From Gallionellaceae bacterium UBA2239 (GTDB lineage Bacteria > Pseudomonadota > Gammaproteobacteria > Burkholderiales > UBA9220): a stretch of 64,000 bases of DNA. The DNA lies in the NCBI GenBank assembly GCA_002347615.1, contig DDYH01000006.1, positions 8,573 through 72,572 of the forward strand. Direction: 5' to 3'. The notes under the pieces are model-generated. The model was not told the origin of the DNA. It did no database searches and was given only the letters and a program-made list of their open reading frames with translations. A program made the translations under genes and the position numbers. Positions 1 to 64,000 of this stretch are shown here, piece after piece (position 1 is the stretch's first letter; each line of letters starts with the position of its first letter).

Positions 1-1143
1 GAGACCCTGCGGGCGGAAATCGAGGACTACATCGCCCGCCGCGCCCGCAATCCCAATTCCCTGCCGCCCGCCACCATCAGCGTCCGCGGTTACGTCCACG
101 TGCCGGGCCGGCCCGACGAGGCCATTCCCCCGGCCCTGCTCAAGCTCGACCCCGGCAAGCACCAGCTGGTGCTGGATGGCATCCCCTACCGGGTGGCCGT
201 GGCCGACCGGGGCGACGAGCGCTACGTCATGCTGTTCAACGAGGTGCGCCAGCGCCACCGGGAGGAGCAGTTCCTGGTTTACCTCGCCATCGGCGCCCTG
301 GTGGCGGTCCTGGTCTCCGCCGCCATCGGCTGGTGGCTGGCGGGGCGGATAGTGGCGCCGGTGGCCGAGCTTTCCCGCCGGGTTGGGCGGGCGAGGCCCG
401 AGGACGAAGCGTCGGGGATGGAAAAAGGCTTTGCCGACGACGAAATCGGCCGGCTGGCCCGGGTGTTCGGCGGCTACCTCAAGCGGATGCGGGCTTTCAT
501 CGACCGGGAGCGGGCCTTCACCGCCGATGTCAGCCACGAGTTGCGGACGCCTTTGTCCATCGTCCAGGGGGCGGTGGAATTGCTGGAGGACGACCCGCGC
601 CTGGACGGCAAGCAGAGGGAGCGCGTGGCCCGCATCGGCCGCGCCTCCGGCGAGATGATCGAACTCACCGCCGCCCTGCTGCTGATGGCCCGGGAAGAAA
701 GCCCCGACGAGCCGGCGGATTCGAACTGCGACGTGTGCGACGTGGTCCGGCACGCCATCGACGCCCACCGCCACCTGCTGAGCGAAAAAACCGCAGTGGA
801 ACTGGATTGCCGCAGCCGCCCCCGCGTCGCCGCCGAGCGCACCCTGCTGGGCATCGTCGTCGCCAACCTGATCCGCAACGCCTTCGCCTACACCGAATCC
901 GGCAAGGTGGCCATTGCCGTGGAGGACCGCTGCCTGACGGTAGCCGACACCGGGCCGGGAATCCGGGAGGAGGAAATCGGCAAGGTGTTCCAGCGCCATT
1001 TCAAGGGCAGCGGCAGCACCGGCGCCGGCATCGGCCTGTCCCTGGTCAAGCGCATCTGCGACCGCTACGGCTGGGAAACGGTGATCGACAGCACCGAGGG
1101 CCAAGGCACCACGGCGCAGTTGTTCTTCGCCGGCCCGGCCTGA
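1..1143 (+). CDS. Sensor histidine kinase (5' end lies upstream of the window)
   Basis: Frame 1 is open from nt 1 (ETLRAEIEDY..) into listed ORF 100..1143. TM segment LVYLAIGALVAVLVSAAIGWWLA, H-box SHELRTPLS, N-box NLIRNAFAYT, G-boxes DTGPGI and GAGIGLSLV. Confidence 0.9.
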   Translation, partial: ETLRAEIEDYIARRARNPNSLPPATISVRGYVHVPGRPDEAIPPALLKLDPGKHQLVLDGIPYRVAVADRGDERYVMLFNEVRQRHREEQFLVYLAIGALVAVLVSAAIGWWLAGRIVAPVAELSRRVGRARPEDEASGMEKGFADDEIGRLARVFGGYLKRMRAFIDRERAFTADVSHELRTPLSIVQGAVELLEDDPRLDGKQRERVARIGRASGEMIELTAALLLMAREESPDEPADSNCDVCDVVRHAIDAHRHLLSEKTAVELDCRSRPRVAAERTLLGIVVANLIRNAFAYTESGKVAIAVEDRCLTVADTGPGIREEEIGKVFQRHFKGSGSTGAGIGLSLVKRICDRYGWETVIDSTEGQGTTAQLFFAGPA

Positions 1144-1163
1144 GGGGCGGACTCGCCGCCGGT

Positions 1164-1241
1164 CCCTCATCCCCGGCCCTTCTCCCGGAGGGAGAAGGGA
1201 GAAAACCCCCTCTCCCTCCGGGAGAGGGTTGGGGTGAGGGG
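1164..1241. repeat. GC-rich palindromic repeat, family A (CCCTCTCCC..GGGAGAGGGTTGGGGTGAGGGG type)
   Basis: Two adjacent hairpins: CCCTTCTCCC-GGAG-GGAGAAGGG and CCCTCTCCC-TCC-GGGAGAGGG followed by TTGGGGTGAGGGG. The same motif recurs at 17788, 26548, 27037, 28066, 33417, 45371 and 52741. Confidence 0.8.
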
Positions 1242-1450
1242 CAGTCGCCAGTTGTTGTTCTCCAGCGTGGTCGTGCTTCGAGCCCTCGGCGCGAACGGGT
1301 TCTTTCGGCGCTTCCTTGACGTTCCCTTGACCTATCCTTGACGCCCCCTTGACGGGCGCCGTCGTAGCATACCAAGGTAACCGGTCAGCTGCGTTGCCGC
1401 CCCTCCTCCCCGGGGCGGCGCTCCGGTTTCAACCACCTGCGAGCGACGCC

Positions 1451-1648
1451 ATGAGAATCTCCTCCCTCTCGACCCCCTTTGTGGAACCCTCTTCCAAGCC
1501 CGGCCACGGCGGCGATTCGTCCGGCCCGGTCCTGGGCATCTTCCGTAAACTGGACCGGATGCTCACCGCCATGGCCTGCGCCGAAGCGGGCGACCTGGAT
1601 GCGGTGAAGGACATCCTGGGCCAGGACACGAAGCGGAAAAAACGATGA
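1451..1648 (+). CDS. Small hypothetical protein (65 aa), stop overlaps the SulP start (ATGA)
   Basis: ATG at 1451 within listed ORF 1349..1648. The 4-nt ATGA overlap with the downstream transporter suggests coupling. No recognisable motifs. Confidence 0.3.
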   Translation: MRISSLSTPFVEPSSKPGHGGDSSGPVLGIFRKLDRMLTAMACAEAGDLDAVKDILGQDTKRKKR

Positions 1649-3348
1649 ACGCCTGGGTCCAAAGGCTGCCCCTGGCCAAGCTTCTCACCCTGAATCCGGC
1701 CACCTTCAAGCATGATCTGATCGCCGGCGTCACCGTCTCCCTGGTTGCCATTCCCCAGTCCCTGGCCTACGCCCAGTTGGCCGGCGTTCCCGCCTACTAT
1801 GGCCTGTACGCGGCCCTGCTGCCCACCATCATCGGCGCCCTGTTCGGCTCCTCCCGCCAGCTTTCCACCGGCCCGGTGGCCATGACTTCGCTCCTCACCG
1901 CCGCCAGCGTGGCTCCCCTGGCCGCCCACGGCAGCGAGCTGTTCTACGCCTACGTGATCCTGCTGGCCCTGGTGTCGGGGCTGTTCCAGGTCCTGTTCGG
2001 CGTGCTGCGGGTGGGGGTGCTGCTCAACTTCCTGTCCCACCCGGTGCTGATGGGCTTCATCAACGCCGCCGCCCTCATCATCGGCCTGTCCCAGTTGCCC
2101 ACCTTGCTGGGCATACCGGCCAGCCAGTCGGAGCATTTCCTGCTCGACATCTGGCAGGTGCTGGTCCATGTCGACACCCTGCACGAAATCTCCGTGGCCT
2201 TCGGCCTGTCGGCCATCGTGCTGCTGATGGGGTTCAAAAAGCTGGCGCCCAGGATGCCGGGGGTGCTGATCACCGTGGCCCTGCTGACCTGGGTCAGCTA
2301 TTTCATCGGCTACGCCGGCCTGGGCGGCCGGGTCGTCGGCGCGGTGCCCCAGGGCCTGCCCTCCCTCAGCGTCCCGCCCCTGGACTGGAAAGCCACCGTG
2401 GCGCTGTTGCCCGCCGGCTTCGTCATCGCCCTCATCAGCTTCATGGAGGCCATGTCCAGCGCCAAGGTGATCGCCATCAAGACCCGTCAGCCGTGGGACG
2501 AGAACAAGGAACTGATCGGCCAGGGCCTGGCGAAAATCGCCGCCGCCTTCAGCCATTCCATGCCGGTCAGCGGGTCCTTCTCCCGCTCCGCCCTCAACCT
2601 GGCCTCCGACGCGAAAACCCCCCTTTCGTCCATCGTCTCGGCGGTGTTCGTGCTGCTGACCCTGCTGTTCTTCACCGGCTTGCTCCATCATCTTCCCAAG
2701 CCCGTCCTGGCGGCCATCATCATGATGGCGGTGATCGGCCTGATCAATTTCCGCGCCATCGTCAACGCCTGGCGTGCCAGCAAGGACGACGGCATCGCGG
2801 CCATGGTCACCTTCGCCGCCACCCTGGGCTTCGCCCCCAACATCCAGAACGGCATCCTCACCGGCATCATCCTGTCTCTGGCCCTGCTGCTCTACCGCAT
2901 GATGCAGCCCCGGGTGGCCGAACTCGGCCTGTTCGACGACGGCACCCTGCGGGACGCCCACCGCCACCACCTGCCGCCCCTGCACCCCAAGCTGGGGGCC
3001 ATCCGCTTCGACGGGGCGCTACGCTTCGTCAACGTGTCCTACTTCGAGGACGCGCTGCTGGCCTACGAGCGGGAAAACCCCGCGGTGCGCTACATCCTGG
3101 TGAAATGCAACGGCATCAACTATCTGGACGCCTCGGGGGTGGAGACCTTGTCCAACCTGGTGGTCCGCTTCCGGAACAGCGGCATCACCCTGGGTTTTAG
3201 CGGGCCCAAGAAACAGGTACGGGAAGTGATGGACGATACCGGCCTGAGCCAAAGCATCGGCCCCGAGAATATTTTCGCCACCGACCAGGAAGCTTTCGAC
3301 CAACTGTACCGGCGGGGCGTGATCGACGCTGAAATCGGGAAGCCGTAA
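1645..3348 (+). CDS. SulP-family anion (sulfate/bicarbonate-type) transporter with C-terminal STAS domain
   Basis: 567 aa. Multi-TM core with DLIAGVTVSLVAIPQSLAYAQLAGVP and the SulP signature region. C-terminal STAS-like segment (IRFDGALRFVNVSYFED..GITLGFSGPKKQVREVM). Confidence 0.9.
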   Translation: MNAWVQRLPLAKLLTLNPATFKHDLIAGVTVSLVAIPQSLAYAQLAGVPAYYGLYAALLPTIIGALFGSSRQLSTGPVAMTSLLTAASVAPLAAHGSELFYAYVILLALVSGLFQVLFGVLRVGVLLNFLSHPVLMGFINAAALIIGLSQLPTLLGIPASQSEHFLLDIWQVLVHVDTLHEISVAFGLSAIVLLMGFKKLAPRMPGVLITVALLTWVSYFIGYAGLGGRVVGAVPQGLPSLSVPPLDWKATVALLPAGFVIALISFMEAMSSAKVIAIKTRQPWDENKELIGQGLAKIAAAFSHSMPVSGSFSRSALNLASDAKTPLSSIVSAVFVLLTLLFFTGLLHHLPKPVLAAIIMMAVIGLINFRAIVNAWRASKDDGIAAMVTFAATLGFAPNIQNGILTGIILSLALLLYRMMQPRVAELGLFDDGTLRDAHRHHLPPLHPKLGAIRFDGALRFVNVSYFEDALLAYERENPAVRYILVKCNGINYLDASGVETLSNLVVRFRNSGITLGFSGPKKQVREVMDDTGLSQSIGPENIFATDQEAFDQLYRRGVIDAEIGKP

Positions 3349-3459
3349 GACCTCAAATCCAATGGAGTGCAAATGAATACGCTTCCGGGCAGGTTGGTAT
3401 TGGCCGGCGGCCGGCGCAGCGAAGTTTTCCGCAATTAGCACCTGACTTCCTCTCGATGC

Positions 3460-3492
3460 CCACCGCCGGGTGGAAACGGCGGTGGTTTTTTT
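3460..3492 (+). terminator. Rho-independent terminator downstream of the SulP gene
   Basis: CCACCGCCG (3460-3468), 8-nt loop, CGGCGGTGG (3477-3485), followed by T7 (3486-3492). Confidence 0.8.
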
Positions 3493-3511
3493 GCCCTCGA
3501 AACCACGCGCC

Positions 3512-3709
3512 ATGATCGCAGTACAAGACGCATGGAAGGCCGGGCTGTTCCGGCGCGAACATTGGCTGCCCAACGTGGTGTCCGGCGTCATCGTCGGGGT
3601 GGTGGCCCTGCCCCTGGCCTTCGCCATCGCCCTCACCACCCTGCTGCCGCCTTTCGCCCTGAAATGGCTTTGCCGCCGCTACGGCGGAGACGGCCCTCTC
3701 CCGGACTAG
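3512..3709 (+). pseudogene. N-terminal remnant of a second SulP/DauA-like transporter
   Basis: MIAVQDAWKAGLFRREHWLPNVVSGVIVGVVALPLAFAIA resembles the first TM segment of SulP/DauA proteins. The similarity then stops and the frame ends after about 65 codons. The listed ORF start at 3470 lies inside the upstream terminator. Confidence 0.45.
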
Positions 3710-4098
3710 CCCACCGCCGAATCCTTTTTGTGTTGTTTGGCGACCTCCTGCTCCAGCTGCATGATGGCGCCCACGATGTCCTTGGAGGCGGAGGAGAATT
3801 CCCGCCCGCTGGCCATCATCTCTTCCGCCCCTGGCTTGTCCCCGGCCTCGGTCTTCCGCACCACTTCCGCCGCCTGGAGGTGGAATTGGGCGTGCTTCTT
3901 CACCAGGTCCTTGTAAGGGGCCGTTTCCGCGAATTGCTTCCCTTCGCCGTAAATCCATTGCCCCAACTCGCAGGCATCGTCCTTGGCTACCATCGTGCTG
4001 TCGAGTTTTCCGCCCCGGCCATCGAGGAAATTGCGCAGATGTATTTTCCACTTGAGATGGCTGACGATCGCCTCATCGAAATCCATGGTGCCCCCCAT
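3706..4098 (-). CDS. CZB (chemoreceptor zinc-binding) domain protein
   Basis: DFDEAIVSHLKWKIHLRNFL ... DDACELGQWIYGEG ... KKHAQFHLQAAEVV: the H..W / C.LG.W / H..FH pattern of the CZB domain. Confidence 0.8.
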   Translation of the reverse strand: MGGTMDFDEAIVSHLKWKIHLRNFLDGRGGKLDSTMVAKDDACELGQWIYGEGKQFAETAPYKDLVKKHAQFHLQAAEVVRKTEAGDKPGAEEMMASGREFSSASKDIVGAIMQLEQEVAKQHKKDSAVG

Positions 4099-4155
4099 TG
4101 TTTTGGTAAGTGACGTGTGCCCGAATATTGCAGCGTGATTTCAGCTTAGCTTAAA

Positions 4156-4328
4156 CCCAGATTATCCATTAGGCGGCGCTTCGCGCCTACGCGAGCGCTG
4201 GCGGCCGGTTTGCGGCCATTTTTGCCGCTTGTTCGTCGTCCATGGAATAACCATGGACTCCTCGCAAGCAACGAAACTGTCTCGCAACCCACCTCGCCAT
4301 CATCTCGCGTCCTAATGGATAATCTGGG
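4156..4328 (+). mobile_element. MITE-like non-autonomous element, copy 1 (173 bp, 18-bp TIRs, TSD TTAAA)
   Basis: TIRs CCCAGATTATCCATTAGG (4156-4173) and CCTAATGGATAATCTGGG (4311-4328). Direct TTAAA at 4151-4155 and 4329-4333. 171/173 identical to 15177-15349. Confidence 0.9.
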
Positions 4329-4344
4329 TTAAAAATCGTTTCGG

Positions 4345-5148
4345 CTATCGTTGCTCCTTTGAGCGCGGTGTCTCCCGCCCTTCCGGGATGATGCCGAACA
4401 CGTACCACCAGCCGGTCAGGGGCGATTTGCGGAACAGGACCGTGCGCTGCTTGTCCCGGAACAGGTAGCGGGTGGACCCTTCCTCCTGGGCCTGCATGCG
4501 GCCGATGGCCCGGCTCAGGTCCGGGCTGAGCTTGGTCGGGTCGGTGAAGATCAGGTGGGGGTCCCAGTCCAGGCCGATCAGGGGGGCGGCGTCGAAGGAG
4601 TAGAAAATCATGGTCTGGTCCAGATCCATATCCTTCTCCAGGCGGGCGCTGAGCTGGTCCAGGTAGACCGAGGCGCCGAGCATCCCCGCCACGGATTTGT
4701 CCGGGCCCATCACCGGCACGGCGACGATGGCGACGCTTTTGCCGGTGGCCCTGCTCACCACCAGGTCGCCGATCACCGTCTTCCCGGCCAATAGCTTGGG
4801 GAAATAGGCGCGGCCCGACAGGTTGCCGGCGGCGCGGCCTTCCTGCACGCTCCAGTAGCTCCCGTCGGGCAGGGCGAACCAGTTGAGGGCGGGAACGTTC
4901 CGCCGCCCCACCTGGGCGAGGCCGGATTTGATCCGCTCCCAGTTTCCCGATTGGGCTTCCGGGGTGGCCGCCAATTCCCCCAGGTCGTCGGCCATCTTCT
5001 GCAGGTGGCCGTCGCTCAGGGAAACCAGGGAGGCGAGGGCTACCTTGCCGTCCACGGTGAAGGCGGGCTCCCCCCGGGCGAGCCCGGCGCCGAGGAAAAG
5101 GGTCAGTACGATAAGGAACAGGCGGGGAAGCAGCGGTGTGTTGGCCAT
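4345..5148 (-). CDS. Secreted periplasmic sensor-like protein (Cache/PDC-like fold)
   Basis: Signal peptide MANTPLLPRLFLIVLTLFLGAGLARG. Remainder resembles single Cache ligand-binding modules (..YFPKLLAGKTVIGDLVVSRATGKSVAIVAVPV..). No output domain. Confidence 0.55.
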   Translation of the reverse strand: MANTPLLPRLFLIVLTLFLGAGLARGEPAFTVDGKVALASLVSLSDGHLQKMADDLGELAATPEAQSGNWERIKSGLAQVGRRNVPALNWFALPDGSYWSVQEGRAAGNLSGRAYFPKLLAGKTVIGDLVVSRATGKSVAIVAVPVMGPDKSVAGMLGASVYLDQLSARLEKDMDLDQTMIFYSFDAAPLIGLDWDPHLIFTDPTKLSPDLSRAIGRMQAQEEGSTRYLFRDKQRTVLFRKSPLTGWWYVFGIIPEGRETPRSKEQR

Positions 5149-5163
5149 GACTTTTCTCCTCGG

Positions 5164-5604
5164 TTAGATGTCCAGCGGCCCCACGTGGGCCACCAGGGTG
5201 GGGTTTTCCCGCCACAGTTCCGGGTCGGCGTCCACGTAGAGCTCCAGTTCGTTGCCGTCCGGGTCCGCCAGGTAGAGGGACTGGGACACCCAATGGTCCG
5301 ACTGGCCGGTGACGGGGATTCCTTTCGCCAGCAGTTCCTCCTTCACCGCCTTGAGCTCCTCCAGGGAATCGCCCACCTTGAAGGCCAGGTGATAGAGGCC
5401 CAGCGCCCGGGGCGGCGGGTTGGGGGCGCCGGGGCCCAGTTCCAGCAGGGCCAGGTCGTGGTGGTTGGTGCCGAGGGAGAAGAACACCATGTGGTCCCGG
5501 TAGCGGGCCACTTCCCGCATTCCCAGCACGTCCCGGTAGAAGGGCACGGAGCGTTCCAGGTCGCGGACCTTGAGGGTGGCGTGGCCGAGGGCGCTGATGT
5601 GCAT
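5164..5604 (-). CDS. VOC-family (glyoxalase/extradiol dioxygenase-like) protein
   Basis: 146 aa. LGHATLKVRDLERSVPFYRDVLGM .. HHDLAL .. LYHLAFKV .. SLYLADPDGNELELY, a typical VOC beta-alpha-beta module. Confidence 0.85.
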   Translation of the reverse strand: MHISALGHATLKVRDLERSVPFYRDVLGMREVARYRDHMVFFSLGTNHHDLALLELGPGAPNPPPRALGLYHLAFKVGDSLEELKAVKEELLAKGIPVTGQSDHWVSQSLYLADPDGNELELYVDADPELWRENPTLVAHVGPLDI

Positions 5605-5710
5605 AGGCGATCCCTTTAGCGAATGAGCAAACCTTAATGAGCAAACCTAAGGCTAGACTGTGAGCATGGCTTTGACCAGCCTCACCGCGGGAACGAGAAA
5701 GGGAGAGACG

Positions 5711-6565
5711 ATGACAACAGGCCCGAGTTTGATCGTGCGCCCCATGGCGGAGGAAGAAGTGGCCTTCGCCGTGGACCAGGCGGCCCGGGAAGGATGGAAT
5801 CCGGGCCTGTTCGACGGCGGGGTGTTCTACCGTGCCGACCCCCGGGGATTTCTTTTGGCCGAACTGGAAGGCCGGCCGGTGGGCGCCATTTCGGCGGTGG
5901 CCTACCCCGGCGGATTCGGTTTCATCGGCTTCTATATCGTGCTGCCGGAGCACCGCGACAAAGGCTACGGCCTGGCCTTGTGGCAGGCCGCCATGGAGCG
6001 GCTCAAGGGCTGCAACGTGGGCCTGGACGGGGTGCTGGACCAGCAGGAGAACTACCGCAAATCCGGCTTTCATTTCGCCTACAGCAACATCCGCTTCGAA
6101 GGGGCCGGGGGCGGGACCCGGCCCTCCGATCCCTCCCTGGTGGATCTGGGCATCGTGCCCTTCGAGCAACTGATGGCCTACGACCGCCGCTTCTTCCCCG
6201 CCGAGCGGCGGCTGTTCCTCGACGGCTGGCTCGGCCTGCCCCAGTCCAGGGGCTGCGCCGTGGTGCGGGACGGCGTGCTGTCGGGCTATGGTGTGGCGCG
6301 GCGCTGCCGCAAAGGCTTCAAGGTCGGCCCCCTGTTCGCCGACGACCGGGTATCCGCCGAGGAAATCTACCGCGCCCTGGCCGCCTTCGCCGGCCCCGGC
6401 GAGCCGGTCTACCTGGACGTGCCCGAGGCCAACGCCGAGGCCATGGCCATGGCGGCGCGCTACGGCATGCGCCAGGTGTTCGGCACGGCGCGGATGTATA
6501 CCGGGCCGGCGCCGGACATCCACCTGGCCGGGGTGTACGGGGCCACCAGCTTCGAGCTCGGTTGA
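5711..6565 (+). CDS. GNAT-family N-acetyltransferase (YitH-like two-domain type)
   Basis: Start chosen at MTTGPSLIVRPMAEEEVAFAVDQAAREGWNPG. GNAT core FIGFYIVLPEHRDKGYGLALWQAAMERL. Confidence 0.8.
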   Translation: MTTGPSLIVRPMAEEEVAFAVDQAAREGWNPGLFDGGVFYRADPRGFLLAELEGRPVGAISAVAYPGGFGFIGFYIVLPEHRDKGYGLALWQAAMERLKGCNVGLDGVLDQQENYRKSGFHFAYSNIRFEGAGGGTRPSDPSLVDLGIVPFEQLMAYDRRFFPAERRLFLDGWLGLPQSRGCAVVRDGVLSGYGVARRCRKGFKVGPLFADDRVSAEEIYRALAAFAGPGEPVYLDVPEANAEAMAMAARYGMRQVFGTARMYTGPAPDIHLAGVYGATSFELG

Positions 6566-6738
6566 CAGCCCGTGGGCGGGTTTTTTTCGTACAATGTCAA
6601 TTTTAATCTGAAACTCGCGTAGCGAGCCCTCGTCCCCCTCGCCCGTTCCGCCGTGGTTGCCGCTTTGCGGCGGGCACCCGGCGAGAACACCCCTTGTGGG
6701 TGCGGGTGAGGGTAGGGGTGAGGGAAATGGGAGTCGGC

Positions 6739-7554
6739 ATGAAAATCGCGTTCATCGGCGGCGGCAATATGGCCAGCGCCCTCATCGGCGGACTCGTCGG
6801 CAAGGGCTTCGCCCCTGCCGACATCCGCGTGGTGGAAATCACCCCCGAGGCCCGGGAGCGGCTGCAGAGCCGCTTCGGCGTCGCCGCCTACGGCGAGATG
6901 GCCCCCGCGGTGGAGGGGGCGGACGCGGTGGTGCTGGCGGTGAAGCCCCAGCAGCTTTACCCGGTGGTGAAGGAGCTGGCGCCCTTGCTTTCGAACCAGC
7001 TGGTGGTGTCCATCGCCGCCGGGGTGCGGGCTTCGGACATCTCCCGCTGGCTGGGGGATTACCCCAAGGTGGCGCGGGCCATGCCCAACACGCCGTCCAT
7101 GGTGGGGGCCGGCATCAGCGGCCTCTACGCCATGCCCGGCCTGGGGGAGGGCGAGCGCAAGCAGGCCGAAACCATCCTCGCCGCGGTGGGCATGACCCTG
7201 TGGCTCCACGACGAATCCCAGATGGACGCCGTCACCGCCGTCTCCGGCAGCGGCCCGGCCTACGTCTTCTACTACCTGCAAGCCCTGCAGGAAGCGGCCC
7301 AGGAGCTGGGCTTCTCCAGCGCGGAAGGCCGCACCCTGGCCCTGGAAACCTTCGTCGGCGCCTGCAAGCTGGCGGCGGACAGCGGCGAGGACTTCGCCCT
7401 GCTGCGGGCCAAGGTGACCTCCAAGGGCGGCACCACCGAGGCCGCCATCCTCAGCAAGGAGGCCGCCGGGGTGCGCGCCGCCATCGTCCAGGGGGTGAAG
7501 GCGGCCCGCGCCCGCTCCGCCGAGCTGGCGGAAGAACTCGGCAAGGCGGAGTAG
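6739..7554 (+). CDS. proC: Pyrroline-5-carboxylate reductase
   Basis: MKIAFIGGGNMASALIGGL Rossmann start. Conserved ..VSIAAGV.., MPNTPSMVGAGISG, TSKGGTTEAAI. Confidence 0.95.
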   Translation: MKIAFIGGGNMASALIGGLVGKGFAPADIRVVEITPEARERLQSRFGVAAYGEMAPAVEGADAVVLAVKPQQLYPVVKELAPLLSNQLVVSIAAGVRASDISRWLGDYPKVARAMPNTPSMVGAGISGLYAMPGLGEGERKQAETILAAVGMTLWLHDESQMDAVTAVSGSGPAYVFYYLQALQEAAQELGFSSAEGRTLALETFVGACKLAADSGEDFALLRAKVTSKGGTTEAAILSKEAAGVRAAIVQGVKAARARSAELAEELGKAE

Positions 7555-7557
7555 GCG

Positions 7558-8136
7558 ATGCTGGCCCAAGCCCTGCAATTCATCATCGAATCGGTGTTCA
7601 ACCTGTTCGCCCTCGCTCTGCTGCTGCGCTTCCTGCTGCAATGGGTGCGGGCCTCCTTTCGCAACCCCTTCGCCCAGTTCCTGGTGGCCCTGACCAATTT
7701 CCTGGTGCTGCCTTTGCGCCGCGTGATCCCCGGCTTGGCCGGGCTGGACCTGGCCTCACTTTTCGCCGCCTGGCTGGTGGAGTTCCTGATGCTGCTGGCG
7801 GTCCTGGCGGTGAGCGGTTTCCCCTTGCTGGTGGCGGGCTGGGGCGTGGTGCCGGGGGTCATGCTGTGGGCGGTGGTGAAGCTGGTTTCCCTCAGCGTTT
7901 ACGTCCTGATGGGGGCGGTGCTGATCCAGGCCCTGCTGTCCTGGGTCAACCCCTACACCCCCCTGGCGCCGATGCTCGACGCCCTGGCCGGGCCGGTGCT
8001 GCGCCCGGTGCGCAGGCTGCTTCCCCCCATCGGCGGCGTGGACCTCTCGCCCCTGGTGGTGCTGCTGGCCCTGCAACTGGTGCTGATGCTGCCGGTGGCG
8101 TGGCTGGAGATGATGGTGATGGGGCTGTTCCGCTGA
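7558..8136 (+). CDS. yggT: YggT-family integral membrane protein
   Basis: 192 aa with two YGGT repeats (LLLRFLLQWV.. / ..VLIQALLSWVNPY). Conserved position after proC. Confidence 0.85.
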   Translation: MLAQALQFIIESVFNLFALALLLRFLLQWVRASFRNPFAQFLVALTNFLVLPLRRVIPGLAGLDLASLFAAWLVEFLMLLAVLAVSGFPLLVAGWGVVPGVMLWAVVKLVSLSVYVLMGAVLIQALLSWVNPYTPLAPMLDALAGPVLRPVRRLLPPIGGVDLSPLVVLLALQLVLMLPVAWLEMMVMGLFR

Positions 8137-8420
8137 TGTGGTATCGCTTTGACGACAAGAAGAAGCTCTTGTCCCTCACCCTCTACATCCAGCCCGGCGC
8201 CAAGCGCACCGAAGTGGCGGGGCTCCACGGCGAAGCGCTGAAAATCCGCATCGCCGCCCCCCCGGTGGACGGCGCCGCCAACGAAGCCCTGCTGGATTTC
8301 CTCAAGAAAGCCTTCGGCGTGCCGGGCTCCAGCGTCACCCTGAAACACGGCGCCAGCGGGCGCAGCAAGGTGGTGGAAATCCAGTCCCCCGCAGTCTCTC
8401 CCGAGGCCCTGCTGAAATGA
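8136..8420 (+). CDS. yggU: DUF167 (YggU) family protein
   Basis: ATG at 8136 overlaps the yggT stop (TGATG). LYIQPGAKRTEVAGLHGEALKIRIAAPPVDGAANEALLDFL matches the YggU family. Confidence 0.85.
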   Translation: MWYRFDDKKKLLSLTLYIQPGAKRTEVAGLHGEALKIRIAAPPVDGAANEALLDFLKKAFGVPGSSVTLKHGASGRSKVVEIQSPAVSPEALLK

Positions 8421-8440
8421 TGTCGAAGAAAACGGCTTTT

Positions 8441-8520
8441 GCCGCCAAGACGCCAAGCACGCCAGGAAATAAATCTCTTCTCTCCTTTGTTTTCCTTGGC
8501 GTTCTTGGCGTCTTGGCGGC
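8441..8520. repeat. Palindromic intergenic repeat, family B
   Basis: GCCGCCAAGACGCCAAGCACGCCAGG (8441-8466) pairs with CCTTGGCGTTCTTGGCGTCTTGGCGGC (8494-8520) around an AT-rich loop. Confidence 0.75.
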
Positions 8521-8538
8521 TAAAAACAGGTTTTTGAA

Positions 8539-9897
8539 ATGATGGACTGGAACCGCCTGCTCTCCCCCCGCCGCCTGGGCAAGGCCGCCCCGGACCCGTC
8601 CACCGGCCTGCGCACCGACTTCCAGCGGGATTTCGACCGCATCGTCTATTCCTCCGCCTTCCGCCGCCTCCAGGACAAGACCCAGGTGTTCCCCCTGGCC
8701 CAGAGCGACTACGTGCGCACCCGCCTGACCCACAGCCTGGAGGCGGCCAGCGTCGGACGCTCCCTGGGGATGCTGGTGGGGGAGGCGGTGATCGCCCGCC
8801 ACGGCCTGAAAGACCTGGCCCCCGCCGACTTGGGCGCCATCCTGGGGGCCGCCTGCCTGGCCCACGACATCGGCAATCCCCCCTTCGGCCACCTGGGGGA
8901 GGCGGCGATCCAGGAATGGTTCCAGAAAAGCCCCGCGGGCTGGGAGGCGGTGGAGCGGGCGCCCCTGGCCCAGCGCCGGGATTTCCTCGAATTCGAAGGC
9001 AACGCCCAGGGTTTCCGCCTCCTCACCCGGCTGCAAAGCCCCGACAACCCCGGCGGCATGCAGCTCACCTGCGCCACCCTGGGGGCCTTCACCAAGTATC
9101 CCCGCACCTCCGGCGCCGAACTGGCGGGCTACCAGGGGGCCAGCGTCAAGAAGTACGGCTTCTTTGCCTCGGAGTTGGACCATTTTGCCGACGTGGCGGC
9201 GGAAACCGGGTTGCTCGCAAGGGCCGACGGCGCCTGGGCGCGCCATCCCCTGGCCTTCCTGATGGAGGCGGCGGACGACATCTGCTACACCATCGTCGAC
9301 CTGGAGGACGGCTTCCGCGTCGGCCTCCTGGCCTACGACGAAGTGGCCGGCCCCCTCACCGACGCCCTGGGGGGCAAGGACCAGGTGGCGGTGCGCCTGG
9401 CCGGCATCCGCAACCCCAAGGAGCGCATCGAATACCTCCGCGCCCGGGCCATCAACGAAGTGGTGCGCCAGGCGGCGGAATGCTTCCTGGACCACGAAGC
9501 CGGCCTGCTGGACGGCAGCTTCGACCAGCCCCTGGTGGACCTGATCGCCGTCGCCCCGGCGGTGCGCGGAATGAAAAAGCTGGGCCGGGAGCGGGTCTAT
9601 GTCGCTCCTCAGGTGCTGGAGATCGAAGCCGCCGGCTTCCGCGTCCTGGGCGGCCTGCTGGAACTGTTCGTGGGGGCGGTGGAAGAGGTGGCGGAGAAAG
9701 GGAAGAAGGGCGCCAGCGTCAGCTCCTCAACCCTGCTGCGCCTGCTTCCCCCTCAGTTCCTGGGGGAGAACGGCGAGCCGGAGACCGACCCCTACGCCCG
9801 CCTGATCCAGCTCACCGATTTCGTGTCCGGGATGACCGACTCCTACGCGGTTTCCCTGTACAAGAAGCTCACCGGCATTTCCCTGCCGGGGGGGTGA
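8539..9897 (+). CDS. dgt: dGTP triphosphohydrolase-like HD-domain protein
   Basis: 452 aa. DFQRDFDRIVYSSAFRRLQDKTQV, THSLEAASVGRSLG, LAHDIGNPPFGH: the dGTPase family signature. Confidence 0.9.
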   Translation: MMDWNRLLSPRRLGKAAPDPSTGLRTDFQRDFDRIVYSSAFRRLQDKTQVFPLAQSDYVRTRLTHSLEAASVGRSLGMLVGEAVIARHGLKDLAPADLGAILGAACLAHDIGNPPFGHLGEAAIQEWFQKSPAGWEAVERAPLAQRRDFLEFEGNAQGFRLLTRLQSPDNPGGMQLTCATLGAFTKYPRTSGAELAGYQGASVKKYGFFASELDHFADVAAETGLLARADGAWARHPLAFLMEAADDICYTIVDLEDGFRVGLLAYDEVAGPLTDALGGKDQVAVRLAGIRNPKERIEYLRARAINEVVRQAAECFLDHEAGLLDGSFDQPLVDLIAVAPAVRGMKKLGRERVYVAPQVLEIEAAGFRVLGGLLELFVGAVEEVAEKGKKGASVSSSTLLRLLPPQFLGENGEPETDPYARLIQLTDFVSGMTDSYAVSLYKKLTGISLPGG

Positions 9898-9962
9898 ATG
9901 CCGCCGCTGGTAGTTTGAAAGATTCCACCTCTAGCCAGGCGAGTGTTTGTTGCATGGCTCGG

Positions 9963-10062
9963 CAGAAAATGAAAGAGGCCGCATGTAGCGGCCTCGCATT
10001 TGGTGCATCTTTCAGCTTGTTAGCGGACAGAGCTCATATCCCGATATCGTAGTAACATCAAG
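9963..10062 (-). ncRNA. Predicted tracrRNA (anti-repeat + linker + terminator hairpin); ends approximate
   Basis: Minus strand of 10019-10056 is complementary to the crRNA-sense repeat (18-nt perfect core plus flanking matches and a 1-nt bulge). It is followed by hairpin GAGGCCGC-UACAU-GCGGCCUC (9975-9995) and UUUCAUUUUCU. Confidence 0.75.
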
Positions 10063-10104
10063 GCTACACGTATAGTCCCGTAAAATCAAACACAAGGGGG
10101 GAGT

Positions 10105-13100
10105 GTGCTCAGGAAGATGCGTTATCGCCTGGCGTTGGATGTTGGCTCGACATCCATTGGCTGGTGCCTGATTCGACTGAATGCCGACGATGAGCCGATT
10201 GCCATTATCCGAATGGGGGTGCGCATATTTTCCGATGGGCGCAATCCCAAAGATGGCTCGTCCCTTGCCGTGACCCGCCGCAACGCCCGGCAAATGCGCC
10301 GTCGGCGGGATAGGTTGCTGAAACGCAAGGAACGGATGTTGTCTGCTTTGACCCGTCTCGGCTTCTTTCCTTTGGATGAGGCCAAGCGCCGCGAATTAGT
10401 GAGTCTCGATCCCTATGCCTTGCGTAAAAAAGGTCTGTATGAAGCGTTGAGCGGCCCCGAGTTTGCGCGGGCGTTGTTTCATATCAATCAACGACGCGGA
10501 TTCCTAAGTAATCGCAAGACGGACAGGAAAGACAGCGAAAGCGGGGCGCTTAAGAAGGCAATCAAAGGGCTGCGGGGAAAGCTGGCCGAGGAGGGATGCC
10601 GAACGCTGGGGGAATGGCTGGCTCGCCGCCATGAGCAGCGCCTGAGTGTACGCGCGCGCCTGCGGGGCAAGACGCAGAAAGAAAAGGCCTACGATTTCTA
10701 TGCCGACCGGGCAATGATCGAGCATGAATTCGACGCGCTTTGGGACCGGCAGGAAGCGCTAAATCCCGTCCTTTTCAATCCCGCCGCTCGTGATGAACTC
10801 AAAGACATCCTGCTTCATCAGCGCCGTCTCAGACCGGTTCGACCCGGGCGCTGCACCCTTCTGCCGGAAGAGGAGCGCGCGCCGCTGGCATTGCCCAGCA
10901 CCCAGCGTTTCCGTATCTATCAGGAGGTCAACAATCTGAGGGTTCTTTCGCCGGCGGATATGTGCGAAAAGCCGTTGACGCTGGATCAGAGAAACCGTGT
11001 CGTCGAATTGCTTGAGCGGCAGGGCGAGGTCCGTTTTACCAGGATACTTAAAGAGTTGAACCTGTCTGGCGCCACCAAATTCAACCTGGAAGACATCAAG
11101 CGCGATCGGCTCAAAGGAAACTCCACCTCCGCTGTTCTTGCCAAGGAGAATTGCTTTGGCGAGCGGTGGTACGGTTTTGATGGGGCAGTGCAGGACGAAA
11201 TCGTGGACCGGTTGCTGAACGATGCCAGCAAGTCGGCCTTGGTGAATTGGTTGCAGGAACGGACGGGCGTAGACGAGGCGTGTGCCGAAACCATCGCCAA
11301 CGTGAGCTTGCCGGAAGGGTATGGCAACTTGAGTCGCAAGGCGCTGTCCCGGATTCTTCCCGAACTTGCCGCGGATGTGACGGTGTATTCCGATGCGGTT
11401 GTCCGAGCGGGATTTGACAGCCACAGCGCGCTGTCTTCCGCGGAGCAAACGGGCGAAATTTTGGGTGAATTGCCTTACTATGGCATTCCCCTACGCCGCC
11501 ACGTCGCCTTTGCCAAAGACCATCCGCGCAACGACGAGGAGCGTTATGGGAAAATCGCCAACCCGACGGTGCATATCGGCTTGAACGAATTGCGCAAGGT
11601 GGTAAACGCCCTCATTCGACGGTATGGCCATCCCAGCGAAGTGATTGTGGAGGTGGCGCGAGAGCTCAAACTGGGGCGTGAACGAAAGCTGGAAATCCAG
11701 CGCGAACAGAAGGAACGGCAAGACCTCAACGACAAACAGGTGGCCGAAGCCTGCGCCGTGCTCGGTTGGACCCCAGCCAACCTTGACCGCGCCAAGCGGC
11801 GCGAACTTTCGCAGAAAATGCAGTTGTGGGTGGAGCTCAACCCCAAGAACGTGGCTGACCGGCAGTGTCCCTATACCGGCGAACAAATCGGCATTGAGCG
11901 GCTTTTGTCGAGCGAGGTGGAGATTGAGCACATCCTTCCTTATTCCGCCACTCTTGACGACAGCATGAACAACAAGACGGTTTCCCTGCGCCGCGCCAAT
12001 CGCGACAAAGGAAACCGGACTCCCTATGAGGCCTTCGGCGTGCAGCCGATACCCGGCTACGACTACCAAGCCATTCTTCTGCGTGCCTCAAATATGCCCA
12101 GGGAGAAGGCCAAGCGTTTCGCACCGGATGGCTATCAGCGTTGGCTGAAGGAGGACAAGGATTTCCTCGCCCGGGCACTCAACGATACCGCCTATCTATC
12201 CCGCATTGCCAAGGAATACCTCTCCCTGATTTGCCCGCCCAATAAGGTACGTGTTATCCCGGGAAGAATGACGGCGCTGTTGCGGGGTAAGTTTGGGTTG
12301 AATCAGCTCCTGTCCGGTTCCGAGGTGAAAAACCGTGACGACCATCGTCACCACGCGCTGGATGCGGCGGTGATCGGTGTTACGGACCAAGGGCTGTTGC
12401 AGCGTTTCGCCAAAGCGAGCGCAAGCGCGCGGGAGCGGCAGCTTGATCGGCTTGTGGAGGAAATGCCTCTGCCTTGGCCTAGCTATCGGGAACACGCGGA
12501 GCGGGCATTGGGCGGCATCGTCATCAGCCACAAACCGGACCACGGGTATCAGGGTGCCATGCACGAAGAGACGGCCTGGGGCCTATGCGGCGACGGCGTG
12601 GCGAGCAGGCGCGTGCGCCTGGAGGACGGGGGTCCCCGCCAGCGCGAATTCAGGAATAAGAACCTGGTCGAGATCGACAGTACCCGTGATCCAAACCGCC
12701 ACGGCATGGACGAGCATGGCCGGCCACGGCACTACAAGGGCTATGTGGGCGGCAGCAACTATTGCATTGAAATTTGGCGGGGTGAGAAAGGAAAGTGGGA
12801 TGGGGACGTGGTATCCACATTCCAGGCTTACCAATTAATAAGACAATGGGGGGAAATCGAGGGAGCGAGACGGCTTCGCGACCTAAGCTTCAGCCAGTCC
12901 GGTAGGCCCTTGGTGATGCGGCTGATGATCGATGATTTGGTAAGACTGCAGGTGGATGGGAAAGAAAGGACGATGCGCGTGGCCGTAATAAGCGGCAATG
13001 GCCAGATTTTTATGTGCGACCATCATGAGGCGAACGTGGACGCCCGGAATCGGGATAAGCAAAATCCCTTTGCGTACATCTCTAAATTGCCGGGTTCTCT

Positions 13101-13173
13101 TCAGAAAGCAAAGGGCCGGAGGGTTACCGTGTCCGAAATTGGCGAACTGCGCGATCCGGGCTTCAAGGGATAA
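10105..13173 (+). CDS. cas9: Cas9, type II-C (1022 aa from GTG 10105; alternative ATG at 10117)
   Basis: RuvC-I YRLALDVGSTSIGW, Arg-rich bridge helix RRNARQMRRRRDRLLKRK, RuvC-II VIVEVARELK, HNH EIEHILPYS..DDSMNNKTVSLRRANRDKGNRTPYEAF, RuvC-III DDHRHHALDAAVIG. No csn2 or cas4 nearby. Confidence 0.97.
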   Translation: MLRKMRYRLALDVGSTSIGWCLIRLNADDEPIAIIRMGVRIFSDGRNPKDGSSLAVTRRNARQMRRRRDRLLKRKERMLSALTRLGFFPLDEAKRRELVSLDPYALRKKGLYEALSGPEFARALFHINQRRGFLSNRKTDRKDSESGALKKAIKGLRGKLAEEGCRTLGEWLARRHEQRLSVRARLRGKTQKEKAYDFYADRAMIEHEFDALWDRQEALNPVLFNPAARDELKDILLHQRRLRPVRPGRCTLLPEEERAPLALPSTQRFRIYQEVNNLRVLSPADMCEKPLTLDQRNRVVELLERQGEVRFTRILKELNLSGATKFNLEDIKRDRLKGNSTSAVLAKENCFGERWYGFDGAVQDEIVDRLLNDASKSALVNWLQERTGVDEACAETIANVSLPEGYGNLSRKALSRILPELAADVTVYSDAVVRAGFDSHSALSSAEQTGEILGELPYYGIPLRRHVAFAKDHPRNDEERYGKIANPTVHIGLNELRKVVNALIRRYGHPSEVIVEVARELKLGRERKLEIQREQKERQDLNDKQVAEACAVLGWTPANLDRAKRRELSQKMQLWVELNPKNVADRQCPYTGEQIGIERLLSSEVEIEHILPYSATLDDSMNNKTVSLRRANRDKGNRTPYEAFGVQPIPGYDYQAILLRASNMPREKAKRFAPDGYQRWLKEDKDFLARALNDTAYLSRIAKEYLSLICPPNKVRVIPGRMTALLRGKFGLNQLLSGSEVKNRDDHRHHALDAAVIGVTDQGLLQRFAKASASARERQLDRLVEEMPLPWPSYREHAERALGGIVISHKPDHGYQGAMHEETAWGLCGDGVASRRVRLEDGGPRQREFRNKNLVEIDSTRDPNRHGMDEHGRPRHYKGYVGGSNYCIEIWRGEKGKWDGDVVSTFQAYQLIRQWGEIEGARRLRDLSFSQSGRPLVMRLMIDDLVRLQVDGKERTMRVAVISGNGQIFMCDHHEANVDARNRDKQNPFAYISKLPGSLQKAKGRRVTVSEIGELRDPGFKG

Positions 13174-13178
13174 TTGAA

Positions 13179-14108
13179 ATGATCGGCCGCATCGTTGAAG
13201 TGGCCGATGACCGACGGCATCTCTTTGCCTCCCGCGGCTTCATGGTCGTGCAGGATACGGAAGGCGAGCGCAAGGAGTTGGGGCAGGTTCCCCTGGACGA
13301 CATCGCAGCCGTTATCGCCAATGCCCACGGCCTGAGCTACACCAACAACCTGCTGGTGGCCCTCGCGGAACGCGGCGCGCCTTTCGTTCTGTGCGCAGCC
13401 AACCACAACGCTATCGGCATGCTGTGGCCGATAGACGGGAATTACCAGCAGGCCAAACGGTTCGATGCCCAATTGGCGGCGACCCGTCCCACGCACAAAC
13501 GGCTGTGGGCTGAAGTGGTGCGGAGCAAACTGCAACAGCAGGCCGCCGCTTTGGAGGCGGCGGGCGCCAACTCCATACCTCTTTCCGCCCTGGCGGCCAA
13601 GGTTCGTTCCGGCGACTCCGGCAACCTCGAAGCCCAAGGAGCCCGGCGCTACTGGGCGTTGTTGTTCGGGGGCGACTTCAGGCGCGACCAGAATGGGGAC
13701 GGGATCAACGCCCTGCTCAATTATGGCTACACCGTGCTGCGTGCCGCCATGGCACGAGCCATCGTTGCTGCCGGGCTTCATCCCACCCTGGGCCTTCACC
13801 ATGCCAATGAAAGCAACGCCATGCGCTTGGTGGATGACCTGATGGAGCCGTTTCGCCCAGTAATCGATTTGCACGTATGGCAATTGGGCAGAACCGGGGA
13901 GGCGGCAGTTACACCCGACACCAAGCGAACCCTCGTGCGGTCACTTTATGACGACATGCAAACCACTTCCGGCGCGACTCCGGTCATGGTGTGCATGCAG
14001 CGGTTGGCGGTGTCCCTGGCTCAGGTATACATGGACCAGAGAGACAAACTGGACCTTCCCTTGCCGGGGTTGCCGTTGTCCATGGCGGCCAGCCTGGCCG
14101 ATGACTGA
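13179..14108 (+). CDS. cas1: Cas1 (type II)
   Basis: 309 aa, 5 nt after the cas9 stop. ..NALLNYGYTVLRAAMARAIVAAGLHPTLGLHHANESNAMRLVDDLMEPFRP.. is the Cas1 catalytic core. Confidence 0.95.
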   Translation: MIGRIVEVADDRRHLFASRGFMVVQDTEGERKELGQVPLDDIAAVIANAHGLSYTNNLLVALAERGAPFVLCAANHNAIGMLWPIDGNYQQAKRFDAQLAATRPTHKRLWAEVVRSKLQQQAAALEAAGANSIPLSALAAKVRSGDSGNLEAQGARRYWALLFGGDFRRDQNGDGINALLNYGYTVLRAAMARAIVAAGLHPTLGLHHANESNAMRLVDDLMEPFRPVIDLHVWQLGRTGEAAVTPDTKRTLVRSLYDDMQTTSGATPVMVCMQRLAVSLAQVYMDQRDKLDLPLPGLPLSMAASLADD

Positions 14109-14117
14109 GTTGTCGCC

Positions 14118-14444
14118 ATGCTCAGCGGATATCGTCTCATGTGGGTAGCCGTCATGTTCGATCTTCCCGTGGTGGAAAAGAAAGAGCGCAAAGCCGCAAC
14201 CGGATTCCGCAATGCGTTGCTGGACATGGGATTCGAGATGGCCCAGTTTTCGGTATACATGCGTTTCTGCACCAGCCAGGCGCAAATCGATACCTACTGT
14301 AGGCGGGTGGAGGAAACCTTGCCTGACGGCGGGAAAGTCAATATTCTGGTTTTCACCGACAAGCAATATGAGCGCATTATTTCTTTCCATGGGAAAGCCA
14401 AACAGGACCCGAAAAAATCACCGGACCAATTTGATTTGTTCTGA
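14118..14444 (+). CDS. cas2: Cas2 (type II)
   Basis: 108 aa. MWVAVMFDLPV..ERKAATGFRNALLDMGFEMAQFSVYMRF.. is the Cas2 ferredoxin-like fold pattern. Confidence 0.9.
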   Translation: MLSGYRLMWVAVMFDLPVVEKKERKAATGFRNALLDMGFEMAQFSVYMRFCTSQAQIDTYCRRVEETLPDGGKVNILVFTDKQYERIISFHGKAKQDPKKSPDQFDLF

Positions 14445-14465
14445 GTCGGTGCGCCTTTTTTCGAT

Positions 14466-14504
14466 TCGAAAAAATAAGAAACCCACTGACGAATCAGTGG
14501 GTTT
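14466..14504 (-). terminator. Minus-strand Rho-independent terminator between the array and cas2
   Basis: AAACCCACTGA (14479-14489), 4-nt loop, TCAGTGGGTTT (14494-14504). Read on the minus strand the hairpin is followed by CUUAUUUUUU. Confidence 0.8.
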
Positions 14505-15176
14505 CAGAACTGCGATTCTACTCTATCGGGATATGAGCTCTGGCCGGAACGCCTGCCGTTCGCGCTCGTTCAGGTCCTCTATTCTACTCTATCGGGATAT
14601 GAGCTCTGGCCGGAACTGCGTTGTGGTATCCGCCGCTGATCGTGATATTCTACTCTATCGGGATATGAGCTCTGGCCGGAACTTTGCTCGCAAGCTCAAC
14701 ACCACCGCCGGCATTCTACTCTATCGGGATATGAGCTCTGGCCGGAACGCGGCCGGCTCCCAGGTGAAGCCGGCTGATATTCTACTCTATCGGGATATGA
14801 GCTCTGGCCGGAACTGTATAATACACCTTACTACTTGAACGCACATTCTACTCTATCGGGATATGAGCTCTGGCCGGAACTTGGTCGCCACGGTCATTTT
14901 TGGCGTGCTTATTCTACTCTATCGGGATATGAGCTCTGGCCGGAACTCAAAGAGGATGCAATTCACCGCTACATCGATTCTACTCTATCGGGATATGAGC
15001 TCTGGCCGGAACAAGGACGGAAGCGCGCAGCAGAAGTCCAATATTCTACTCTATCGGGATATGAGCTCTGGCCGGAACCCCATGAGCTGTATCCCGCCTA
15101 TGACACTCATTCTACTCTATCGGGATATGAGCTCTGGCCGGAACGCATCACAGGTAACACGGCATTCCGCTTTTAT

Positions 15177-15349
15177 CCCAGATTATCCATTAGGCGGCGC
15201 TTCGCGCCTACGCGAGCGCTGGCGGCCGGTTTGCGGCCATTTTCGCCGCTTGTTCGTCGTCCATGGAATAACCATGAACTCCTCGCAAGCAACGAAACTG
15301 TCTCGCAACCCACCTCGCCATCATCTCGCGTCCTAATGGATAATCTGGG
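15177..15349 (+). mobile_element. MITE-like element, copy 2, inserted at the spacer 10 / repeat 11 junction (TSD TTTAT)
   Basis: Same TIRs as copy 1. TTTAT at 15172-15176 and 15350-15354. Excising the element plus one TSD restores ..CCGCTTTT|ATTCTACTC.. (30-nt spacer plus intact repeat). Confidence 0.95.
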
Positions 15350-16781
15350 TTTATTCTACTCTATCGGGATATGAGCTCTGGCCGGAACTTGCAACGTCAC
15401 CTACTGTTGCCCCCGACTATTCTACTCTATCGGGATATGAGCTCTGGCCGGAACGCGGTCACTGCGGCGGTCGCGCTTACCTTGGATTCTACTCTATCGG
15501 GATATGAGCTCTGGCCGGAACTCGCGGCGCTCCATGACGTATTCGCGGTACATTCTACTCTATCGGGATATGAGCTCTGGCCGGAACCACTTACCCAGTT
15601 GTGTAAAATATTTTTAGATTCTACTCTATCGGGATATGAGCTCTGGCCGGAACCTGGCCCGCGCGTTCAGCTTTTCGGGCAGCATTCTACTCTATCGGGA
15701 TATGAGCTCTGGCCGGAACTTGGGGGCGCATGGCTGACCAGTGGCGCAAATTCTACTCTATCGGGATATGAGCTCTGGCCGGAACCCACCAGGAGTCATT
15801 ATGCCGCCATTCTTAATTCTACTCTATCGGGATATGAGCTCTGGCCGGAACGCATCGACGAGCTGATCCGCGCCCGCGACGAATTCTACTCTATCGGGAT
15901 ATGAGCTCTGGCCGGAACGCGCCTGGCTCCCAGGTGAAGCCGGCTGATATTCTACTCTATCGGGATATGAGCTCTGGCCGGAACCCTTTGGGTTGCGTGT
16001 TGGTGCGTTCAAGTATTCTACTCTATCGGGATATGAGCTCTGGCCGGAACAGTCCGACACGCTGGCCCGCCTGATCGAATATTCTACTCTATCGGGATAT
16101 GAGCTCTGGCCGGAACGCTGTTGGAGCGTCGGCGCGACCGCCGGCCATTCTACTCTATCGGGATATGAGCTCTGGCCGGAACTTCAGTAAGTTCAATATC
16201 TCTTGGAAGCTAATTCTACTCTATCGGGATATGAGCTCTGGCCGGAACGGTGCCAAAGGACTCATGCAGGTCTTACCATTCTACTCTATCGGGATATGAG
16301 CTCTGGCCGGAACAGGACCACCCCGCCGTGGCGGAACTGCGCAATTCTACTCTATCGGGATATGAGCTCTGGCCGGAACCCGGAACCGCACTCGGTCCAC
16401 AGTGGGATCATTCTACTCTATCGGGATATGAGCTCTGGCCGGAACAGGTGTGCTTCGCTCAAGCTGACCGCTCCCATTCTACTCTATCGGGATATGAGCT
16501 CTGGCCGGAACTGACCAGGTGCGCGCCTATGTCGAAGCGCAATTCTACTCTATCGGGATATGAGCTCTGGCCGGAACCTGGCTTGGGTTTCGGGGCGGGT
16601 ACTATGGTTATTCTACTCTATCGGGATATGAGCTCTGGCCGGAACGCGGTGAGGAGGGGTGATCGTGGTGGCATGATTCTACTCTATCGGGATATGAGCT
16701 CTGGCCGGAACCGGTAACGGCGAACGGCAAACGTAGATAGCCCGCCGTCCTTGGAGTAGTACAACCCGGAAAGCGCCGGGT

Positions 16782-16985
16782 CTAGTCCCCTTGATAGCTG
16801 GCCGCTAATCGCATCCAGTATGCGAAGCCTTCCTTCTTCGCTTTTTTCGCATAGAAGGGTATTGACGAGAGCCGTTCTTTTAAGCGTTGCGCTTCCCGCT
16901 CGATAGCGGCTATCCTCTCCGGCGGCAAAGGCCTGGCTACCAATTCGGCCAAAGTCATCATCCGTAACCGTTCCGCCTTGTTCAT
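16782..16985 (-). CDS. Small hypothetical protein (67 aa) inside the 342-bp insert of the array
   Basis: MNKAERLRMMTLAELVARPLPPERIAAIEREAQRLKERLSSIPFYAKKAKKEGFAYWMRLAASYQGD. GGAGG lies 7 nt upstream of the ATG. Same orientation as the predicted crRNA transcription. Confidence 0.4.
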   Translation of the reverse strand: MNKAERLRMMTLAELVARPLPPERIAAIEREAQRLKERLSSIPFYAKKAKKEGFAYWMRLAASYQGD

Positions 16986-17102
16986 CGACAAACCTCCGTC
17001 CTTCGAAATCATACGTAATGCCCTTGATCGCGGGCACATGGTCAACGGTGTTCATTCTACTCTATCGGGATATGAGCTCTAACCGGAACCGTGAAGGCGC
17101 GA

Positions 17103-17741
17103 TCAACGCAAAAATCCCCCGTCCTTCAGCTCCTCCGCCACCTTCTTCGCCAGCTCGACCTGCCCGGCTTCATTGGGGTGGAGGGCGTCGAGCTTCAGTT
17201 CCTTGTCCGACAGCACGTCGGGGATGGCGTCCTCGATCAGGAATACTTTCCGCGCCTCGGCCAGTTCCGGGTAGACCTCCGCCGCCGACAGGCTGCCGAT
17301 GGCGGCGCCCACTACGCTTGGCCGGGGGGTGGCCAGGAGGATGGGGACGGCGCCGGCGTTGCGGGCCATGTTTATCATTTCCTCCAGGTTGGCGCGGGTT
17401 TCGGCCGGGGGCACTTTGCGCAGCATGTCGTTGCCCCCCAGTTCGATCATCACCGCCGCCGGCTTGTGCTCTTCCAATAGGCCGGGCAGGCGTTCCCGGC
17501 CGCCGGCGGTGGTGTCGCCGCTGACGCCGGCGTTGACCACGTTCCAGCCGGTGGCGGCGGCGAGCTTGGCGGGCCAGGCTTGTTCGGGGGTGAGGCCGTA
17601 GCCGGCGGAGATGCTGTCCCCCAGCACCAGGACCGTGGCGCCGGGGGGCAGGGCCTGCTGCTTGGGGGCGGAGCAGGCGGCGAGGGCGAGGAGGAGGGCG
17701 GCGAGCCAGAGGAGGTGGCGGTGGGGGGGGAGTGTTTTCAT
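17103..17741 (-). CDS. SGNH/GDSL hydrolase (TesA-like arylesterase/lysophospholipase), lipoprotein-type signal
   Basis: Start at MKTLPPHRHLLWLAALLLALAAC. Block I VLVLGDSISAGYG, block II NAGVSGDT, block III ELGGND, block V D.LHPN. Confidence 0.85.
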   Translation of the reverse strand: MKTLPPHRHLLWLAALLLALAACSAPKQQALPPGATVLVLGDSISAGYGLTPEQAWPAKLAAATGWNVVNAGVSGDTTAGGRERLPGLLEEHKPAAVMIELGGNDMLRKVPPAETRANLEEMINMARNAGAVPILLATPRPSVVGAAIGSLSAAEVYPELAEARKVFLIEDAIPDVLSDKELKLDALHPNEAGQVELAKKVAEELKDGGFLR

Positions 17742-17787
17742 CCTGAGTCCTCTGTTGATCCGGTTGGATTTGACATGCGCTGCGGTC

Positions 17788-17826
17788 CACCCCCATCCCA
17801 ACCTTCCCCCTTCAAGGGGGAAGGAG
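17788..17826. repeat. Family A palindromic repeat
   Basis: CCCCATCCCAA followed by CCTTCCCCCTTCAAGGGGGAAGG. Confidence 0.7.
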
Positions 17827-17861
17827 CTTGATGTGGACGCGGCCGCCTTGGGCGGCCTTGG

Positions 17862-19316
17862 CTACATCAGCACGATGTCGTAGCGCTCCTGGGTGTAGGT
17901 GCTTTCCACCTGGAGGGAGACGGATTTGCCGATGAATTCGGATAGTTGGGCCAGGCTCTGGGATTCCTCGTCCAGGAACAGGTCGATCACCTGCTGGGAG
18001 GCGAGGATGCGGTATTCCCGGGCGTTGAACTGGCGGGCTTCCCGCAGCAGTTCCCGCAGGATTTCGTAGCACACGGTCTGGGCGGTCTTGAGCACGCCGC
18101 GGCCCTGGCAGATGGGGCAGGGTTCGCACAGCACGTGTTCCAGGCTTTCCCGGGTGCGCTTGCGGGTCATTTCCACCAGACCCAGGGCGGAGAAGCCGTT
18201 GACCGTGATGCGGGTGCGGTCCTTGGCTAGCGCCCGCTTGAGTTCCTCCAGCACGTGGCTGCGGTGCTCCGGGTTGTCCATGTCGATGAAGTCGATGATG
18301 ATGATGCCCCCCAGGTTGCGCAGGCGCAGCTGGTGGGCGATGGCCTGGGCGGCTTCCAGGTTGGTCTTGAAGATGGTGTCGTCGAAGTTGCGGCCGCCGA
18401 CGAAGCCGCCGGTGTTGACGTCGATGGTGGTGAGGGCCTCGGTCTGGTCCATGATGAGGTAGCCGCCGGACTTCAGCTCCACCTTCCGCGACAGCCCGCG
18501 CTCGATTTCCTCCTCCACCCCGTTGAGGTCGAACAGGGGGCGTTCTCCGGCGTAGTGCTCGATTTTGTTCACCACGTTGTTCATGTACAGGCGGGCGAAT
18601 TCCTGCATCTTGGCGAAGGTTTCCCGGGAGTCCACCCGCACCTTGGCGGTGTCGTCGGTGATGAAGTCCCGCAGCACCCGCAGGGACAGGCCCAGGTCCT
18701 GGTAGAGCAGGGTCTTGGGGGGCGCGGTGCGGGCGGCATCGGTGATGTTGGACCACAGCTTGCGCAGGTATTCGATGTCCGCCGCCAGTTCCTCGTCGGA
18801 GGCGCCTTCGGCCACGGTGCGGATGATGTAGCCGCCCTTCTCCTCCGGCGGCAGCAGCTCCTGCAGCTTGTTGCGCAGCATGTCCCGCTCGCTCTCGTCG
18901 CCGATGCGCTGGGAGATGCCGATGTGGGACTCCTGGGGCAGGTAGACCAGGAAGCGTCCGGCGATGCTGACCTGGGTGGAGAGCCGCGCTCCCTTGGTGC
19001 CGATGGGGTCCTTGAACACCTGCACCATCAGGGGCTGGCCCTCGTGGAGCAGGCGCTCGATGGGTTTGGGGCTACCGTTGCCGTTGGCGGCGGCCTGCCA
19101 GATGTCCGCCACGTGGAGGAAGGCGGCGCGGTCGAGGCCGATGTCGACGAAGGCCGACTGCATGCCCGGCAGCACCCGGCACACCTTGCCCAGATAGATG
19201 TTGCCCACCAGGCCCCGGGCGCTTTCCCGCTCGATGTGCAGCTCCTGGGCGGCGCCCTGCTCCATGACGGCGACCCGGGTTTCCTGGGGGGTGACGTTGA
19301 TGAGGATTTCGTTCAC
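17862..19316 (-). CDS. rng: Ribonuclease G
   Basis: Start taken at GTG 19316 ([17 protein letters not shown]). S1 domain GNIYLGKVCRVLPGMQSAFVDIG. RNase E/G catalytic core ..ALTTIDVNTG... 484 aa. Confidence 0.92.
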   Translation of the reverse strand: MNEILINVTPQETRVAVMEQGAAQELHIERESARGLVGNIYLGKVCRVLPGMQSAFVDIGLDRAAFLHVADIWQAAANGNGSPKPIERLLHEGQPLMVQVFKDPIGTKGARLSTQVSIAGRFLVYLPQESHIGISQRIGDESERDMLRNKLQELLPPEEKGGYIIRTVAEGASDEELAADIEYLRKLWSNITDAARTAPPKTLLYQDLGLSLRVLRDFITDDTAKVRVDSRETFAKMQEFARLYMNNVVNKIEHYAGERPLFDLNGVEEEIERGLSRKVELKSGGYLIMDQTEALTTIDVNTGGFVGGRNFDDTIFKTNLEAAQAIAHQLRLRNLGGIIIIDFIDMDNPEHRSHVLEELKRALAKDRTRITVNGFSALGLVEMTRKRTRESLEHVLCEPCPICQGRGVLKTAQTVCYEILRELLREARQFNAREYRILASQQVIDLFLDEESQSLAQLSEFIGKSVSLQVESTYTQERYDIVLM

Positions 19317-19906
19317 GTGGGCATCCCGATGGTATTCAATAATTCGGCAGTCTCGAACAGGGGCAGGCCCATCACCCCGGAATAGCTGCCGTCGATGCGG
19401 CGGATGAAGCGCGCGGCGTGGCCCTGGATGCCGTAGGCGCCGGCCTTGTCGTGGGGTTCCCCGGTGAGCACGTAAAGCTGGATGTCGTGGTCGGAGAGGG
19501 GGGCGAATTCCACCTGGGTGGTGGACAGGCGCCACTCCAGCTTGTCCTGGTAGGCCACGGCGACGGCGGTGAGCACCCGGTGGGTGGTGCCGGACAGGCG
19601 TCTGAGGATTTGCGCCGCGTGTTCGTCGCTTTCCGGCTTGCCGAAGATTTCGTCCCCCAGGGCCACGGTGGTGTCCGCCGCCAGCACCGGGTGGGGGGGC
19701 AGCTTGTGTTCCTGGATATGTTCCCAGGCGGCCCGGGCCTTGTCCTTGGCGGCGCGCACCACGTAATCCTCGGGCTTTTCGCCGGGGAGGGGCGTCTCGT
19801 CGGTTTCCGGCGCCACCGCCTCGAAGTGGAGGCCGATCTGCTTCAGCAGATCCCGCCGCCGGGGCGAGCGGGAGGCGAGGTAGAGGTGGTCGAAAGGGTT
19901 GATCAT
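19313..19906 (-). CDS. maf: Maf-like nucleoside triphosphate pyrophosphatase
   Basis: [25 protein letters not shown] .. AADTTV .. KAGAYGIQG. 4-nt overlap with the rng start. Confidence 0.9.
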
Positions 19907-20373
19907 GGTCGGTGGTAAGGGTGGCCTTTGTGGAGCGACATCGCCCGGTACAGTTGTTCCGCCAGCAGCACCCGCGCCATGCCGTGGGGCAGGGTCATGC
20001 GGGAGAGGGACATCAGTTTTGCCGCCTTGTTCTTCACGCTCGGGTGCAGCCCGTCGGCGCCGCCGATGACGAAGGCCACGTCCCGGCCGCCCCCCAGCCA
20101 CTGGCCGAACATTTCCGACAACTCCACGGTGGAAGGGTTCTTGCCCCGTTCGTCCAGGGCCACCACTTTGCAGCCCTGGGGCAGAGCGGCCAGGATGCGC
20201 TCGGCTTCCGCCTCCATCACCGCCTCCGCCGGCTTGCCCCCGGTGCGGCTGGCGGGCTTGATTTCCGCCAGTTCGATGCGGGCTTCCCGCGGCATTCGTT
20301 TGGCATACTCGTCGAAGGCGTCGTTCACCCAGGCGGGCATCTTGTTGCCCACCGCGACGATGAGCAGTTTCAT
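19903..20373 (-). CDS. rlmH: 23S rRNA (pseudouridine1915-N3)-methyltransferase
   Basis: [27 protein letters not shown] .. FVIGGADGL .. [22 protein letters not shown]. 156 aa. Confidence 0.93.
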
Positions 20374-20720
20374 CCCTTGGGAGGGAACGGCAGGCGGGGC
20401 GCGCCGCCCCACAGTTCTTCCAGGTTGTAGTACTGGCGCACGGTGGGGTTCATGATGTGGACCACGATGTCACCCAGGTCGATCAGCACCCACTCGCCCA
20501 CGTGCTCGCCTTCCACGCCCACGATGTGGCCGCCGTTTTCCTTCACCTTGACCTGCACGTTATTGGCCAGGGCCTTGGTCTGGCGGCTGGAGTCGGCGCT
20601 GGCGAAGACCATGCAGTCGGTCATGCTGGTGAGTTTCGATACGTCCAGGGAAACGATGTCCTTGGCCTTGATGTCTTCCAGGGCGTCGACGACGACCCGC
20701 TTCAGTTGTTCTACGGTCAT
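20370..20720 (-). CDS. rsfS: Ribosome silencing factor
   Basis: [27 protein letters not shown] .. [18 protein letters not shown] .. [14 protein letters not shown] .. YNLEELW. Confidence 0.92.
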
Positions 20721-20727
20721 GCTGCCT

Positions 20728-21387
20728 TCAGAGATAAAGATGGTTCGAACGAATATAGTCGAGAACCGCGTCGGGAAGCAAATAGCGCGGGTTCTTGCCG
20801 CCGGCGGCCATGAGCCGGATGCGGGTGGCGGAGATGTCGAGGCGGGTGGTTTCCCGGGCGATGATTTTTCCTGCCGCCGCGCTGCGGATGTCGGCCGCGT
20901 CGTGGGTGAGGCGGTTTTCCCACTCGTCCCGCAGCTCCAGGGGCATGGCGGTGGCCCAGCTTTCCATGGCGTAGCCGGGGCGCTGGGCGACGGCGATATG
21001 GGCCAGGTCGAACAGGTCTTCCCAGCGGTGCCAGGTGGCCAGGCCGAGGAAGGCGTCGGCACCCAGGAGCAGCACCAGGGGGCGCTCCGGGCCGAGTTCG
21101 GCGCGCAGTTCGGCCAGGGTTTCCACGCTGTAGCTGGGGGCGGGTTTCTGGATTTCCCGCCCGTCCACTTCGAACAGGGGATTGTCTTCCGCCGCCAGCC
21201 GCACCATTTCCAGCCGGTGTTTCGGGGCGACGGTGGGCGTTCCCCGGTGGGGCGGCTGGCCGGCGGGAATCAGGCGCACCTTCTCCAGCCCCAGCATCTC
21301 GGCCATTTCCTGCGCCAGGCGCAGGTGGCCGTAGTGGATGGGGTCGAAGGTGCCGCCAAAAACGGCGTGGGGGGTGCGGTCTGCCAT
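20728..21387 (-). CDS. nadD: Nicotinate-nucleotide adenylyltransferase
   Basis: [18 protein letters not shown] and ISATRIR motifs. 219 aa. Confidence 0.93.
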
Positions 21388-21526
21388 GGCGGGATTATAC
21401 CCGAGTGAGTGGCAACGATTTGAATCGGCGTGGTTTTCTGCGCTCTGGTAGAAAGATACCGGATTGAGGGGCGGCGGGACGCGGAGTAAAGTGGGGCCGA
21501 GTCGATTGGGTCGAGGAGAAGAAGCG

Positions 21527-22021
21527 ATGAAATTGTGGCGGGGCGTGATGTTTGGGGTTCTGATGTTGCTGGCGCCATGGGTCCGGGCCGACCCTCCTGC
21601 GGACTATCCCTTCGTCAGCTACGACCAGGGGTTGGTGCGGGCCAGGGAGGAGGCCAAGCCGGTGTTTCTCTATTTCGGCCGCTACGGCTGCGCCTGGTGC
21701 GACAAGACCAACCGGGAGTCCTTCTCCAACCCGGAGATACGTCAGCGCTACACGGAGCATTACGTGCTGGTGTACGTGGACGCCGAGGGCGGTCGGCGGC
21801 TGAAACTGCCCGACGGCGAGCGCATCACCGAGGCGGAACTGGGTGCCCGCTTCAAGGCCTTCGCCACTCCCCTGTTCGTGTTCCTCGAACCCGACGGCAA
21901 GGTGATCGTGAAAATCCCTGGCTTCAAGACCGTGGAGGATTTCCGCGACTTCGACCGCTATGTCTCCGAGGGCCATTACAAGAGTCGGACCCTGCTGCAG
22001 TTCCTCGGGGGCAAGTCGTGA
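21527..22021 (+). CDS. Secreted thioredoxin-fold protein (DUF255/thioredoxin_7-like)
   Basis: Signal peptide MKLWRGVMFGVLMLLAPWVRA. CxxC motif in FGRYGCAWCDK. Confidence 0.7.
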   Translation: MKLWRGVMFGVLMLLAPWVRADPPADYPFVSYDQGLVRAREEAKPVFLYFGRYGCAWCDKTNRESFSNPEIRQRYTEHYVLVYVDAEGGRRLKLPDGERITEAELGARFKAFATPLFVFLEPDGKVIVKIPGFKTVEDFRDFDRYVSEGHYKSRTLLQFLGGKS

Positions 22022-23229
22022 GAGCCGGGTGGCTGGCCGCGTTTTTTCCCTTGGCCGCCTTGGCGGCGCCCTGGGAGTTTTCCCCGCCGGTGGACCTGAC
22101 CACCGTTTCCACCAAGGGGGTGTTCCACCACGTGGAATCCGCCGGGCGCAAGAGCATCGCCGTCGCCGAAGGGGGCGTGGCGGTTGTGTGGGAGGACAAC
22201 CACGATGGCGTGTCCCGCTGCTATCTGGCCTTGAAGCCGGCGAAGGCGAGCCGCTTCAGCGCACCGATGCGGGTCAGCCGTACCCATGAGAGCTTCGAGC
22301 CCAGCGTGGCGGCTATGGGCAAGGGGCGCTACGCCGTGGGTTGGGAAGAGGACGGCGCCGCCTGGGTGCGGGTGACCGACGGCGTGCGCCTGTCGCCGTC
22401 GCTGCGCTTGAGCCGGGAGGAAGCCGGCCAGGTGAGCCTGGCCAGGGGACCGAAGGAAGGGTTGTACGCCGCCTGGACGGAAGGGGCCGGGCGCTTCCGC
22501 CAAGTGCGGGCGGCGCGGATTGCGGTGGAGGGCGACCACTTGGGCATGGATGGCTCACGCCCGGTGGATGCCGCCATACCCCAGGACGAGCAACTCTATC
22601 CGTCCCTCGCCGTGACGGCGGAGGAAAGCGTCGTGGTGGCCTGGGAGGACCGGCGGGAAGGGCATACCCGCATTCTTTACACCTACCGTAACAAAGACGG
22701 CAGTTTCGCCAACCCGGCAGCCTTGAACGAAATCCAGCGCGGCCAGGCGGCGGCCTTGGGGCTGGGGCGGGGCTCCGGGGCGATGCGGGTGGCTCTGGCG
22801 GCGGAGGGGGAAGACGGCATTGCAGCGGCGTGGTCCGACAAGCGGGATTTCCTGTCCGGCTACGACGTCTACGCCGCTTTTTCCTCCGATGGCGGCCGCA
22901 GCTTCGGCAAGAACCAGCCGGTGCAGGACAGTTTCGGCGACAGCTTCGCCCAGTGGCACCCGGCCATTGCCGCCGGTCCCCACGGCCGGGTGGCGGTGGC
23001 CTGGGACGACGACCGGGACGGCACCTCCGACATCTGGCTGGCCTGGGCGGAAGGGGGCGGCTGGAGCGAGAACCTGGCTTTGCCCGGCGCTTCGGGGGAG
23101 GGCGTGCAAAGCGACCCCGCCCTGGCCCTGGACGAGGACGGCAACCTGCACGTGGCGTGGGTGGAAAAGGCCGGCGACGGAGCGCCGACCCGGGTCCGCT
23201 ACCTGTTCGGGCGTAGCGGCAAGAAGTGA
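22018..23229 (+). CDS. Secreted beta-propeller protein with BNR/Asp-box-like repeats
   Basis: GTG 22018 overlaps the upstream stop. Iterated blades (VAVVWEDNHDG, YAVGWEEDG, VVVAWEDRREG, IAAAWSDKRD, VAVAWDDDRDGTSDIW, HVAWVEKAGDG) and one Asp-box SSDGGRSFG. Confidence 0.6.
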   Translation: MRAGWLAAFFPLAALAAPWEFSPPVDLTTVSTKGVFHHVESAGRKSIAVAEGGVAVVWEDNHDGVSRCYLALKPAKASRFSAPMRVSRTHESFEPSVAAMGKGRYAVGWEEDGAAWVRVTDGVRLSPSLRLSREEAGQVSLARGPKEGLYAAWTEGAGRFRQVRAARIAVEGDHLGMDGSRPVDAAIPQDEQLYPSLAVTAEESVVVAWEDRREGHTRILYTYRNKDGSFANPAALNEIQRGQAAALGLGRGSGAMRVALAAEGEDGIAAAWSDKRDFLSGYDVYAAFSSDGGRSFGKNQPVQDSFGDSFAQWHPAIAAGPHGRVAVAWDDDRDGTSDIWLAWAEGGGWSENLALPGASGEGVQSDPALALDEDGNLHVAWVEKAGDGAPTRVRYLFGRSGKK

Positions 23230-23241
23230 AGCGCGGCTACG

Positions 23242-24498
23242 TCAACCCCGCACCTGGCCGTCGCCCAGCACGATGTACTTCTGGCTGGTGAGCCCTTCCA
23301 GGCCCACCGGGCCCCGGGCGTGGATCTTGTCGGTGGAGATGCCGATCTCCGCCCCCAGGCCGTATTCGAAGCCGTCGGCGAAGCGGGTGGAGGCGTTGAC
23401 CATCACCGAGGCGGAATCCACCTCCCGCAGGAAACGGCGGGCCTTGGTGTAGTTCTCGGTGACGATGGACTCGGTGTGCTGGGAGCTGTAGGTGGCGATG
23501 TGGTCCATGGCCCCGTCCAGGTCCTTCACCACCCGGATGGAGATGATCGGCGCCAGGTATTCGGTGTGCCAGTCCTCCTCGGTGGCCGCCTTCATGTCGG
23601 CCACGAGGGCGCGGGACCTGTCGCAGCCGCGCATTTCCACCCCTTTGGCGCGGTAGATGCCGGCGATGGGGGGCAGCACCCTGGCCGCCACGCTTTCGGC
23701 CACCAGCAGGGTTTCCATGGTGTTGCAGGTGCCGTAGCGGCTGGTCTTGGCGTTGTCGGCGATGCGGATGGCTTTATCCAAGTCGGCCTCGTCGTCGATG
23801 TAGACGTGGCACACCCCGTGGAGGTGCTTGATCACCGGGATGCGGGCCTCGGCCATGAGGCGCTCGATCAGGCCCTTGCCGCCCCGGGGGACGATCACGT
23901 CCACGTATTCCTTCATGGTGATGAGCTCGCCCACGGCGGCGCGGTCGGCGGTTTCGATCACCTGCACCGCGGTTTCCGGCAGCCCGGCGGCAGCCAGCCC
24001 TTCCCGCACGCAGGCGGCGATGGCCTGGTTGGAATGCAGGGCCTCGGAGCCCCCCCGCAGGATGGCGGCGTTGCCGGATTTCAGGCACAGCCCGGCGGCG
24101 TCGGCGGTGACGTTGGGCCGGGCTTCGTAAATGATGCCCACCACGCCCAGGGGCACCCGCATCTTGCCCACCTGGATGCCCGATGGGCGGTAGTTCATGT
24201 CGCTGATTTCCCCCACCGGATCGGGCAGGGCGGCGATCTGCTCCAGGCCTTCGGCCATGCCGGCCACGCCTTTTTCGGTCAGGGCCAGCCGGTCCAGGAG
24301 GGCGGCGTCCAGTCCCTTGGCTTTGGCGGCATCCATGTCCTGGGCGTTGGCGGCCAGCAGCTTGGCAGCGTCCCGGCGGATGGCGGCGGCCATCACCGTC
24401 AGGGCCTTGTTCTTCACGTTGGTGTCGGCCCGCGCCACGGCGCGGGAAGCGGCCCGGGCGGCCTTGCCGACGTTCTGCATGTATTGTTTGATGTCCAT
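23242..24498 (-). CDS. proA: Gamma-glutamyl phosphate reductase
   Basis: [19 protein letters not shown].. with IYEARPNVT and [23 protein letters not shown] motifs. 418 aa. Confidence 0.95.
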
Positions 24499-24524
24499 GG
24501 TCGAATCCGAATCTTCCAAAGTCG

Positions 24525-25526
24525 TTAGTGTGCCAAACTCAAACCGAGTTGCAACAGCTCGTCCCACACGTCGCCCTTCAATAGCCCCTTGATCATGCGG
24601 TCGATGTTGGCGGCCTGCTTCAAGGCGGCCTGCAGCCGGTCCAGGGGCAGGCGGCGCAGGGCCTTGCCCACCAGGGCCTGGCGGGAATCCCACACGCCGG
24701 CGTTGCGCATGGCCTGGGGCGCCGGGGTGCCGGCTTTGACGGCCATCTGGATCTTCGCCAGCTGCCGGGCCTCCCGGCTCAAGGCCCACAGGATCAGCAC
24801 CGGGTCTTCCCCTTCCCCCCGCAGGCCGTCCAGGATGCGGGCGGAGCGGACGGCGTCGCCCTCCAGCAGGGCGTCCCCCAGCTTGAACACGTCGTAGCGG
24901 GCCACGTCGCACACGGCGTTTTTCACCTGGTCGAAACTCAAGCTGCCTTCCGGGTACAGCAGGCCCAGCTTCTGGATTTCCTGGTGGGCGGCCAAGAGGT
25001 TGCCCTCCACCCGCTCGGCCAGGAAGCGCAGGGTGTCCCGGTCCGCCTTCTGGTTCTGGGCGGCCAGGCGGCGGCCGATCCACTCCGGCAGGCGGGCGTA
25101 GTCCACCGGGTAGACCGGAACCGTGGCGCCGGCGCTGTCCAGGGCCTTGAACCACTTGGCGTTCTGGCTGGACTTGTCCAGCTTGGGCAGCAGCACCAGG
25201 GTGACGGTGTCGGGGGGCAGGCTGGCGCAGTAGGCCTCCAGGGCTTTGCTCCCTTCGGTGCCGGGCTTGCCGGAGGGAATGCGGATTTCCAGCAGGCGCC
25301 GGCTGGCGAACAGGGACAGGCTGTTGCCGCTGGCCATCAGGCTTTGCCAGTTGAAGCCCCGTTCCACCGTGAACACCTCCCGTTCGTCGCAGCCCGAGGC
25401 CCGGGCGGCGGTACGGATGGCGTCGGCGGCTTCCAGGGTGAGCAGGGGGTCGTCGCCGTAAATCGCGTACAGCCCGCCCAGCCCCCGCTGGAGGTGTTGG
25501 GCGAGCTGGTCGGCGGCGAGTTTCAT
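24525..25526 (-). CDS. holA: DNA polymerase III subunit delta
   Basis: 333 aa. [20 protein letters not shown].. and the conserved lptE-holA arrangement. Confidence 0.88.
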
Positions 25527-25533
25527 GCCGGAG

Positions 25534-26037
25534 TCAGGGGGTGGCTTGCGCCGGCTGCGTGGCGGCGGCGCCCTTGAGGCGGCGCAGCAGCTGCTGGATG
25601 GCGTCGTCCTGCATGCTCTTGTTCAGCAGGGCCTCTTCCTGTTCCTTGGCCAGGGCCTGGGTATCGTCGTAGGTCATGTCCCGGCGCAGTTCGATCTGCT
25701 GCGGCGGAATGGAGGGCTTGCCCAGGTAGGTGGCGCTGAACGCCAAGCGGTAGATCAGCTGGTATTCCCGCACCCGGCCGGTGCCGCCCAGGGACAGGAT
25801 GATCTTGTCGTAGCTGGCCGACAGGATGTTGACCACCACCTGGGCTTTGTCCGGGCTGGGGGCGAGCTGCGCCTTGGTGCCGCTAAGGATGGCGTTCTCC
25901 AGGGCCGCCTGGACGGCGGGATTGCCGCCGCCGTTGACGTAAATGGACTCGTAGGGCAGGTTCATCACCCCCCGCAGCTTGAAGCCGCAGCCGGCGAGCA
26001 AGGAAATGAACAGGGCCAGCAGTACCAGTTTGCGCAT
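25534..26037 (-). CDS. lptE: LPS-assembly lipoprotein LptE
   Basis: Lipobox LLAGCGFKLRG. 167 aa. Located between leuS and holA. Confidence 0.88.
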   Translation of the reverse strand: MRKLVLLALFISLLAGCGFKLRGVMNLPYESIYVNGGGNPAVQAALENAILSGTKAQLAPSPDKAQVVVNILSASYDKIILSLGGTGRVREYQLIYRLAFSATYLGKPSIPPQQIELRRDMTYDDTQALAKEQEEALLNKSMQDDAIQQLLRRLKGAAATQPAQATP

Positions 26038-26046
26038 GAATGCTCC

Positions 26047-29046
<3,000 letters not shown>

Positions 29047-29064
29047 TCATTTTCCGGGGGGAGG

Positions 29065-29679
29065 ATGGAGCGACTGATCTGCGTCATCGGCAACAAGGGC
29101 GGCACCGGCAAGACCAGCATCACCCACATGCTGTGCCATGGCCTGGGATTGCTGGGCTGGCCGTCCATCGCCGTGCTCACCGACGGGGCGCGGACGCCCT
29201 TGAGCCGGGAGGGGCGGCGCTACGTGCCCCTGGACGGGCGCAGTCCGGAGGCCCTGGACCGCATCGTGCCCAAGCTGGAATCCCTGCCCAGCTGGCTGGG
29301 GGTGATCGACGGCGGCGGCAACCGCCCGGACCTGGACCGGCGCTTCTACGACATGGCGGGGCTGGCCCTGCTGCCCTTCCGCGATTCCCACGAGGATATC
29401 CGCACCGTGGGGGCCGACCTGGACGCCTTTCCCGACGCCCTGGGCGTCCCTTCCCAATGGCCCACCAACCCCTGGCAGCAGATGGCGGCGGAGCGGACGG
29501 TGGACGAGCTGATGGCCGACTACCGGCCCCGCCTGATGGACCCGGTGTACGCGGTGAGCGCCAGCAAGCTGCTGCTGCAGACCGACGTTCCCGCCGCCCT
29601 GCCCACCGCCCTGAACAACGTCTGCCGCGCCCTGGCCCGGCAGGTGCTGGACCGGCTGGATCTGCCCGGCGAGAGCTGA
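29065..29679 (+). CDS. Orphan ParA/MinD-like P-loop ATPase
   Basis: Deviant Walker A VIGNKGGTGKTS. GGGGGGAGG RBS before ATG 29065. No parB or plasmid genes nearby. Confidence 0.65.
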   Translation: MERLICVIGNKGGTGKTSITHMLCHGLGLLGWPSIAVLTDGARTPLSREGRRYVPLDGRSPEALDRIVPKLESLPSWLGVIDGGGNRPDLDRRFYDMAGLALLPFRDSHEDIRTVGADLDAFPDALGVPSQWPTNPWQQMAAERTVDELMADYRPRLMDPVYAVSASKLLLQTDVPAALPTALNNVCRALARQVLDRLDLPGES

Positions 29680-29683
29680 TTCC

Positions 29684-30535
29684 GTGCTGAACGCGGCCCT
29701 CCAGGAGAAAATCCGCGCCCGCCTCGGCGCCGAGCCGGCCAAGCTGCGGGCGCTCTCGGGCGGCGACGTGGGAGAGGTCTACGGCCTGGAGGCCGGGGGC
29801 GAACGCTACGCCGTCAAGGTGGACCGGGCCGAAAGCGGCGCCCTGGCGGTGGAGGGGCGGATGCTGGACTACCTGGAGCGTCATGCCGAACTCCCCGCCC
29901 CCCGCGCCCTGGCCTATGATGCCGGCTTCCTCCTCATGACCTGGGTGGAAGGCGGCAGCGGCGGCGGGGCCGACGCCCACGCCGCCGACCTGCTGGCGAC
30001 CCTCCACAACCTATCCGCCGACGCCTACGGCTTCGACTTCGACACCGTCATCGGCGGCCTGCGCCAGCCCAATCCCTGGACGCCCCGCTGGCTGGACTTC
30101 TTCGCCGAGCAGCGGGTGGTGGAAATGGCGCGGCAGGCCTTTGACGCCGGCAACCTCCCCAGCGAGCTGCTGCGCCGGGCCGAGCGCCTCGCCGGCCGGC
30201 TGGGCCAGTGGCTGGACGAGCCGGACCAGCCCGGCCTGGTCCACGGGGACATCTGGGGCGGCAACGTGATGGGCAGCGGCGGGCGCATCACCGGCTTCAT
30301 CGACCCCGCCCTGTACTTCGCCGACCCGGAAGTGGAGCTGGCCTTCATCACCCTGTTCTCCACCTTCGGCGACGCCTTTTTCCGCCGCTATGCCGAGCGC
30401 CGCGGCCTGAGCGCTCACTTCTGGGAGGTGAAGCGGGACCTCTACAACCTCTATCCCCTGCTGGTCCACGCCCGGCTGTTCGGCGGCGGCTACGTCAGCC
30501 AGGCGGGGGGCATTCTGCGGCGCTTCGCCGGTTGA
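29684..30535 (+). CDS. Fructosamine/ketosamine-3-kinase family protein
   Basis: 283 aa. LSGGDVGEVY .. LVHGDIWGGNVM .. IDPALYFADPEVELAF is the family pattern. Confidence 0.85.
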   Translation: MLNAALQEKIRARLGAEPAKLRALSGGDVGEVYGLEAGGERYAVKVDRAESGALAVEGRMLDYLERHAELPAPRALAYDAGFLLMTWVEGGSGGGADAHAADLLATLHNLSADAYGFDFDTVIGGLRQPNPWTPRWLDFFAEQRVVEMARQAFDAGNLPSELLRRAERLAGRLGQWLDEPDQPGLVHGDIWGGNVMGSGGRITGFIDPALYFADPEVELAFITLFSTFGDAFFRRYAERRGLSAHFWEVKRDLYNLYPLLVHARLFGGGYVSQAGGILRRFAG

Positions 30536-30574
30536 CAAGCTCTGGTGCCTCGGACATCCTGAAAAACCTTTTAT

Positions 30575-30710
30575 CGCGGAGGATGCGGAGGAACATCAAA
30601 AAACCTGACAGGATTTACATGATTTTCAGGATTCGCAGGATGACGGGTTTATCCTGCCAATCCCGTTGATCCTGTCCAGGATTTTTCCTCAGCGTCCTCG
30701 GCGGTTCAAG
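30575..30710. repeat. Long imperfect palindromic intergenic repeat, family C
   Basis: CGCGGAGGATGCGGAGGAA pairs with TTCCTCAGCGTCCTCGGCGG, and CCTGACAGGAT pairs with ATCCTGTCCAGG. Ends are approximate. Confidence 0.6.
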
Positions 30711-30726
30711 ATTTTTAACGGTTTCC

Positions 30727-31038
30727 ATGACCAAACTGCGACCGATCCTCTTTGCCTGGCTGGCTTTCTTCCTGCTGTTCGCCCAGCAGGGGGCGGCGAC
30801 CCATGCGCTGTCGCACCTGACCGAGCACCGCCCGGCCCAGCAGGAAAAGCAGCTGCCCCATTCCCCCGCCTGCGACAAGTGCGTGGTGTATGCGGGGGTC
30901 GGCGCCGGCGCGGCGTCCGCCACCGCAACGTTCGAACTTCCTTCCGCCGGGGTGGAGCCGGGGCTGCTTCCCGCGCCGGCGTTCCGCTCCGAAACCCCGT
31001 CCCACTACCGTTCCCGGGCCCCGCCCGTCCTCGCCTGA
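30727..31038 (+). CDS. Small membrane-anchored His/Cys protein (DUF2946-like)
   Basis: N-terminal TM LFAWLAFFLLFAQQGAA, then HALSHLTEH and a CDKC motif. Followed by a hairpin plus T-run at about 31057-31095. Confidence 0.5.
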   Translation: MTKLRPILFAWLAFFLLFAQQGAATHALSHLTEHRPAQQEKQLPHSPACDKCVVYAGVGAGAASATATFELPSAGVEPGLLPAPAFRSETPSHYRSRAPPVLA

Positions 31039-31106
31039 TCTGACGCGAATCATCCGGGCGCAGCCTTCGGGCGTCGCCCTGTTCCGTTTTTTCTGACGAG
31101 GCAACT

Positions 31107-32498
31107 ATGTTCCAACGCAAACTGATCGCGCTGGGCGTCCTCCTGGCGCTCGGCCTGCCGTCCCCATCCCGGGCGGCCTCCGACACGGAGTTGCAGCAGC
31201 TCCGCCGTGAAATCCAGCTCATGAAACAGGCCTACGAGGCCCGCATCGACGCCCTGGAGCGGCGCATCAACCTGGCCGAGAACCAGGCGGACAAGGCCCG
31301 GGAGCGGGCCGAAACCGTGGCCGCCGCCCCGGTGCCGGCCCAGGGGGAGAACGCCTTCAACCCCGGCATTTCCCTGATCCTTTCCGGCACCTACGCCAAC
31401 CTGTCCCAGGACCCTGCGGGCTATGCCATTTCCGGCTTCGTCCCCTCCGGCGGCGAGGTGGGGCCCGGCGAGAGGGGCTTCAGCCTGAAGGAATCCGAGC
31501 TGGTGGTGAGCGCCAACATCGACCCCAACTGGCGCGGCAACTTCACCCTGGCGGTGGCGCCGGACAACACCGTGGCGGTGGAGGAGGCCTACGTCCAGTC
31601 CCTGGCCCTGGGCAACGGCCTCACCGCCAAGGGCGGGCGCTTCTTCTCCGGCGTCGGCTATCTCAACGAGCAGCACCCCCACAGCTGGGACTTCGTCGAC
31701 GCCCCCCTGGCCTACCAGGCCTTCTTCGGCAACCAGCTGGGGGAGGACGGGGTGCAGCTGAAATGGCTGGCCCCCACCGACACCTATCTCGAAATCGGCG
31801 CCGAGCTGGCCCGGGGCCGCAGCTTCCCCGGCAGCGACCGCAACAAGAACGGCACCGGCCTGTCCACCCTGTTCGCCCACCTGGGCGGCGACGTGGGGGC
31901 GAGCCACGCCTGGCGCGCCGGCCTGTCCCTGGTGCGCACCTCGCCCCGGGACCGGGCCTACGACGATATGGACAGCACCGGCACCGCCGTCACCAACGCC
32001 TTCAGCGGCGACAGCAAAATGTGGCTCGCCGATTTCGTCTGGAAATGGGCGCCCCAGGGCAATTCCAAGTCCACCAACCTTACGCTCCAGGGCGAATATT
32101 TCCGCCGCACCGAGGACGGCAGCCTGACCTACGACACCGCCGCCGCCTCCCTCGGCACCGCCACCGGGGCCTACGCCTCCGCCCAGTCCGGCTGGTACGT
32201 GCAGGGGGTGTACCAGTTCATGCCCCACTGGCGCGCCGGCCTGCGCTATGATCGCCTGAACGGGGGGTCCACCGGCATCGGCCTGGTCAACAGCGGCGCC
32301 CTCACGGCGGCGGATTTCCCCCTCCTGGGCGCCTACGACCCCCGCAAGGCCAGCCTGATGGTGGACTACAGCCCCAGCGAGTTCAGCCGCCTGCGCTTCC
32401 AGCTGGCCCGGGACCAGTCCCGCCAGGGGCTCACCGACAACCAGCTGTTCCTGCAATACATCATGAGCCTGGGCGCCCACGGCGCCCATAAGTTCTGA
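31107..32498 (+). CDS. Outer-membrane beta-barrel (porin-like) protein with N-terminal coiled coil
   Basis: Signal peptide ..LGLPSPSRAA. Coiled coil ELQQLRREIQLMKQAYEARIDALERRINLAE. Alternating beta-strand pattern. C-terminal ..GAHGAHKF (terminal Phe). Confidence 0.7.
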   Translation: MFQRKLIALGVLLALGLPSPSRAASDTELQQLRREIQLMKQAYEARIDALERRINLAENQADKARERAETVAAAPVPAQGENAFNPGISLILSGTYANLSQDPAGYAISGFVPSGGEVGPGERGFSLKESELVVSANIDPNWRGNFTLAVAPDNTVAVEEAYVQSLALGNGLTAKGGRFFSGVGYLNEQHPHSWDFVDAPLAYQAFFGNQLGEDGVQLKWLAPTDTYLEIGAELARGRSFPGSDRNKNGTGLSTLFAHLGGDVGASHAWRAGLSLVRTSPRDRAYDDMDSTGTAVTNAFSGDSKMWLADFVWKWAPQGNSKSTNLTLQGEYFRRTEDGSLTYDTAAASLGTATGAYASAQSGWYVQGVYQFMPHWRAGLRYDRLNGGSTGIGLVNSGALTAADFPLLGAYDPRKASLMVDYSPSEFSRLRFQLARDQSRQGLTDNQLFLQYIMSLGAHGAHKF

Positions 32499-32509
32499 GG
32501 AGACGCTTC

Positions 32510-33415
32510 ATGTGCAAGCACCTGTTTAGATTGATGCTGGCGGTGGCGGCCCTGGCCGCCATCCCCGCCCACGCCGCCCTCAACCTCCTCGCCTGCGAGC
32601 CCGAATGGGGCGCCCTGGCGCGGGAGCTGGGGGGCGACAGGGTGAGCGTCTACGACGCCACCACCGCCTTCCAGGACGTGCACCACATCCAGGCCAAGCC
32701 CAGCCTGCTGGCGCGTGCCCGCAACGCCGACCTGCTGGTGTGCACCGGCGCCCAGCTGGAAATCGGCTGGCTGCCGATTCTGCTGCAGCAGTCCGGCAAC
32801 CCGAAAATCCGCCCCGGCCAGCCGGGCTGGTTCGAGGCTTCGGCCTACGTGCCCATGCTGGAAGTGCCCGCCCGCCTGGACCGGGCGGAAGGGGACGTGC
32901 ACCCCGGCGGCAACCCCCACATCCAGACCGACCCCCGCAACATCGCCCGGGTGGCCGGCGCCCTGGCGAAACGCCTGGCCCAGGTGGACCCGGCCAACGC
33001 CGACTTCTACCAGGCCCGCCACCAGGACTTCTCCGCCCGCTGGCAGGGGGCCATTGTCCGCTGGGAGAAAGAGGCCGCTCCCCTCACGGGAACGCCGGTG
33101 GTGGTGCAGCACAAAGGCTTTCCCTACCTGGAAGCCTGGCTCGGCCTGAAGCAGGTGGCCGCCCTGGAACCCAAGCCCGGCATGGAGCCCACCGCCGCCC
33201 ACCTGGAAAGCGTCCTTGCCCAGCTCCAGCGCCAGCCGGCGAAAATGGTGCTGCGGGCCGCCTACAACGACGGCCGCGCCTCCGACTGGCTGGCCCAGCG
33301 CACCCGAATCGCGGTGGTGGTGCTGCCCTACACCGTGGGGGGCTCAGACAAGGCCAGGGACCTGTTCGGGCTGTTCGACGACACGCTGCAGAAGCTGTTG
33401 CAGGCGGCGAAATAA
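32510..33415 (+). CDS. ZnuA/TroA-like metal ABC transporter substrate-binding protein
   Basis: Signal peptide. DVHHIQAKPS, GDVHPGGNPHIQTDPRN and FPYLEAWLGL motifs typical of cluster A-I SBPs. Confidence 0.8.
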   Translation: MCKHLFRLMLAVAALAAIPAHAALNLLACEPEWGALARELGGDRVSVYDATTAFQDVHHIQAKPSLLARARNADLLVCTGAQLEIGWLPILLQQSGNPKIRPGQPGWFEASAYVPMLEVPARLDRAEGDVHPGGNPHIQTDPRNIARVAGALAKRLAQVDPANADFYQARHQDFSARWQGAIVRWEKEAAPLTGTPVVVQHKGFPYLEAWLGLKQVAALEPKPGMEPTAAHLESVLAQLQRQPAKMVLRAAYNDGRASDWLAQRTRIAVVVLPYTVGGSDKARDLFGLFDDTLQKLLQAAK

Positions 33416-33416
33416 C

Positions 33417-33527
33417 GGCTTCCCCTCTCCCCATTCCTCCCCCGCCTGCGGGGAAGGGGGTTCGGCCACCAAGCGTTTTCCTCCCCTCCCCCGCAAGCGG
33501 GGGAGGGGTTGGGGGAGAGGGAAAACA
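33417..33527. repeat. Family A palindromic repeats (two units) between the SBP and permease genes
   Basis: CCTCCCCCGCCTGCGGGGAAGGGGG and CCCCTCCCCCGCAAGCGGGGGAGGGGTTGGGGGAGAGGG. Confidence 0.8.
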
Positions 33528-33539
33528 AGGAAAGTCCAA

Positions 33540-34304
33540 ATGAATTTCGACGCCCTCAGTCTTGCCATCCTCGGCCCGGCTTTTCTCGCCGGGCTGGTGG
33601 TGCTGTCCACCCACGTCCCCCTCGGCGCCCAGGTGCTGAAGCGGGGCATCGTCTTCATCGACCTCGCCATCGCCCAGGTGGCCGGCCTCGGGGTGCTGGC
33701 CGCCGGCCGGCTGGGCTTCGAGCCCCAGGGCTGGGGCGTGCAGGCGGCCGCCGTTTCCGCCGCCCTGGCCGGGGCCCTGCTGCTTACCTGGAGCGAGAAG
33801 CGCTGGCCCGAGGTGCAGGAGGCCCTGATCGGCGTGCTGTTCGTGGTGGCCGCCAGCGCCGGGGTGCTGCTGATGGCCTCCGACCCCCACGGCGGCGAGC
33901 ACCTCAAGGACCTGCTGGTGGGGCAGATACTGTGGACCGGCTACGACCAGCTGCCCCCGGCGGCGGGCTTGTCCGCCCTCATCCTCGCCCTCTGGTTCGG
34001 CTTCGGCCAACGCTTGGGACGGACCGGGTTCTACGTGCTGTTCGCCTTCGCCGTCACCGCTTCGGTGCAGCTGGTGGGCCTGTACCTGGTGTTCTCCAGC
34101 CTGATCGTCCCGGCCCTCGCCACCCGGCGCATGGGCCGGGGGCGGCTGGGGGCGGCTTATCTCCTGGGGGCGGTGGGCTATGGGGCGGGGCTGGCCCTGT
34201 CGGCTTTGTACGACCTGCCTTCCGGGGCGGTGATCGTTCTGGCTCTGGCAGCGTTGGCGGTGCCGGTCTACGCTTTGGGGCCGAAGGCGGGGCAGGAGGC
34301 CTGA
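33540..34304 (+). CDS. ZnuB-like (ABC-3 family) metal transporter permease
   Basis: ATG at 33540 (MNFDALSLAILGPAFLAGLVV..). About 254 aa with multiple TM segments. GIVFIDLAIAQVAGLG motif. Confidence 0.8.
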   Translation: MNFDALSLAILGPAFLAGLVVLSTHVPLGAQVLKRGIVFIDLAIAQVAGLGVLAAGRLGFEPQGWGVQAAAVSAALAGALLLTWSEKRWPEVQEALIGVLFVVAASAGVLLMASDPHGGEHLKDLLVGQILWTGYDQLPPAAGLSALILALWFGFGQRLGRTGFYVLFAFAVTASVQLVGLYLVFSSLIVPALATRRMGRGRLGAAYLLGAVGYGAGLALSALYDLPSGAVIVLALAALAVPVYALGPKAGQEA

Positions 34305-34747
34305 GCCTCGGCCCGTCCCGCACCGTCCAGCATCCGCTTCTCCCGCTGGAACACCAGGATGGAGCCGATGCGCAGGCTGCCCAGCACCAGCAGCAGGGCG
34401 GAGAGGGCGTAGATTTCGCCCGGGCCGATCCGGTGCTCGAACAGCTTGATCATGATCTCCCGCAGCACGAACACGATGCCGGCGTCGACGATGAAGGTCA
34501 TGCGCAGGCGGTGTTCGCTGAAATAGTCGGTGAGGGAGCGGGACAGCTCGATCAGGATGAACAGGGTCAGCACCTCGGAAATGATGCGCACGTACTGGCG
34601 GGTGATGTCCTCGTTCACCAGCAGGTCCCCCAGATTGAAGAACAGGCGGGCCACGCCGACGATGATGCCGAGGGCGATGAACAGCAGCATGATGCTGAAG
34701 GCGCCGCACAGCACCTTGTCGTAGAGTTTCATCAGGGTGGATTTCAT
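34268..34747 (-). CDS. psiE: PsiE-family (phosphate-starvation-inducible) membrane protein
   Basis: 159 aa. ..[14 protein letters not shown].. and ..[19 protein letters not shown].. are typical of PsiE. The 3' end overlaps the convergent permease gene by 37 nt. Confidence 0.7.
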
Positions 34748-34820
34748 GATGGCGCCTCCAGGGAGGATGGGCGGGGATTATAATTCCCACAAGATTTCAC
34801 TTTTGCGAACGGAAACCCTA

Positions 34821-35357
34821 ATGGAACAGTACCGCGGCACCACTATCCTCTCTGTCCGGCGCGGCGACAAGGTCGCCCTCGGCGGCGACGGCCAGGTCAC
34901 CCTGGGCAACATCGTGGTCAAGGCCAGCGCCCGCAAGGTGCGCCGCCTGTACCACGACAATATCCTGGCCGGGTTCGCCGGCGGCACGGCGGACGCTTTC
35001 ACCCTGTTCGAGCGCTTCGAGTCCAAGCTGGAAAAGCACCAGGGCCACCTGCTGCGCAGCGCGGTGGAGCTGGCCAAGGACTGGCGCACCGACCGCATCC
35101 TGCGCCGCCTGGAAGCCATGCTGGCGGTGGCGGACCGGGAAGTGTCCCTCATCATCACCGGCAACGGCGACGTGCTGGAGCCGGAACACGGCCTGGTGGC
35201 CATCGGCAGCGGCGGCCCCTACGCCCAGGCCGCCGCCCGCGCCCTGCTGGACCATACCGAACTGCCGCCCCAGGAGGTGGTGAAGCAGGCGCTCACCATC
35301 GCGGCGGACCTGTGCATCTACACCAACCAGAACCATGTGATCGAGTGCCTCGATTGA
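34821..35357 (+). CDS. hslV: ATP-dependent protease subunit HslV
   Basis: [29 protein letters not shown].. (catalytic Thr after processing) and [14 protein letters not shown]. Confidence 0.95.
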
Positions 35358-35577
35358 GCTGGTAGCTCGTAGCTAGTAGCGGGTAGCTTATAAGTGCGCG
35401 CTTGGCGCGCTCATTTTGAGCTACAAGCAACAAGCTACCCGCTACAAGCTGAAAGGTAGCCATGACCCAAATGACCCCCCAAGACAACACGCCGCGCAGC
35501 GGATTGTTGCGGCGTAGGCTGGCCTTTCGCGAAGCGCAAGGTCATGCCGTAGCCAAATCGTTCACGAGGCAGAACCC
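35358..35577. repeat. Repeat-rich hslV-hslU spacer (family D palindrome 35358-35465 plus a second palindromic unit)
   Basis: GTAGCTAGTAGCGGGTAGCTT pairs with AAGCTACCCGCTACAAGC around GCGCGCTTGGCGCGC. ACGCCGC..GCGGCGT hairpin at about 35488-35514. Confidence 0.7.
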
Positions 35578-36909
35578 ATGACTCAGATGACTCCGCAAGA
35601 AATCGTCCACGAGCTGGACAAGCACATCATCGGCCAGCACGCCGCCAAGAAGGCGGTGGCCGTGGCCCTGCGCAACCGCTGGCGGCGGCAGCAGGTGCCC
35701 GACCCGCTGCGCTCCGAGATCACCCCCAAGAACATCCTGATGATCGGCCCCACCGGCGTGGGCAAGACCGAGATCGCCCGCCGCCTGGCCAAGCTCGCCA
35801 ATGCGCCCTTCATCAAGGTGGAGGCCACCAAGTTCACCGAAGTGGGCTACGTGGGCCGGGACGTGGATTCCATCGTGCGGGACCTGGTGGAAATCGCCAT
35901 CAAGCAGACCCGGGAGCAGGAAATCCGCAAGGTGCGCCACCGGGCCGAGGACGGCGCCGAGGAGCACATCCTCGACGTGCTGTTGCCCCCGGCGCGGGAG
36001 GTGGGCTTCACCGCCGCGCCCAGCGAGGAGGAGAACGCCACCCGGCAGAAATTCCGCAAGATGCTGCGGGAAGGCAAGCTGGACGACAAGGAAGTGGAAA
36101 TCGACGTGGCCGCCACCCAGGCCCAGATGGAAATCCTCGCCCCGCCCGGCATGGAGGAGCTGACTTCCCAGATCCAGGGCATGTTCCAGAACATGGGCAG
36201 CGGCCGGCGCAAGACCAAGAAAATGAAGGTGGCCGAGGCGATGAAGGTGCTGGTCGAGGAAGAGGCCGCCAAGCTCATCAACGACGAGGAACTCAAGCTG
36301 CGCGCGGTGCAGAGCGTGGAGCAGAACGGCATCGTGTTCCTGGACGAGATCGACAAGATCACCAGCCGCTCCGAATCCCAGGGCGCGGACGTGTCCCGCC
36401 AGGGCGTGCAGCGGGACCTGCTGCCCCTGGTGGAGGGCACCACCGTCACCACCAAGTACGGCATGATCAAGACCGACCACGTGCTGTTCATCTGCTCCGG
36501 CGCGTTTCATTTGGCCAAGCCCTCGGACCTGATCCCCGAACTCCAGGGCCGCCTGCCCATCCGGGTGGAGCTGGACTCCCTGAGCGTGTCCGACTTCGAG
36601 CAAATCCTCACCAACACCGACGCCTGCCTCACCCGCCAGTACCAGGCCCTGCTGGAAACCGAGGAGGTGAAGCTGGACTTCGCCCCCGACGCCATCCGCC
36701 GCCTGGCCGAAATCGCCTGGGAAGTGAACGAGAAAACCGAAAACATCGGCGCCCGCCGCCTCTACACCGTGATGGAACGCCTGCTGGAGGAGGTGTCCTT
36801 CGACGCCGCCAAGCACAGCGGCCAGACCATCACCGTGGACGCCGCCTACGTGGACGGCAAGCTCAAGGAGCTGGCCAAGAGCGAGGATTTGGCAAGGTAT
36901 GTCCTATAA
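35578..36909 (+). CDS. hslU: ATP-dependent protease ATPase subunit HslU
   Basis: [37 protein letters not shown]. Walker [16 protein letters not shown]. 443 aa. Confidence 0.96.
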
Positions 36910-37002
36910 GTTGCAGGAATGAGTCTTCCAGTTAGAATGGCCGAAAGATAATAAGGTTATGCTGCGACATCATAAGGCCAGTTAATAAATGAAAGCTCCA
37001 CC

Positions 37003-38235
37003 ATGACCCAGCTTAAGCGAACGAAGCCTGCTCGAATTGAATACCTTAAGGTAGAGAATTACCGCGCACTTAAACAAGTCGAGTTGAAAAACATAACTCC
37101 TCTGACGGTATTGCTCGGACCCAATGGTAGCGGGAAGTCCACAATATTTGATGTCTTCGCTTTTCTTTCTGAGTGCTTTGAGTCTGGCCTGCGTCGTGCC
37201 TGGGATCGACGGGGGCGAGCAAAGGAATTGAAGACACGTGGCAGTGATGGCCCAGTAGTCATTGAGATCAAATACAAAGAGCCCGAATTTCCCGTCATCA
37301 CTTACCATTTGGCGGTAGATGAGCATAGGGGCGCGCCGGTTGTGGTGGAGGAATGGCTGCAATGGCGACGGGGGAAAAATGGAAAACCGTTCCGCTTTCT
37401 CGATTATCGGGAGGGTCAGGGACGTGCCATTAGTGGCGAGTTACCGGACGAACAGGACACCCGCCTGGAAATACCTTTGAAGTCGCCGGACCTCATTGCC
37501 GCGAATGCACTTGGCCAGTTTGCGGATCATCCCAGGGTAGCTGCCCTACGGGATTTTATTACTGGGTGGTATGTTTCTTATTTTTCCGTGGATGATACTC
37601 GAGGTCAGCCGGAAGCGGGGCCACAGGAAAGGCTGTCTCGTACGGGAGACAATATTGCCAACGTTATCCAATATCTTGCCGAGCAGCATTCCGACAGGTT
37701 GGAGCATATATTCGAGGTGTTGCGGACACGGGTTCCCCGTGTGGAACGCGTGTTGGCCGAGGTGATGCCGGACAGCCGCTTGCTGTTGCAGATCAAGGAC
37801 GCTCCCTTCGAACACCCGGTGCTGGCGCGCTTCGCATCCGATGGCACGCTTAAAATGTTGGCCTATCTCGTGCTTTTGTATGACCCTGATCCTCCGTCGT
37901 TTATCGGGATCGAGGAGCCGGAAAATTTTCTACACCCCCGTCTGCTGGCCGAATTGGCGGAAGAGTGCCGTGCTGCTTCGGAGCGAGGGCAGCTGCTGGT
38001 AACCACGCATTCTCCTTTTTTCGTCAACGCGTTGCGCCCGGAAGAGGTCAGAGTGTTATACCGTGATGAAGCGGGGTATACCCAAACTGTCCGCGCAGTG
38101 GACATTCAGGGAATACCCGAATTCATGGATGCAGGAGCTTCATTGGGACATCTTTGGTTGGAGGGCCGATTTGGCATGGGAGATCCCCTCGTCAACCAAG
38201 GTGCACCCAACCCAACCAAGAGAGGCACGGCATGA
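37003..38235 (+). CDS. ABC-type (AAA_15/AAA_21, RecF/OLD-like) ATPase
   Basis: Walker [13 protein letters not shown]-loop region, signature-like [11 protein letters not shown], Walker [16 protein letters not shown]-loop VTTHSP. Visibly lower G+C than the flanks. Confidence 0.8.
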
Positions 38236-38846
38236 AAGCCAGCCATTTGGAGATATTGGTTGAAGAACCATCTATGGAAGCTTTTCTAAGGGCTATGTTG
38301 CCTAGGTTGCTTGGGGATGAGGCAAGTTTCGAGATATATCCATACCAGTGCAAGGATGATTTGCTGAGAAAGTTGCCGGACCGGTTGCGTGGTTATGCGA
38401 ATTGGTTGCCAGAAACGTGGCGCATCGTTGTTGTTGTAGATCGTGATGATGACGACTGTGCAATGTTGAAACAAAATCTGGAACAGATGGCCGCAAACGC
38501 AGGGTTGCGTACCCGTACAGCTGACAACGGTCTGGCTTGGCAGGTGGTGAACCGCATCGCTGTTGAGGAACTGGAAGCCTGGTATTTCGGTGATTGGGAG
38601 GCGGTGCGGCAGGTTTACCCTAAGGTAAGTGAAACTGTTCCTAAAAAGGAGGGTTTTCGCGATCCTGACGCAATTGGCGGCGGCACCTGGGAGGCCTTTG
38701 AAAGACTTTTGCAACGGGCAGGATATTTCGAGAATGGGTTACGCAAAACTGAGGCAGCTCGAGCTCTTGGTCAGCGCATTGATCCCGCCCGCAGTTGTTC
38801 TCGTAGCTTCCAAGTATTTCGAGATGCTCTCTTGGAAGCGGTCTGA
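38232..38846 (+). CDS. DUF4276-like protein (Toprim-like E..DxD pattern), translationally coupled to the ATPase
   Basis: ATGA overlap at 38232-38235. [54 protein letters not shown] resemble DUF4276 family members as I remember them. Confidence 0.7.
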
Positions 38847-38873
38847 TCTGCTCTCGGCCTTTATAATAGGGCT

Positions 38874-39153
38874 ATGGATTTTTCCGCAATTGCCCCCCAC
38901 TACGAACGCAACGCCACCGTGCAGAAATCCGCGGCGGAAGTGCTGATCCGGCTCGCCGCCCTGCACGGCATGGAAGGCATCCTCGACCTGGGCTGCGGCC
39001 CCGGCCACCTCACCGCCCGCCTGCGGGAGCTGACCAGCGGCCGGGTGGCCGGGCGAACCCTCGCCGGGCATGGTGGAGCAGGCCCGGCGGCAGTACGGCG
39101 AGCGGGACATCGTTTTCAGCCTCGGCACCGACCGGGACCTGAACGAGGTGTGA
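38874..39153 (+). pseudogene. Class I SAM-dependent methyltransferase, frameshifted and 3'-truncated
   Basis: MDFSAIAPHYERNATVQKSAAEVL..ILDLGCGPGHLT (motif I), then a frame change near 39050 (..EPSPGMVEQARRQYGERDIVF.. continues in another frame) and a stop at 39151-39153 after about 93 codons. Confidence 0.65.
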
Positions 39154-39248
39154 AATAAAACGGGTCAGCTCCGCTTTTGTCCGGCGGCTATCTTCTTCGC
39201 ATCTTTAGCCCCCATTTGCTATTCGCAAATAGCAAATGCATTTACCCT

Positions 39249-39652
39249 TCAGTGGGCGGGAGATAAGGCGGCGACGGCGATGTCGGTCTTGCCGAAATCG
39301 TTGCCTTTGAACAGCAGCGGTTCGTTGCGTTGGCGGGCCAGGGCGTAGGCGCAGCAGTCGCCGAAATTCAGCCCCGCCGGGTGCCGCCCCTTGCCGAAGC
39401 GGCTGTAGGCTTCCCTTGCCAGCCGGTATTGGGATTCATCCAGGGCCACAATCTCGAACTGGGCGGCGGCGAGCAGTTCGTCCAGAACCGCCACGCCTTC
39501 GGGGCCTTTGCGGGTTTCGATCACGATGGCCGCTTCCAGGGCGGAAACGGCGCTGATGTGCCGCGTGGGGGAGGCGGCGAGAGTGGCGGCGAAAACCTCG
39601 GCATCCGCCTCGTTCAACAGAATGGCGATGATGCCGAGGTGTCGATGACCAT
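39249..39652 (-). pseudogene. vapC: PIN-domain toxin VapC with a 1-nt deletion at codon 7
   Basis: ATG GTC ATC GAC ACC TCG GC|A TCA TCG.. gives MVIDTSASSPFC*. The rest of the PIN domain (IIAILLNEADAEVF..GDCCAYALA..LLFKGNDF) continues in the -1 frame. Confidence 0.75.
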
Positions 39653-39655
39653 GGG

Positions 39656-39910
39656 TTACTGGAACAGGCCGGTTTCGTCGTGGCCCAGGATTTCGTCGGC
39701 GCTGCGCCGGTCCCGGTCGGGAAGGGCCTTGCAGCGTTCGGCGATGCGCATCAGGGTGTCGGCGGTGACGGTTGCCGCTTGTTTCTCCCGCAGGTTGTCC
39801 AGGCGCGCTTCGAGGGCATGGACCACCGCCTCCGGGATGCTCTCGCCGGTTTTCCTGGCGAGTTCGTTCGCCAGCGTTTCGGCTTTGGGGTCGGTGATGT
39901 GCAATGCCAT
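39656..39910 (-). CDS. vapB: VapB/FitA-like antitoxin
   Basis: 84 aa. MALHITDPKAETLANELARKTGESIPEAVVHALEARL. Stop codon is 4 nt from the vapC ATG. Confidence 0.8.
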   Translation of the reverse strand: MALHITDPKAETLANELARKTGESIPEAVVHALEARLDNLREKQAATVTADTLMRIAERCKALPDRDRRSADEILGHDETGLFQ

Positions 39911-40001
39911 GGTGTCTTCCTGATTGCGCGGGGGATATGATGGAAAAAGTATATGCGTTAACCTTCACGGCTTCAATTCATTACCCCTTGTGCCAGCCTT
40001 A

Positions 40002-40271
40002 ATGTCCGGACTCATCCTCTACGCCACCGAAGACGGCCAAGCCAGCATCAAGCTTCGGGCGGAGGAGGGCACGGTTTGGCTGTCCCGGCAGGAAATGGCC
40101 GATCTGTTCGCCACCGGAAAGCCCAATATCAACCAGCACGTCAAGCACATCCTGGCCGAAGGCGAGCAGCCCCAGGCAACCATTGAGGAATACTTGACGG
40201 TTCAAAACGAAGGCGGGAGAACGGTATTGTTCAGGATCGGCAGCGAAAAAAATCCCGGAGTGCAGCAATGA
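40002..40271 (+). pseudogene. RhuM-family protein, N-terminal remnant only
   Basis: MSGLILYATEDGQASIKLRAEEGTVWLSRQEMADLFATGKPNINQHVKHILAEGE matches the RhuM N-terminus. Similarity ends after about 75 aa, and the stop overlaps the slyX ATG. Confidence 0.65.
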
Positions 40272-40489
40272 CGAACGAAGACCGCCTGATCGAAATCGAA
40301 ACCAAAATCGCCTTCCAGGAAGACCTGGTCCAGGAGCTCAACAAGATCGTCTACGAGCAGCAGAGGAAGATCGACCGCCTGGAAGCCCTCTGCAATTCCC
40401 TGGTTGACCACATCAAAGACCTGTCGATGGCAGTGGCCGAGGGGAACGTTGCGGGTAGTGCCGCCAGCGAGCGGCCGCCCCATTATTAA
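40268..40489 (+). CDS. slyX: SlyX-family protein
   Basis: 73 aa. RLIEIETKIAFQEDLVQELNKIVYEQQRKIDRLE coiled coil typical of SlyX. Confidence 0.85.
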   Translation: MTNEDRLIEIETKIAFQEDLVQELNKIVYEQQRKIDRLEALCNSLVDHIKDLSMAVAEGNVAGSAASERPPHY

Positions 40490-40572
40490 TTGGCAGAATG
40501 AACAGCCAGAGGTGAGCGTTGAGGTAATTATTTGTTCGTATTAATAAGCCATTACCGTGTATTGTTCATTAT

Positions 40573-40600
40573 TTGACATTGTTCACTGTGGGTGTACGAT
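40573..40600 (+). promoter_or_regulatory. Putative sigma70 promoter of the AbiEi-like operon, flanked by ATTGTTCA / TGAACAA boxes
   Basis: TTGACA (40573-40578), 16 nt, TACGAT (40595-40600). ATTGTTCA at 40561 and 40578. Inverted TGAACAA at 40610 and TGAACA at 40499. Confidence 0.5.
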
Positions 40601-40627
40601 AAACAAAAATGAACAAATGGGATTGAG

Positions 40628-41662
40628 ATGAAAACCGGGGCCAAGCTTCTTGCTGTTCGTGACGAGACGGACGTTCTTGATGCCGCGTTGACCGGGTTGC
40701 GCGCCATGGGTTTGCAGACGGACCTGCTTGCAGGGCAGGGACAAGGTCGGGTGCGCTTGCGCTACGGCAATGAAGTGATTACCCGCGTCGTCGAGGTCAG
40801 GCGCGCGGTTACGCCGGTGAACCTGGGTGTGGTTGCCCACCAGTTGGCGCAGTTGACTGAGCAGCCACTGCTAGTGACGGAATATGTGACGCCGCCCATG
40901 GCGGAGCGGCTGCGGGTGTTGGGGCTCCAGTTCGTAGACGCGGCAGGTAACGCCTATATCCAGGAACTGCCATTGCTGGTGTGGGTTGTGGGACGCAGGC
41001 CGGAGGAGAAGCTTCGTGCCGGGCGAGGAACGCGTGCTTTCCAGACGGGTGGGCTGAAAGTGGTGTTTGCCCTGCTGTGCTGGCCGGAGTTGGCCGACGC
41101 GCCTTACCGAGACATTGCCGGGGCGGCTGGAGTGGCTCTTGGGACGGTGGGGTGGGTGCTGAGGGATATCAAGGAGGCCGGGTTTCTGCTCGACATCGGC
41201 AAGCGGAGGCGGAAGCTGGTGAACCGCCGCCGGCTGTTGGACCAATGGGTGGAGGCGTATACGCGGCAGCTTCGGCCCAGGCTGCCGCTCAGGCGCTTCC
41301 GGGCGAGCGGGAATGACTGGTGGAAAGGCGCCAATGCGACACCTTTGGACGGCGTCTATTGGGGTGGAGAAACCGCAGCGGCCATGTTGACGGCCTATCT
41401 CAAGCCGGCGGTGGCGACGGTCTATTTTCGGGATGCCGAAGCTCTGACCGAATTGCTTACCAAGTTCAGACTGAAAAATGACCCCAAAGGCGACGTGGAA
41501 ATCCGGCCGGCCTTCTGGCACTTCGAGGTGACGGAGCACCCTGGCCTGGTGCCTCCCCTTCTGGTGTACGCCGATTTGCTGGCGACCGGGGACGACCGCA
41601 ATATCGATACCGCCAGGATGATCTATGACGAGCACCTCGCTCGACTTGTCGAGCCGGCCTGA
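40628..41662 (+). CDS. AbiEi-like wHTH regulator (putative type IV TA antitoxin)
   Basis: 344 aa. Central wHTH-like PYRDIAGAAGVALGTVGWVLRDIKEAGFL. Overlaps the downstream nucleotidyltransferase gene by 38 nt. The family call is by resemblance, not by a profile search. Confidence 0.55.
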   Translation: MKTGAKLLAVRDETDVLDAALTGLRAMGLQTDLLAGQGQGRVRLRYGNEVITRVVEVRRAVTPVNLGVVAHQLAQLTEQPLLVTEYVTPPMAERLRVLGLQFVDAAGNAYIQELPLLVWVVGRRPEEKLRAGRGTRAFQTGGLKVVFALLCWPELADAPYRDIAGAAGVALGTVGWVLRDIKEAGFLLDIGKRRRKLVNRRRLLDQWVEAYTRQLRPRLPLRRFRASGNDWWKGANATPLDGVYWGGETAAAMLTAYLKPAVATVYFRDAEALTELLTKFRLKNDPKGDVEIRPAFWHFEVTEHPGLVPPLLVYADLLATGDDRNIDTARMIYDEHLARLVEPA

Positions 41663-42553
41663 TCTCGTGCCAGTGGCGGAACTGGCGGGAGAGGTTACGT
41701 CCGTTGCCACGGCGTTGGACATCCCAGTTTTCATGGTTGGCGCTATGGCACGGGATTTGATCCTCGCTTACGGCTACGGTATCGATACCAGCCGCCGGAC
41801 GGAGGATATGGACTGGGCCATGGCGGTGGAAAGCTGGGAACAGTTCGAGGCGCTTAAGGACCGGTTGCTGGCATCGGGCCGCTTCGCGGCGCGAAAAGAA
41901 GCTCATCGCCTCAAATACCGGGAAATCATGATTGTGGACTTGGTTCCTTTCGGCGTCATCGAAGACCGAAACGGGGTTATCTCCTGGCCGCCGGAGCACG
42001 AAATCAACATGAGCGTTCTGGGTTTTCGCGAGGCATATCATAGGAGTGTGGTTGTGCAACTTCCTGGCGGGGTGTCGGTCCGATTGGCCTGCCTGCCTGC
42101 CTGCCTGCCTGCCTGCCGGCGTTGGCCATGCTCAAGTTGCTGGCTTGGGATGACCGGAAGCGTGAGTTCCCAAAGAAGGATGTTCAGGACTTTACGCTGA
42201 TTGTGCGTCACTACGTAGATGCCGGGAATCAGGATCGTTTGTACGGGCAATTTGTTGCGCTGCTGGAGGAAGAGGGTTTCGACTACGAACTTGTCGGGGC
42301 CTGGATGCTGGGGCGCGACATGGCAGAAATGTTCGGGGAAGCGGCACGGAAGTCCGCTTTCAAAATTCTGGAACGAGAGGCGAATGTGCGGGGTGCTTTG
42401 GCATTTGTCAGCGCCATGCCAATGGATGCGGAAAAAGGATTGGCCCTGTTGGAAAAGGTGCTGAAGGGGTTGAAGGAGGGAGCCGATCCCGAAAGCGCGG
42501 TGATGGAAGCTGCCGCGAGGACATCAAATAGAGAGTTGAGTCTAAAACCATGA
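41625..42553 (+). pseudogene. Pol-beta-fold nucleotidyltransferase (AbiEii-like putative toxin) split by a frameshift in a (GCCT)7 tract
   Basis: N-terminal ORF 41625..42200 has VGAMARD..TEDMDWAM (G-x..DxD NTase motif). The C-terminal part continues in ORF 42122..42553 (LAMLKLLAWDDRKREF..). The frames switch exactly at 42087-42114. Confidence 0.75.
42087..42114. repeat. Tetranucleotide microsatellite (GCCT)7
   Basis: Seven perfect GCCT units counted directly (42087-42114), followed by GCC. Confidence 0.98.
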
Positions 42554-42888
42554 AATTCAGCCAATTGCCCATCGGCCAGCGCTTCGAGCTGGACGGCGCG
42601 GTCTTCGTCAAAACCAGCCCCATGATGGCTGCCAAGGAGGGGGGCGGGGAGTCCCGCTTCATGGCCCGCTACGTGGTGGTGAAGGTACTGGGGGGCGAAC
42701 CCGCGCCCGCCAGGCCGAAGGGGCCGCGGATGGTGGAGGAAGCGGTGGTGGCGGCCGCATTCGATGGGTTCCATTCCCGTTGCCGGGAGGTGCTGGCGCG
42801 GGAGCTGCCCGCCGAGAAGCGGGAGGCGGCCCTGGCCGAACTGGATGAGGGCCGGCGTGGCTTTCTCGATGCCCTTTCCCGGGGTTGA
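42550..42888 (+). CDS. Hypothetical protein (112 aa)
   Basis: The ATG overlaps the NTase stop (ATGA at 42550-42553). High-G+C codon usage. No recognisable motifs. Confidence 0.5.
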   Translation: MKFSQLPIGQRFELDGAVFVKTSPMMAAKEGGGESRFMARYVVVKVLGGEPAPARPKGPRMVEEAVVAAAFDGFHSRCREVLARELPAEKREAALAELDEGRRGFLDALSRG

Positions 42889-44176
42889 GCCGGTGCTCTC
42901 TTCCGCCCAGAAAATCCATCTCCATCGCCTGCGCTGGACCGCTTTCGCGGTGGTGGGGGCGGCCTACATCCTGTCCTTTTTCCACCGCTTCGCCCCGGCG
43001 GCCATCGCCGGCGACCTGCAGGCCGCGTTCCACACCAGCGGGGCGGCCCTGGGCAGCCTGGCGGCGACCTATTTCTACGTTTACGCCCTGATGCAGATTC
43101 CCACCGGGGTGCTGGTGGACACCCTGGGCCCGCGCAAGATCGTGGCGGCGGGCGGGGTGGTGGCGGGGGCGGGGGCCATCCTGTTCGGCCTGGCGCCCGA
43201 TCTGGCGGTGGCTTCCGTCGGGCGGCTGCTGGTGGGGCTGGGGGTGTCGGTGACCTTCATCGCCCTGCTCAAGCTCAACGCCGCCTGGTTCCGGGAGCGC
43301 CATTTCGGCACCCTCACCGGCCTCACCATCCTGATGGGGAACCTGGGGTCGGTGCTGGCGGCGTCGCCCCTGGCATGGGTGCTGGGTTTCGTCTCCTGGC
43401 GCACGGTGTTCGTCATCGTCGGCGTCAAATCCCTGGTATTGGCGGCCCTGGCCTGGTGGCTGGTGAAGGACCATCCGGGCCAGGCGAGGCTGCCCACCAT
43501 GCGGGAACTGGACGGCAAGGCGGCCCATCCGCCCCACGGCCGCCACTGGGTCCACGGCCTGCGGGAAGTGCTGGGCAACCGGCTGACCTGGCCGGGGCTG
43601 TTCGTGAACCTGGGGGTGGCGGGCAGCTTCTTCGCCTTCGGCGGCCTGTGGGCGGTGCCCTTGCTGATGAACGGCTACGGCCTCGACCGGACCGCCGCCA
43701 CCGCCCACACCAGCCTGATGCTGGCGGGGTTCGCCGCCGGGGCGTTTTTCATCGGCACCCTGTCGGACCGGCTGGGACGGCGAAAGCCGGTGCTGCTGGC
43801 CGCCGTGGCGCTGTACGCGCTGTGCTGGCTGCCTTTCGCCTTCGGCGCGCCGATGCCGCCGGGAATCAGCCTCGCCCTGTTCCTGCTCTTGGGGCTGGGA
43901 GCCTCGAGCTTCACCCTCACCTGGGCCTGCGCCAAGGAGGTGAACCCGCACGCCCTGTCGGGCATGGCCACCAGCGTGGTGAACACCGGCGCCTTCCTCG
44001 GCGCGGCGATCCTGCAACCCCTGGTGGGCTGGGTCATCGACCGGTCCTCCACCGGGGCGGCCGTCGCCCTGGCCGACTACCGCACCGGCATGGGGGTGAT
44101 GCTCGCCTTCGCCGCCCTGGGCGCCGTGGCGGCCCTGGCCGTGCGGGAAACCCGCTGCCGCTACCTGGCCGATTGA
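42869..44176 (+). CDS. MFS transporter (start uncertain: ATG 42869 or GTG 42893)
   Basis: About 12 TM segments. MFS loop motif GVLVDTLGPRKIV, second half ..GTLSDRLGRRKPVLL... Confidence 0.85.
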   Translation: MPFPGVEPVLSSAQKIHLHRLRWTAFAVVGAAYILSFFHRFAPAAIAGDLQAAFHTSGAALGSLAATYFYVYALMQIPTGVLVDTLGPRKIVAAGGVVAGAGAILFGLAPDLAVASVGRLLVGLGVSVTFIALLKLNAAWFRERHFGTLTGLTILMGNLGSVLAASPLAWVLGFVSWRTVFVIVGVKSLVLAALAWWLVKDHPGQARLPTMRELDGKAAHPPHGRHWVHGLREVLGNRLTWPGLFVNLGVAGSFFAFGGLWAVPLLMNGYGLDRTAATAHTSLMLAGFAAGAFFIGTLSDRLGRRKPVLLAAVALYALCWLPFAFGAPMPPGISLALFLLLGLGASSFTLTWACAKEVNPHALSGMATSVVNTGAFLGAAILQPLVGWVIDRSSTGAAVALADYRTGMGVMLAFAALGAVAALAVRETRCRYLAD

Positions 44177-44181
44177 AGCCC

Positions 44182-45303
44182 ATGGCATCCTCCATCGTCA
44201 TCGCCCCCGACTCCTTCAAGGGCAGCCTTACCGCCCCGGAGGCGGCCCAGGCCATGGCGGACGGGGTGCGGCGGGTGTTCCCCGAGGCGGACATCCGGCT
44301 GCTGCCCCTGGCGGACGGGGGCGAGGGCACCCTGGACGCGGTGCTGGCGGCCCGGGGCGGGGAGAGGCAAAGCGCCGTGGTGACCGGCGCCCACGGCCAG
44401 CCCCTGGAGGCCGCCTGGGGGCTGCTGCCCGACGGCACGGCGGTGGTGGAGGCGGCCCGGGTGGTGGGGCTGACCCTCCCCGGCGTGGCGCAGGTGCCGG
44501 TGGCCCGGCGCACCACCGCCGGCCTGGGGGAACTGCTGCGCCATTGCCTGGATCGGGGCCTGCGGCGCTTCTGGATCGGGCTGGGGGGCAGCGTCACCAA
44601 CGACGGCGGAGCCGGGCTGCTGGGAGCCCTGGGCGTGCGCTTCATGGATACGTTCGGCCGACCCCTGGAGCCCACCCTGGAAGGGCTGGAATTCCTGCGG
44701 GAGGCGGATTTTTCCGCCCTCGATCCCCGCCTCAGGGAATGCGAAATCCTGCTCCTGTCCGACGTGGACAACGTCCTCTGCGGCCCTCGCGGGGCGACGG
44801 CGGTGTTCGGCCCCCAGAAGGGCGTGGCGCCGGAGGAGGTGGCGGCGTTCGACGGCCGCCTGGCGCGGCTGGCGGAGGAAGGGGATTACCGGGAGGGGCT
44901 ACAGGTCTCGCTCTTTCCCGGCAGCGGGGCGGCTGGGGGGCTGGGTTACGCGCTCCTGTTGCTGGGGGCCGAGCAGGGTTCCGGCGCCGAACAGGTGGCC
45001 GACCTGCTGGGCCTGGACGCCGCCCTGGCGGGCGCCCGGTGGGCGATCACCGGCGAGGGCCGCAGCGACGCCCAGACCCTGTCCGGCAAGGCGCCCCTGG
45101 CGGTGGCGCGGCGGGCGAAGGCCGCCGGGGTGCCGGTGACGCTGCTTTCCGGGGACATCGACCCGGCGGCCCGGGAGGCGCTGGCGGCCTGGTTCGGCGA
45201 CTGCCGTTCCCTGGTGCCCGGGGTGGCGGCGGAGGAGGCCATGGCCCGGGCCGCCGAGCTGCTGGCGGATGCCGCGGAGGAAGCGGCGAGGGAAATGAAG
45301 TAG
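44182..45303 (+). CDS. Glycerate kinase
   Basis: MASSIVIAPDSFKGSLTAPEAAQAM .. LPLADGGEGT .. GGSVTNDGGAG .. is the glycerate kinase family pattern. Confidence 0.9.
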   Translation: MASSIVIAPDSFKGSLTAPEAAQAMADGVRRVFPEADIRLLPLADGGEGTLDAVLAARGGERQSAVVTGAHGQPLEAAWGLLPDGTAVVEAARVVGLTLPGVAQVPVARRTTAGLGELLRHCLDRGLRRFWIGLGGSVTNDGGAGLLGALGVRFMDTFGRPLEPTLEGLEFLREADFSALDPRLRECEILLLSDVDNVLCGPRGATAVFGPQKGVAPEEVAAFDGRLARLAEEGDYREGLQVSLFPGSGAAGGLGYALLLLGAEQGSGAEQVADLLGLDAALAGARWAITGEGRSDAQTLSGKAPLAVARRAKAAGVPVTLLSGDIDPAAREALAAWFGDCRSLVPGVAAEEAMARAAELLADAAEEAAREMK

Positions 45304-45370
45304 CTTGGGCAGAAATGCCCAAGTCCGGGTTTCGGAGCGGGGTGTCGGGCACGTGTGCCCGACCTGCGGC

Positions 45371-45413
45371 TCTACCCCCATCCCAGCCTTCCCCCTTCCA
45401 GGGGGAAGGGGTA
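45371..45413. repeat. Family A palindromic repeat
   Basis: CTACCCCCATCCCAG followed by CCTTCCCCCTTCCAGGGGGAAGG and GGTAG. Confidence 0.7.
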
Positions 45414-45500
45414 GCCGGCCGGCCATGCCATCCGGCGGGGCTGGCGCGGCGGGGGCGGCTGGTATTTAATGGGAGGACGTTCAATTCTTCCCCCGTTCCC

Positions 45501-48500
45501 ATGGCCGTCGCCGATCGCGAACTTCCCTGCGGTTTTTACACCGTGTCCGCCGACGGCACCGTGCTGGAAATCAATGACACCGCCCTTGCCCTTTTCGGCC
45601 GCTCCCGGGAGGCCGTGGCGGGGCGCCTCAACATCGCCGAACTGCTCAAGCCGGAGAGCCGGGAAAGGCTGGCCCGTCAACTGAAGGACGCCCAAGCCAG
45701 GGGGCCGGCGTCCCCGGTGGAAGTGGAATTTCTGCGGGCGGACGGCTCGGTTTTTTCCGCCCTGCAGTCCGCCAGCCCCGACGGGGAGGGGGCGCGTTTC
45801 ACCGTCCTGGACCTGAGCCGCCAGCGCCAGGCGGAGCGGGAACTGCGCCAGGCCAAGGACTATCTCGACAACCTGTTCCGCTCCTCCACCGCGCCCATCC
45901 TGGTGCTCAACAGCCGGGGCGGCGTGGTGCGCCCCAACCGGGGCTTCGAGAAGCTGTCCGGCTACACGCAGCCGGAGCTTTTCGGGCGGCCTTTGCAGGA
46001 CCTGCTGCCGGAAGAGGTCCGGGGCCTGGCCGAATCGCTGCTGCACGAGGCCCAGGAAGGCGCGTCCCTGGAGGGCAGGGAGCTGCCGGTGCGGTGCAGG
46101 TCCGGTGAAATCCGCGCCGTGGTGTGGAATTTTTCCCTCCTCAAGAGCGAGTCGGGCCAGCCGCCCCTGTTCCTCGCCCAGGGGGTGGACATCACCGACC
46201 GCAAACGGGCGGAAGGGGATCTGAAAAAGCTCTATCTGGTCCTCAAGGCGATCAACAAGTGCAACGAGGCGATGATCTACGCCCACGACGAGGAGACGCT
46301 GCTGGAACAGGTATGCCGCATCCTGGTGGAGTCCGGCGGCTACCGCCTGGCCTGGGCGGGTTATGGGGAGAAGGACGAGGCGAAGACGGTGCGTCCGGTG
46401 GCCCAGTTCGGCTACGAGGAAGGCTACCTGGAAAGCCTCCGGCTCACCTGGGCGGACAGCGAGCGGGGCCGGGGCCCCACCGGCATCGCCATCCGCGGCG
46501 GCGAGCCGGTGGTGGCCCAGAACATCCTCACCGACCCCCGTTTCGCCCCCTGGCGGGAGAACGCCCTGAAGCGGGGCTACGCGTCCTCCCTGGCCGTTCC
46601 CCTGCGGGCGGAGAGCGAGGTGCTGGGGGCGATCAACATCTACTCCTCCCAGGTGGACGCCTTCGCCGAGGACGAGGTGATCCTGCTGGGGGAACTGGCC
46701 ACCCACCTGGCCCACGTGGTGACTTTCCTGCGCGCCCGGGAAGAGCGGCGCATGTTGAGCGAAGCCTTGCGCCAGACCGGCGAGGCGGTGGTGGTGGCCG
46801 ACGCGGAGCGGCGGGTGCGTTTCGTCAATGCCGCCTTCACCCGCCTGTTCGGCTATTCGCCGGAGGCGGCGGACTGGCTGGCGTTCAGCCGGACGATGCG
46901 GGTGCCGGAGCAGGCGGAGGCGCTCCAGCCCGAAAGGGTGTTCGAGGCGGTGGTCCGGGACGGCCGCTGGGAAGGGGAGGTGCGCCGCCGCGCCAAGGAC
47001 GGCGGCGGCATCCCGGTGTACCTCACCATGGCCGCGATCCGCGACCCGGAGGGGGAGACCGAAGGCTATGTCCTCTCCTACCTGGACCTGAGGCAGATCG
47101 AGGCGGTGCAGCAAGCCCTGCGGGACAGCGAGGAGAAGTTCCGCCAGATCAGCGGCTCGGCCCAGGACGCGATCCTGATGATGGACGACCAGGGGCGCCT
47201 CACCTACTGGAACGCGGCGGCGGAGCGTATCTTCGGTTTTGCCGCCGACGAGGCGGTGGGGCGGGATCTGCACCAGTTGATCGTGCCCGAGCCTTCCCGC
47301 GCCGCCTTCGAGAAGGGATTCAGGAGCTACCTCAAAACCGGGACCGGTCCCGTCATCGGCCATGCCCTGGAGGTGACGGCCCTGCGCAAGAACGGCACGC
47401 CGTTCCCGGTGGAGCTGTCGATTTCCTCCACCCTGCTGGGGGGGCGGCGCCACGCCATCGGCATCATCCGGGACGTGTCCGGGCGCAAGCGGGCGGAACT
47501 GGAACTCAAGGCGTCGGAAGCGAAATACCGCATCTTTGCGGACAACACCTACGACTGGGAATTCTGGCTCGACCCGGAGGGGCGTTTCGTCTACTCCTCC
47601 CCCTCCTGCGAGAAGATCACCGGCTATACCGCGGCGGAATTCTCCGCCGACCCGGACCTGCTCCAGCGCATCGTCCATCCGGAAGACCGCGCCGCCTTCG
47701 GCGAGCAGCGTTACGGCATGTGCGGGAGCCGGGCCCAGACCGAGGGCGAGTTCCGCATCGTCACCCGGGGCGGGCAGGAGCGCTGGGTGGGCCACGCCTG
47801 CCAGCCGGTGTACGACGAGCAGGGGCGCTTCATCGGCACCCGGGGCAGCAACCGGGACATCACCCAGCGCAAGCAGGCCGAGGAGGCTTTGAAGCAGCTC
47901 AACGCCACCCTGGAGCAGCGGGTCGCCGAGGCCGTGGCCCAGAACCGGGAGAAGGACCACCTGCTGATCCAGCAGTCGCGGCTGGCGGCCATGGGGGAGA
48001 TGGTGCACAACATCGCCCACCAGTGGCGCCAGCCCCTCAATGCCCTGGTGCTGCAACTGGCCAACATCAAGGACGAATACAATTTCGGCGAGCTGACGCC
48101 GGAGCGCCTGGACGAGGACATCGAGAACGCGGTGCGCCTGATCCGGCGGATGTCCTCCACCATCGACGATTTCCGCGACTTTTTCCGCCCCAGCCGGGAG
48201 GCGGTTCCCTTCGGCCTGCAACCGGCGGTGGAGGATGCGATCCGCCTGATCGAGGCCAGCCTGCGCCACGACGGCATCGTCCTTCAATCCCAGTGGGACG
48301 GGGAGGCCACGGCCCTGGGCCATCCCAACGAGTTTTCCCAGGTAATCATCAATCTCCTGTCCAACGCCAAGGATGCCATCCTGGGCGCCGGCCGGACCGA
48401 CGGCACCATCACCCTCCGCGTCCGGCGGGAGGGGAAATGGGGTGTCGTGACGGTGGCGGACAACGGCGGCGGCATCCCGCCGGAGGTGATGCCGAAGATT

Positions 48501-48674
48501 TTCGACCCCTATTTCACCACCAAGGACAAGGGCACCGGCATCGGGCTCTACATGTCGAAAAAGATCGTCGAGAACATGGGGGGGGAAATCGCCGCCGCCA
48601 ATGTTTCCGGGGGCGGGGCGGAGTTCGCGGTGCGGCTGCCTCTGGCGCCGGGCGGCGGAGAGGTTTCGCTGTAG
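45501..48674 (+). CDS. Multi-sensor hybrid-type histidine kinase (several PAS, one GAF, HisKA-like, HATPase_c)
   Basis: Start at MAVADRELPCGFYTVSADG. Repeated PAS blocks. GAF (..SLAVPLRAESEVLGAINIYS..). H-box MGEMVHNIAHQWRQPLN. N/G boxes NLLSNAKDA, DNGGGIP, GTGIGLYMSKKIV. Confidence 0.9.
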   Translation: MAVADRELPCGFYTVSADGTVLEINDTALALFGRSREAVAGRLNIAELLKPESRERLARQLKDAQARGPASPVEVEFLRADGSVFSALQSASPDGEGARFTVLDLSRQRQAERELRQAKDYLDNLFRSSTAPILVLNSRGGVVRPNRGFEKLSGYTQPELFGRPLQDLLPEEVRGLAESLLHEAQEGASLEGRELPVRCRSGEIRAVVWNFSLLKSESGQPPLFLAQGVDITDRKRAEGDLKKLYLVLKAINKCNEAMIYAHDEETLLEQVCRILVESGGYRLAWAGYGEKDEAKTVRPVAQFGYEEGYLESLRLTWADSERGRGPTGIAIRGGEPVVAQNILTDPRFAPWRENALKRGYASSLAVPLRAESEVLGAINIYSSQVDAFAEDEVILLGELATHLAHVVTFLRAREERRMLSEALRQTGEAVVVADAERRVRFVNAAFTRLFGYSPEAADWLAFSRTMRVPEQAEALQPERVFEAVVRDGRWEGEVRRRAKDGGGIPVYLTMAAIRDPEGETEGYVLSYLDLRQIEAVQQALRDSEEKFRQISGSAQDAILMMDDQGRLTYWNAAAERIFGFAADEAVGRDLHQLIVPEPSRAAFEKGFRSYLKTGTGPVIGHALEVTALRKNGTPFPVELSISSTLLGGRRHAIGIIRDVSGRKRAELELKASEAKYRIFADNTYDWEFWLDPEGRFVYSSPSCEKITGYTAAEFSADPDLLQRIVHPEDRAAFGEQRYGMCGSRAQTEGEFRIVTRGGQERWVGHACQPVYDEQGRFIGTRGSNRDITQRKQAEEALKQLNATLEQRVAEAVAQNREKDHLLIQQSRLAAMGEMVHNIAHQWRQPLNALVLQLANIKDEYNFGELTPERLDEDIENAVRLIRRMSSTIDDFRDFFRPSREAVPFGLQPAVEDAIRLIEASLRHDGIVLQSQWDGEATALGHPNEFSQVIINLLSNAKDAILGAGRTDGTITLRVRREGKWGVVTVADNGGGIPPEVMPKIFDPYFTTKDKGTGIGLYMSKKIVENMGGEIAAANVSGGGAEFAVRLPLAPGGGEVSL

Positions 48675-48748
48675 CGCCGGCGACCTCGCCTGCATTGCCC
48701 TTCTGGATGCGGGCGGGCGCCCGATGCAGGCGAGTCGCCTGCGCTACA
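48671..48748. repeat. Long imperfect palindrome between convergent genes (possible bidirectional terminator)
   Basis: GTAGCGC-CG-GCGACCTCGCCTGCAT ... ATGCAGGCGAGTCGC-CT-GCGCTAC. Both stop codons lie in the outer arms. Confidence 0.55.
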
Positions 48749-50600
48749 CGGCCTGTTCCAGTGCTTCCGCCAGTTCCAGCCAGCCTTCCTCCAACTCCGC
48801 GATTTTCGCTTCCAGGGTTTCCCTCTCGGCGTTGGCCTCCCCGATGCGGGGATGGGTGGGGTCGGCATAAAAGGCCGGGTCGGCCAACTGCTGGTTGAGG
48901 GCGGCGAGCCGGTCCTGGGCCTGGGCCAGTTCCTTTTCCAGCTTTTCCTGCTTCGACAGCAGCGCTTTTTTCTTCGGCCGCGCCGGCTGCTCGGCCCGGG
49001 ATTTGGCTTCCGCCGGCTTAGGGGGGGCGGCTGCGGCGCGGCGGGTTTCCAGCCAGGCCTTGTAGTCCTCCAGGTCCCCGCTGAAGGGCGCGGCGGAGCC
49101 GTCCGCCACCAGCCACAGCTCGTCGGAGGTGGCGCGGATCAGGGCCCGGTCGTGGGACACCAGCACCATGGCGCCCTCGTAGTCCTCCAGGGCCAGGGTG
49201 AGGGCGTCCCGCATGTCCAGGTCCAGGTGGTTGGTGGGTTCGTCCAGCAGCAGCAGGTGGGGCTTCTGCCACGCCAGCAGGGCCAGGGCGAGGCGGCTTT
49301 TCTCGCCGCCGGAGAAGGTGCACACCGGGCGCTGTTCCTCCTCGCCCCCCAGCCCGAAGCGGCCGAGGAAGCTGCGCAGCTCCAGGGTGGTGACCTCGGG
49401 GGCCACGCGCTCCATGTGTTCCAGGGGGGTGGCGGAACCAATCAGGTGCTCCAGCTGGTGCTGGGCGAAGTAGCCGATGCGGATGTCGGGCGTGATTTCC
49501 AGGGTGCCGGCGGTGGGGGCCAGCTCCCCCGCCAGGAGCTTGACGAAGGTGGACTTGCCGGCGCCGTTGGGCCCCAGGAGGGCGACGCGGCTGCCTTTGC
49601 GGAGGACGAAATCGACGTGGGAGAAAATGGTCTTGTCGCCGTAGGCGAAGGCCGCCTGCTCCGCCTGGATCAGCCGGTCCGGGCCCCGCTCCGGGGCCTC
49701 GATGGCGAGGCCGAAGTGGCCGGCTTCCACGTGGGCCGGGGCGAGGCGCTCCAGCCGTTCCAGGGCCTTGAGGCGGCTCTGGGCCTGCTTGGCCTTGGTG
49801 GCCTTGGCCCGGAAGCGGCGCACGAAATCCTCCAGGTGGGCAATCTGGGCCTGCTGCTGGCGGAAGGCGGCGTCCTGCTGGGCGAGGCGTTCGGCGCGGG
49901 CGGTTTCGAAGGCGTCGTAGTCGCCGCTGTAGGCGTCGATGACCCCCTCGTGGACGTGGGCGATGCGGTTCACCACCGCGTTGAGGAATTCCCGGTCGTG
50001 GGACACCAGCAGGATGGAGCCGGGATAGCGGGCCAGATAGGCTTCCAGCCACAGGATGGCTTCCAGGTCCAGGTGGTTGGTGGGCTCGTCCAGCAGCAGC
50101 AGGTCGGCCCGCTTCATCAGGGCCCGGGCCAGGTTGAGGCGCATGCGCCAGCCGCCGGAGAAGCTGGACACCGGCCGGCTCAATTCGGCGGTGGAAAAGC
50201 CCAGGCCGTCCAGCAGTTGGGCCGCCCGGGCGGGGGCCGAATAGCCGTCGATGGCTTCGAAGCGGTGCTGGGCGTCGAACCAGGCGCTATCGTGGTTCTC
50301 CCGCGCCAGTTCCTTTTCCAACTGCCGCAGTTCGGTGTCCCCGTCGAGGACGAATTCCAGGGCGGGGCGCTCGGCGTTGGCGATTTCCTGCTCCACGAAG
50401 GCCAGGGTCTTGCCCGCCTGGAGGGCGATCTCGCCGCCTTCGGGCTTGACTTCGCCGCGGATGAGGCGGAACAGGGTGGATTTTCCGCAGCCGTTCTTGC
50501 CCACCAGGCCGATGCGCTGGTTGGCGAAGACTTGCAGGTTGGCGTCGGTGAGGAGCGGGGAGCCGCCGACGTGGTAGACGAGGTGGGTGATGGAAAGCAT
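48744..50600 (-). CDS. ABC-F family ATPase (two ABC cassettes, no TMD)
   Basis: Start at MLSITHL. Walker A GKNGCGKST and GPNGAGKST. Signatures FSGGWRMRL and FSGGEKSRL. Charged C-terminal coiled coil. Confidence 0.92.
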   Translation of the reverse strand: MLSITHLVYHVGGSPLLTDANLQVFANQRIGLVGKNGCGKSTLFRLIRGEVKPEGGEIALQAGKTLAFVEQEIANAERPALEFVLDGDTELRQLEKELARENHDSAWFDAQHRFEAIDGYSAPARAAQLLDGLGFSTAELSRPVSSFSGGWRMRLNLARALMKRADLLLLDEPTNHLDLEAILWLEAYLARYPGSILLVSHDREFLNAVVNRIAHVHEGVIDAYSGDYDAFETARAERLAQQDAAFRQQQAQIAHLEDFVRRFRAKATKAKQAQSRLKALERLERLAPAHVEAGHFGLAIEAPERGPDRLIQAEQAAFAYGDKTIFSHVDFVLRKGSRVALLGPNGAGKSTFVKLLAGELAPTAGTLEITPDIRIGYFAQHQLEHLIGSATPLEHMERVAPEVTTLELRSFLGRFGLGGEEEQRPVCTFSGGEKSRLALALLAWQKPHLLLLDEPTNHLDLDMRDALTLALEDYEGAMVLVSHDRALIRATSDELWLVADGSAAPFSGDLEDYKAWLETRRAAAAPPKPAEAKSRAEQPARPKKKALLSKQEKLEKELAQAQDRLAALNQQLADPAFYADPTHPRIGEANAERETLEAKIAELEEGWLELAEALEQAV

Positions 50601-50712
50601 CGCGGCATGATAGCAAAGGAGGGGTCTTGAAATCGCGTTTTCGTCACCTATATTCAGTTTACCCCCGGCCCCGTCCGGGAGCGACATGTGTACAAACCGA
50701 GAGGAGAGAATC

Positions 50713-51150
50713 ATGGCCAACCTTACCCGTTACGATCCCTTCGATGTGACCTTCGAGCCTTTCGACGATCTGTTCAAGGGTTTCTTCCGTCCGGTGCGCA
50801 TGGAGGGCATGGAGGGCGTGTCCCAGATGCAAATCAAGATGGACGTGAAGGAGAACGACAAGTCCTACACCGTCCACGCCGACATCCCCGGCGTGAAGAA
50901 GGAGGACATCCACGTCACCATCGACGGCAACCAGGTGTCCATCAGCGCCGAAGTGAAGAAGGAGAAAGAGGAGAAGGAGGGCGAAAAGGTGCTGCGCTCC
51001 GAGCGTTACTACGGCAAGGTGGCGCGCAGCTTCACCCTCGGCAGCGAGATCGACGAGGGCGCGTCCCAGGCCAAGTACGACAACGGCGTGCTGGAGTTGG
51101 TGCTGCCCAAGAAGACCTCCACCCCTTCCAAGAAGCTGGAAGTCAAGTAA
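50713..51150 (+). CDS. Hsp20/alpha-crystallin small heat-shock protein
   Basis: MANLTRYDPFD.. and ACD core DVKENDKSYTVHADIPGVKKEDIHV .. YDNGVLELVLPK. Confidence 0.92.
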   Translation: MANLTRYDPFDVTFEPFDDLFKGFFRPVRMEGMEGVSQMQIKMDVKENDKSYTVHADIPGVKKEDIHVTIDGNQVSISAEVKKEKEEKEGEKVLRSERYYGKVARSFTLGSEIDEGASQAKYDNGVLELVLPKKTSTPSKKLEVK

Positions 51151-51191
51151 GCGCCTCACCCCCGGCCCAAGCCGGGGGAGAAAGGTCCATC

Positions 51192-51740
51192 ATGCAACGA
51201 CCCCTGCAAATCACTTTCCGCGACATCCGCCATTCCGACGCCATCGAAAGCCATATCCGGGAGAAAGTGGAAAAACTGGAGCAGTTCTACGACGGAATCA
51301 TCGGCTGCCGGGTGGTGGTGGGTGAAGTCCGGCGCCATCATCATCAGGGCAAGTGGATCAACATCCGGGTCGACCTCACCGTCCCCGGCGCCGAGATCGT
51401 GGTCAACCGCGACAAGGCGGAGGACGCCATGGTCGCCATCCGCGACGCCTTCGACGCGGCCAAGCGCAAGCTGGAGGACCACGTGCGGCGCCAGCGGGGC
51501 GACGTGAAGATCCACGAGCCGGAGCGCCACGGCATCGTCGCCCGCCTGTTTCCCGAGGAGGGCTACGGCTTCATCACCGACGACGACGGCGCCGAGCTGT
51601 ATTTCCACCGCTACAACGTGGTGCACCCCGATTTCGACCAGCTGATCCTGGGGGAGGAGGTGGTGTTCCTGGAGGAGATGGCGGAGGAGGGTCCCCAGGC
51701 CAACCGGGTCAGCGTCGGCAAGCATCATCCCTTGGCGTGA
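51192..51740 (+). CDS. HPF/RaiA-like ribosome-associated domain fused to a cold-shock (CSD/S1-like) domain
   Basis: N-terminal ITFRDIRHSDAIESHIREKVEKLEQFY..MVAIRDAFDAAKRKLE (HPF/YfiA-like). C-terminal HGIVARLFPEEGYGFITDDDGAELYFH..EEGPQANRVSV (CSD-like). Confidence 0.75.
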   Translation: MQRPLQITFRDIRHSDAIESHIREKVEKLEQFYDGIIGCRVVVGEVRRHHHQGKWINIRVDLTVPGAEIVVNRDKAEDAMVAIRDAFDAAKRKLEDHVRRQRGDVKIHEPERHGIVARLFPEEGYGFITDDDGAELYFHRYNVVHPDFDQLILGEEVVFLEEMAEEGPQANRVSVGKHHPLA

Positions 51741-51762
51741 AGGCGGCCCTTGGGTTGAACCA

Positions 51763-51790
51763 AAGCCGGATAAATCCCGGCTTTTTTGTT
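51763..51790 (+). terminator. Rho-independent terminator
   Basis: AAGCCGG (51763-51769), 7-nt loop, CCGGCTT (51777-51783), running into TTTTTTGTTT. Confidence 0.75.
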
Positions 51791-51829
51791 TGCGCTCACT
51801 TCGATTAAAATAGCCGCCAGTCACCGTAA

Positions 51830-52738
<909 letters not shown>

Positions 52739-52740
52739 AA

Positions 52741-52832
52741 TGCTTTCCCTCACCCCCAGCCCCTCCGCGGGGTGGGCGGCACGCCGCCCATCCCTGCTTA
52801 CCCCGCTTCCCGCTTGCGGGGGAGGGGGGAGA
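52741..52832. repeat. Family A-related palindromic repeats
   Basis: CCCTCACCCCCAGCCCCTCCGCGGGGTGGG and CCCGCTTCCCGCTTGCGGGGGAGGGGGG. Confidence 0.65.
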
Positions 52833-52834
52833 AG

Positions 52835-53473
52835 ATGAGGCGGGTGTGGGTGTTCGACCTGGACAACACCCTGCACAACGCTTTCCCCCACATCTTCCCC
52901 CACATCAACCGGGCCATGACCGAATACCTCATGGCCCACCTGAAACTGGACGAGGCGGGGGCCAACCAGCTGCGGGAGCATTACTGGCACCGCTACGGCG
53001 CCACCCTGCTGGGGCTGATGCGCCACCACGGCACCGACCCGGACCATTTCCTGCGGGAAACCCATCAGTTCCCGGATTTGCCGCGGATGGTGGTGAAGGA
53101 GCGGGGCCTGCGGGCGATGCTCAAGGGCCTTCCCGGGCGCAAGGTGGTGTTTTCCAACGCGCCCATTCATTACACCCGGGCGGTGCTGGCAATTCTGCAT
53201 ATCGCCGACCTGTTCGACGGGGTGTTCAGCGTCGAACACACCGGCTACTGGCCCAAGCCCTACGCCAAGGGCTTCCACCGGCTGTTCCGCAAGCTGAAGC
53301 TCAACCCCAGGCGGGCGGTGATGGTGGAGGACTCGGTGGGCAACCTGCGCACCGCCAAGCGGCTGGGGATGAAGACGGTGTGGGTCACCCCGGCCGTCAA
53401 GCGCCCGGCCTACGTGGACCTGAACGTGAGGTCGGTGCTGGAACTGCCGCGACTAATGCACAAATTGTTCTAG
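52835..53473 (+). CDS. HAD-superfamily pyrimidine 5'-nucleotidase-like hydrolase
   Basis: WVFDLDNTLH (motif I), VFSNAP (motif II), ..VEDSVGNL.. (motif IV). Confidence 0.8.
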   Translation: MRRVWVFDLDNTLHNAFPHIFPHINRAMTEYLMAHLKLDEAGANQLREHYWHRYGATLLGLMRHHGTDPDHFLRETHQFPDLPRMVVKERGLRAMLKGLPGRKVVFSNAPIHYTRAVLAILHIADLFDGVFSVEHTGYWPKPYAKGFHRLFRKLKLNPRRAVMVEDSVGNLRTAKRLGMKTVWVTPAVKRPAYVDLNVRSVLELPRLMHKLF

Positions 53474-53486
53474 GAGGAGAGAAAAA

Positions 53487-54062
53487 ATGGCTGCCAAACC
53501 CGGCGAACGCAAGCTGCAAATCCTGCAAGTGCTGGCGGAAATGCTGCAAAGCCCGAAAGGGGAGAAGATCACCACCGCCGCCCTGGCGGCGAAGCTGGAG
53601 GTGTCGGAAGCGGCCCTCTACCGCCACTTCGCCAGCAAGGCCCAGATGTTCGAGGGCCTGATCGAGTTCATCGAGCAGACCCTGTTCGGCCTCATCAACA
53701 AGATCACCGCCGAGGAGAAGAGCGGGGTCAAGCAGGCCGACGCCATCCTGTCTCTGCTGCTGGCCTTCGCCAAGAAGAATCCGGGCATGACCCGGGTGCT
53801 GATCGGCGACGCCCTGGTGAACGAGGACGAGCGGCTCCAGGCCCGCATCAACCAGCTCTACGACCGCATCGAATCCACCCTGAAGCAGGCCCTGCGCTTC
53901 GCCGCCGGCCAGAACGAAATCCCCGCCGGCCTGGATGCGGCGGCCCACGCCAACACCCTGATGTGCTTCGTCGCCGGCCGCTGGCACCAGTTCGCCAAGA
54001 GCGGCTTCAAGCGGGACCCGATGGAGTACTGGGAGGCCCAGCGCAAGGCGTTGCTGGGTTAA
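53487..54062 (+). CDS. slmA: Nucleoid occlusion factor SlmA (TetR family)
   Basis: RKLQILQVLAEMLQSPKGEKITTAALAAKLEVSEAALYRHFASKAQMFEGLIEFIE is characteristic of SlmA. Confidence 0.88.
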   Translation: MAAKPGERKLQILQVLAEMLQSPKGEKITTAALAAKLEVSEAALYRHFASKAQMFEGLIEFIEQTLFGLINKITAEEKSGVKQADAILSLLLAFAKKNPGMTRVLIGDALVNEDERLQARINQLYDRIESTLKQALRFAAGQNEIPAGLDAAAHANTLMCFVAGRWHQFAKSGFKRDPMEYWEAQRKALLG

Positions 54063-54152
54063 AGAGCCGTTCGTGCTGAGGTATCGAAGCGCGAACACGA
54101 TGCAGAACTCCGTTGCCGTTCACCCTTCGATACCTCAGGGCGAACGGCTTTT
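54061..54152. repeat. Palindromic repeat, family E (about 27-bp arms); may terminate slmA
   Basis: AGAGCCGTTCGTGCTGAGGTATCGAAG pairs with CTTCGATACCTCAGGGCGAACGGCTTT, then TTTTCT. Confidence 0.75.
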
Positions 54153-54178
54153 TCTGGGTTTCCTCTGGGGGATCGGTT

Positions 54179-54610
54179 TTATTCCACCCACTCCTCCTCG
54201 CCGCCGAGGGAGATTTTTCCTTCGGCGGCGAGCTGCCGCGCCCGCTTGAGTATCTGGCGTCGGACAGTATCCATTTCCGCGGCGGTAGTCCTGCTGCCTT
54301 CCATGTCTTCCTTCATCTGTTCCGCCACCCGGCGGGACAGGTTGGCGAACGCTTTGTCCAGCAGGGCCTGGGGCGCACCGTGAAGCGCCGTCGCCAGGTC
54401 TTCCGGGGCGATTTCCCGCAGAAGTGTTTGTAGGGAGTGCTTGTCCAGGTCGGCCAGCTGGTCAAAAGTGAACAGGCTGCCCTCCACCTGCTCGGCCAGT
54501 TTCGGGTCGTGCTGCTTCAGGGTTTCCAGGGCCGAGGCTTGCTGGGAGGCGGGGAGGTTGCCCAGGAGTTCGGCGGCGATTTCGGCCGGGGTGGGAGGGC
54601 GCCGGGGCAT
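54179..54610 (-). CDS. Stand-alone FliG C-terminal-domain-like protein
   Basis: 143 aa. LFTFDQLADLDKHSLQTLLREIAPEDLATALHGAPQALLDKAFANLSRRVAEQMKEDME follows the FliG_C pattern. No flagellar genes nearby. Confidence 0.65.
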   Translation of the reverse strand: MPRRPPTPAEIAAELLGNLPASQQASALETLKQHDPKLAEQVEGSLFTFDQLADLDKHSLQTLLREIAPEDLATALHGAPQALLDKAFANLSRRVAEQMKEDMEGSRTTAAEMDTVRRQILKRARQLAAEGKISLGGEEEWVE

Positions 54611-54620
54611 GGCAGCAGGT

Positions 54621-55367
54621 TCAGCCTCCGCACACCGGGCAGGCGGGGTCTTGGGCGAGTTTGATGGAGCGCCATTCCATGCGCAGGCCGTCCAGCAGCA
54701 GCAGCCGGCCGGTGAGGCTTTCCCCGGTGCCGGCGAGGAGCTTCAGGGCCTCCGCCGCCTGCACCGAGCCGATGATGCCCACCAGGGGCGCGAACACGCC
54801 GAGGGTGGCGCAGCGTTCCTCTTCGTGGTCGGCTTCCTCGGGAAACAGGCAGTGGTAGCAGGGGCTATGGGGGCGGGAAAAGTCGAATACCGTCACCTGG
54901 CCGTCGAAGCGCACCGCGGCGCCGGACACCAGGGGTTTCCCGTGCGCGACGCAGGCCCGGTTGACGGCGTGGCGGGTGGCGAAGTTGTCGCTGGCATCCA
55001 GCACGATGTCGGCCTGGCTGACCAGGTGTTCCAGCTCGGCGCCTTCCAGCCGCCGGGGCACGGCCGCCACCCGGGTCTCCGGGTTGATGGCGCCCAGGGC
55101 CCGCTGGATGGAGGCGGCCTTGTTGGTGCCCAGGGAGTGGGTGGTGTGGGCGATCTGGCGCTGGAGGTTGGTGAGGTCCACGGTGTCGCCGTCGCACACG
55201 GTCAGGGTGCCCACGCCGGCGGAGGCCAGGTACAGGGAAACCGGCGACCCCAGCCCGCCGGCGCCGATCACCAGGGCGTGGGCGGCCAGCAGCCGTTCCT
55301 GCCCCTCGATGCCGATCTGGGGCAGCAGGATGTGGCGGCTGTAGCGCAGGAGTTGATTGTCGTCCAT
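54621..55367 (-). CDS. moeB: Molybdopterin-synthase adenylyltransferase (ThiF/MoeB family)
   Basis: MDDNQLLRYSRHILLPQIGIEGQERL, GAGGLGSP, paired CxxC motifs (CYHC, CPVC). Confidence 0.88.
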   Translation of the reverse strand: MDDNQLLRYSRHILLPQIGIEGQERLLAAHALVIGAGGLGSPVSLYLASAGVGTLTVCDGDTVDLTNLQRQIAHTTHSLGTNKAASIQRALGAINPETRVAAVPRRLEGAELEHLVSQADIVLDASDNFATRHAVNRACVAHGKPLVSGAAVRFDGQVTVFDFSRPHSPCYHCLFPEEADHEEERCATLGVFAPLVGIIGSVQAAEALKLLAGTGESLTGRLLLLDGLRMEWRSIKLAQDPACPVCGG

Positions 55368-55442
55368 GGGGCTAGTGTAGGGCTTCGCGAGGCCGAAACG
55401 CAAACGGCCGCCCGGAGGCGGCCGTTGCGGGGTTGAAGCGGC

Positions 55443-56846
55443 TTACTTCTTCTGCAGTATCTGCAAGCCCTTGAGCAGGTTGAGGGCCTGGTTGAGCTGG
55501 TAGTCGGATTTGGACACCAGTTCCGGCTTGCCGTCGGCCTTGGTCTTCTTGTCCTTGGCCTTTTCCGGCTCCGGCTTGGTCTCGGGCTGGACCGGCTTGC
55601 TCGTGACCTCCTCGGATTTGTTGCCATTGCCCAGATGGCGCTCCAGATCGGCTTCCCGGATGCTCAGGCTCTGGTCCACGCCGTTGACGGTGGCGTCTTC
55701 CACCACGATGTCGGGCTCGATGCCCTTGGCCTGGATGGAGCGGCCGCCGGGGGTGAAGTAGCGGGCGGTGGTGAGCTTGATGGCGGTGTTGTTGCCCAGG
55801 GGCAGCACGGTCTGCACCGAGCCCTTGCCGAAGGACTGGGTGCCCATGACGATGGCCCGCTTGTGGTCCTGGAGGGCGCCGGCGACGATCTCGGAGGCGG
55901 AGGCGGTGCCGCCGTTCACCAGCACCACGATGGGGACGGTCTTCACCGCGGCGGGCAGTCTCTTGATGTAATCATCGTCCCGGGGGCCGTGGAGGTAGAA
56001 CTCCTTGCTGGCGGACAGCCGCATCTTGGCATCCTCGGCGCGGCCTTCGGTGTACACCACCAGCTGTCCCGGCTGGAGGAAGGCGGCGGATACCGCCACG
56101 GCGGTGTTGAGCAGGCCGCCCGGATCGTTGCGCAGGTCCAGTACCAGGCCCTTCAAGGGCTCCTTGTTTTCCTTGTACAGGTTCTCCAGGGCCTTGGCCA
56201 GGTCTTCGCCGGTGCGTTCCTGGAACTGGGTGATGCGGATGTAGCCGTAGCCCGCTTCGGCCAGCTTGGACTTGACGCTCTGGACTTTGATCACCGCCCG
56301 TGTGAGGGTGAAGACCTGGGGCTTGCTCTCGCCCTTGCGCAGCACGGTGAGGGTGATGGAGGTGCCGGGCTTGCCGCGCATGCGCTTCACCGCGTCGTTG
56401 AGGGTCAAGCCCTTCACCGGGGTGTCGTCCAGCTTGATGATCAGGTCGCCGCTCTTGAGGCCGGCGTGGTAGGCGGGGGTGTCCTCGATGGGGGACACCA
56501 CTTTGACGAAGCCGTCTTCCATGCCCACTTCTATCCCCAGGCCGCCGAACTCGCCCTGGGTGCCGACGCGCAGTTCCTTGAAGGCGTCCGCGTCCAGGTA
56601 GGCGGAATGGGGGTCGAGGCCGGAGAGCATGCCGTTGATGGCCTCGGTGATGAGTTTCTTGTCCTCGACGGGTTCGACGTAGTCGTTCTTGATCTTGCCG
56701 AATACCTCGGTGAAGGCGCGCAGTTCCTCCACCGGCAGGGGGCCGGGGCCCACCTTGTCGGCCACGGCGGAAAAGTTGAGGCTCAACATGACGCCGATCA
56801 CGGCGCCGAAGGCGATGAGACTGACCTGCTTGAATTTGCCACCCAT
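55443..56846 (-). CDS. ctpA: Carboxy-terminal processing (S41) peptidase
   Basis: PDZ (GDLIIKLDDTPV) and S41 core (VLVNGGTASASEIVAGALQD.. GTQSFGKGSVQ). Confidence 0.9.
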   Translation of the reverse strand: MGGKFKQVSLIAFGAVIGVMLSLNFSAVADKVGPGPLPVEELRAFTEVFGKIKNDYVEPVEDKKLITEAINGMLSGLDPHSAYLDADAFKELRVGTQGEFGGLGIEVGMEDGFVKVVSPIEDTPAYHAGLKSGDLIIKLDDTPVKGLTLNDAVKRMRGKPGTSITLTVLRKGESKPQVFTLTRAVIKVQSVKSKLAEAGYGYIRITQFQERTGEDLAKALENLYKENKEPLKGLVLDLRNDPGGLLNTAVAVSAAFLQPGQLVVYTEGRAEDAKMRLSASKEFYLHGPRDDDYIKRLPAAVKTVPIVVLVNGGTASASEIVAGALQDHKRAIVMGTQSFGKGSVQTVLPLGNNTAIKLTTARYFTPGGRSIQAKGIEPDIVVEDATVNGVDQSLSIREADLERHLGNGNKSEEVTSKPVQPETKPEPEKAKDKKTKADGKPELVSKSDYQLNQALNLLKGLQILQKK

Positions 56847-56879
56847 GTTTCAGTTGCTCCGATTGTGGAATATGTCTCC

Positions 56880-58085
56880 CTAGCCGCGGCTCAGCCAACT
56901 GGAGGGGTTGACCGGTTTGCTCTGGTAGCGAAGTTCAAAGTATAAACCTGTTTGTGAAATGCCGCCGCTGTTGCCCACGGAGGCGATGCTCTCGCCCATT
57001 TTCACCCCCTCCCCCTCCTGCTTGTAGAGGGATTCCGCGTTGGCGTAGAGGCTCATGAAGCCGGCGCCGTGGTCGACGATGATGAGGTTGCCGAAGCCCC
57101 GCATCCAGTCGGCGAACACCACCTTGCCCGGGGCCACCGCCTTGATCGCCTCCCCTTCCCGCGCCTTGATGAAGAGCCCCTTCCAGGGCACGCCGGTTTC
57201 GTCCCTTGGTGCGCCGAAACGGCCGCTTAGTTCCCCCTTCACCGGGAAGGGCAGCTTGCCCTTGTGCCGCTGGAAAGCGCTGCCGCTGGTGTCCGGCTCG
57301 GCCAGTTGCACCCGGGCGCTGCTGGATTTTCCGGCGGACTTGGGTTCCGGGGTTGATTTGCGGGCCTTGGCCGCGGCCCGGCTTTGGCGCTCCAGGCGCT
57401 CCATCAACTGGGTGAGGCGCTGCTGGTCCCGTTGGAGGCGGCTGATTTCCTTGCGCTGGGTGTCGATCTGCTTCGACAGCCGGGTCAGCACTTCGGCCCG
57501 TTCCTGCTTGCTGGCCAGCAGGGTTTCTTTCTGCTGGGTCTGCTCGGCCTTCACCTGGGCCAGCTCCTCCTGCTTTTCCTTGGCGACGTCGGTGATGGTC
57601 TGCAAGGTTTCCAGGTTGCTGCGCATGCGCAGCAGCAGGTCGGCGTGGGCCCGGTAGATATAGGTGTAGTAGCGCATGTGGCGCGCCACCTGGTTGGGGT
57701 CCTGCTGATTGAGGAGGATCTTGAAGGCGTCCTGCTGGCCGCCGGCGGTGTACTGCTGGCGCATCAGCGTGGCCAGGGTTTTCTGCTGGCGGGCGATGGC
57801 GCCCTGGGTCTTGCCCGACTGCAAGTGCAGGTCCCCCAGCCGTTCCCGGAGGGATCGCTCCTGCTGGTCCAGGTCACGCAGCTTGCGGTTGGTATGGCTG
57901 ATGGCCAGCTCGCTCTGGCGCAGGGCGTCCGCCGCTTCCTTGTGGGAGGCCTCGGTGGACTTCATTTCCTTTTTCAGCGCCCCGATGCGCTCCTTGACGT
58001 CCTTCAGCTCCGACTTTGGGCTGGGGGCCGCCGCGCAGGGTACGGCCAGCAGCAGTAGCAGACCGCAGCCCCAAAGCCGTTTCAT
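56880..58085 (-). CDS. envC: Murein hydrolase activator EnvC-like (coiled coil + LytM/M23 domain)
   Basis: Signal peptide, long coiled coil, C-terminal M23-like ..FGNLIIVDHGAGFMSLYAN..GESIASVGNSGG..LYFELR.. Confidence 0.85.
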   Translation of the reverse strand: MKRLWGCGLLLLLAVPCAAAPSPKSELKDVKERIGALKKEMKSTEASHKEAADALRQSELAISHTNRKLRDLDQQERSLRERLGDLHLQSGKTQGAIARQQKTLATLMRQQYTAGGQQDAFKILLNQQDPNQVARHMRYYTYIYRAHADLLLRMRSNLETLQTITDVAKEKQEELAQVKAEQTQQKETLLASKQERAEVLTRLSKQIDTQRKEISRLQRDQQRLTQLMERLERQSRAAAKARKSTPEPKSAGKSSSARVQLAEPDTSGSAFQRHKGKLPFPVKGELSGRFGAPRDETGVPWKGLFIKAREGEAIKAVAPGKVVFADWMRGFGNLIIVDHGAGFMSLYANAESLYKQEGEGVKMGESIASVGNSGGISQTGLYFELRYQSKPVNPSSWLSRG

Positions 58086-58086
58086 G

Positions 58087-59631
58087 CTAGTCGAATTGGA
58101 TCAGGGGCTTGCCGGTCATTTCCACCGGCTGCTTGAGCCCCATCATTTTCAGCAGGGTGGGGGCGACGTCTTCCAGGGCGCCCTTGCCCGGCGGGGCGAG
58201 TTTGGCCGGGCGGCCGATGTAGAGGAAGGGCACCGGGTACATGGTGTGGGCGGTGTGGGCGTCGTGGGTGGCCTCGTCGTACATCTTCTCGGCGTTGCCG
58301 TGGTCGGCGGTGATCAGCACTTCGCCGCCCATTTCCCGCATGGCGGGCACCACGCGGCCCAGGCATTCGTCCAGCACTTCCACCGCCCGGATCGCCGCGT
58401 CCATGATGCCGGTGTGGCCCACCATGTCGCCGTTGGCGTAGTTGCACACGATGGCGTCGTATTTGCCGCTTTGGATGGCTTCCACCAGCTTGTCGGTGAC
58501 CTCGTAGGCGCTCATTTCCGGCTTGAGGTCGTAGGTGGCCACGTGGGGCGACTGGACCAGGATGCGGTCTTCGCCCTGGACCGGGGTTTCCTCGCCGCCG
58601 TTGAAGAAGAAGGTGACGTGGGCGTATTTCTCGGTTTCGGCGATGCGCAGCTGGTGCAGGCCGAGCTTGGAGAGGTATTCGCCGAAGCCGTTGCGGATGC
58701 GCTCCGGCGGGAAGGCCACCGGCACGTTGAAATCGTCGCTGTAGCTGGTGAGGGTGACGTAATCCCCCAGCTTGGGCAGGGCCTCCCGGGTGAAACCGGT
58801 GAAGTTCGGCTCGATGAAGGCGCGGGTGATTTCCCGTGCCCGGTCGGCGCGGAAGTTCATGAACACCACCACGTCGTCGTCTTGGATGCGCACCGGCTCG
58901 CTCCCGGCGGGGACGATCAGGGTGGGTTTGACGAATTCGTCGTTCTCCCCCCGCTCGTAGGCCTGGCGCAGGCCATCGATGGCCGTGGGGGCGGCGTATT
59001 CGGCGCGGCCCAGGGTCATGGCGTCGTAGGCCTGCTTCACCCGATCCCAGCGCTTGTCCCGGTCCATCACGTAGTAGCGGCCGCAGATCAGGGCGATTTT
59101 CCCCACGCCGAGCTGGGCGCACTGGTCCTGGGCCTTTTTCAGGTAGGCTTCGGCGGAGCGGGGCGGCGTGTCACGGCCGTCGAGGAAAGCGTGGAGGTAG
59201 ATTTTGGTCAGCCCGGCCTTTGCCGCCATTTCCATCATGGCGTAGATGTGGGTGTCCAGGCTGTGCACCCCGCCGTCGGAAAGCAGGCCGAAGAGGTGCA
59301 GGGCTGAACCCTTATCCTTGGCCCCATTGACCGCACGCACCAGGGCGGTGTTGTGTTCGAAGTCGCCGTGTTCGATGGCGAGATTGATGCGGGTGAGGTC
59401 CTGGTACACCACGCGGCCGGCGCCGATGTTAAGATGCCCCACCTCCGAATTGCCCATCTGGCCCGTAGGCAGGCCCACGGCGGCCTCCGATGTCTGGATG
59501 GTGGTGTGGGGGTGGGTGTTCCAGTAGCGGTCCCAATTGGGCTTGCGGGCTTTGAAGATGGCGTTGTCTTCGCCGTCGGGACGGTAACCGAATCCGTCCA
59601 GAATGATCAACAGGACTGGGGTGACTTTCAT
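58087..59631 (-). CDS. gpmI: 2,3-bisphosphoglycerate-independent phosphoglycerate mutase
   Basis: 514 aa. LIILDGFGY, GNSEVGHLNIGAGR, ITADHGNAE. Confidence 0.96.
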   Translation of the reverse strand: MKVTPVLLIILDGFGYRPDGEDNAIFKARKPNWDRYWNTHPHTTIQTSEAAVGLPTGQMGNSEVGHLNIGAGRVVYQDLTRINLAIEHGDFEHNTALVRAVNGAKDKGSALHLFGLLSDGGVHSLDTHIYAMMEMAAKAGLTKIYLHAFLDGRDTPPRSAEAYLKKAQDQCAQLGVGKIALICGRYYVMDRDKRWDRVKQAYDAMTLGRAEYAAPTAIDGLRQAYERGENDEFVKPTLIVPAGSEPVRIQDDDVVVFMNFRADRAREITRAFIEPNFTGFTREALPKLGDYVTLTSYSDDFNVPVAFPPERIRNGFGEYLSKLGLHQLRIAETEKYAHVTFFFNGGEETPVQGEDRILVQSPHVATYDLKPEMSAYEVTDKLVEAIQSGKYDAIVCNYANGDMVGHTGIMDAAIRAVEVLDECLGRVVPAMREMGGEVLITADHGNAEKMYDEATHDAHTAHTMYPVPFLYIGRPAKLAPPGKGALEDVAPTLLKMMGLKQPVEMTGKPLIQFD

Positions 59632-59823
59632 TTTTTGAATTATGCGGGACTTCCGCCCTCTCGGGAAGCCCGCAAACCTTTCCTATGCTTGTTTCTCGTT
59701 TCGCTTATAGTATTATTTTATTACGTTTTAATATGACGCGCACCGAGACTTTTGCAAACGGGTAGAATGGGTCTTAAAGAAGCGTGCGGCGAACGGCAAG
59801 GCAAATTGAAGGGGTAAGGCAGC

Positions 59824-60144
59824 ATGGATGACTTGGATCAAGTGGAGCTGATTGACAGAGATGATCACATCGAGCAGGCCTCCCGGGCCATGAAGGCCAT
59901 GTCCCATCCCCTGCGGCTCAAAATCCTGTGCGTCCTGGGCGACCGCGAAATCAGCGTCCAGGACATCGTCGAAAGCGTCGGCACCACCCAAAGCAATATC
60001 TCCCAGCACTTGGCTATACTGCGGGACAAGGGGGTGTTGCGCACCCGCAAGGACGCCAACCGCGTCTACTACCGGGTCGGCGACCCGCGCACGCTGAAGC
60101 TGATCAGCATGATGCGGGACGTGTTCTGCGGCTTCGCCAAATAA
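59824..60144 (+). CDS. ArsR/SmtB-family transcriptional regulator
   Basis: AMKAMSHPLRLKILCVLGDREISVQDIVESVGTTQSNISQHLAILRDKGVL. Confidence 0.88.
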   Translation: MDDLDQVELIDRDDHIEQASRAMKAMSHPLRLKILCVLGDREISVQDIVESVGTTQSNISQHLAILRDKGVLRTRKDANRVYYRVGDPRTLKLISMMRDVFCGFAK

Positions 60145-60274
60145 CCCGGTATTTCCCCAACTGAGATTTTCCTGCCGAAGGGGCTTTATCGCTCCTTCGG
60201 GGTTAAAGCCTTAACGTATTGCTCAACAATGAATATCAGGTTATCCTAATATTCATTGTCAGAAAGGTTGCGCC

Positions 60275-61300
60275 ATGCGATCCGTATTTCTTGCCCTATT
60301 CCTGTTGTCGGCCCCGGCGGCCCAGGCCGCGCTCCCCTTCGCCACCGCCCGGGTGATGTACCGGGAAGTGGACCAGACCTACGCCGCCGAGGCCTATGTG
60401 GAGGCGGTGAAGCAGTCCACGGTGTCGGCCCAGATTTCCGGCCGGGTGGTGGAAGTGCTGTTCGACGTGGGGGATTACGTCAACAAGGGCGACGTCATCG
60501 CCCGCATCGACGAGCGGGAAGTGGCCCAGGCCTTTGCCGGCAGCCAGGCCCAGGCGGCCCAGGCCCAGGCCACCCTGGTCAACGCCAAGGCCAATTACGA
60601 GCGCCATCGGCAACTGTTCGCACGCAAGTTCGTCAGCCGGGCGGCCCTGGATAACGCCCTGGCCCAGTACAAGGCGGCCCAGGCGGCGGCGGCGGCGGCC
60701 GGCGCCGGCGCCGGGGTGGCGGAAACCACCCGTGGCTACGCCACCATCATCGCCCCCTACAGCGGCGTGGTGGCCTCCCGCCAGGTGGAAGTGGGGGAGA
60801 TGGCCGCCCCCGGCAAGCCCCTGATGACCGGTTTCGACCCCAAGGACCTGCGGGTGGTGGCCAGCGTTCCCCAGTACAAGATCGACGAGGTGCGCGGCGC
60901 CCTCCGGGCCGCGGTGGAGTTCCCCGCCCAGCGCAAGTGGGTGCAAGCCACTTCGGTGACTCTGCTGCCGGTGGCCGATGCCCGCACCCATACCACCCGG
61001 GTACGGCTCAATCTGCCCGAGGACCTGCGGGGCGTTTATCCCGGCCTGTTCGCCCGGGCCTATTTCACCATCGGCAAGGCGAAGAAGCTGCTGGTGCCCC
61101 AGGCCGCCGTGGTGCGCCGCAGCGAGGTCACCGGCGTCTACGTGGTGGACCCCAAGGGCAAGGTCAGCCTGCGCCAGGTGCGCCTGGGGGAGGTTCAGGT
61201 CAACGGCGACATGGAGGTCCTGGCCGGCCTCGCTTCCGGCGAGACGGTGGCCCTGGACCCGGTGAAGGCCGCCATCTATCTCAAGCAGCAAGCCAACTGA
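60275..61300 (+). CDS. RND efflux periplasmic adaptor (membrane fusion protein)
   Basis: Signal peptide. Lipoyl/hairpin pattern (VSAQISGRVVEV .. GDVIARID .. coiled coil .. IIAPYSGVVASRQVEVGEM). Confidence 0.88.
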   Translation: MRSVFLALFLLSAPAAQAALPFATARVMYREVDQTYAAEAYVEAVKQSTVSAQISGRVVEVLFDVGDYVNKGDVIARIDEREVAQAFAGSQAQAAQAQATLVNAKANYERHRQLFARKFVSRAALDNALAQYKAAQAAAAAAGAGAGVAETTRGYATIIAPYSGVVASRQVEVGEMAAPGKPLMTGFDPKDLRVVASVPQYKIDEVRGALRAAVEFPAQRKWVQATSVTLLPVADARTHTTRVRLNLPEDLRGVYPGLFARAYFTIGKAKKLLVPQAAVVRRSEVTGVYVVDPKGKVSLRQVRLGEVQVNGDMEVLAGLASGETVALDPVKAAIYLKQQAN

Positions 61301-61316
61301 CGGCCGGGGACCGAAT

Positions 61317-64000
61317 ATGGGCATTTCCGGCCGCATCGCCAAAAGTTTCCTGACTTCCCAGATCACCCCCCTGATCGCCCTGGTGGCGGCCTTGATGGGG
61401 CTGTTCGCCATCGGCGTCACGCCCCGGGAGGAGGAGCCCCAGATCAACGTCACCATGGCCAACGTGTTCATCCCCTTCCCCGGCGCCTCGGCCCGGGACG
61501 TGGAAACCCTGGTGGCCACTCCCGCCGAGCAGGTGCTGTCGATGATCTCCGGCATCGACCACGTGTATTCGGTTTCCAGGCCCGGCATGGCGGTGCTCAC
61601 CATCCAGTACAAGGTGGGGGAGGACCGCATCCAGGCCCTGGTGCGGCTCTACGACACCATCCAGTCCCACCGGGACTGGGTGTCGCCCAATCTCGGCGTG
61701 GGGGAACCCATCATCAAGCCGGTGGGCATCGACGACGTGCCCATCGTCTCCCTTACCCTGTGGACCGACGACCCCCAGCGGGGCGCCTTTGAACTGGAAC
61801 AGGTGGCCCACGCGGCGGAAATCGAGTTCAAGCGGGTGAAGGGCACCCGGGAGGTGTACACCCTGGGCGGCCCCAACCGGGTGGTGCGGGTAATCATGGA
61901 CCCGGAGAAGATGGCATCTTCCAACGTTTCCGCCCAGGACATCAAGAACGCCCTTCAGCTCACCAATGCCGCCCAGCCCTCGGGCAAGCTGGTGGCCGAG
62001 AACCAGGAACTGCTGGTGGAAACCGGCACCTTCCTCACCACCGCCCAGGACGTGAAGCAGCTGGTGGTGGGGGTGCAGGACAACAAGCCGGTGTTCATGA
62101 CCGACGTGGCCCAGGTGCTGGACGGCCCCGATCAGCCGGCCCGCTACCTGTGGATGGGCACCGGCCCGGCGGCCAAGGACAAGGCGATCAAGGACAAAGG
62201 GGAATTCCCCGCCGTGACCCTGGCTATCACCAAGAAGCCGGGGGAAAACGCGGTGGACATCGCCGACCGGGTGATGCAGCGGGTGGAGCAGCTCAAGGGC
62301 ACGGTGATCCCCGACGGGGTCAAGGCCACCGTCACCCGCAACTACGGCGAAACCGCCAACGACAAGGCGATGAAGCTGATCCAGAAGCTGATCTTCGCCA
62401 CCTCCGCCGTCGTGCTGCTGGTGCTGTTCGCCCTGGGCCGCCGGGAGGCGGTGATCGTGGGCGTGGCGGTGCTGCTGACCCTGGCCGCCACCCTCTTCGC
62501 CTCCTGGGCCTGGGGCTTCACCCTCAACCGGGTGTCCCTGTTCGCGCTGATCTTCTCCATTGGCATCCTGGTGGACGACGCCATCGTGGTGGTGGAGAAC
62601 ATCCACCGCCGGCGGGAGATCGACCACGGCAAGACCCTGGAGGAAATCATTCCCGGCGCCGTGGACGAAGTGGGCGGCCCCACCATCCTCGCCACCCTGA
62701 CGGTGATCGCGGCCCTGCTGCCCATGGCCTTCGTCTCCGGCCTGATGGGGCCCTACATGAGCCCGATCCCGATCAACGCCAGCTTCGGCATGGTCATTTC
62801 GCTGGCCATCGCCTTCGTCATCACCCCCTGGATGGCGCTCAAGCTGCTGTCGAAAAAGCATACGGCACCGTCCCATAGCGAGGTGGCGGCGGAATCCACC
62901 CTCCATGGATTCTTCAAGGACGTGCTCACCCCCTACCTCAAAGGGGCGCAGGGGGAGAAAAAGCGCAAGAAGCTGCTCAAGGTGATGCTGGGGTTGATCG
63001 CCTTCGCCGTCTCCCTGGCCCTGTTCAAGATCGTCATCCTCAAGATGCTGCCCTTCGACAACAAGTCGGAGTTCCAGGTGGTGGTGGACATGCCGGTGGG
63101 CACCCCCCTGGAGCAGACCGCCCGGGTGATGCGGGACATCGGCCAGTACGTGGCGACGATTCCCGAGGTGACCGACTACCAAGCCTACGTGGGCACCGCG
63201 TCCCCCATCAACTTCAACGGCCTGGTGCGCCAGTATTACCTGCGGGCCGGCAGCGAAGTGGGCGACATCCAGGTGAACCTGGTGGACAAGCACCAGCGGG
63301 ACCGCAAGAGCCATGAGATCGCCTCCGCCGCCCGCCCCGGCATCGAGAAGATCGCCGCCCGGCACGGCGCCAAGGTGAAGGTGGTGGAAGTGCCCCCGGG
63401 GCCCCCGGTGATGTCCCCCATCGTGGCCGAGGTCTACGGCCCGGACTACGACGGCCAGATGGCGGTGGCCAAGCAGGTGCGCGCCGCCTTCGCCAAGACC
63501 GCCGACATCGTGGGCATCGACGACACGGTGGAGGAGGACGCCAACAAACTGGTGCTGCGGGTGCTGCAAAACAAGGCGGCCCTGATGGGCGTGGCCCAGA
63601 AGGACGTGGTGGAGGTGATGAAGATGGGCCTGGCCGGGGAGGACGTCACCCCGGTCCACAGCGGCGCCGCCAAGTACGAGGTGCCGGTGCGCCTCAAGCT
63701 CTCCCCCGAGCGCCAATCCAGCCTGGACGACTTGCTGAAGCTCACCGTCCGCGCCCAGGACGGCACCCTGGTGCCCCTGTCGGAACTGGTGGAAGTGCGG
63801 CAGTCGGAGCGGGAGAAGACCATCTACCACAAGGACCTGCTGCCGGTGGTGTTCGTGATCGCGGACATGGCGGGCAAGCTGGACAGCCCCCTCTACGGCA
63901 TGTTCGGCATCCGCTCGGCGGTGAAGGGCGTGGAACTGAAGCAGGGCGGCAAGCTGGGTGACTACTTCATCCGCCAGCCCGACGACCCCTACGCCGGCTA
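61317..64000 (+). CDS. RND efflux permease (AcrB/CzcA superfamily), 3' end beyond the window
   Basis: My translation from ATG 61317: MGISGRIAKSFLTSQITPLIALVAALMGLFAIGVTPREEEPQINVT... The frame appears open to nt 64000 (read through about 61700 and spot-checked beyond); not in the ORF track because no stop is reached. Confidence 0.85.
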   Translation, partial: MGISGRIAKSFLTSQITPLIALVAALMGLFAIGVTPREEEPQINVTMANVFIPFPGASARDVETLVATPAEQVLSMISGIDHVYSVSRPGMAVLTIQYKVGEDRIQALVRLYDTIQSHRDWVSPNLGVGEPIIKPVGIDDVPIVSLTLWTDDPQRGAFELEQVAHAAEIEFKRVKGTREVYTLGGPNRVVRVIMDPEKMASSNVSAQDIKNALQLTNAAQPSGKLVAENQELLVETGTFLTTAQDVKQLVVGVQDNKPVFMTDVAQVLDGPDQPARYLWMGTGPAAKDKAIKDKGEFPAVTLAITKKPGENAVDIADRVMQRVEQLKGTVIPDGVKATVTRNYGETANDKAMKLIQKLIFATSAVVLLVLFALGRREAVIVGVAVLLTLAATLFASWAWGFTLNRVSLFALIFSIGILVDDAIVVVENIHRRREIDHGKTLEEIIPGAVDEVGGPTILATLTVIAALLPMAFVSGLMGPYMSPIPINASFGMVISLAIAFVITPWMALKLLSKKHTAPSHSEVAAESTLHGFFKDVLTPYLKGAQGEKKRKKLLKVMLGLIAFAVSLALFKIVILKMLPFDNKSEFQVVVDMPVGTPLEQTARVMRDIGQYVATIPEVTDYQAYVGTASPINFNGLVRQYYLRAGSEVGDIQVNLVDKHQRDRKSHEIASAARPGIEKIAARHGAKVKVVEVPPGPPVMSPIVAEVYGPDYDGQMAVAKQVRAAFAKTADIVGIDDTVEEDANKLVLRVLQNKAALMGVAQKDVVEVMKMGLAGEDVTPVHSGAAKYEVPVRLKLSPERQSSLDDLLKLTVRAQDGTLVPLSELVEVRQSEREKTIYHKDLLPVVFVIADMAGKLDSPLYGMFGIRSAVKGVELKQGGKLGDYFIRQPDDPYAG

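Follow-up and report, generated by a model that had tools for sequence, protein, structure and literature searches.

The CRISPR array of Gallionellaceae bacterium UBA2239 is interrupted by a 173-bp MITE that lies between spacer 10 and repeat 11, and we consider it very likely that a MITE, most probably of IS1380 type, inserted at the pentamer TTTAT in a type II-C array that is intact in all other respects, where it would be expected to leave the spacer-10 crRNA reduced or abnormal. The element occurs twice in the window, by which we mean the whole 64,000-nucleotide stretch of DNA analysed. Copy A (4156-4328, + strand) occupies the intergenic region that separates a CZB-domain gene from a dCache-like gene, and copy B (15177-15349, + strand), located from the repeats and by alignment, is the one in the array. 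A gapless alignment of the two copies showed identity at 171 of 173 positions, and the similarity ends precisely at the inverted-repeat termini. The 18-mer CCCAGATTATCCATTAGG is found four times in the window, at 4156-4173 (+) and 4311-4328 (-) in copy A and at 15177-15194 (+) and 15332-15349 (-) in copy B, against a chance expectation of 0 from 100 shuffles, so that both copies are bounded by perfect 18-bp terminal inverted repeats. The termini read CCCAGATTATCC...GGATAATCTGGG, with CCCAG as the first bases. Furthermore, the two copies are flanked by different 5-bp duplications, TTAAA at 4151-4155 and 4329-4333 for copy A and TTTAT at 15172-15176 and 15350-15354 for copy B. The left TTTAT spans the end of spacer 10 (3 nt) and the beginning of the repeat (2 nt), and the right one overlaps the first 2 nt of repeat 11. 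An earlier note, made from the sequence, had described this pair of copies with these coordinates, this identity, these inverted repeats and a separate duplication for each copy, and our analysis reproduced all of it. The note had also called the element non-autonomous, which is supported by its 173-bp length, its lack of coding capacity and the absence of a transposase among the ORFs examined, which were part of those in the window.

By its gene content, the host locus is of type II-C layout. The genes cas9 (10105-13173, +; 1022 aa, with HNH, RuvC_III and Cas9_a domains), cas1 (13179-14108, +) and cas2 (14118-14444, +) are contiguous from 10105 to 14444 with neither csn2 nor cas4, and the array (14515-16711, minus strand; 31 perfect 36-bp repeats and 30 spacers) begins 70 bp past cas2. 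Just upstream of cas9 lies a candidate tracrRNA (9965-10075, minus strand), whose 29-nt anti-repeat at 10024-10052 agrees with the array repeat in 26 positions and is followed, about 30 nt further along the minus strand, by a strong intrinsic terminator (9995-9975) with a T-run. A search against Rfam matched no family anywhere in the window, the candidate tracrRNA included. Since the tracrRNA is on the minus strand, the crRNA sense is the minus strand, and the repeat reads GUUCCGGCC...GAGUAGAAU. A second intrinsic terminator (14505-14478, minus strand) stands directly past the cas-proximal repeat, where pre-crRNA transcription would end, which indicates that the array is transcribed from its cas-distal end towards cas2. 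The crRNA sense assigned in the earlier note was therefore correct, the anti-repeat and both terminators all being on the minus strand. At the far end of the array, a degenerate terminal repeat with 2 mismatches (17054-17089, minus strand) lies 342 bp beyond the array proper. The 342-bp segment between the array and this repeat is a fragment of mobile-element origin, for which codon-position analysis favours a 67-aa frame; a Pfam LPD37 match in it was rejected, being in the wrong frame and below the family cut-off.

The sole irregular interval in the array is the 208 bp from repeat 10 (15109-15144) to repeat 11 (15353-15388). Taking out the 173-bp element and one 5-bp duplication leaves a 30-nt spacer, the modal spacer length of the array, abutting an intact repeat, exactly as the earlier note had stated, and the uninterrupted junction would read ...CCGCTTTT followed directly by ATTCTACTC.... 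The spacer so restored is spacer 10 as numbered from cas2 (15145-15174, minus strand; AAAAGCGGAAUGCCGUGUUACCUGUGAUGC in the crRNA sense). In that sense the order of parts is repeat 11, AAA, MITE, AU, spacer 10 and repeat 10, so the proposal that spacer 10 is cut off from its upstream repeat holds, and ten cas-proximal spacers lie downstream of the MITE.

Further copies, which the earlier note had suggested seeking, were found at no fewer than 50 loci in other genomes and on two plasmids. The genomic loci (at least 50) came from an exact 18-mer scan of one genome per species, 596 Gb in total; among the matches listed, nearly all come from Sulfuricella, Sulfurimicrobium, Sulfuricellaceae, Gallionellaceae, Methylotenera, Methylobacillus and further Betaproteobacteria. 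By our own arithmetic about 17 chance matches to an 18-mer are expected in 596 Gb, so that isolated matches in taxa such as Paenibacillus and Melioribacter may be noise. Full 173-bp relatives at 75-96% identity were recovered by BLAST and pattern matching, as were many other size classes, from 67 to 286 bp, with the same ends. Perfect 5-bp duplications flank 32 of 47 two-ended copies, and 4 of 5 positions agree in 6 more, compared with 0-1 matches in a shifted-register control. Position 2 of the duplication is T and position 4 is A in 32 of 32 cases, which gives the target WTNAW; both TTTAT and TTAAA fit it. The array itself is not a region rich in target sites, as WTNAW is sparser there (4.5/kb) than elsewhere (7.4/kb). 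One plasmid relative lies between kfrB and kfrA on the IncP plasmid pYKBU009, with the duplication TTTAA, and the other is on plasmid pSTJ1 of Sulfuricystis multivorans; plasmid copies are a plausible route by which the family spread. Judged from these matches, the family is common in Nitrosomonadales-type Betaproteobacteria. A full-text literature search for the inverted-repeat sequence returned chance matches only, and the family appears to be undescribed so far.

Taken with these dozens of same-ended relatives, the inverted repeats, the duplications and the restored spacer support the view, put forward in the earlier note, that the array copy is a genuine case of a non-autonomous MITE having transposed into one array. 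Two other readings of the junction were weighed. The 208-bp interval might be a spacer of unusual length, or a piece of DNA taken up when repeats recombined, with no transposition involved; an 899-bp plasmid fragment between repeats has been reported in Sulfolobus (PMC4390879), and the present array has its own 342-bp mobile-element fragment in such a position. We give this reading next to no weight, since it is already contradicted by the anatomy of the duplication and inverted repeats: the interval is fully accounted for by a spacer of the normal 30 nt, one 5-bp duplication and an element with inverted repeats at its ends, and the same element occurs elsewhere in the genome and in many others, each time with its own duplications. 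The other reading is an assembly artefact, in which the repeated 173-bp sequence was misthreaded through the repetitive array. Two short-read assemblies do break in this region or close to it, and the MITE family can be expected to break short-read assemblies of these organisms, as it did in an independently assembled metagenome contig (L001, JGI 3300002821). This contig contains copy A and repeats the left junction of the array copy, ...CCGCTTTTAT joined to CCCAGATTATCCATTA, and then stops within the element; another related contig, L054, ends in the array, and the right junction is seen in the window sequence only. However, a mis-join would yield neither a perfect 5-bp duplication fitting WTNAW nor an exact 30-nt spacer next to an intact repeat, and the left junction is independently reproduced in L001, which makes an artefact very improbable.

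To place the MITE among known transposons, its terminal 14 nt were compared with 11 ends of 7 annotated IS1380-family elements (ISEcp1, IS1247, IS1678/ISSsu5, ISBdi2, ISSp1, and Nostoc and Roseomonas members). Matches were found at 8-10 of 14 positions, the positions recurring from end to end, and all 11 ends start with CC, as do the MITE ends; among random 14-mers from the window, 0.17% reach 9 matches. The duplications of ISEcp1 are 5 bp long and AT-rich (PMC6061673). IS1678 is flanked by GATAG/GATAG and ISBdi2 by the 4-bp CTAG, and the Nostoc member, whose ends read CCCGGATTTC..., is flanked by TTTAT/TTTAG. Based on end similarity and duplication length, in a comparison made with IS1380-family ends only, we place the MITE, with moderate confidence, in the IS1380 family. 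IS1380-family ISs are 1.6-1.9 kb long and encode a transposase of 420-500 aa, whereas the MITE has 173 bp and is non-coding.

The autonomous partner was sought in several ways. Searches of the window, of 50 genome loci (8 kb each) and of the plasmid collection did not turn up the full-length IS with the same 18-bp ends that the earlier note had proposed to look for, and no matching end pairs 0.6-6 kb apart with matching flanks came to light. Recurrent ORFs beside the MITEs proved to be chemoreceptor and GGDEF paralogues instead of transposases, candidate parent ends in three loci (L005, L016 and L038) were shortened or short variants, and the 18-bp ends had 0 matches in viral contigs. That the cognate transposase was not recovered from the window, the loci or the plasmids leaves some room for mobilisation by another family that makes duplications of about 5 bp (IS701/ISAba11-like, IS1634 or an unclassified one). 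The 8-10/14 match is likewise a family-level resemblance from a comparison limited to IS1380-family ends, and several IS1380 members duplicate 4 bp (CTAG) and not 5. Nevertheless, we consider such a mobilisation unlikely, given the CC start and the conserved positions that the MITE shares with all 11 ends, the rarity of 9 matches among random 14-mers, the 5-bp AT-rich duplications of ISEcp1, and the TTTAT/TTTAG flanks of the Nostoc member. Tn3-type ends also differ from those of the MITE. Tn3-family ends are about 38 bp long and start with GGGG; the Tn3-derived TIMEs are, like the present element, non-autonomous, bacterial and associated with a 5-bp duplication, but the 18-bp CCCAGATTATCCATTAGG ends with their CCCAG start rule out a TIME identity. 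Correia (NEMIS) elements have 26-bp ends and a TA duplication, and identity with them was ruled out by the 18-bp ends and the 5-bp WTNAW duplication; the two also have no sequence similarity.

Related arrays were compared for an empty site and for the history of the locus. On a contig from another sample (L068), the flanks of the array are 100% identical to those of the window, and the array runs through spacers 30-20 and then 4-1, without the MITE and without spacers 19-5 entirely. Spacers 19 and 4 differ at 2 bases, and L068 is thus best read as a deletion between these near-identical units or an assembler shortcut. We rejected it as a pre-insertion, MITE-free allele because spacers 19-5 are all missing. 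It was the only MITE-free variant among the related arrays, and the empty site that the earlier note had hoped to find there was not recovered. The exact spacer-10/repeat-11 junction had 0 matches in the metagenome contig collection, which lacks even the repeat and hence this organism, so this result has no evidential weight; and no contigs were found that share the array-crossing ORFs 15371-15904 and 14863-15336. L054 shares spacers 30-18 with the window and diverges thereafter, and L066, with flanks 98.96% identical, has in common with the window only spacer 30 and a spacer-28-like sequence. As the cas-distal spacers are common to strains and the divergence lies toward cas2, the cas-distal end is taken as the oldest. 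The same array polarity is known from Neisseria. On the comparison of L068, L054 and L066, then, the newest spacers are the ten that lie downstream of the MITE, which bears out the earlier note in its placing of the newest end next to the cas genes. No match was seen between any spacer and the MITE, the window or the loci retrieved for comparison, and for spacer 10 no target turned up in the window or among plasmids, phages and viral contigs; a protospacer common to spacers 4 and 19 was not found in viral contigs. With no detectable target for spacer 10, there is no sign that the insertion was selected or that it provided an escape from self-targeting.

The MITE has the potential to form a long hairpin. 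Copy B folds almost end to end, with predicted energies of -85.4 kcal/mol for the + strand (z = -8) and -105.3 kcal/mol for the minus, crRNA-sense strand (z = -12), and the hairpin stays a domain of its own in the predicted fold of a repeat 11-MITE-spacer 10-repeat 10 transcript. Fourteen copies taken from different genomes were aligned, and compensatory double changes were seen at 20 of the 59 pairs predicted, compared with 6.5 +/- 1.6 in shuffles (0 of 500 reach 20) and 1-5 in slid controls. Part of this covariation signal comes from a side stem-loop at element positions 20-32, which has no counterpart in the other arm and in which one pair varies between U-A, G-C and C-G. The covariation of this side stem cannot be put down to sub-families having arisen by independent fold-back events, and the hairpin structure appears, from the pattern of substitutions, to be under selection at the DNA or RNA level.

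We propose the following course of events. A DDE transposase acting in trans, most likely of the IS1380 family, would recognise the 18-bp ends and direct insertion at WTNAW pentamers with duplication of 5 bp, and one copy would have landed on the TTTAT that straddles the end of spacer 10 (three bases) and the start of repeat 11 (two bases). A transcript crossing the array would thereby gain a 173-nt hairpin of -105 kcal/mol. RNase III matures type II crRNAs, and such a hairpin would be a likely RNase III substrate, with cleavage expected at the hairpin. A possible analogy in function is offered by the Correia elements of Neisseria, which are also short, abundant and bounded by terminal inverted repeats, and form long hairpins that RNase III cuts at the ends (PMC10969869); they may indicate how a hairpin in the pre-crRNA would be handled. 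Spacer 10 would be expected to carry a long structured 5' extension, leaving its crRNA reduced or abnormal. A terminator scan found no minus-strand intrinsic terminator inside the MITE; this, together with the hairpin, suggests that spacer 10 would be affected and that spacers 9-1 would be expected to be affected little or not at all. Overall, the CRISPR system is probably still functional.

How strong any polar effect would be hinges on whether each repeat contains a crRNA start. The putative promoter that the earlier note had placed in the repeat is borne out in one part: a -10-like TAGAAT closes the repeat, but both a TG extension and a -35 are lacking, and the promoter scan made no call in any array repeat. 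Both features are present in the repeats of Neisseria and Campylobacter. For the type II-C systems of these genera, promoters inside the repeats have been documented (PMC5965381); at the present locus they are possible but not supported. The MITE may also matter for initiation, as a -10-like GATAAT stands 5 nt from each of its ends, facing outward. On the + strand, TCGCCA-18-GATAAT (15315-15344) was called promoter-like by the scan, and in the crRNA sense the -35 region matches at 3 of 6 positions by eye and was not called.

These observations bear on two other views of the outcome. In the first, the insertion has no functional effect: each repeat would carry its own promoter, and the spacer-10 guide would be produced by 5' trimming or by initiation from the GATAAT at the edge of the MITE. 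The documented type II-C repeat promoters, TAGAAT at the repeat end, the outward GATAAT motifs, the + strand promoter call and the lack of a minus-strand terminator in the element all agree with it. On the other hand, the repeat lacks a TG extension and a -35, no repeat promoter was called, the crRNA-sense -35 region is a 3/6 match that went uncalled, and all of the promoter points consist of consensus matching; we thus hold an absence of effect to be possible, though the less probable outcome. In the second view, the MITE acts as an RNase III entry site or a start point, so that the twenty older spacers and the ten newest would no longer be coupled, or spacer 10 alone would be silenced; this we think quite improbable. 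The reading we prefer stays the one given at the outset, a reduced or abnormal spacer-10 crRNA from an array that is otherwise intact.

Transposon insertions within CRISPR arrays are rarely reported, yet they have precedents, and the present case involves no new mechanism. A Sulfolobales review observes that arrays seem resistant to transposition, and describes a Sulfolobus spacer into which ISC1359 had inserted (PMC4390879). CRISPR goes unmentioned in a review of prokaryotic MITEs from 2024 (PMC10969869), and there is a survey of cas genes hit by ISs and MITEs (PMC10359306). Most of the surveyed and Sulfolobus cases concern cas genes, or a spacer under selection against self-targeting, whereas here the cas genes are intact. 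The closest parallel is HqIRS37, a MITE in a residual CRISPR locus of Haloquadratum walsbyi HBSQ001 (PMC3119063), which also lies inside an array and whose removal also allows the ancestral spacer to be rebuilt. However, that array is an archaeal remnant with no cas genes and was already non-functional, in contrast to the intact cas9-cas1-cas2, the tracrRNA and the 31 perfect repeats found here; HqIRS37 is in a spacer and the present MITE is at a spacer/repeat junction, and the two MITE families are unrelated. The finding leaves the understanding of CRISPR or of transposition unchanged, and adds a clean bacterial type II-C example in a functional-looking locus. The locus suits a simple test of type II-C crRNA production where a repeat and its spacer are parted by a 173-nt hairpin. 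If the MITE is active in the pre-crRNA, the array would be a natural experiment on the tolerance of structured inserts in an array without strong repeat promoters.

The CRISPR array was polymorphic both within and between samples, as seen in two related contigs (L054, 11920-12040; L066, 3300-4299). One array variant had spacers 30 to 18 in common with the window and different spacers thereafter (spacers are numbered from cas2), and a strain with 98.96% identical flanks shared with the window array only spacer 30 and a sequence resembling spacer 28. This pattern of sharing indicates that the acquisition end of the array adjoins cas2. Spacer 4 (14749-14778) and spacer 19 (15919-15948) differ by only 2 nt, indicating that one protospacer, or a pair of its variants, was sampled on two occasions; the protospacer itself had no match among viral contigs. 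The counterpart of window 12612-17514 in a further sample (ENA ERZ27315059, contig k141_128201) belongs to the same strain, with flanks 100% identical to those of the window, and its array lacks spacers 19 to 5 together with the miniature inverted-repeat element (MITE). The shortening is due either to a deletion between the units of spacers 19 and 4, which are nearly identical, or to a shortcut taken by the assembly.

Relatives of the MITE were located on two plasmids, the conjugative IncP plasmid pYKBU009 (LC623927; L053, 4001-4173), where the element lies between kfrB and kfrA, and plasmid pSTJ1 of Sulfuricystis multivorans (L059, about 3505-3680). The intergenic copy of the window differs by one base (window 4260, position 143 of L001) from its version on the JGI contig, and the latter is identical to the copy within the array at 172 of 173 positions; the single difference represents either a polymorphism or the outcome of gene conversion involving the two copies. 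Chemoreceptor genes, and genes encoding GGDEF proteins or Cache-domain sensors, often directly adjoin MITE copies (loci L013, L015, L022, L026, L034 and L038, and window 4345-5148), an adjacency that may reflect only the abundance of such genes.

At the cas-distal end of the array, a 342-bp non-CRISPR stretch (16712-17053) separates the final perfect repeat from a degenerate repeat (17054-17089). On its minus strand it contains a gene of 67 aa (16782-16985), which has GGAGG as its RBS and is oriented like the crRNAs, and in a comparison with one homologue, 13 of the 20 substitutions fell at the third codon position. The gene had no family match in Pfam or PHROG, and its homologues reside within mobile elements bearing integrase, primase and HTH genes. 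The segment looks like a fragment of a mobile element captured between two repeats.

Elsewhere in the window, downstream of an ORF at 35578-36909 (HslU-like, as judged by eye), lies a lower-GC island of the defence or toxin-antitoxin type (37003-42553), which encodes a PIN-domain toxin and an AAA_21/AAA_15 ATPase paired with a DUF4276 protein. The island also encodes an AbiEi_2 protein, after which come two unassigned ORFs. The GC content of the CRISPR-Cas locus (10001-17000) is 52-60%, compared with 65% for the window, and the GC3 of cas9 is 0.68, compared with about 0.9 in the neighbouring genes. The lower GC content and the cas9 GC3 suggest that the CRISPR-Cas locus was horizontally acquired.

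What the first reader, a model, noticed from the sequence alone, without database searches (positions are those of the whole stretch)
16712..17089. 342-bp non-repeat insert with an RBS-preceded small ORF between the penultimate and the degenerate terminal repeat
Repeats 31 (16676-16711) and 32 (17054-17089, GG to AA variant) are separated by 342 bp instead of about 30. This segment has visibly lower G+C than the chromosome and contains a 67-codon minus-strand ORF at 16782-16985 (MNKAERLRMMTLAELVARPLPPERIAAIEREAQRLKERL..) with a GGAGG 7 nt upstream of its ATG. The ORF is co-oriented with the predicted crRNA transcription. It lies about 70 nt downstream of the TAGAAT box of the terminal repeat, so a repeat promoter could drive it. 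A small gene embedded within an array and bracketed by repeats is unusual. It could be a captured fragment of a mobile element, a regulator, an anti-CRISPR/Aca-like relic, or a toxin-antitoxin-like addiction module. I could not assign a family.
Basis: partly seen in the sequence, partly recalled or inferred. Interest (0 to 1): 0.65.

Follow-up and report, generated by a model that had tools for sequence, protein, structure and literature searches.

The report
Mobile-element gene lodged in CRISPR array
The oldest slot of a type II-C CRISPR array holds a 342-bp piece of mobile-element DNA instead of a 30-bp spacer; it carries a complete small gene of unknown function, placed where the repeat's built-in promoter could switch it on.

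Summary
Repeats 31 and 32 of a cas9-cas1-cas2 type II-C array are 342 bp apart, and the 67-codon minus-strand ORF with GGAGG-N7-ATG is there.

The ORF is a real gene. It belongs to an uncharacterised family of about 430 clusters of small proteins with a predicted three-helix core and no known fold. Its relatives sit in integrase/AlpA/primase islands. They also lie, in an overlapping frame, inside the LPD37 domain region of giant phage-type polyvalent proteins. The window still shows that second frame (Pfam LPD37, 41.6 bits).

The segment is foreign DNA, but it is not a normal spacer, a transposon or decayed repeats. Three other assemblies carry the identical 342 bp and variant repeat while most other spacers differ. 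So this is the oldest (trailer) unit, and new spacers enter next to cas2.

The ORF lies 68 nt downstream of the trailer repeat's TAGAAT box, which relatives conserve as TAnAnT. It also lies downstream of a co-oriented lipase gene with no terminator in between. Expression is therefore plausible but not shown.

Two related arrays carry other complete genes (two toxin-antitoxin-type pairs; a methyltransferase) in the same last slot and the same orientation.

The protein's function and the capture mechanism remain unknown.

The parts
9965..10075 (-). Candidate tracrRNA: anti-repeat about 10020-10055, then hairpin 9975-9995 and a T-run
   Evidence: A 19-nt perfect core matches the repeat on the opposite strand. 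Sequence read; terminator found. The same anti-repeat, ending ...CTGTCCGCTAA, lies upstream of cas9 in many relatives.
10105..13173 (+). cas9 (1022 aa, type II-C size)
   Evidence: Pfam HNH_4, RuvC_III and Cas9_a; 43 related loci.
13179..14108 (+). cas1
   Evidence: Pfam Cas_Cas1, E = 3e-27.
14118..14444 (+). cas2
   Evidence: Pfam CRISPR_Cas2, E = 1.5e-16.
14445..14514 (-). Leader-side flank of the array, with a minus-strand intrinsic terminator (14505->14478 plus T-run) that would end array transcription
   Evidence: Terminator scan. Strain comparison shows that new spacers enter at this end.
14515..17089 (-). CRISPR array: 32 repeats, crRNA read from the minus strand
15177..15349 (.). MITE-like element inside spacer 10: 18-bp terminal inverted repeats and a 5-bp target duplication TTTAT
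   Evidence: 98.9% identical to window 4156-4330. That second copy is flanked by TTAAA.
16676..16711 (-). Repeat 31 (perfect). It would be the 3' handle of any crRNA made from the 342-nt unit.
16712..17053 (-). 342-bp foreign segment in the oldest spacer slot
   Evidence: Identical in L067, L068 and L069. No inverted terminal repeats, target duplication or repeat remnants.
16712..16735 (-). The 24 nt next to repeat 31. They would be the guide if the unit is processed like a crRNA (inference).
   Evidence: Inferred from type II crRNA architecture. No target found.
16764..16781 (-). 6-bp hairpin directly after the stop codon, with no U-run (weak terminator at best)
   Evidence: Read from the sequence. 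Not reported by the terminator scan.
16782..16985 (-). Small gene, 67 aa (P0001)
   Evidence: 118 homologues and 427 clusters at E <= 1e-3, with P0001 the top scorer at 91 bits. Third-codon-position excess. Residues 21-63 model as three helices; mean pLDDT 80 over the whole 67-residue model.
16993..16997 (-). Shine-Dalgarno GGAGG, 7 nt before the ATG
16846..17052 (-). Overlapping -1 frame that matches the C-terminal end of the LPD37 domain (profile positions 177-242 of 243). This frame is open across the whole insert.
   Evidence: Pfam PF18853, 41.6 bits, E = 1.3e-10. Both halves contribute. The same frame hits LPD37 in L001 and L005.
17054..17089 (-). Trailer repeat 32 (GG->AA at 17081-17082). 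Its crRNA-sense 3' end, TAGAAT (17054-17059), is a -10-like box. The predicted start is near 17048, by analogy with Neisseria.
   Evidence: TAnAnT is kept at this position in all related repeats. In type II-C arrays, transcription starts at the 6th nt of each spacer (PMC12477760).
17103..17741 (-). GDSL-type lipase gene (tesA-like). It is co-oriented with the crRNA and its stop codon lies 13 nt from repeat 32, with no terminator between.
   Evidence: Pfam Lipase_GDSL_2, E = 3e-28. Terminator scan of 14000-17900. Gene call in L067.

Best explanation
The 342-bp segment is a piece of mobile-element DNA fixed in the oldest (trailer) spacer slot of an active type II-C CRISPR array. It carries one complete small gene.

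Shown:
- The gene belongs to a sizeable uncharacterised family of roughly 60-100-aa proteins. The family is found in integrase/AlpA/primase genomic islands.
- In a +1 overlapping frame, the family also lies within the LPD37 domain region of giant polyvalent proteins.
- The window copy keeps every residue that is at least 90% conserved in the family, and it scores best against the family profile.
- The unit predates all 30 ordinary spacers. It is inherited unchanged in lineages whose arrays have otherwise diverged.

Inferred:
- The trailer repeat's built-in -10 box gives a predicted start about 62 nt upstream of the ATG. Read-through from the co-oriented lipase gene is also possible. Either would transcribe the unit as the first part of the pre-crRNA.
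- The GGAGG-N7-ATG site would then allow translation of the 67-aa protein.
- The gene is therefore best seen as cargo that rides on a repeat promoter. It is tolerated because it costs only the oldest spacer. It is not part of the CRISPR mechanism.
- Its role most likely lies in conflict between host and mobile elements, but this is a guess.

How the piece was captured is unknown. Illegitimate or repeat-mediated recombination followed by deletion is possible.
For: - Locus identity and orientation.
- Real gene: 5 and then 118 homologues, and 427 clusters at 50% identity, nearly all small proteins with the module at the C-terminal end.
Amino-acid differences are 6-12 of 31 in this frame, against 9-19 of 30 in the other.
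- Mobile-element context. One island is flanked by tRNA-derived direct repeats.
- LPD37 frame. Full-length polyvalent proteins carry the embedded ORF.
- Oldest unit: L067, L068 and L069 share the variant repeat, the identical 342 bp and spacer 30, then diverge towards cas2. Degenerate last repeats lie at the cas-distal end in relatives.
- Promoter: TAnAnT is conserved at the repeat end while neighbouring positions vary. Repeat-embedded promoters and a start at the 6th spacer nt are reported for type II-C (PMC12477760).
- Recurrence: L013 carries PhdYeFM + YafQ-like and DUF4160 + DUF2442 pairs, and L015 a methyltransferase. Both sit in the last slot on the crRNA strand.
Against: - There are no transcription or translation data.
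- The repeat has no -35 box or extended -10.
- Identity of the 342 bp among strains is not evidence of selection. The flanks differ by only 0.4%, so about 1.4 changes would be expected.
- The homologues were found by similarity in the small frame, which biases the frame comparison. The third-position excess is less exposed to this bias.
- No close DNA source was found: the best match is 79-85% identity over 120-180 nt, with nothing in the phage or plasmid collections.
- No function could be assigned.
- The last-slot pattern rests on three arrays only.
Confidence: 0.65

Rival explanations
1. Neutral fossil. The fragment was trapped at the trailer end by an accidental recombination. It persists only because trailer ends are rarely deleted. 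The ORF is intact only because too little time has passed for it to decay, and any expression has no consequence.
For: The strains that share it differ by only 0.4% in the flanks, so identity carries no information. The small ORF lies inside the LPD37 region of giant genes, so any fragment from that spot would contain it. In L015 the cargo gene runs into the repeat, as a random breakpoint would produce.
Against: The fragment holds the whole ORF plus its ribosome-binding site, nearly centred. Lineages that share the unit have since acquired largely different sets of spacers. All three gene-sized inserts in the clade hold complete or nearly complete genes co-oriented with the crRNA. The window copy is the best scorer against the family profile.
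Confidence: 0.3
2. Oversized but working spacer. The unit is transcribed and paired with tracrRNA at repeat 31. The 20-24 nt next to the repeat (16712-16735) then guide Cas9 against the source element. This does not exclude the ORF also being expressed.
For: The unit has a perfect downstream repeat and a promoter-bearing upstream repeat. The DNA is of mobile-element origin. In type II crRNAs, only the repeat-proximal part of the spacer is kept.
Against: Ordinary spacers here are 29-32 bp, and 342 bp is far outside that range. No target and no PAM could be derived, because none of the 30 spacers has a match in the phage or plasmid collections or in the fetched loci. In type II-C the 5' end of the crRNA is set by transcription initiation, so a 340-nt 5' extension would need trimming.
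Confidence: 0.2
3. The small protein modulates CRISPR, as an anti-CRISPR or a regulator of Cas9 or of adaptation, and was left behind by an element that entered the array.
For: It is small, of mobile-element origin and of unknown fold. There is a precedent: phage PhiAP1.1 integrates into type II-A repeats and carries AcrIIA23 (bioRxiv 10.1101/2020.10.09.333658).
Against: The arrays kept acquiring many spacers after the capture, which is hard to square with a constitutively expressed inhibitor. No HTH (aca-like) gene was called immediately next to the homologues in the loci examined. The one island with defined ends integrates at a tRNA gene, not at a repeat. No repeat-like sequence occurs in the related elements.
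Confidence: 0.07
4. Addiction (toxin-antitoxin-like) module that stabilises the locus, as the content of L013 might suggest.
For: L013 carries two toxin-antitoxin-type pairs in the equivalent slot.
Against: There is only one ORF, with no partner gene, no membrane segment and no match to any toxin or antitoxin family. The model is a soluble three-helix bundle.
Confidence: 0.04
5. Repeat 32 is not an array repeat but a plus-strand anti-repeat of a second tracrRNA-like RNA, and the 342 bp is its promoter region.
For: Read on the plus strand, repeat 32 is complementary to the crRNA repeat. Its two mismatches fall where repeat:anti-repeat duplexes usually bulge. AAGGC follows it.
Against: A conventional tracrRNA with an imperfect anti-repeat and a terminator lies upstream of cas9, and that position is conserved in relatives. 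No terminator follows repeat 32 on the plus strand; that strand runs antisense into the lipase gene. Only a weak promoter-like site was found. There was no Rfam hit.
Confidence: 0.03

Closest known systems
Type II-C CRISPR arrays with repeat-embedded promoters (Neisseria meningitidis, Campylobacter jejuni)
   Same: Order is cas9-cas1-cas2-array. Repeats are 36 nt and spacers about 30 nt. The array is read towards cas2. The crRNA-sense repeat end carries a -10-like hexamer (TAGAAT here, TACAAT in Neisseria). The leader and new spacers lie at the cas2 side (PMC12477760).
   Different: Here the first transcribed unit is 342 bp and contains a translatable gene. The -10 lacks the extended TG motif. 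The tracrRNA lies upstream of cas9 on the opposite strand.
CRISPR arrays interrupted by mobile elements (IS elements, array-targeting Tn7-like transposons, prophage PhiAP1.1 in type II-A repeats)
   Same: Foreign DNA sits between repeats. The Tn7-like elements insert in one orientation, and in 4 of 11 cases between the last two repeats (PMC11837452). PhiAP1.1 integrates into repeats. The window's own spacer 10 holds a MITE.
   Different: The 342-bp unit has no transposase, no terminal inverted repeats, no target duplication and no integrase. It is a fragment carrying a single small gene, not an element.
LPD37 domain of large polyvalent proteins (Pfam PF18853)
   Same: The -1 frame of the insert matches profile positions 177-242 above the Pfam threshold. 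Full-length members in L056, L058 and L062 contain the homologous stretch.
   Different: Only the last quarter of the domain is present. The frame under stronger selection over most of the stretch is the overlapping small ORF.
Overprinted (overlapping) genes of phages and viruses
   Same: Two reading frames over the same DNA are both conserved. The small frame stays open for 61-81 codons in 39-44% G+C polyvalent genes, where other alternative-frame stretches are full of stops.
   Different: This pair is not described in anything I could find. Translation of the small frame is not shown.

Membership tests
Ordinary CRISPR spacer acquired by Cas1-Cas2 | Length within the narrow range of the array (29-32 bp here) | tested here: not met
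   342 bp against 29-32 bp for 29 of the 31 units; the other exception is the MITE-bearing spacer 10.
Ordinary CRISPR spacer acquired by Cas1-Cas2 | Flanked by two repeats and derived from foreign DNA | tested here: met
   Repeats 31 and 32 flank it. It is homologous to mobile-element genes.
Ordinary CRISPR spacer acquired by Cas1-Cas2 | Protospacer next to the PAM in the source | not testable with these tools
   No protospacer was found for any spacer, so no PAM could be derived. No near-identical source was found for the insert.
Transposable element (IS or MITE) inserted in the array | Terminal inverted repeats and a target-site duplication; other copies in the genome | tested here: not met
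   None at the ends of the 342 bp, and no second copy in the window. All three features are met by the element in spacer 10.
Decayed repeat-spacer units | Recognisable repeat remnants, and a length of 30 + n x 66 | tested here: not met
   No match of 9 or fewer mismatches, and only 6-7-nt seeds, inside the insert. 342 lies between 294 and 360.
Small-protein family defined here (P0001-P0233) | Match to the family profile, including the residues conserved in at least 90% of members (R34, R38, S40, P43, W57, S63) and a C-terminal position of the module | tested here: met
   P0001 is the best hit at 91 bits. The conserved columns are defined on P0001 numbering. The stop codon is in register with relatives.
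LPD37 domain (PF18853) | Score above the Pfam gathering threshold over the domain | tested here: inconclusive
   41.6 bits against a threshold of 27, but it covers only profile positions 177-242 of 243, in the frame overlapping the small ORF. It is a fragment, not a domain.
Type II toxin-antitoxin module | Two adjacent small genes, at least one matching a toxin or antitoxin family | tested here: not met
   Single gene; no Pfam, NCBIfam or PADLOC hit.
Anti-CRISPR protein | Small protein encoded by a mobile element | tested here: met
Anti-CRISPR protein | Neighbouring aca-type HTH gene, or similarity to a known Acr | tested here: not met
   No HTH gene was called immediately next to the homologues. 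No PDB sequence or fold match.
Anti-CRISPR protein | Inhibition of a Cas effector | not testable with these tools
   Needs an interference assay.
tracrRNA (for repeat 32 read on the plus strand) | Imperfect anti-repeat followed by stem-loops and an intrinsic terminator | tested here: not met
   No terminator downstream on the plus strand and no Rfam match. These features are met instead by about 9965-10075 on the minus strand.

The most novel reading that the evidence does not exclude
In type II-C arrays every repeat carries a promoter. The trailer slot may therefore act as a promoter-equipped trap in which small mobile-element genes are kept and expressed. Here that gene would be a member of an undescribed family overprinted on the LPD37 domain of polyvalent proteins; in relatives it would be toxin-antitoxin pairs and a methyltransferase. 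The 67-aa protein would itself act in host-versus-element conflict, for example by modulating Cas9 or interfering with related islands or phages.
Probability: 0.12. Interest if true: 0.8.

Novelty: new variant of a known kind. Interest (0 to 1): 0.55.

Why it matters
Arrays broken by transposons or prophages are known. A fragment without any mobility genes, holding one intact gene in the oldest slot and placed to use a repeat's own promoter, is not a described arrangement. The same slot and orientation are used by other genes in two related arrays.

If the gene is expressed, type II-C arrays produce proteins as well as guides. Their trailer ends would then be a place to look for small conflict genes.

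Separately, the gene exposes a family of about 430 clusters of small proteins that overlaps the LPD37 region of giant polyvalent proteins. That is a candidate overprinted gene in phage and conjugative-element biology.

The strain comparison also gives direct evidence for which end of this array takes up new spacers.

Tried and rejected
- Repeat 32 as a plus-strand tracrRNA anti-repeat. This was attractive because the two mismatches sit at the usual bulge. I rejected it once the conventional tracrRNA was found upstream of cas9 and no terminator was found after repeat 32.
- Rfam scan of 8000-19000: only a chance miRNA hit.
- blastn and tblastn of the insert against the phage and plasmid collections: nothing.
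- Word-indexed protein search with the LPD37 frame: nothing, because gene callers had called the other frame.
- Pfam, PHROGs, NCBIfam, PADLOC, PDB sequence search and Foldseek against PDB and BFVD for the small protein: no credible hit.
- Pfam on longer family members: no fused domain.
- Viral-contig scan with a DNA pattern from the conserved core: nothing.
- Search for repeat-like (att-like) sequences in the related elements: chance-level matches only.
- 'Repeat used as attB': the one island with clear ends sits in a tRNA gene.
- Protospacers for the 30 ordinary spacers, to derive a PAM: none in the fetched loci, phages or plasmids.
- Exact look-up of the lipase protein, to find a CRISPR-less strain: only the same contig.
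- RNA fold of the unit: z = -2.3, not informative.
Full report
**1. What is there**

The window holds a type II-C CRISPR-Cas locus:
- cas9, 10105-13173, 1022 aa, with HNH_4, RuvC_III and Cas9_a domains
- cas1, 13179-14108
- cas2, 14118-14444
- an array at 14515-17089

The 36-nt repeat occurs 31 times without a mismatch. A 32nd copy at 17054-17089 has GG->AA. Ordinary spacers are 29-32 bp. Two units are oversized: spacer 10 (208 bp) and the last unit, 16712-17053 (342 bp).

The insert has 55.0% G+C against 66.8% for the chromosomal flank. That is similar to the array (54.4%) and cas2 (50.2%).

**2. Orientation and the tracrRNA**

A 19-nt perfect match to the repeat lies upstream of cas9 on the opposite strand. 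Read on the minus strand it is an imperfect anti-repeat (...TATCGGGATATGAGCTCTGTCCGCTAAC). A GC-rich hairpin and a T-run follow it. The same element, with the same ...CTGTCCGCTAA end, stands upstream of cas9 in many of the 43 related loci.

The crRNA is therefore the minus strand of the array, GTTCCGG...GTAGAAT. A strong minus-strand terminator between repeat 1 and cas2 fits this.

I had first considered that repeat 32, read on the plus strand, might itself be a tracrRNA anti-repeat. With the conventional tracrRNA found, and no terminator after repeat 32, I dropped that idea.

**3. The repeat end looks like a promoter**

In crRNA sense the repeat ends in TAGAAT. In the related arrays the same six positions read TATACT, TAGACT, TAAACT, TACACT, TACAAT or TAGAAT. 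All fit TAnAnT, while positions 3 and 5 vary.

Repeat-embedded promoters are documented for the Neisseria type II-C array. There, transcripts start at the sixth nucleotide of each spacer, and a leader-adjacent repeat left on its own makes no crRNA (PMC12477760). By analogy, repeat 32 would start transcription near 17048, about 62 nt upstream of the ATG.

In addition, a GDSL-type lipase gene (17103-17741, -) ends 13 nt before repeat 32. It points the same way, and no terminator lies in between. Transcription of the unit is plausible by two routes. It has not been shown.

**4. The ORF is a real gene of mobile elements**

The 67-aa sequence has homologues: five by direct search and 118 with a profile. 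An exhaustive profile search found 427 clusters at 50% identity with E <= 0.001, and 96 with E <= 1e-10. Nearly all are proteins of 55-150 aa with the conserved module at their C-terminal end. The window's protein is the top scorer at 91 bits. It keeps all columns that are at least 90% conserved.

Over the conserved 31 codons, per-site differences among nine loci are 0.25, 0.28 and 0.46 at codon positions 1, 2 and 3. Amino-acid differences to the window are 6-12 of 31 in this frame, against 9-19 of 30 in the overlapping frame.

The homologues lie in small integrative islands. These carry a tyrosine integrase, AlpA/HTH_17, a zinc-ribbon primase with DUF3631, AAA_25 or a helicase, and sometimes an MmeI-type restriction enzyme or a Gp49/HTH pair. 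The Thauera terpenica island is bounded by 95-bp direct repeats that include a tRNA 3' end.

An AlphaFold model built with 85 sequences gives three helices (22-39, 43-52, 54-63) at mean pLDDT 80. It has no fold match in PDB or BFVD. There was no hit in Pfam, PHROGs, NCBIfam, PADLOC or PDB sequences. The function is unknown.

**5. A second, overlapping frame**

The frame one base upstream is ORF 16684-17055, open across the whole insert. It matches the last quarter of Pfam LPD37 (profile 177-242 of 243) at 41.6 bits, E = 1.3e-10. Both halves of the match contribute. The same frame hits LPD37 in the relatives L001 and L005.

A DNA pattern from the conserved core retrieved seven metagenome loci. 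In L056, L058 and L062 this frame belongs to giant proteins of 2598 aa, 1952 aa and at least 1879 aa. Each has a full LPD37 domain (140-200 bits), together with ART-PolyVal, PBECR5, LPD38 or Helicase_C. The small ORF is open inside them. It is also open, for 70-77 codons, in three viral contigs of 39-40% G+C, where other alternative-frame stretches are full of stops.

In several islands the LPD37 frame is broken by stop codons while the small ORF is intact. Sometimes the small ORF is there in tandem copies.

So the small gene seems to be overprinted on the end of the LPD37 domain, and it survives on its own in islands. The window's piece carries both frames. Upstream of the ATG, the conservation is in the LPD37 frame.

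**6. What the 342 bp is not**

- It has no terminal inverted repeats or target duplication.
- It has no second copy in the window.
- It has no repeat remnants.
- Its length does not fit lost repeats.

By contrast, spacer 10 holds a typical MITE at 15177-15349. It has 18-bp inverted ends and a TTTAT duplication, and it is 98.9% identical to 4156-4330, which is flanked by TTAAA.

**7. Age and polarity**

The exact 67-aa protein is on three other assemblies. All three have the variant repeat, the identical 342 bp and spacer 30.
- L068 (flank 100% identical) shares spacers 30 to 18 and then differs.
- L069 has spacers 30 to 20 and then 4 to 1.
- L067 (flank 99.6%, 41 differences in 10.3 kb) shares only spacer 30 and a variant of spacer 28. 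All its other spacers are different.

The cas-distal end is therefore the conserved, old end. New spacers enter next to cas2, as in Neisseria. In relatives, the degenerate last repeats also lie at the cas-distal end.

The 342-bp unit is the oldest unit and has been inherited stably. With only 0.4% flank divergence, its perfect identity says nothing about selection.

**8. The same slot in relatives**

Among about 28 arrays of this Cas9 clade with a complete distal end, two more have a gene-sized insert. Both are between the last two repeats and on the crRNA strand.
- L013 (82% Cas9 identity) has 1303 bp holding a PhdYeFM antitoxin, a YafQ/RelE-like toxin, a DUF4160 protein and a DUF2442 protein.
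- L015 has 953 bp holding a SAM methyltransferase whose reading frame runs into the repeat.

No gene-sized insert occupies any other slot. If insertion were equally likely in every slot, three out of three in the last slot would have a probability of about 3e-4. Three out of three in one orientation has a probability of 1/8. Three cases are few, and survivorship at conserved trailer ends could explain the position.

Array-targeting Tn7-like transposons also favour the last slot (4 of 11) and a fixed orientation (PMC11837452). A streptococcal phage integrates into repeats. But I found no repeat-like sequence in the related elements.

**9. Most likely explanation**

A piece of mobile-element DNA, holding one complete small gene, became fixed in the trailer slot. 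There the trailer repeat's promoter, and read-through from the lipase gene, can transcribe it, and a good ribosome-binding site can have it translated.

- Shown: the foreign origin, the reality of the gene family, the age of the unit and its stable inheritance.
- Inferred: expression.
- Unknown: the function and the capture mechanism.

The main rival is a neutral fossil. The unit could at the same time yield a crRNA from its last 24 nt. A CRISPR inhibitor is unlikely, because the arrays kept growing. A toxin-antitoxin module and a second tracrRNA are not supported.

**10. Verdict**

The finding is real and more interesting than a broken array, but it is not a new kind of system. It is a new variant of 'foreign DNA inside an array', with a possible expression logic specific to type II-C arrays. 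It also gives a lead to an undescribed overlapping gene in polyvalent proteins.

Noticed in passing
window 15145-15352 (element 15177-15349) and window 4156-4330: Spacer 10 is 208 bp because a 173-bp MITE-like element sits at the spacer/repeat junction. It has 18-bp terminal inverted repeats (CCCAGATTATCCATTAGG) and a TTTAT target duplication. A 98.9% identical copy, flanked by TTAAA, lies at 4156-4330. The assembly L069 lacks spacers 5-19 and therefore this insertion.
   Followed up: partly
L056 2030-2215 within ORF 7-7803; L058 2788-3033 within ORF 33-5891; the small ORF on the minus strand of L062 (pattern match at 2629-2669) within ORF 49-5688; L071-L073 around 2230: The small-protein family is encoded in the +1 frame over the end of the LPD37 domain of giant polyvalent proteins. 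That frame stays open for 61-81 codons even at 39-44% G+C. In islands, the LPD37 frame is often broken while the small ORF persists. This is a candidate overprinted gene that I could not find described.
   Followed up: partly
L013 15304-16606; L015 14897-15849: Related type II-C arrays carry complete genes between the penultimate and last repeat, on the crRNA strand. L013 has PhdYeFM + YafQ/RelE-like and DUF4160 + DUF2442 pairs. L015 has a SAM methyltransferase whose frame runs into the repeat. In L013 the cargo-side 9 nt of the last repeat differ from the consensus.
   Followed up: partly
L024 5274-5309: A lone repeat copy (1 mismatch) lies 4.6 kb upstream of cas9, next to a truncated EAL-domain gene fragment. 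Repeats therefore bracket the whole cas operon plus several unknown small genes.
   Followed up: partly
window 9965-10075 (-): Candidate tracrRNA, divergent from cas9: an imperfect anti-repeat, then a terminator at 9995->9975. Its position and its ...CTGTCCGCTAA end are conserved across the Cas9 relatives. Rfam has no match for it.
   Followed up: yes
window spacers 4 (14749-14778) and 19 (15919-15948): Two spacers differ by only two bases, so the same protospacer region was sampled twice or from variants. L069 goes from spacer 20 straight to spacer 4. That fits a deletion by recombination between these near-identical units, or an assembly collapse.
   Followed up: no
window 16711/16712 junction: The last 7 nt of repeat 31 (CCGGAAC) resemble the first 7 nt of the insert (CGGTAAC). 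This microhomology could mark an illegitimate recombination breakpoint.
   Followed up: no
window 17053-17055 (-): The last two bases of repeat 32 plus the first base of the insert form an ATG in frame with the LPD37-like frame. This gives a 123-codon ORF that ends inside repeat 31. It has no Shine-Dalgarno sequence and would lie upstream of the predicted repeat-promoter start.
   Followed up: no

Follow-up and report, generated by a model that had tools for sequence, protein, structure and literature searches.

A length-variable GCCT tract in an AbiEii-family nucleotidyltransferase gene is a candidate phase-variable switch in an environmental betaproteobacterium

Results and discussion

An AbiE-like gene pair between slyX and a core gene

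The stretch of DNA analysed here (64,000 nucleotides, hereafter the window) has a GC content of 64.7%. At about 40486..42537 on the + strand, between slyX and a core gene for a 112 aa protein (42550..42888, +), it carries a 2.05 kb segment with a GC content of 58.6% and two genes. In a relative that is about 95-96% identical (L026) this site is empty and slyX directly precedes the 112 aa gene, from which we conclude that the two-gene module is an accessory insertion, the 112 aa gene lying outside it.

The first gene of the module (40628..41662, +) encodes a 344 aa putative regulator/antitoxin of the AbiEi_2/COG4861 type (PF09952, E=1.6e-39) and overlaps the start of the second, a nucleotidyltransferase (NTase) gene, by 38 nucleotides. 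The promoter-like region upstream of it (40494..40618, +) includes a near-consensus TTGACA-16-TACGAT at 40573-40600, set among TGTTCA/TGAACA inverted repeats. AbiEi is known to bind inverted repeats (PMC3985639), and by analogy only we infer a candidate AbiEi-type operator, which would be autoregulatory.

The NTase gene lies in two reading frames, with its 5' part at 41625..42200 (+, frame 3) and its 3' part at 42115..42553 (+, frame 2; listed as an open reading frame at 42122-42553). At the level of sequence, the pair has what characterizes an AbiE module: a DUF1814/AbiEii NTase with motifs I-IV and, upstream, an AbiEi-family gene that overlaps it. The same order, with an AbiEi_2 gene ahead of the NTase gene and the same 38-nucleotide overlap, recurs at two distant homologous loci that we examined (L034 and L037), where the neighbouring genes encode Dcm/Vsr, a type I restriction-modification (R-M) system and a canonical AbiEi_3/AbiEii pair. 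Searches of NCBIfam gave no match for either gene, and PADLOC assigned the pair to no defence system, reporting only a marginal PDC-M21B match for the NTase.

The hslU-slyX interval adjoining the module varies between strains; among its contents are HEC-01 (AAA_15 + DUF4276), a PDC-S05-like gene and a pair resembling VapBC. At a distance of 25 kb upstream there is a Cas9/Cas1 locus that includes CRISPR arrays. The HslU protein is 92% identical to that of a Sulfuricellaceae metagenome-assembled genome and 85-86% identical to that of Sulfuricella, which places the host near the Sulfuricellaceae.

The number of GCCT units sets the reading frame of the NTase

Seven perfect GCCT units occupy positions 42087-42114 (+), exactly where the initial annotation had placed them, and are followed by GCC at 42115-42117, so that the whole variable element spans 42087..42117. 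Tandem Repeats Finder describes the tract as 7.8 copies of period 4 with 100% matches. In a regular-expression scan of the 64 kb window it was the sole non-homopolymer tetranucleotide repeat with at least four units, and the expected count of a 5-unit pattern was 0.00 over 100 dinucleotide-preserving shuffles.

With seven units, the frame-3 part of the gene yields a 191 aa truncated product ending in ..ACLPACLPACRRWPCSS..LR, directly ahead of the stop codon. This truncated protein, already on record as P0121, keeps motif I (G39) and motif II (D61, D63) and is without motifs III and IV, which are carried by the frame-2 part (KLLAWDDR at 42134-42157 and KDVQD at 42176-42190, both +). The two overlapping open reading frames described in the initial annotation, 41625..42200 in frame 3 and 42122..42553 in frame 2, were both recovered, and its prediction that 8, 5 or 2 units would fuse them was borne out when we rebuilt the allele in silico for every unit number from 1 to 12. 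Alleles with 2, 5, 8 and 11 units read ..ACLPALAMLKLLAWDDRKREF.. and give single open reading frames of 302, 306, 310 and 314 aa, respectively, in which the tract codes for (ACLP)n. All remaining unit numbers give truncation at 170-195 aa, ahead of motifs III (KLxAaxxR) and IV (+DxxD). The gene is therefore in frame (ON) at 3k+2 units and out of frame (OFF) otherwise: a perfect repeat within a coding region whose unit number determines the reading frame, as in contingency loci. The ATG of the downstream 112 aa gene overlaps the NTase stop codon (ATGA), an arrangement that might couple translation of the 112 aa protein to the ON frame.

The restored protein belongs to the AbiEii family

The product of the 2-unit allele (P0001) matches the Pfam AbiEii family (PF08843) weakly, with a score of 26.1 bits where the cut-off is 22.5; 58/58 aligned homologues match the same family (DUF1814), in agreement with the earlier assignment as an AbiEii-like NTase. 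The 8-unit construct made in silico scores 20.4 bits, a drop caused by the insert. Restoring the frame reveals hundreds of full-length homologues of 278-297 aa, with identities of at most 58% outside the protein's own cluster. Both halves of the gene align end to end with single homologues in this size range and thus belong to one protein family, as had been proposed; no homologue was found in a split form.

Compared with homologues of about 58% identity, the 2-unit allele aligns without gaps (RLACLPALAMLKLLAW against QVVSLPALALLKLLAW), and two units therefore represent the ancestral protein length. It keeps all 22 of the 22 invariant alignment columns, among them G39, D61, D63, K164, W168, D179 and D182. 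Under the definitions of the DUF1814 motifs given by Dy et al. 2014 (PMC3985639), G39 corresponds to motif I (hG[GS]) and D61 and D63 to motif II (DhD), together the G..DxD motif pointed out in the initial annotation; motif III, defined by a K in a hydrophobic helix, is K164-L-L-A-W-D-D-R171 and fits the COG4849-specific KLxAaxxR, and motif IV is K178-D-V-Q-D182, which fits +DxxD.

No repeat was present at the tract site in the 120 homologous proteins listed or in 20 homologous DNA loci, which makes the tract a peculiarity of this lineage. A scan of metagenomes with a nine-sequence alignment gave 13 distant loci, all of them free of a repeat. Because an AbiEi_2 gene, a type that we take to correspond to COG4861, is combined here with an NTase that has a COG4849-type motif III, the pair probably falls, among AbiE-like modules, in the COG4861-COG4849 branch.

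The tract encodes a loop ahead of motif III

An AlphaFold2 model of the 2-unit protein has a pLDDT of 94.9 and a pTM of 0.90. The best matches to this model in a fold search of solved structures were ANT(2'')-Ia, M. tuberculosis MenT1 and CCA-adding enzymes, all of which have the Pol-beta-type NTase fold; a search of solved structures by sequence returned MenT1 alone (E=0.027). In the 2-unit model the residues encoded by the tract, A155-P158, lie between a strand (150-154) and the helix (157-171) that bears the invariant K164, so that the tract codes for a strand-to-helix loop six residues ahead of motif III (KLLAWDDR).

The model of the 8-unit protein retains the fold (pLDDT 92.9), with the insert forming a longer loop and an N-terminal extension of the K164 helix at a local pLDDT of 71-83. 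Given its location at a strand-to-helix loop, the (ACLP)n insert is probably tolerated by the NTase, and in-frame changes of unit number may tune the loop beside the catalytic lysine. In the Streptococcus agalactiae AbiEii, substitutions K173A and R180A in motif III and D192A in motif IV each abolish toxicity (PMC3985639). As the OFF products end before both of these motifs, they are, by analogy with that protein, most likely inactive.

Near-identical contigs differ in tract length

We retrieved the locus from about a dozen independent assemblies (JGI, ENA and Logan), finding allele contigs through those that encode proteins of the NTase cluster and the AbiEi gene, and then counting the units. 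The 90%-identity protein cluster of the 191 aa fragment also includes proteins of 302 aa and 306 aa, together with two C-terminal fragments of 141 aa. The comparison of orthologous loci proposed in the initial annotation yielded 2, 5, 7, 9 and 10 units in near-identical contigs. The ON frame is found with 2 units (L001; Logan ERR12036780) and with 5 units (L002-L005 and L028; Logan SRR28386953/55/56/61 and ERR14064752). The OFF frame is found with 7 units in the window itself (JGI 3300002821, = L006), in L007 (ENA ERZ27315059) and in L009 (ERZ27315023), with 9 units in L010 (JGI 2209111015) and with 10 units in L008 (ENA ERZ25039601). One further contig (L033; Logan DRR706891) breaks off within the tract, which has at least 7.5 units there. 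The window, L006 and L027 are one JGI contig, and L007 is possibly a re-assembly of related data. All carriers form one species-level lineage, a betaproteobacterium akin to Sulfuricellaceae and known from metagenomes of wastewater and tailings-type sites; the source of JGI 3300002821 is a petrochemical wastewater pond in Alberta.

The flanks of these alleles are 99.9-100% identical, or 99.5-100% as given by BLAST, and the tract is the sole gap in each alignment, over lengths of up to 20 kb. Tabulated SNPs show that the 2-unit allele L001 and the 10-unit allele L008 have identical flanks across 4.7 kb, that the 7-unit allele L009 and the 9-unit allele L010 have one haplotype in common, and that two separate haplotypes carry the 7-unit allele; a fifth haplotype is that of L033. 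At least four changes of tract length have accumulated against 15 substitutions and no other indel in about 13.4 kb of flank, which by a rough estimate places tract change 1000-fold or more above the per-site substitution rate. The G8 homopolymers in the same alignments are invariant, and the tract is perfect and uninterrupted in every allele.

The NTase gene itself differs among the alleles by only two substitutions, both conservative (L132M and an M-to-I change), and none of the alleles compared has a second inactivating lesion such as a stop codon or an indel. Gene calling in independent assemblies gave each ON allele as one uninterrupted gene, of 302 aa and 306 aa respectively. The abiEi_2 gene is identical or nearly so in all alleles and, together with its promoter, is unaffected by the tract, in line with the earlier expectation that the upstream regulator would stay intact. 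Close strains of this lineage are hence polymorphic in unit number, with ON and OFF frames both represented and the gene otherwise intact, the pattern of a contingency locus. Since the tract is not fixed at seven units, both frames exist and no further inactivating mutation has arisen, the candidate phase-variable switch put forward in the initial annotation gains support from the allele series.

The predicted 8- and 11-unit ON proteins had no exact match in a collection of 15 billion proteins, and exact look-up of the 3-, 4-, 6-, 9- and 10-unit OFF fragments gave no match either; OFF fragments are often not called as genes, so that a failure to find them says little. An exact pattern of left flank plus tract found no match in the genome-contig or metagenome-contig collections, from both of which the lineage is missing.

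A proposed slippage switch and its alternatives

Judging from sequence comparison, a DNA-level slippage switch in this AbiEii-family NTase gene is the reading that we hold with good, if incomplete, confidence. The tract would be a hypermutable simple-sequence repeat in which slipped-strand mispairing adds or removes GCCT units, each gain or loss shifting the NTase frame so that 3k+2 units would give the ON state and other numbers the OFF state. With the switch placed in the effector gene rather than in the regulator/antitoxin gene, both directions of switching would be safe for the cell, and cells would come to differ, heritably yet reversibly, in whether an AbiE-type toxin-antitoxin or abortive-infection module is ON or OFF. 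Relative to the tracts measured in Haemophilus (by De Bolle in 2000), which reportedly have 17-38 units, tracts of 5-10 units are short, and switching may therefore be slow.

That such a switch has an adaptive, defence-related role is a more tentative proposition, possible but falling somewhat short of an even chance. Equally tentative is the fuller form of this idea, an evolved contingency locus through which a free-living, GC-rich bacterium might bet-hedge on an Abi/toxin-antitoxin NTase by switching the effector stochastically while the regulator/antitoxin stays constant.

The main rival to adaptive phase variation, although in our judgement a rather unlikely one, is that the microsatellite drifts neutrally within an accessory gene which the cell can do without. 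On this view a proto-repeat present by chance, GCCTGCCTGCC, would have expanded and its length would since have wandered without selection; the OFF alleles would be early pseudogenes, and there would be no evolved switch. The physical mechanism would be the same as in the slippage switch, and the two accounts differ only on adaptiveness. Several observations fit drift. ON alleles make up 2/5 of the observed lengths against 1 in 3 by chance and so are not enriched, and alleles with 8 or 11 units were not found. The module is accessory, being missing from the relative that is about 95-96% identical, and the lack of a similar repeat elsewhere in the 64 kb gives no hint that the genome as a whole has a set of phase-variable genes; nor does the site hold a repeat in the homologous proteins listed or the 20 homologous loci. 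Such drift is, however, poorly reconciled with a gene that carries a second lesion in no allele and keeps all of its invariant residues, or with a tract that is free of interruptions throughout. Moreover, ON and OFF lengths occur on the same haplotype, which implies that inactivation was very recent or has been reversed.

Three further explanations for the 7-unit allele or for the series as a whole were considered and rejected as unlikely. One is recoding: a -1 shift inside the tract would join both frames, and if the ribosome made that shift, or if transcription slipped on the repeat, the 7-unit allele might still give the complete protein. We regard this as very unlikely: neither a slippery heptamer of the form X XXY YYZ nor an obvious stimulatory element is seen in the sequence, the variation exists at the level of DNA and natural in-frame alleles make recoding unnecessary, and, with the 9-unit allele calling for a shift of +1 instead of -1, no single mechanism rescues all OFF alleles. 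Just as improbable is a functional split gene, in which the N-terminal fragment and a C-terminal fragment translated separately from TTG 42122 or ATG 42128 would reassemble into an active enzyme. A 141 aa C-terminal open reading frame is indeed called by several annotation pipelines, but neither start is preceded by a Shine-Dalgarno-like sequence, the break would fall six residues ahead of the motif III helix in what is modelled as a tightly packed fold, and no split homologue was found. Least probable of all is that the unit-number differences are low-complexity errors of sequencing or assembly, for although assemblers struggle at the tract (one Logan contig, L033, breaks within it) and the sampling is partly redundant (the window, L006 and L027 being one contig, and L007 perhaps re-assembling related data), the differences are all exact multiples of 4 nucleotides and are the sole indels in alignments of up to 20 kb. 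In addition, five Logan samples share the 5-unit allele, the 7-unit allele stands on two SNP haplotypes, JGI, ENA and Logan assemblies all contribute alleles, and the G8 homopolymers stay constant in the same alignments.

Comparison with known systems

The gene pair resembles the AbiE type IV toxin-antitoxin/abortive-infection systems (AbiEi-AbiEii; Dy et al. 2014) in its upstream AbiEi_2-type gene and overlapping DUF1814/AbiEii NTase, in motifs I-IV with a COG4849-type motif III (KLxAaxxR), in the inverted-repeat promoter upstream and in its setting near R-M, CRISPR and candidate defence genes. The M. tuberculosis MenA2-MenT2 pair has the same COG4861-type partner as the pair described here, and MenT2, the only DUF1814 NTase with such a partner to have been tested, is non-toxic (PMC7450476). 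In the COG4861-COG4849 branch, the NTase is accordingly a putative toxin; its part in phage defence is likewise putative. What sets the present locus apart is its intragenic repeat and the phase variation that this would bring, neither of which our searches of the literature found for an AbiE, MenT or other toxin-antitoxin NTase.

The tract itself resembles the contingency loci of Haemophilus, Neisseria and Moraxella (type III R-M mod and lic), with which it shares a perfect coding repeat of 4 nucleotides, an ON/OFF state given by the number of units modulo 3, lengths that vary between strains which are nearly identical, the absence of other damage to the gene and a plausible role in phage conflict. 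The host, in contrast, is a free-living environmental betaproteobacterium of about 65% GC rather than a host-adapted pathogen with a small genome, and the tracts are short (2-10 units). The tract also lies in the middle of the gene, whereas many classical loci have theirs near the 5' end; its ON phases alter a loop next to the active site as well; and no second repeat of its kind occurs in the 64 kb window.

In Streptomyces coelicolor, the Pgl/BREX system is phase-variable by means of a poly-G tract in pglX. That system and the locus described here both involve repeat-mediated ON/OFF variation of a phage-defence gene (here a putative one) in a GC-rich environmental bacterium. They differ in that Pgl/BREX combines a homopolymer with a BREX-type methyltransferase, and the present locus a tetranucleotide with the NTase of a toxin-antitoxin/abortive-infection pair.

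Implications

In host-adapted pathogens, repeat-driven phase variation of surface and R-M genes is textbook knowledge. Targeted searches of the literature did not find it for AbiE, MenT or any other toxin-antitoxin or abortive-infection effector, and a 2025 centenary review of phase variation is silent on both classes of gene. Mechanism and gene family are each familiar; what appears to be new is that they come together in a free-living bacterium with a GC-rich genome.

If the tract is indeed an evolved contingency locus, this would be the first repeat-driven phase-variable effector of an Abi/toxin-antitoxin system, and the phase-variable gene sets of uncultured bacteria would be readable from allele series in public metagenomes. 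Cross-assembly comparison within large public collections can in this way reveal hypermutable loci of uncultured environmental bacteria, and the natural series described here (2, 5, 7, 9 and 10 units) is directly clonable for experiments. Located in the effector gene of an AbiE-type pair, such a switch would also touch on the costs and benefits, at the level of the population, of altruistic-suicide defences and of toxin-antitoxin 'addiction'.

Length variation of the GCCT tract

The window contains three G8 homopolymer runs, at 17723, 26749 and 48578, of which the last showed no length variation across the contigs of other strains L006-L008. Unlike this run, the GCCT tract within the AbiEii-family nucleotidyltransferase (NTase) gene varies in length. 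A contig from Logan DRR706891 (L033), which carries a fifth SNP haplotype, ends within the GCCT tract after 7.5 units (1913-1954), possibly because the tract is longer than the assembler's k-mer or because lengths are mixed in the sample.

Genomic context and homologous modules

Candidate defence genes are abundant between hslU and slyX (36910-40267), an interval that varies from strain to strain in comparison with L001, L008, L009, L026 and L033. The window encodes HEC-01 A/B here (AAA_15 gene, 37003-38235; DUF4276 gene, 38232-38846), followed by a VapBC-like pair on the minus strand (39249-39910) and an 89 aa PDC-S05-like gene (40002-40271). Other haplotypes differ from the window to the left of 39152 or 40193, and L026, a relative lacking the abiEi-NTase module, has methyltransferase, TPM and NERD genes in place of the window's set. 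Elsewhere in the window, a type II CRISPR-Cas locus (10105-16711) comprises Cas9 (10105-13173), Cas1 (13179-14108) and then 36 nt repeats that fall into two blocks, one at 14515-15146 and the other at 15353-16711, with a repeat-free stretch of about 200 bp between them.

In a distant locus, L034, the homologous AbiEi_2-NTase pair and genes for Dcm and Vsr are flanked by a full gyrB on one side and a duplicate 191 aa gyrB 3' fragment on the other (regions 2138-2713 and 5057-7558), an arrangement which suggests that an island inserted at the 3' end of gyrB and duplicated its target. In another, L037 (1-8864), the homologous pair lies within a type I R-M locus and adjoins a canonical AbiEi_3/AbiEii pair, thus placing two distinct AbiE-type modules side by side.

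Regulation and downstream genes

Upstream of abiEi, six TGTTCA/TGAACA half-sites are arranged as inverted repeats (40494-40618) and enclose a promoter-like site, TTGACA-16-TACGAT, together forming a candidate autoregulatory operator. At the other end of the module, the NTase stop overlaps the start codon of a core 112 aa gene (42550-42888) in an ATGA, and in the relative without the module this gene directly follows slyX. Searches of Pfam, NCBIfam and PADLOC returned no matches to it. Whether the NTase is ON or OFF could influence translation of the 112 aa gene or have polar effects on the MFS transporter and glycerate kinase genes further downstream.
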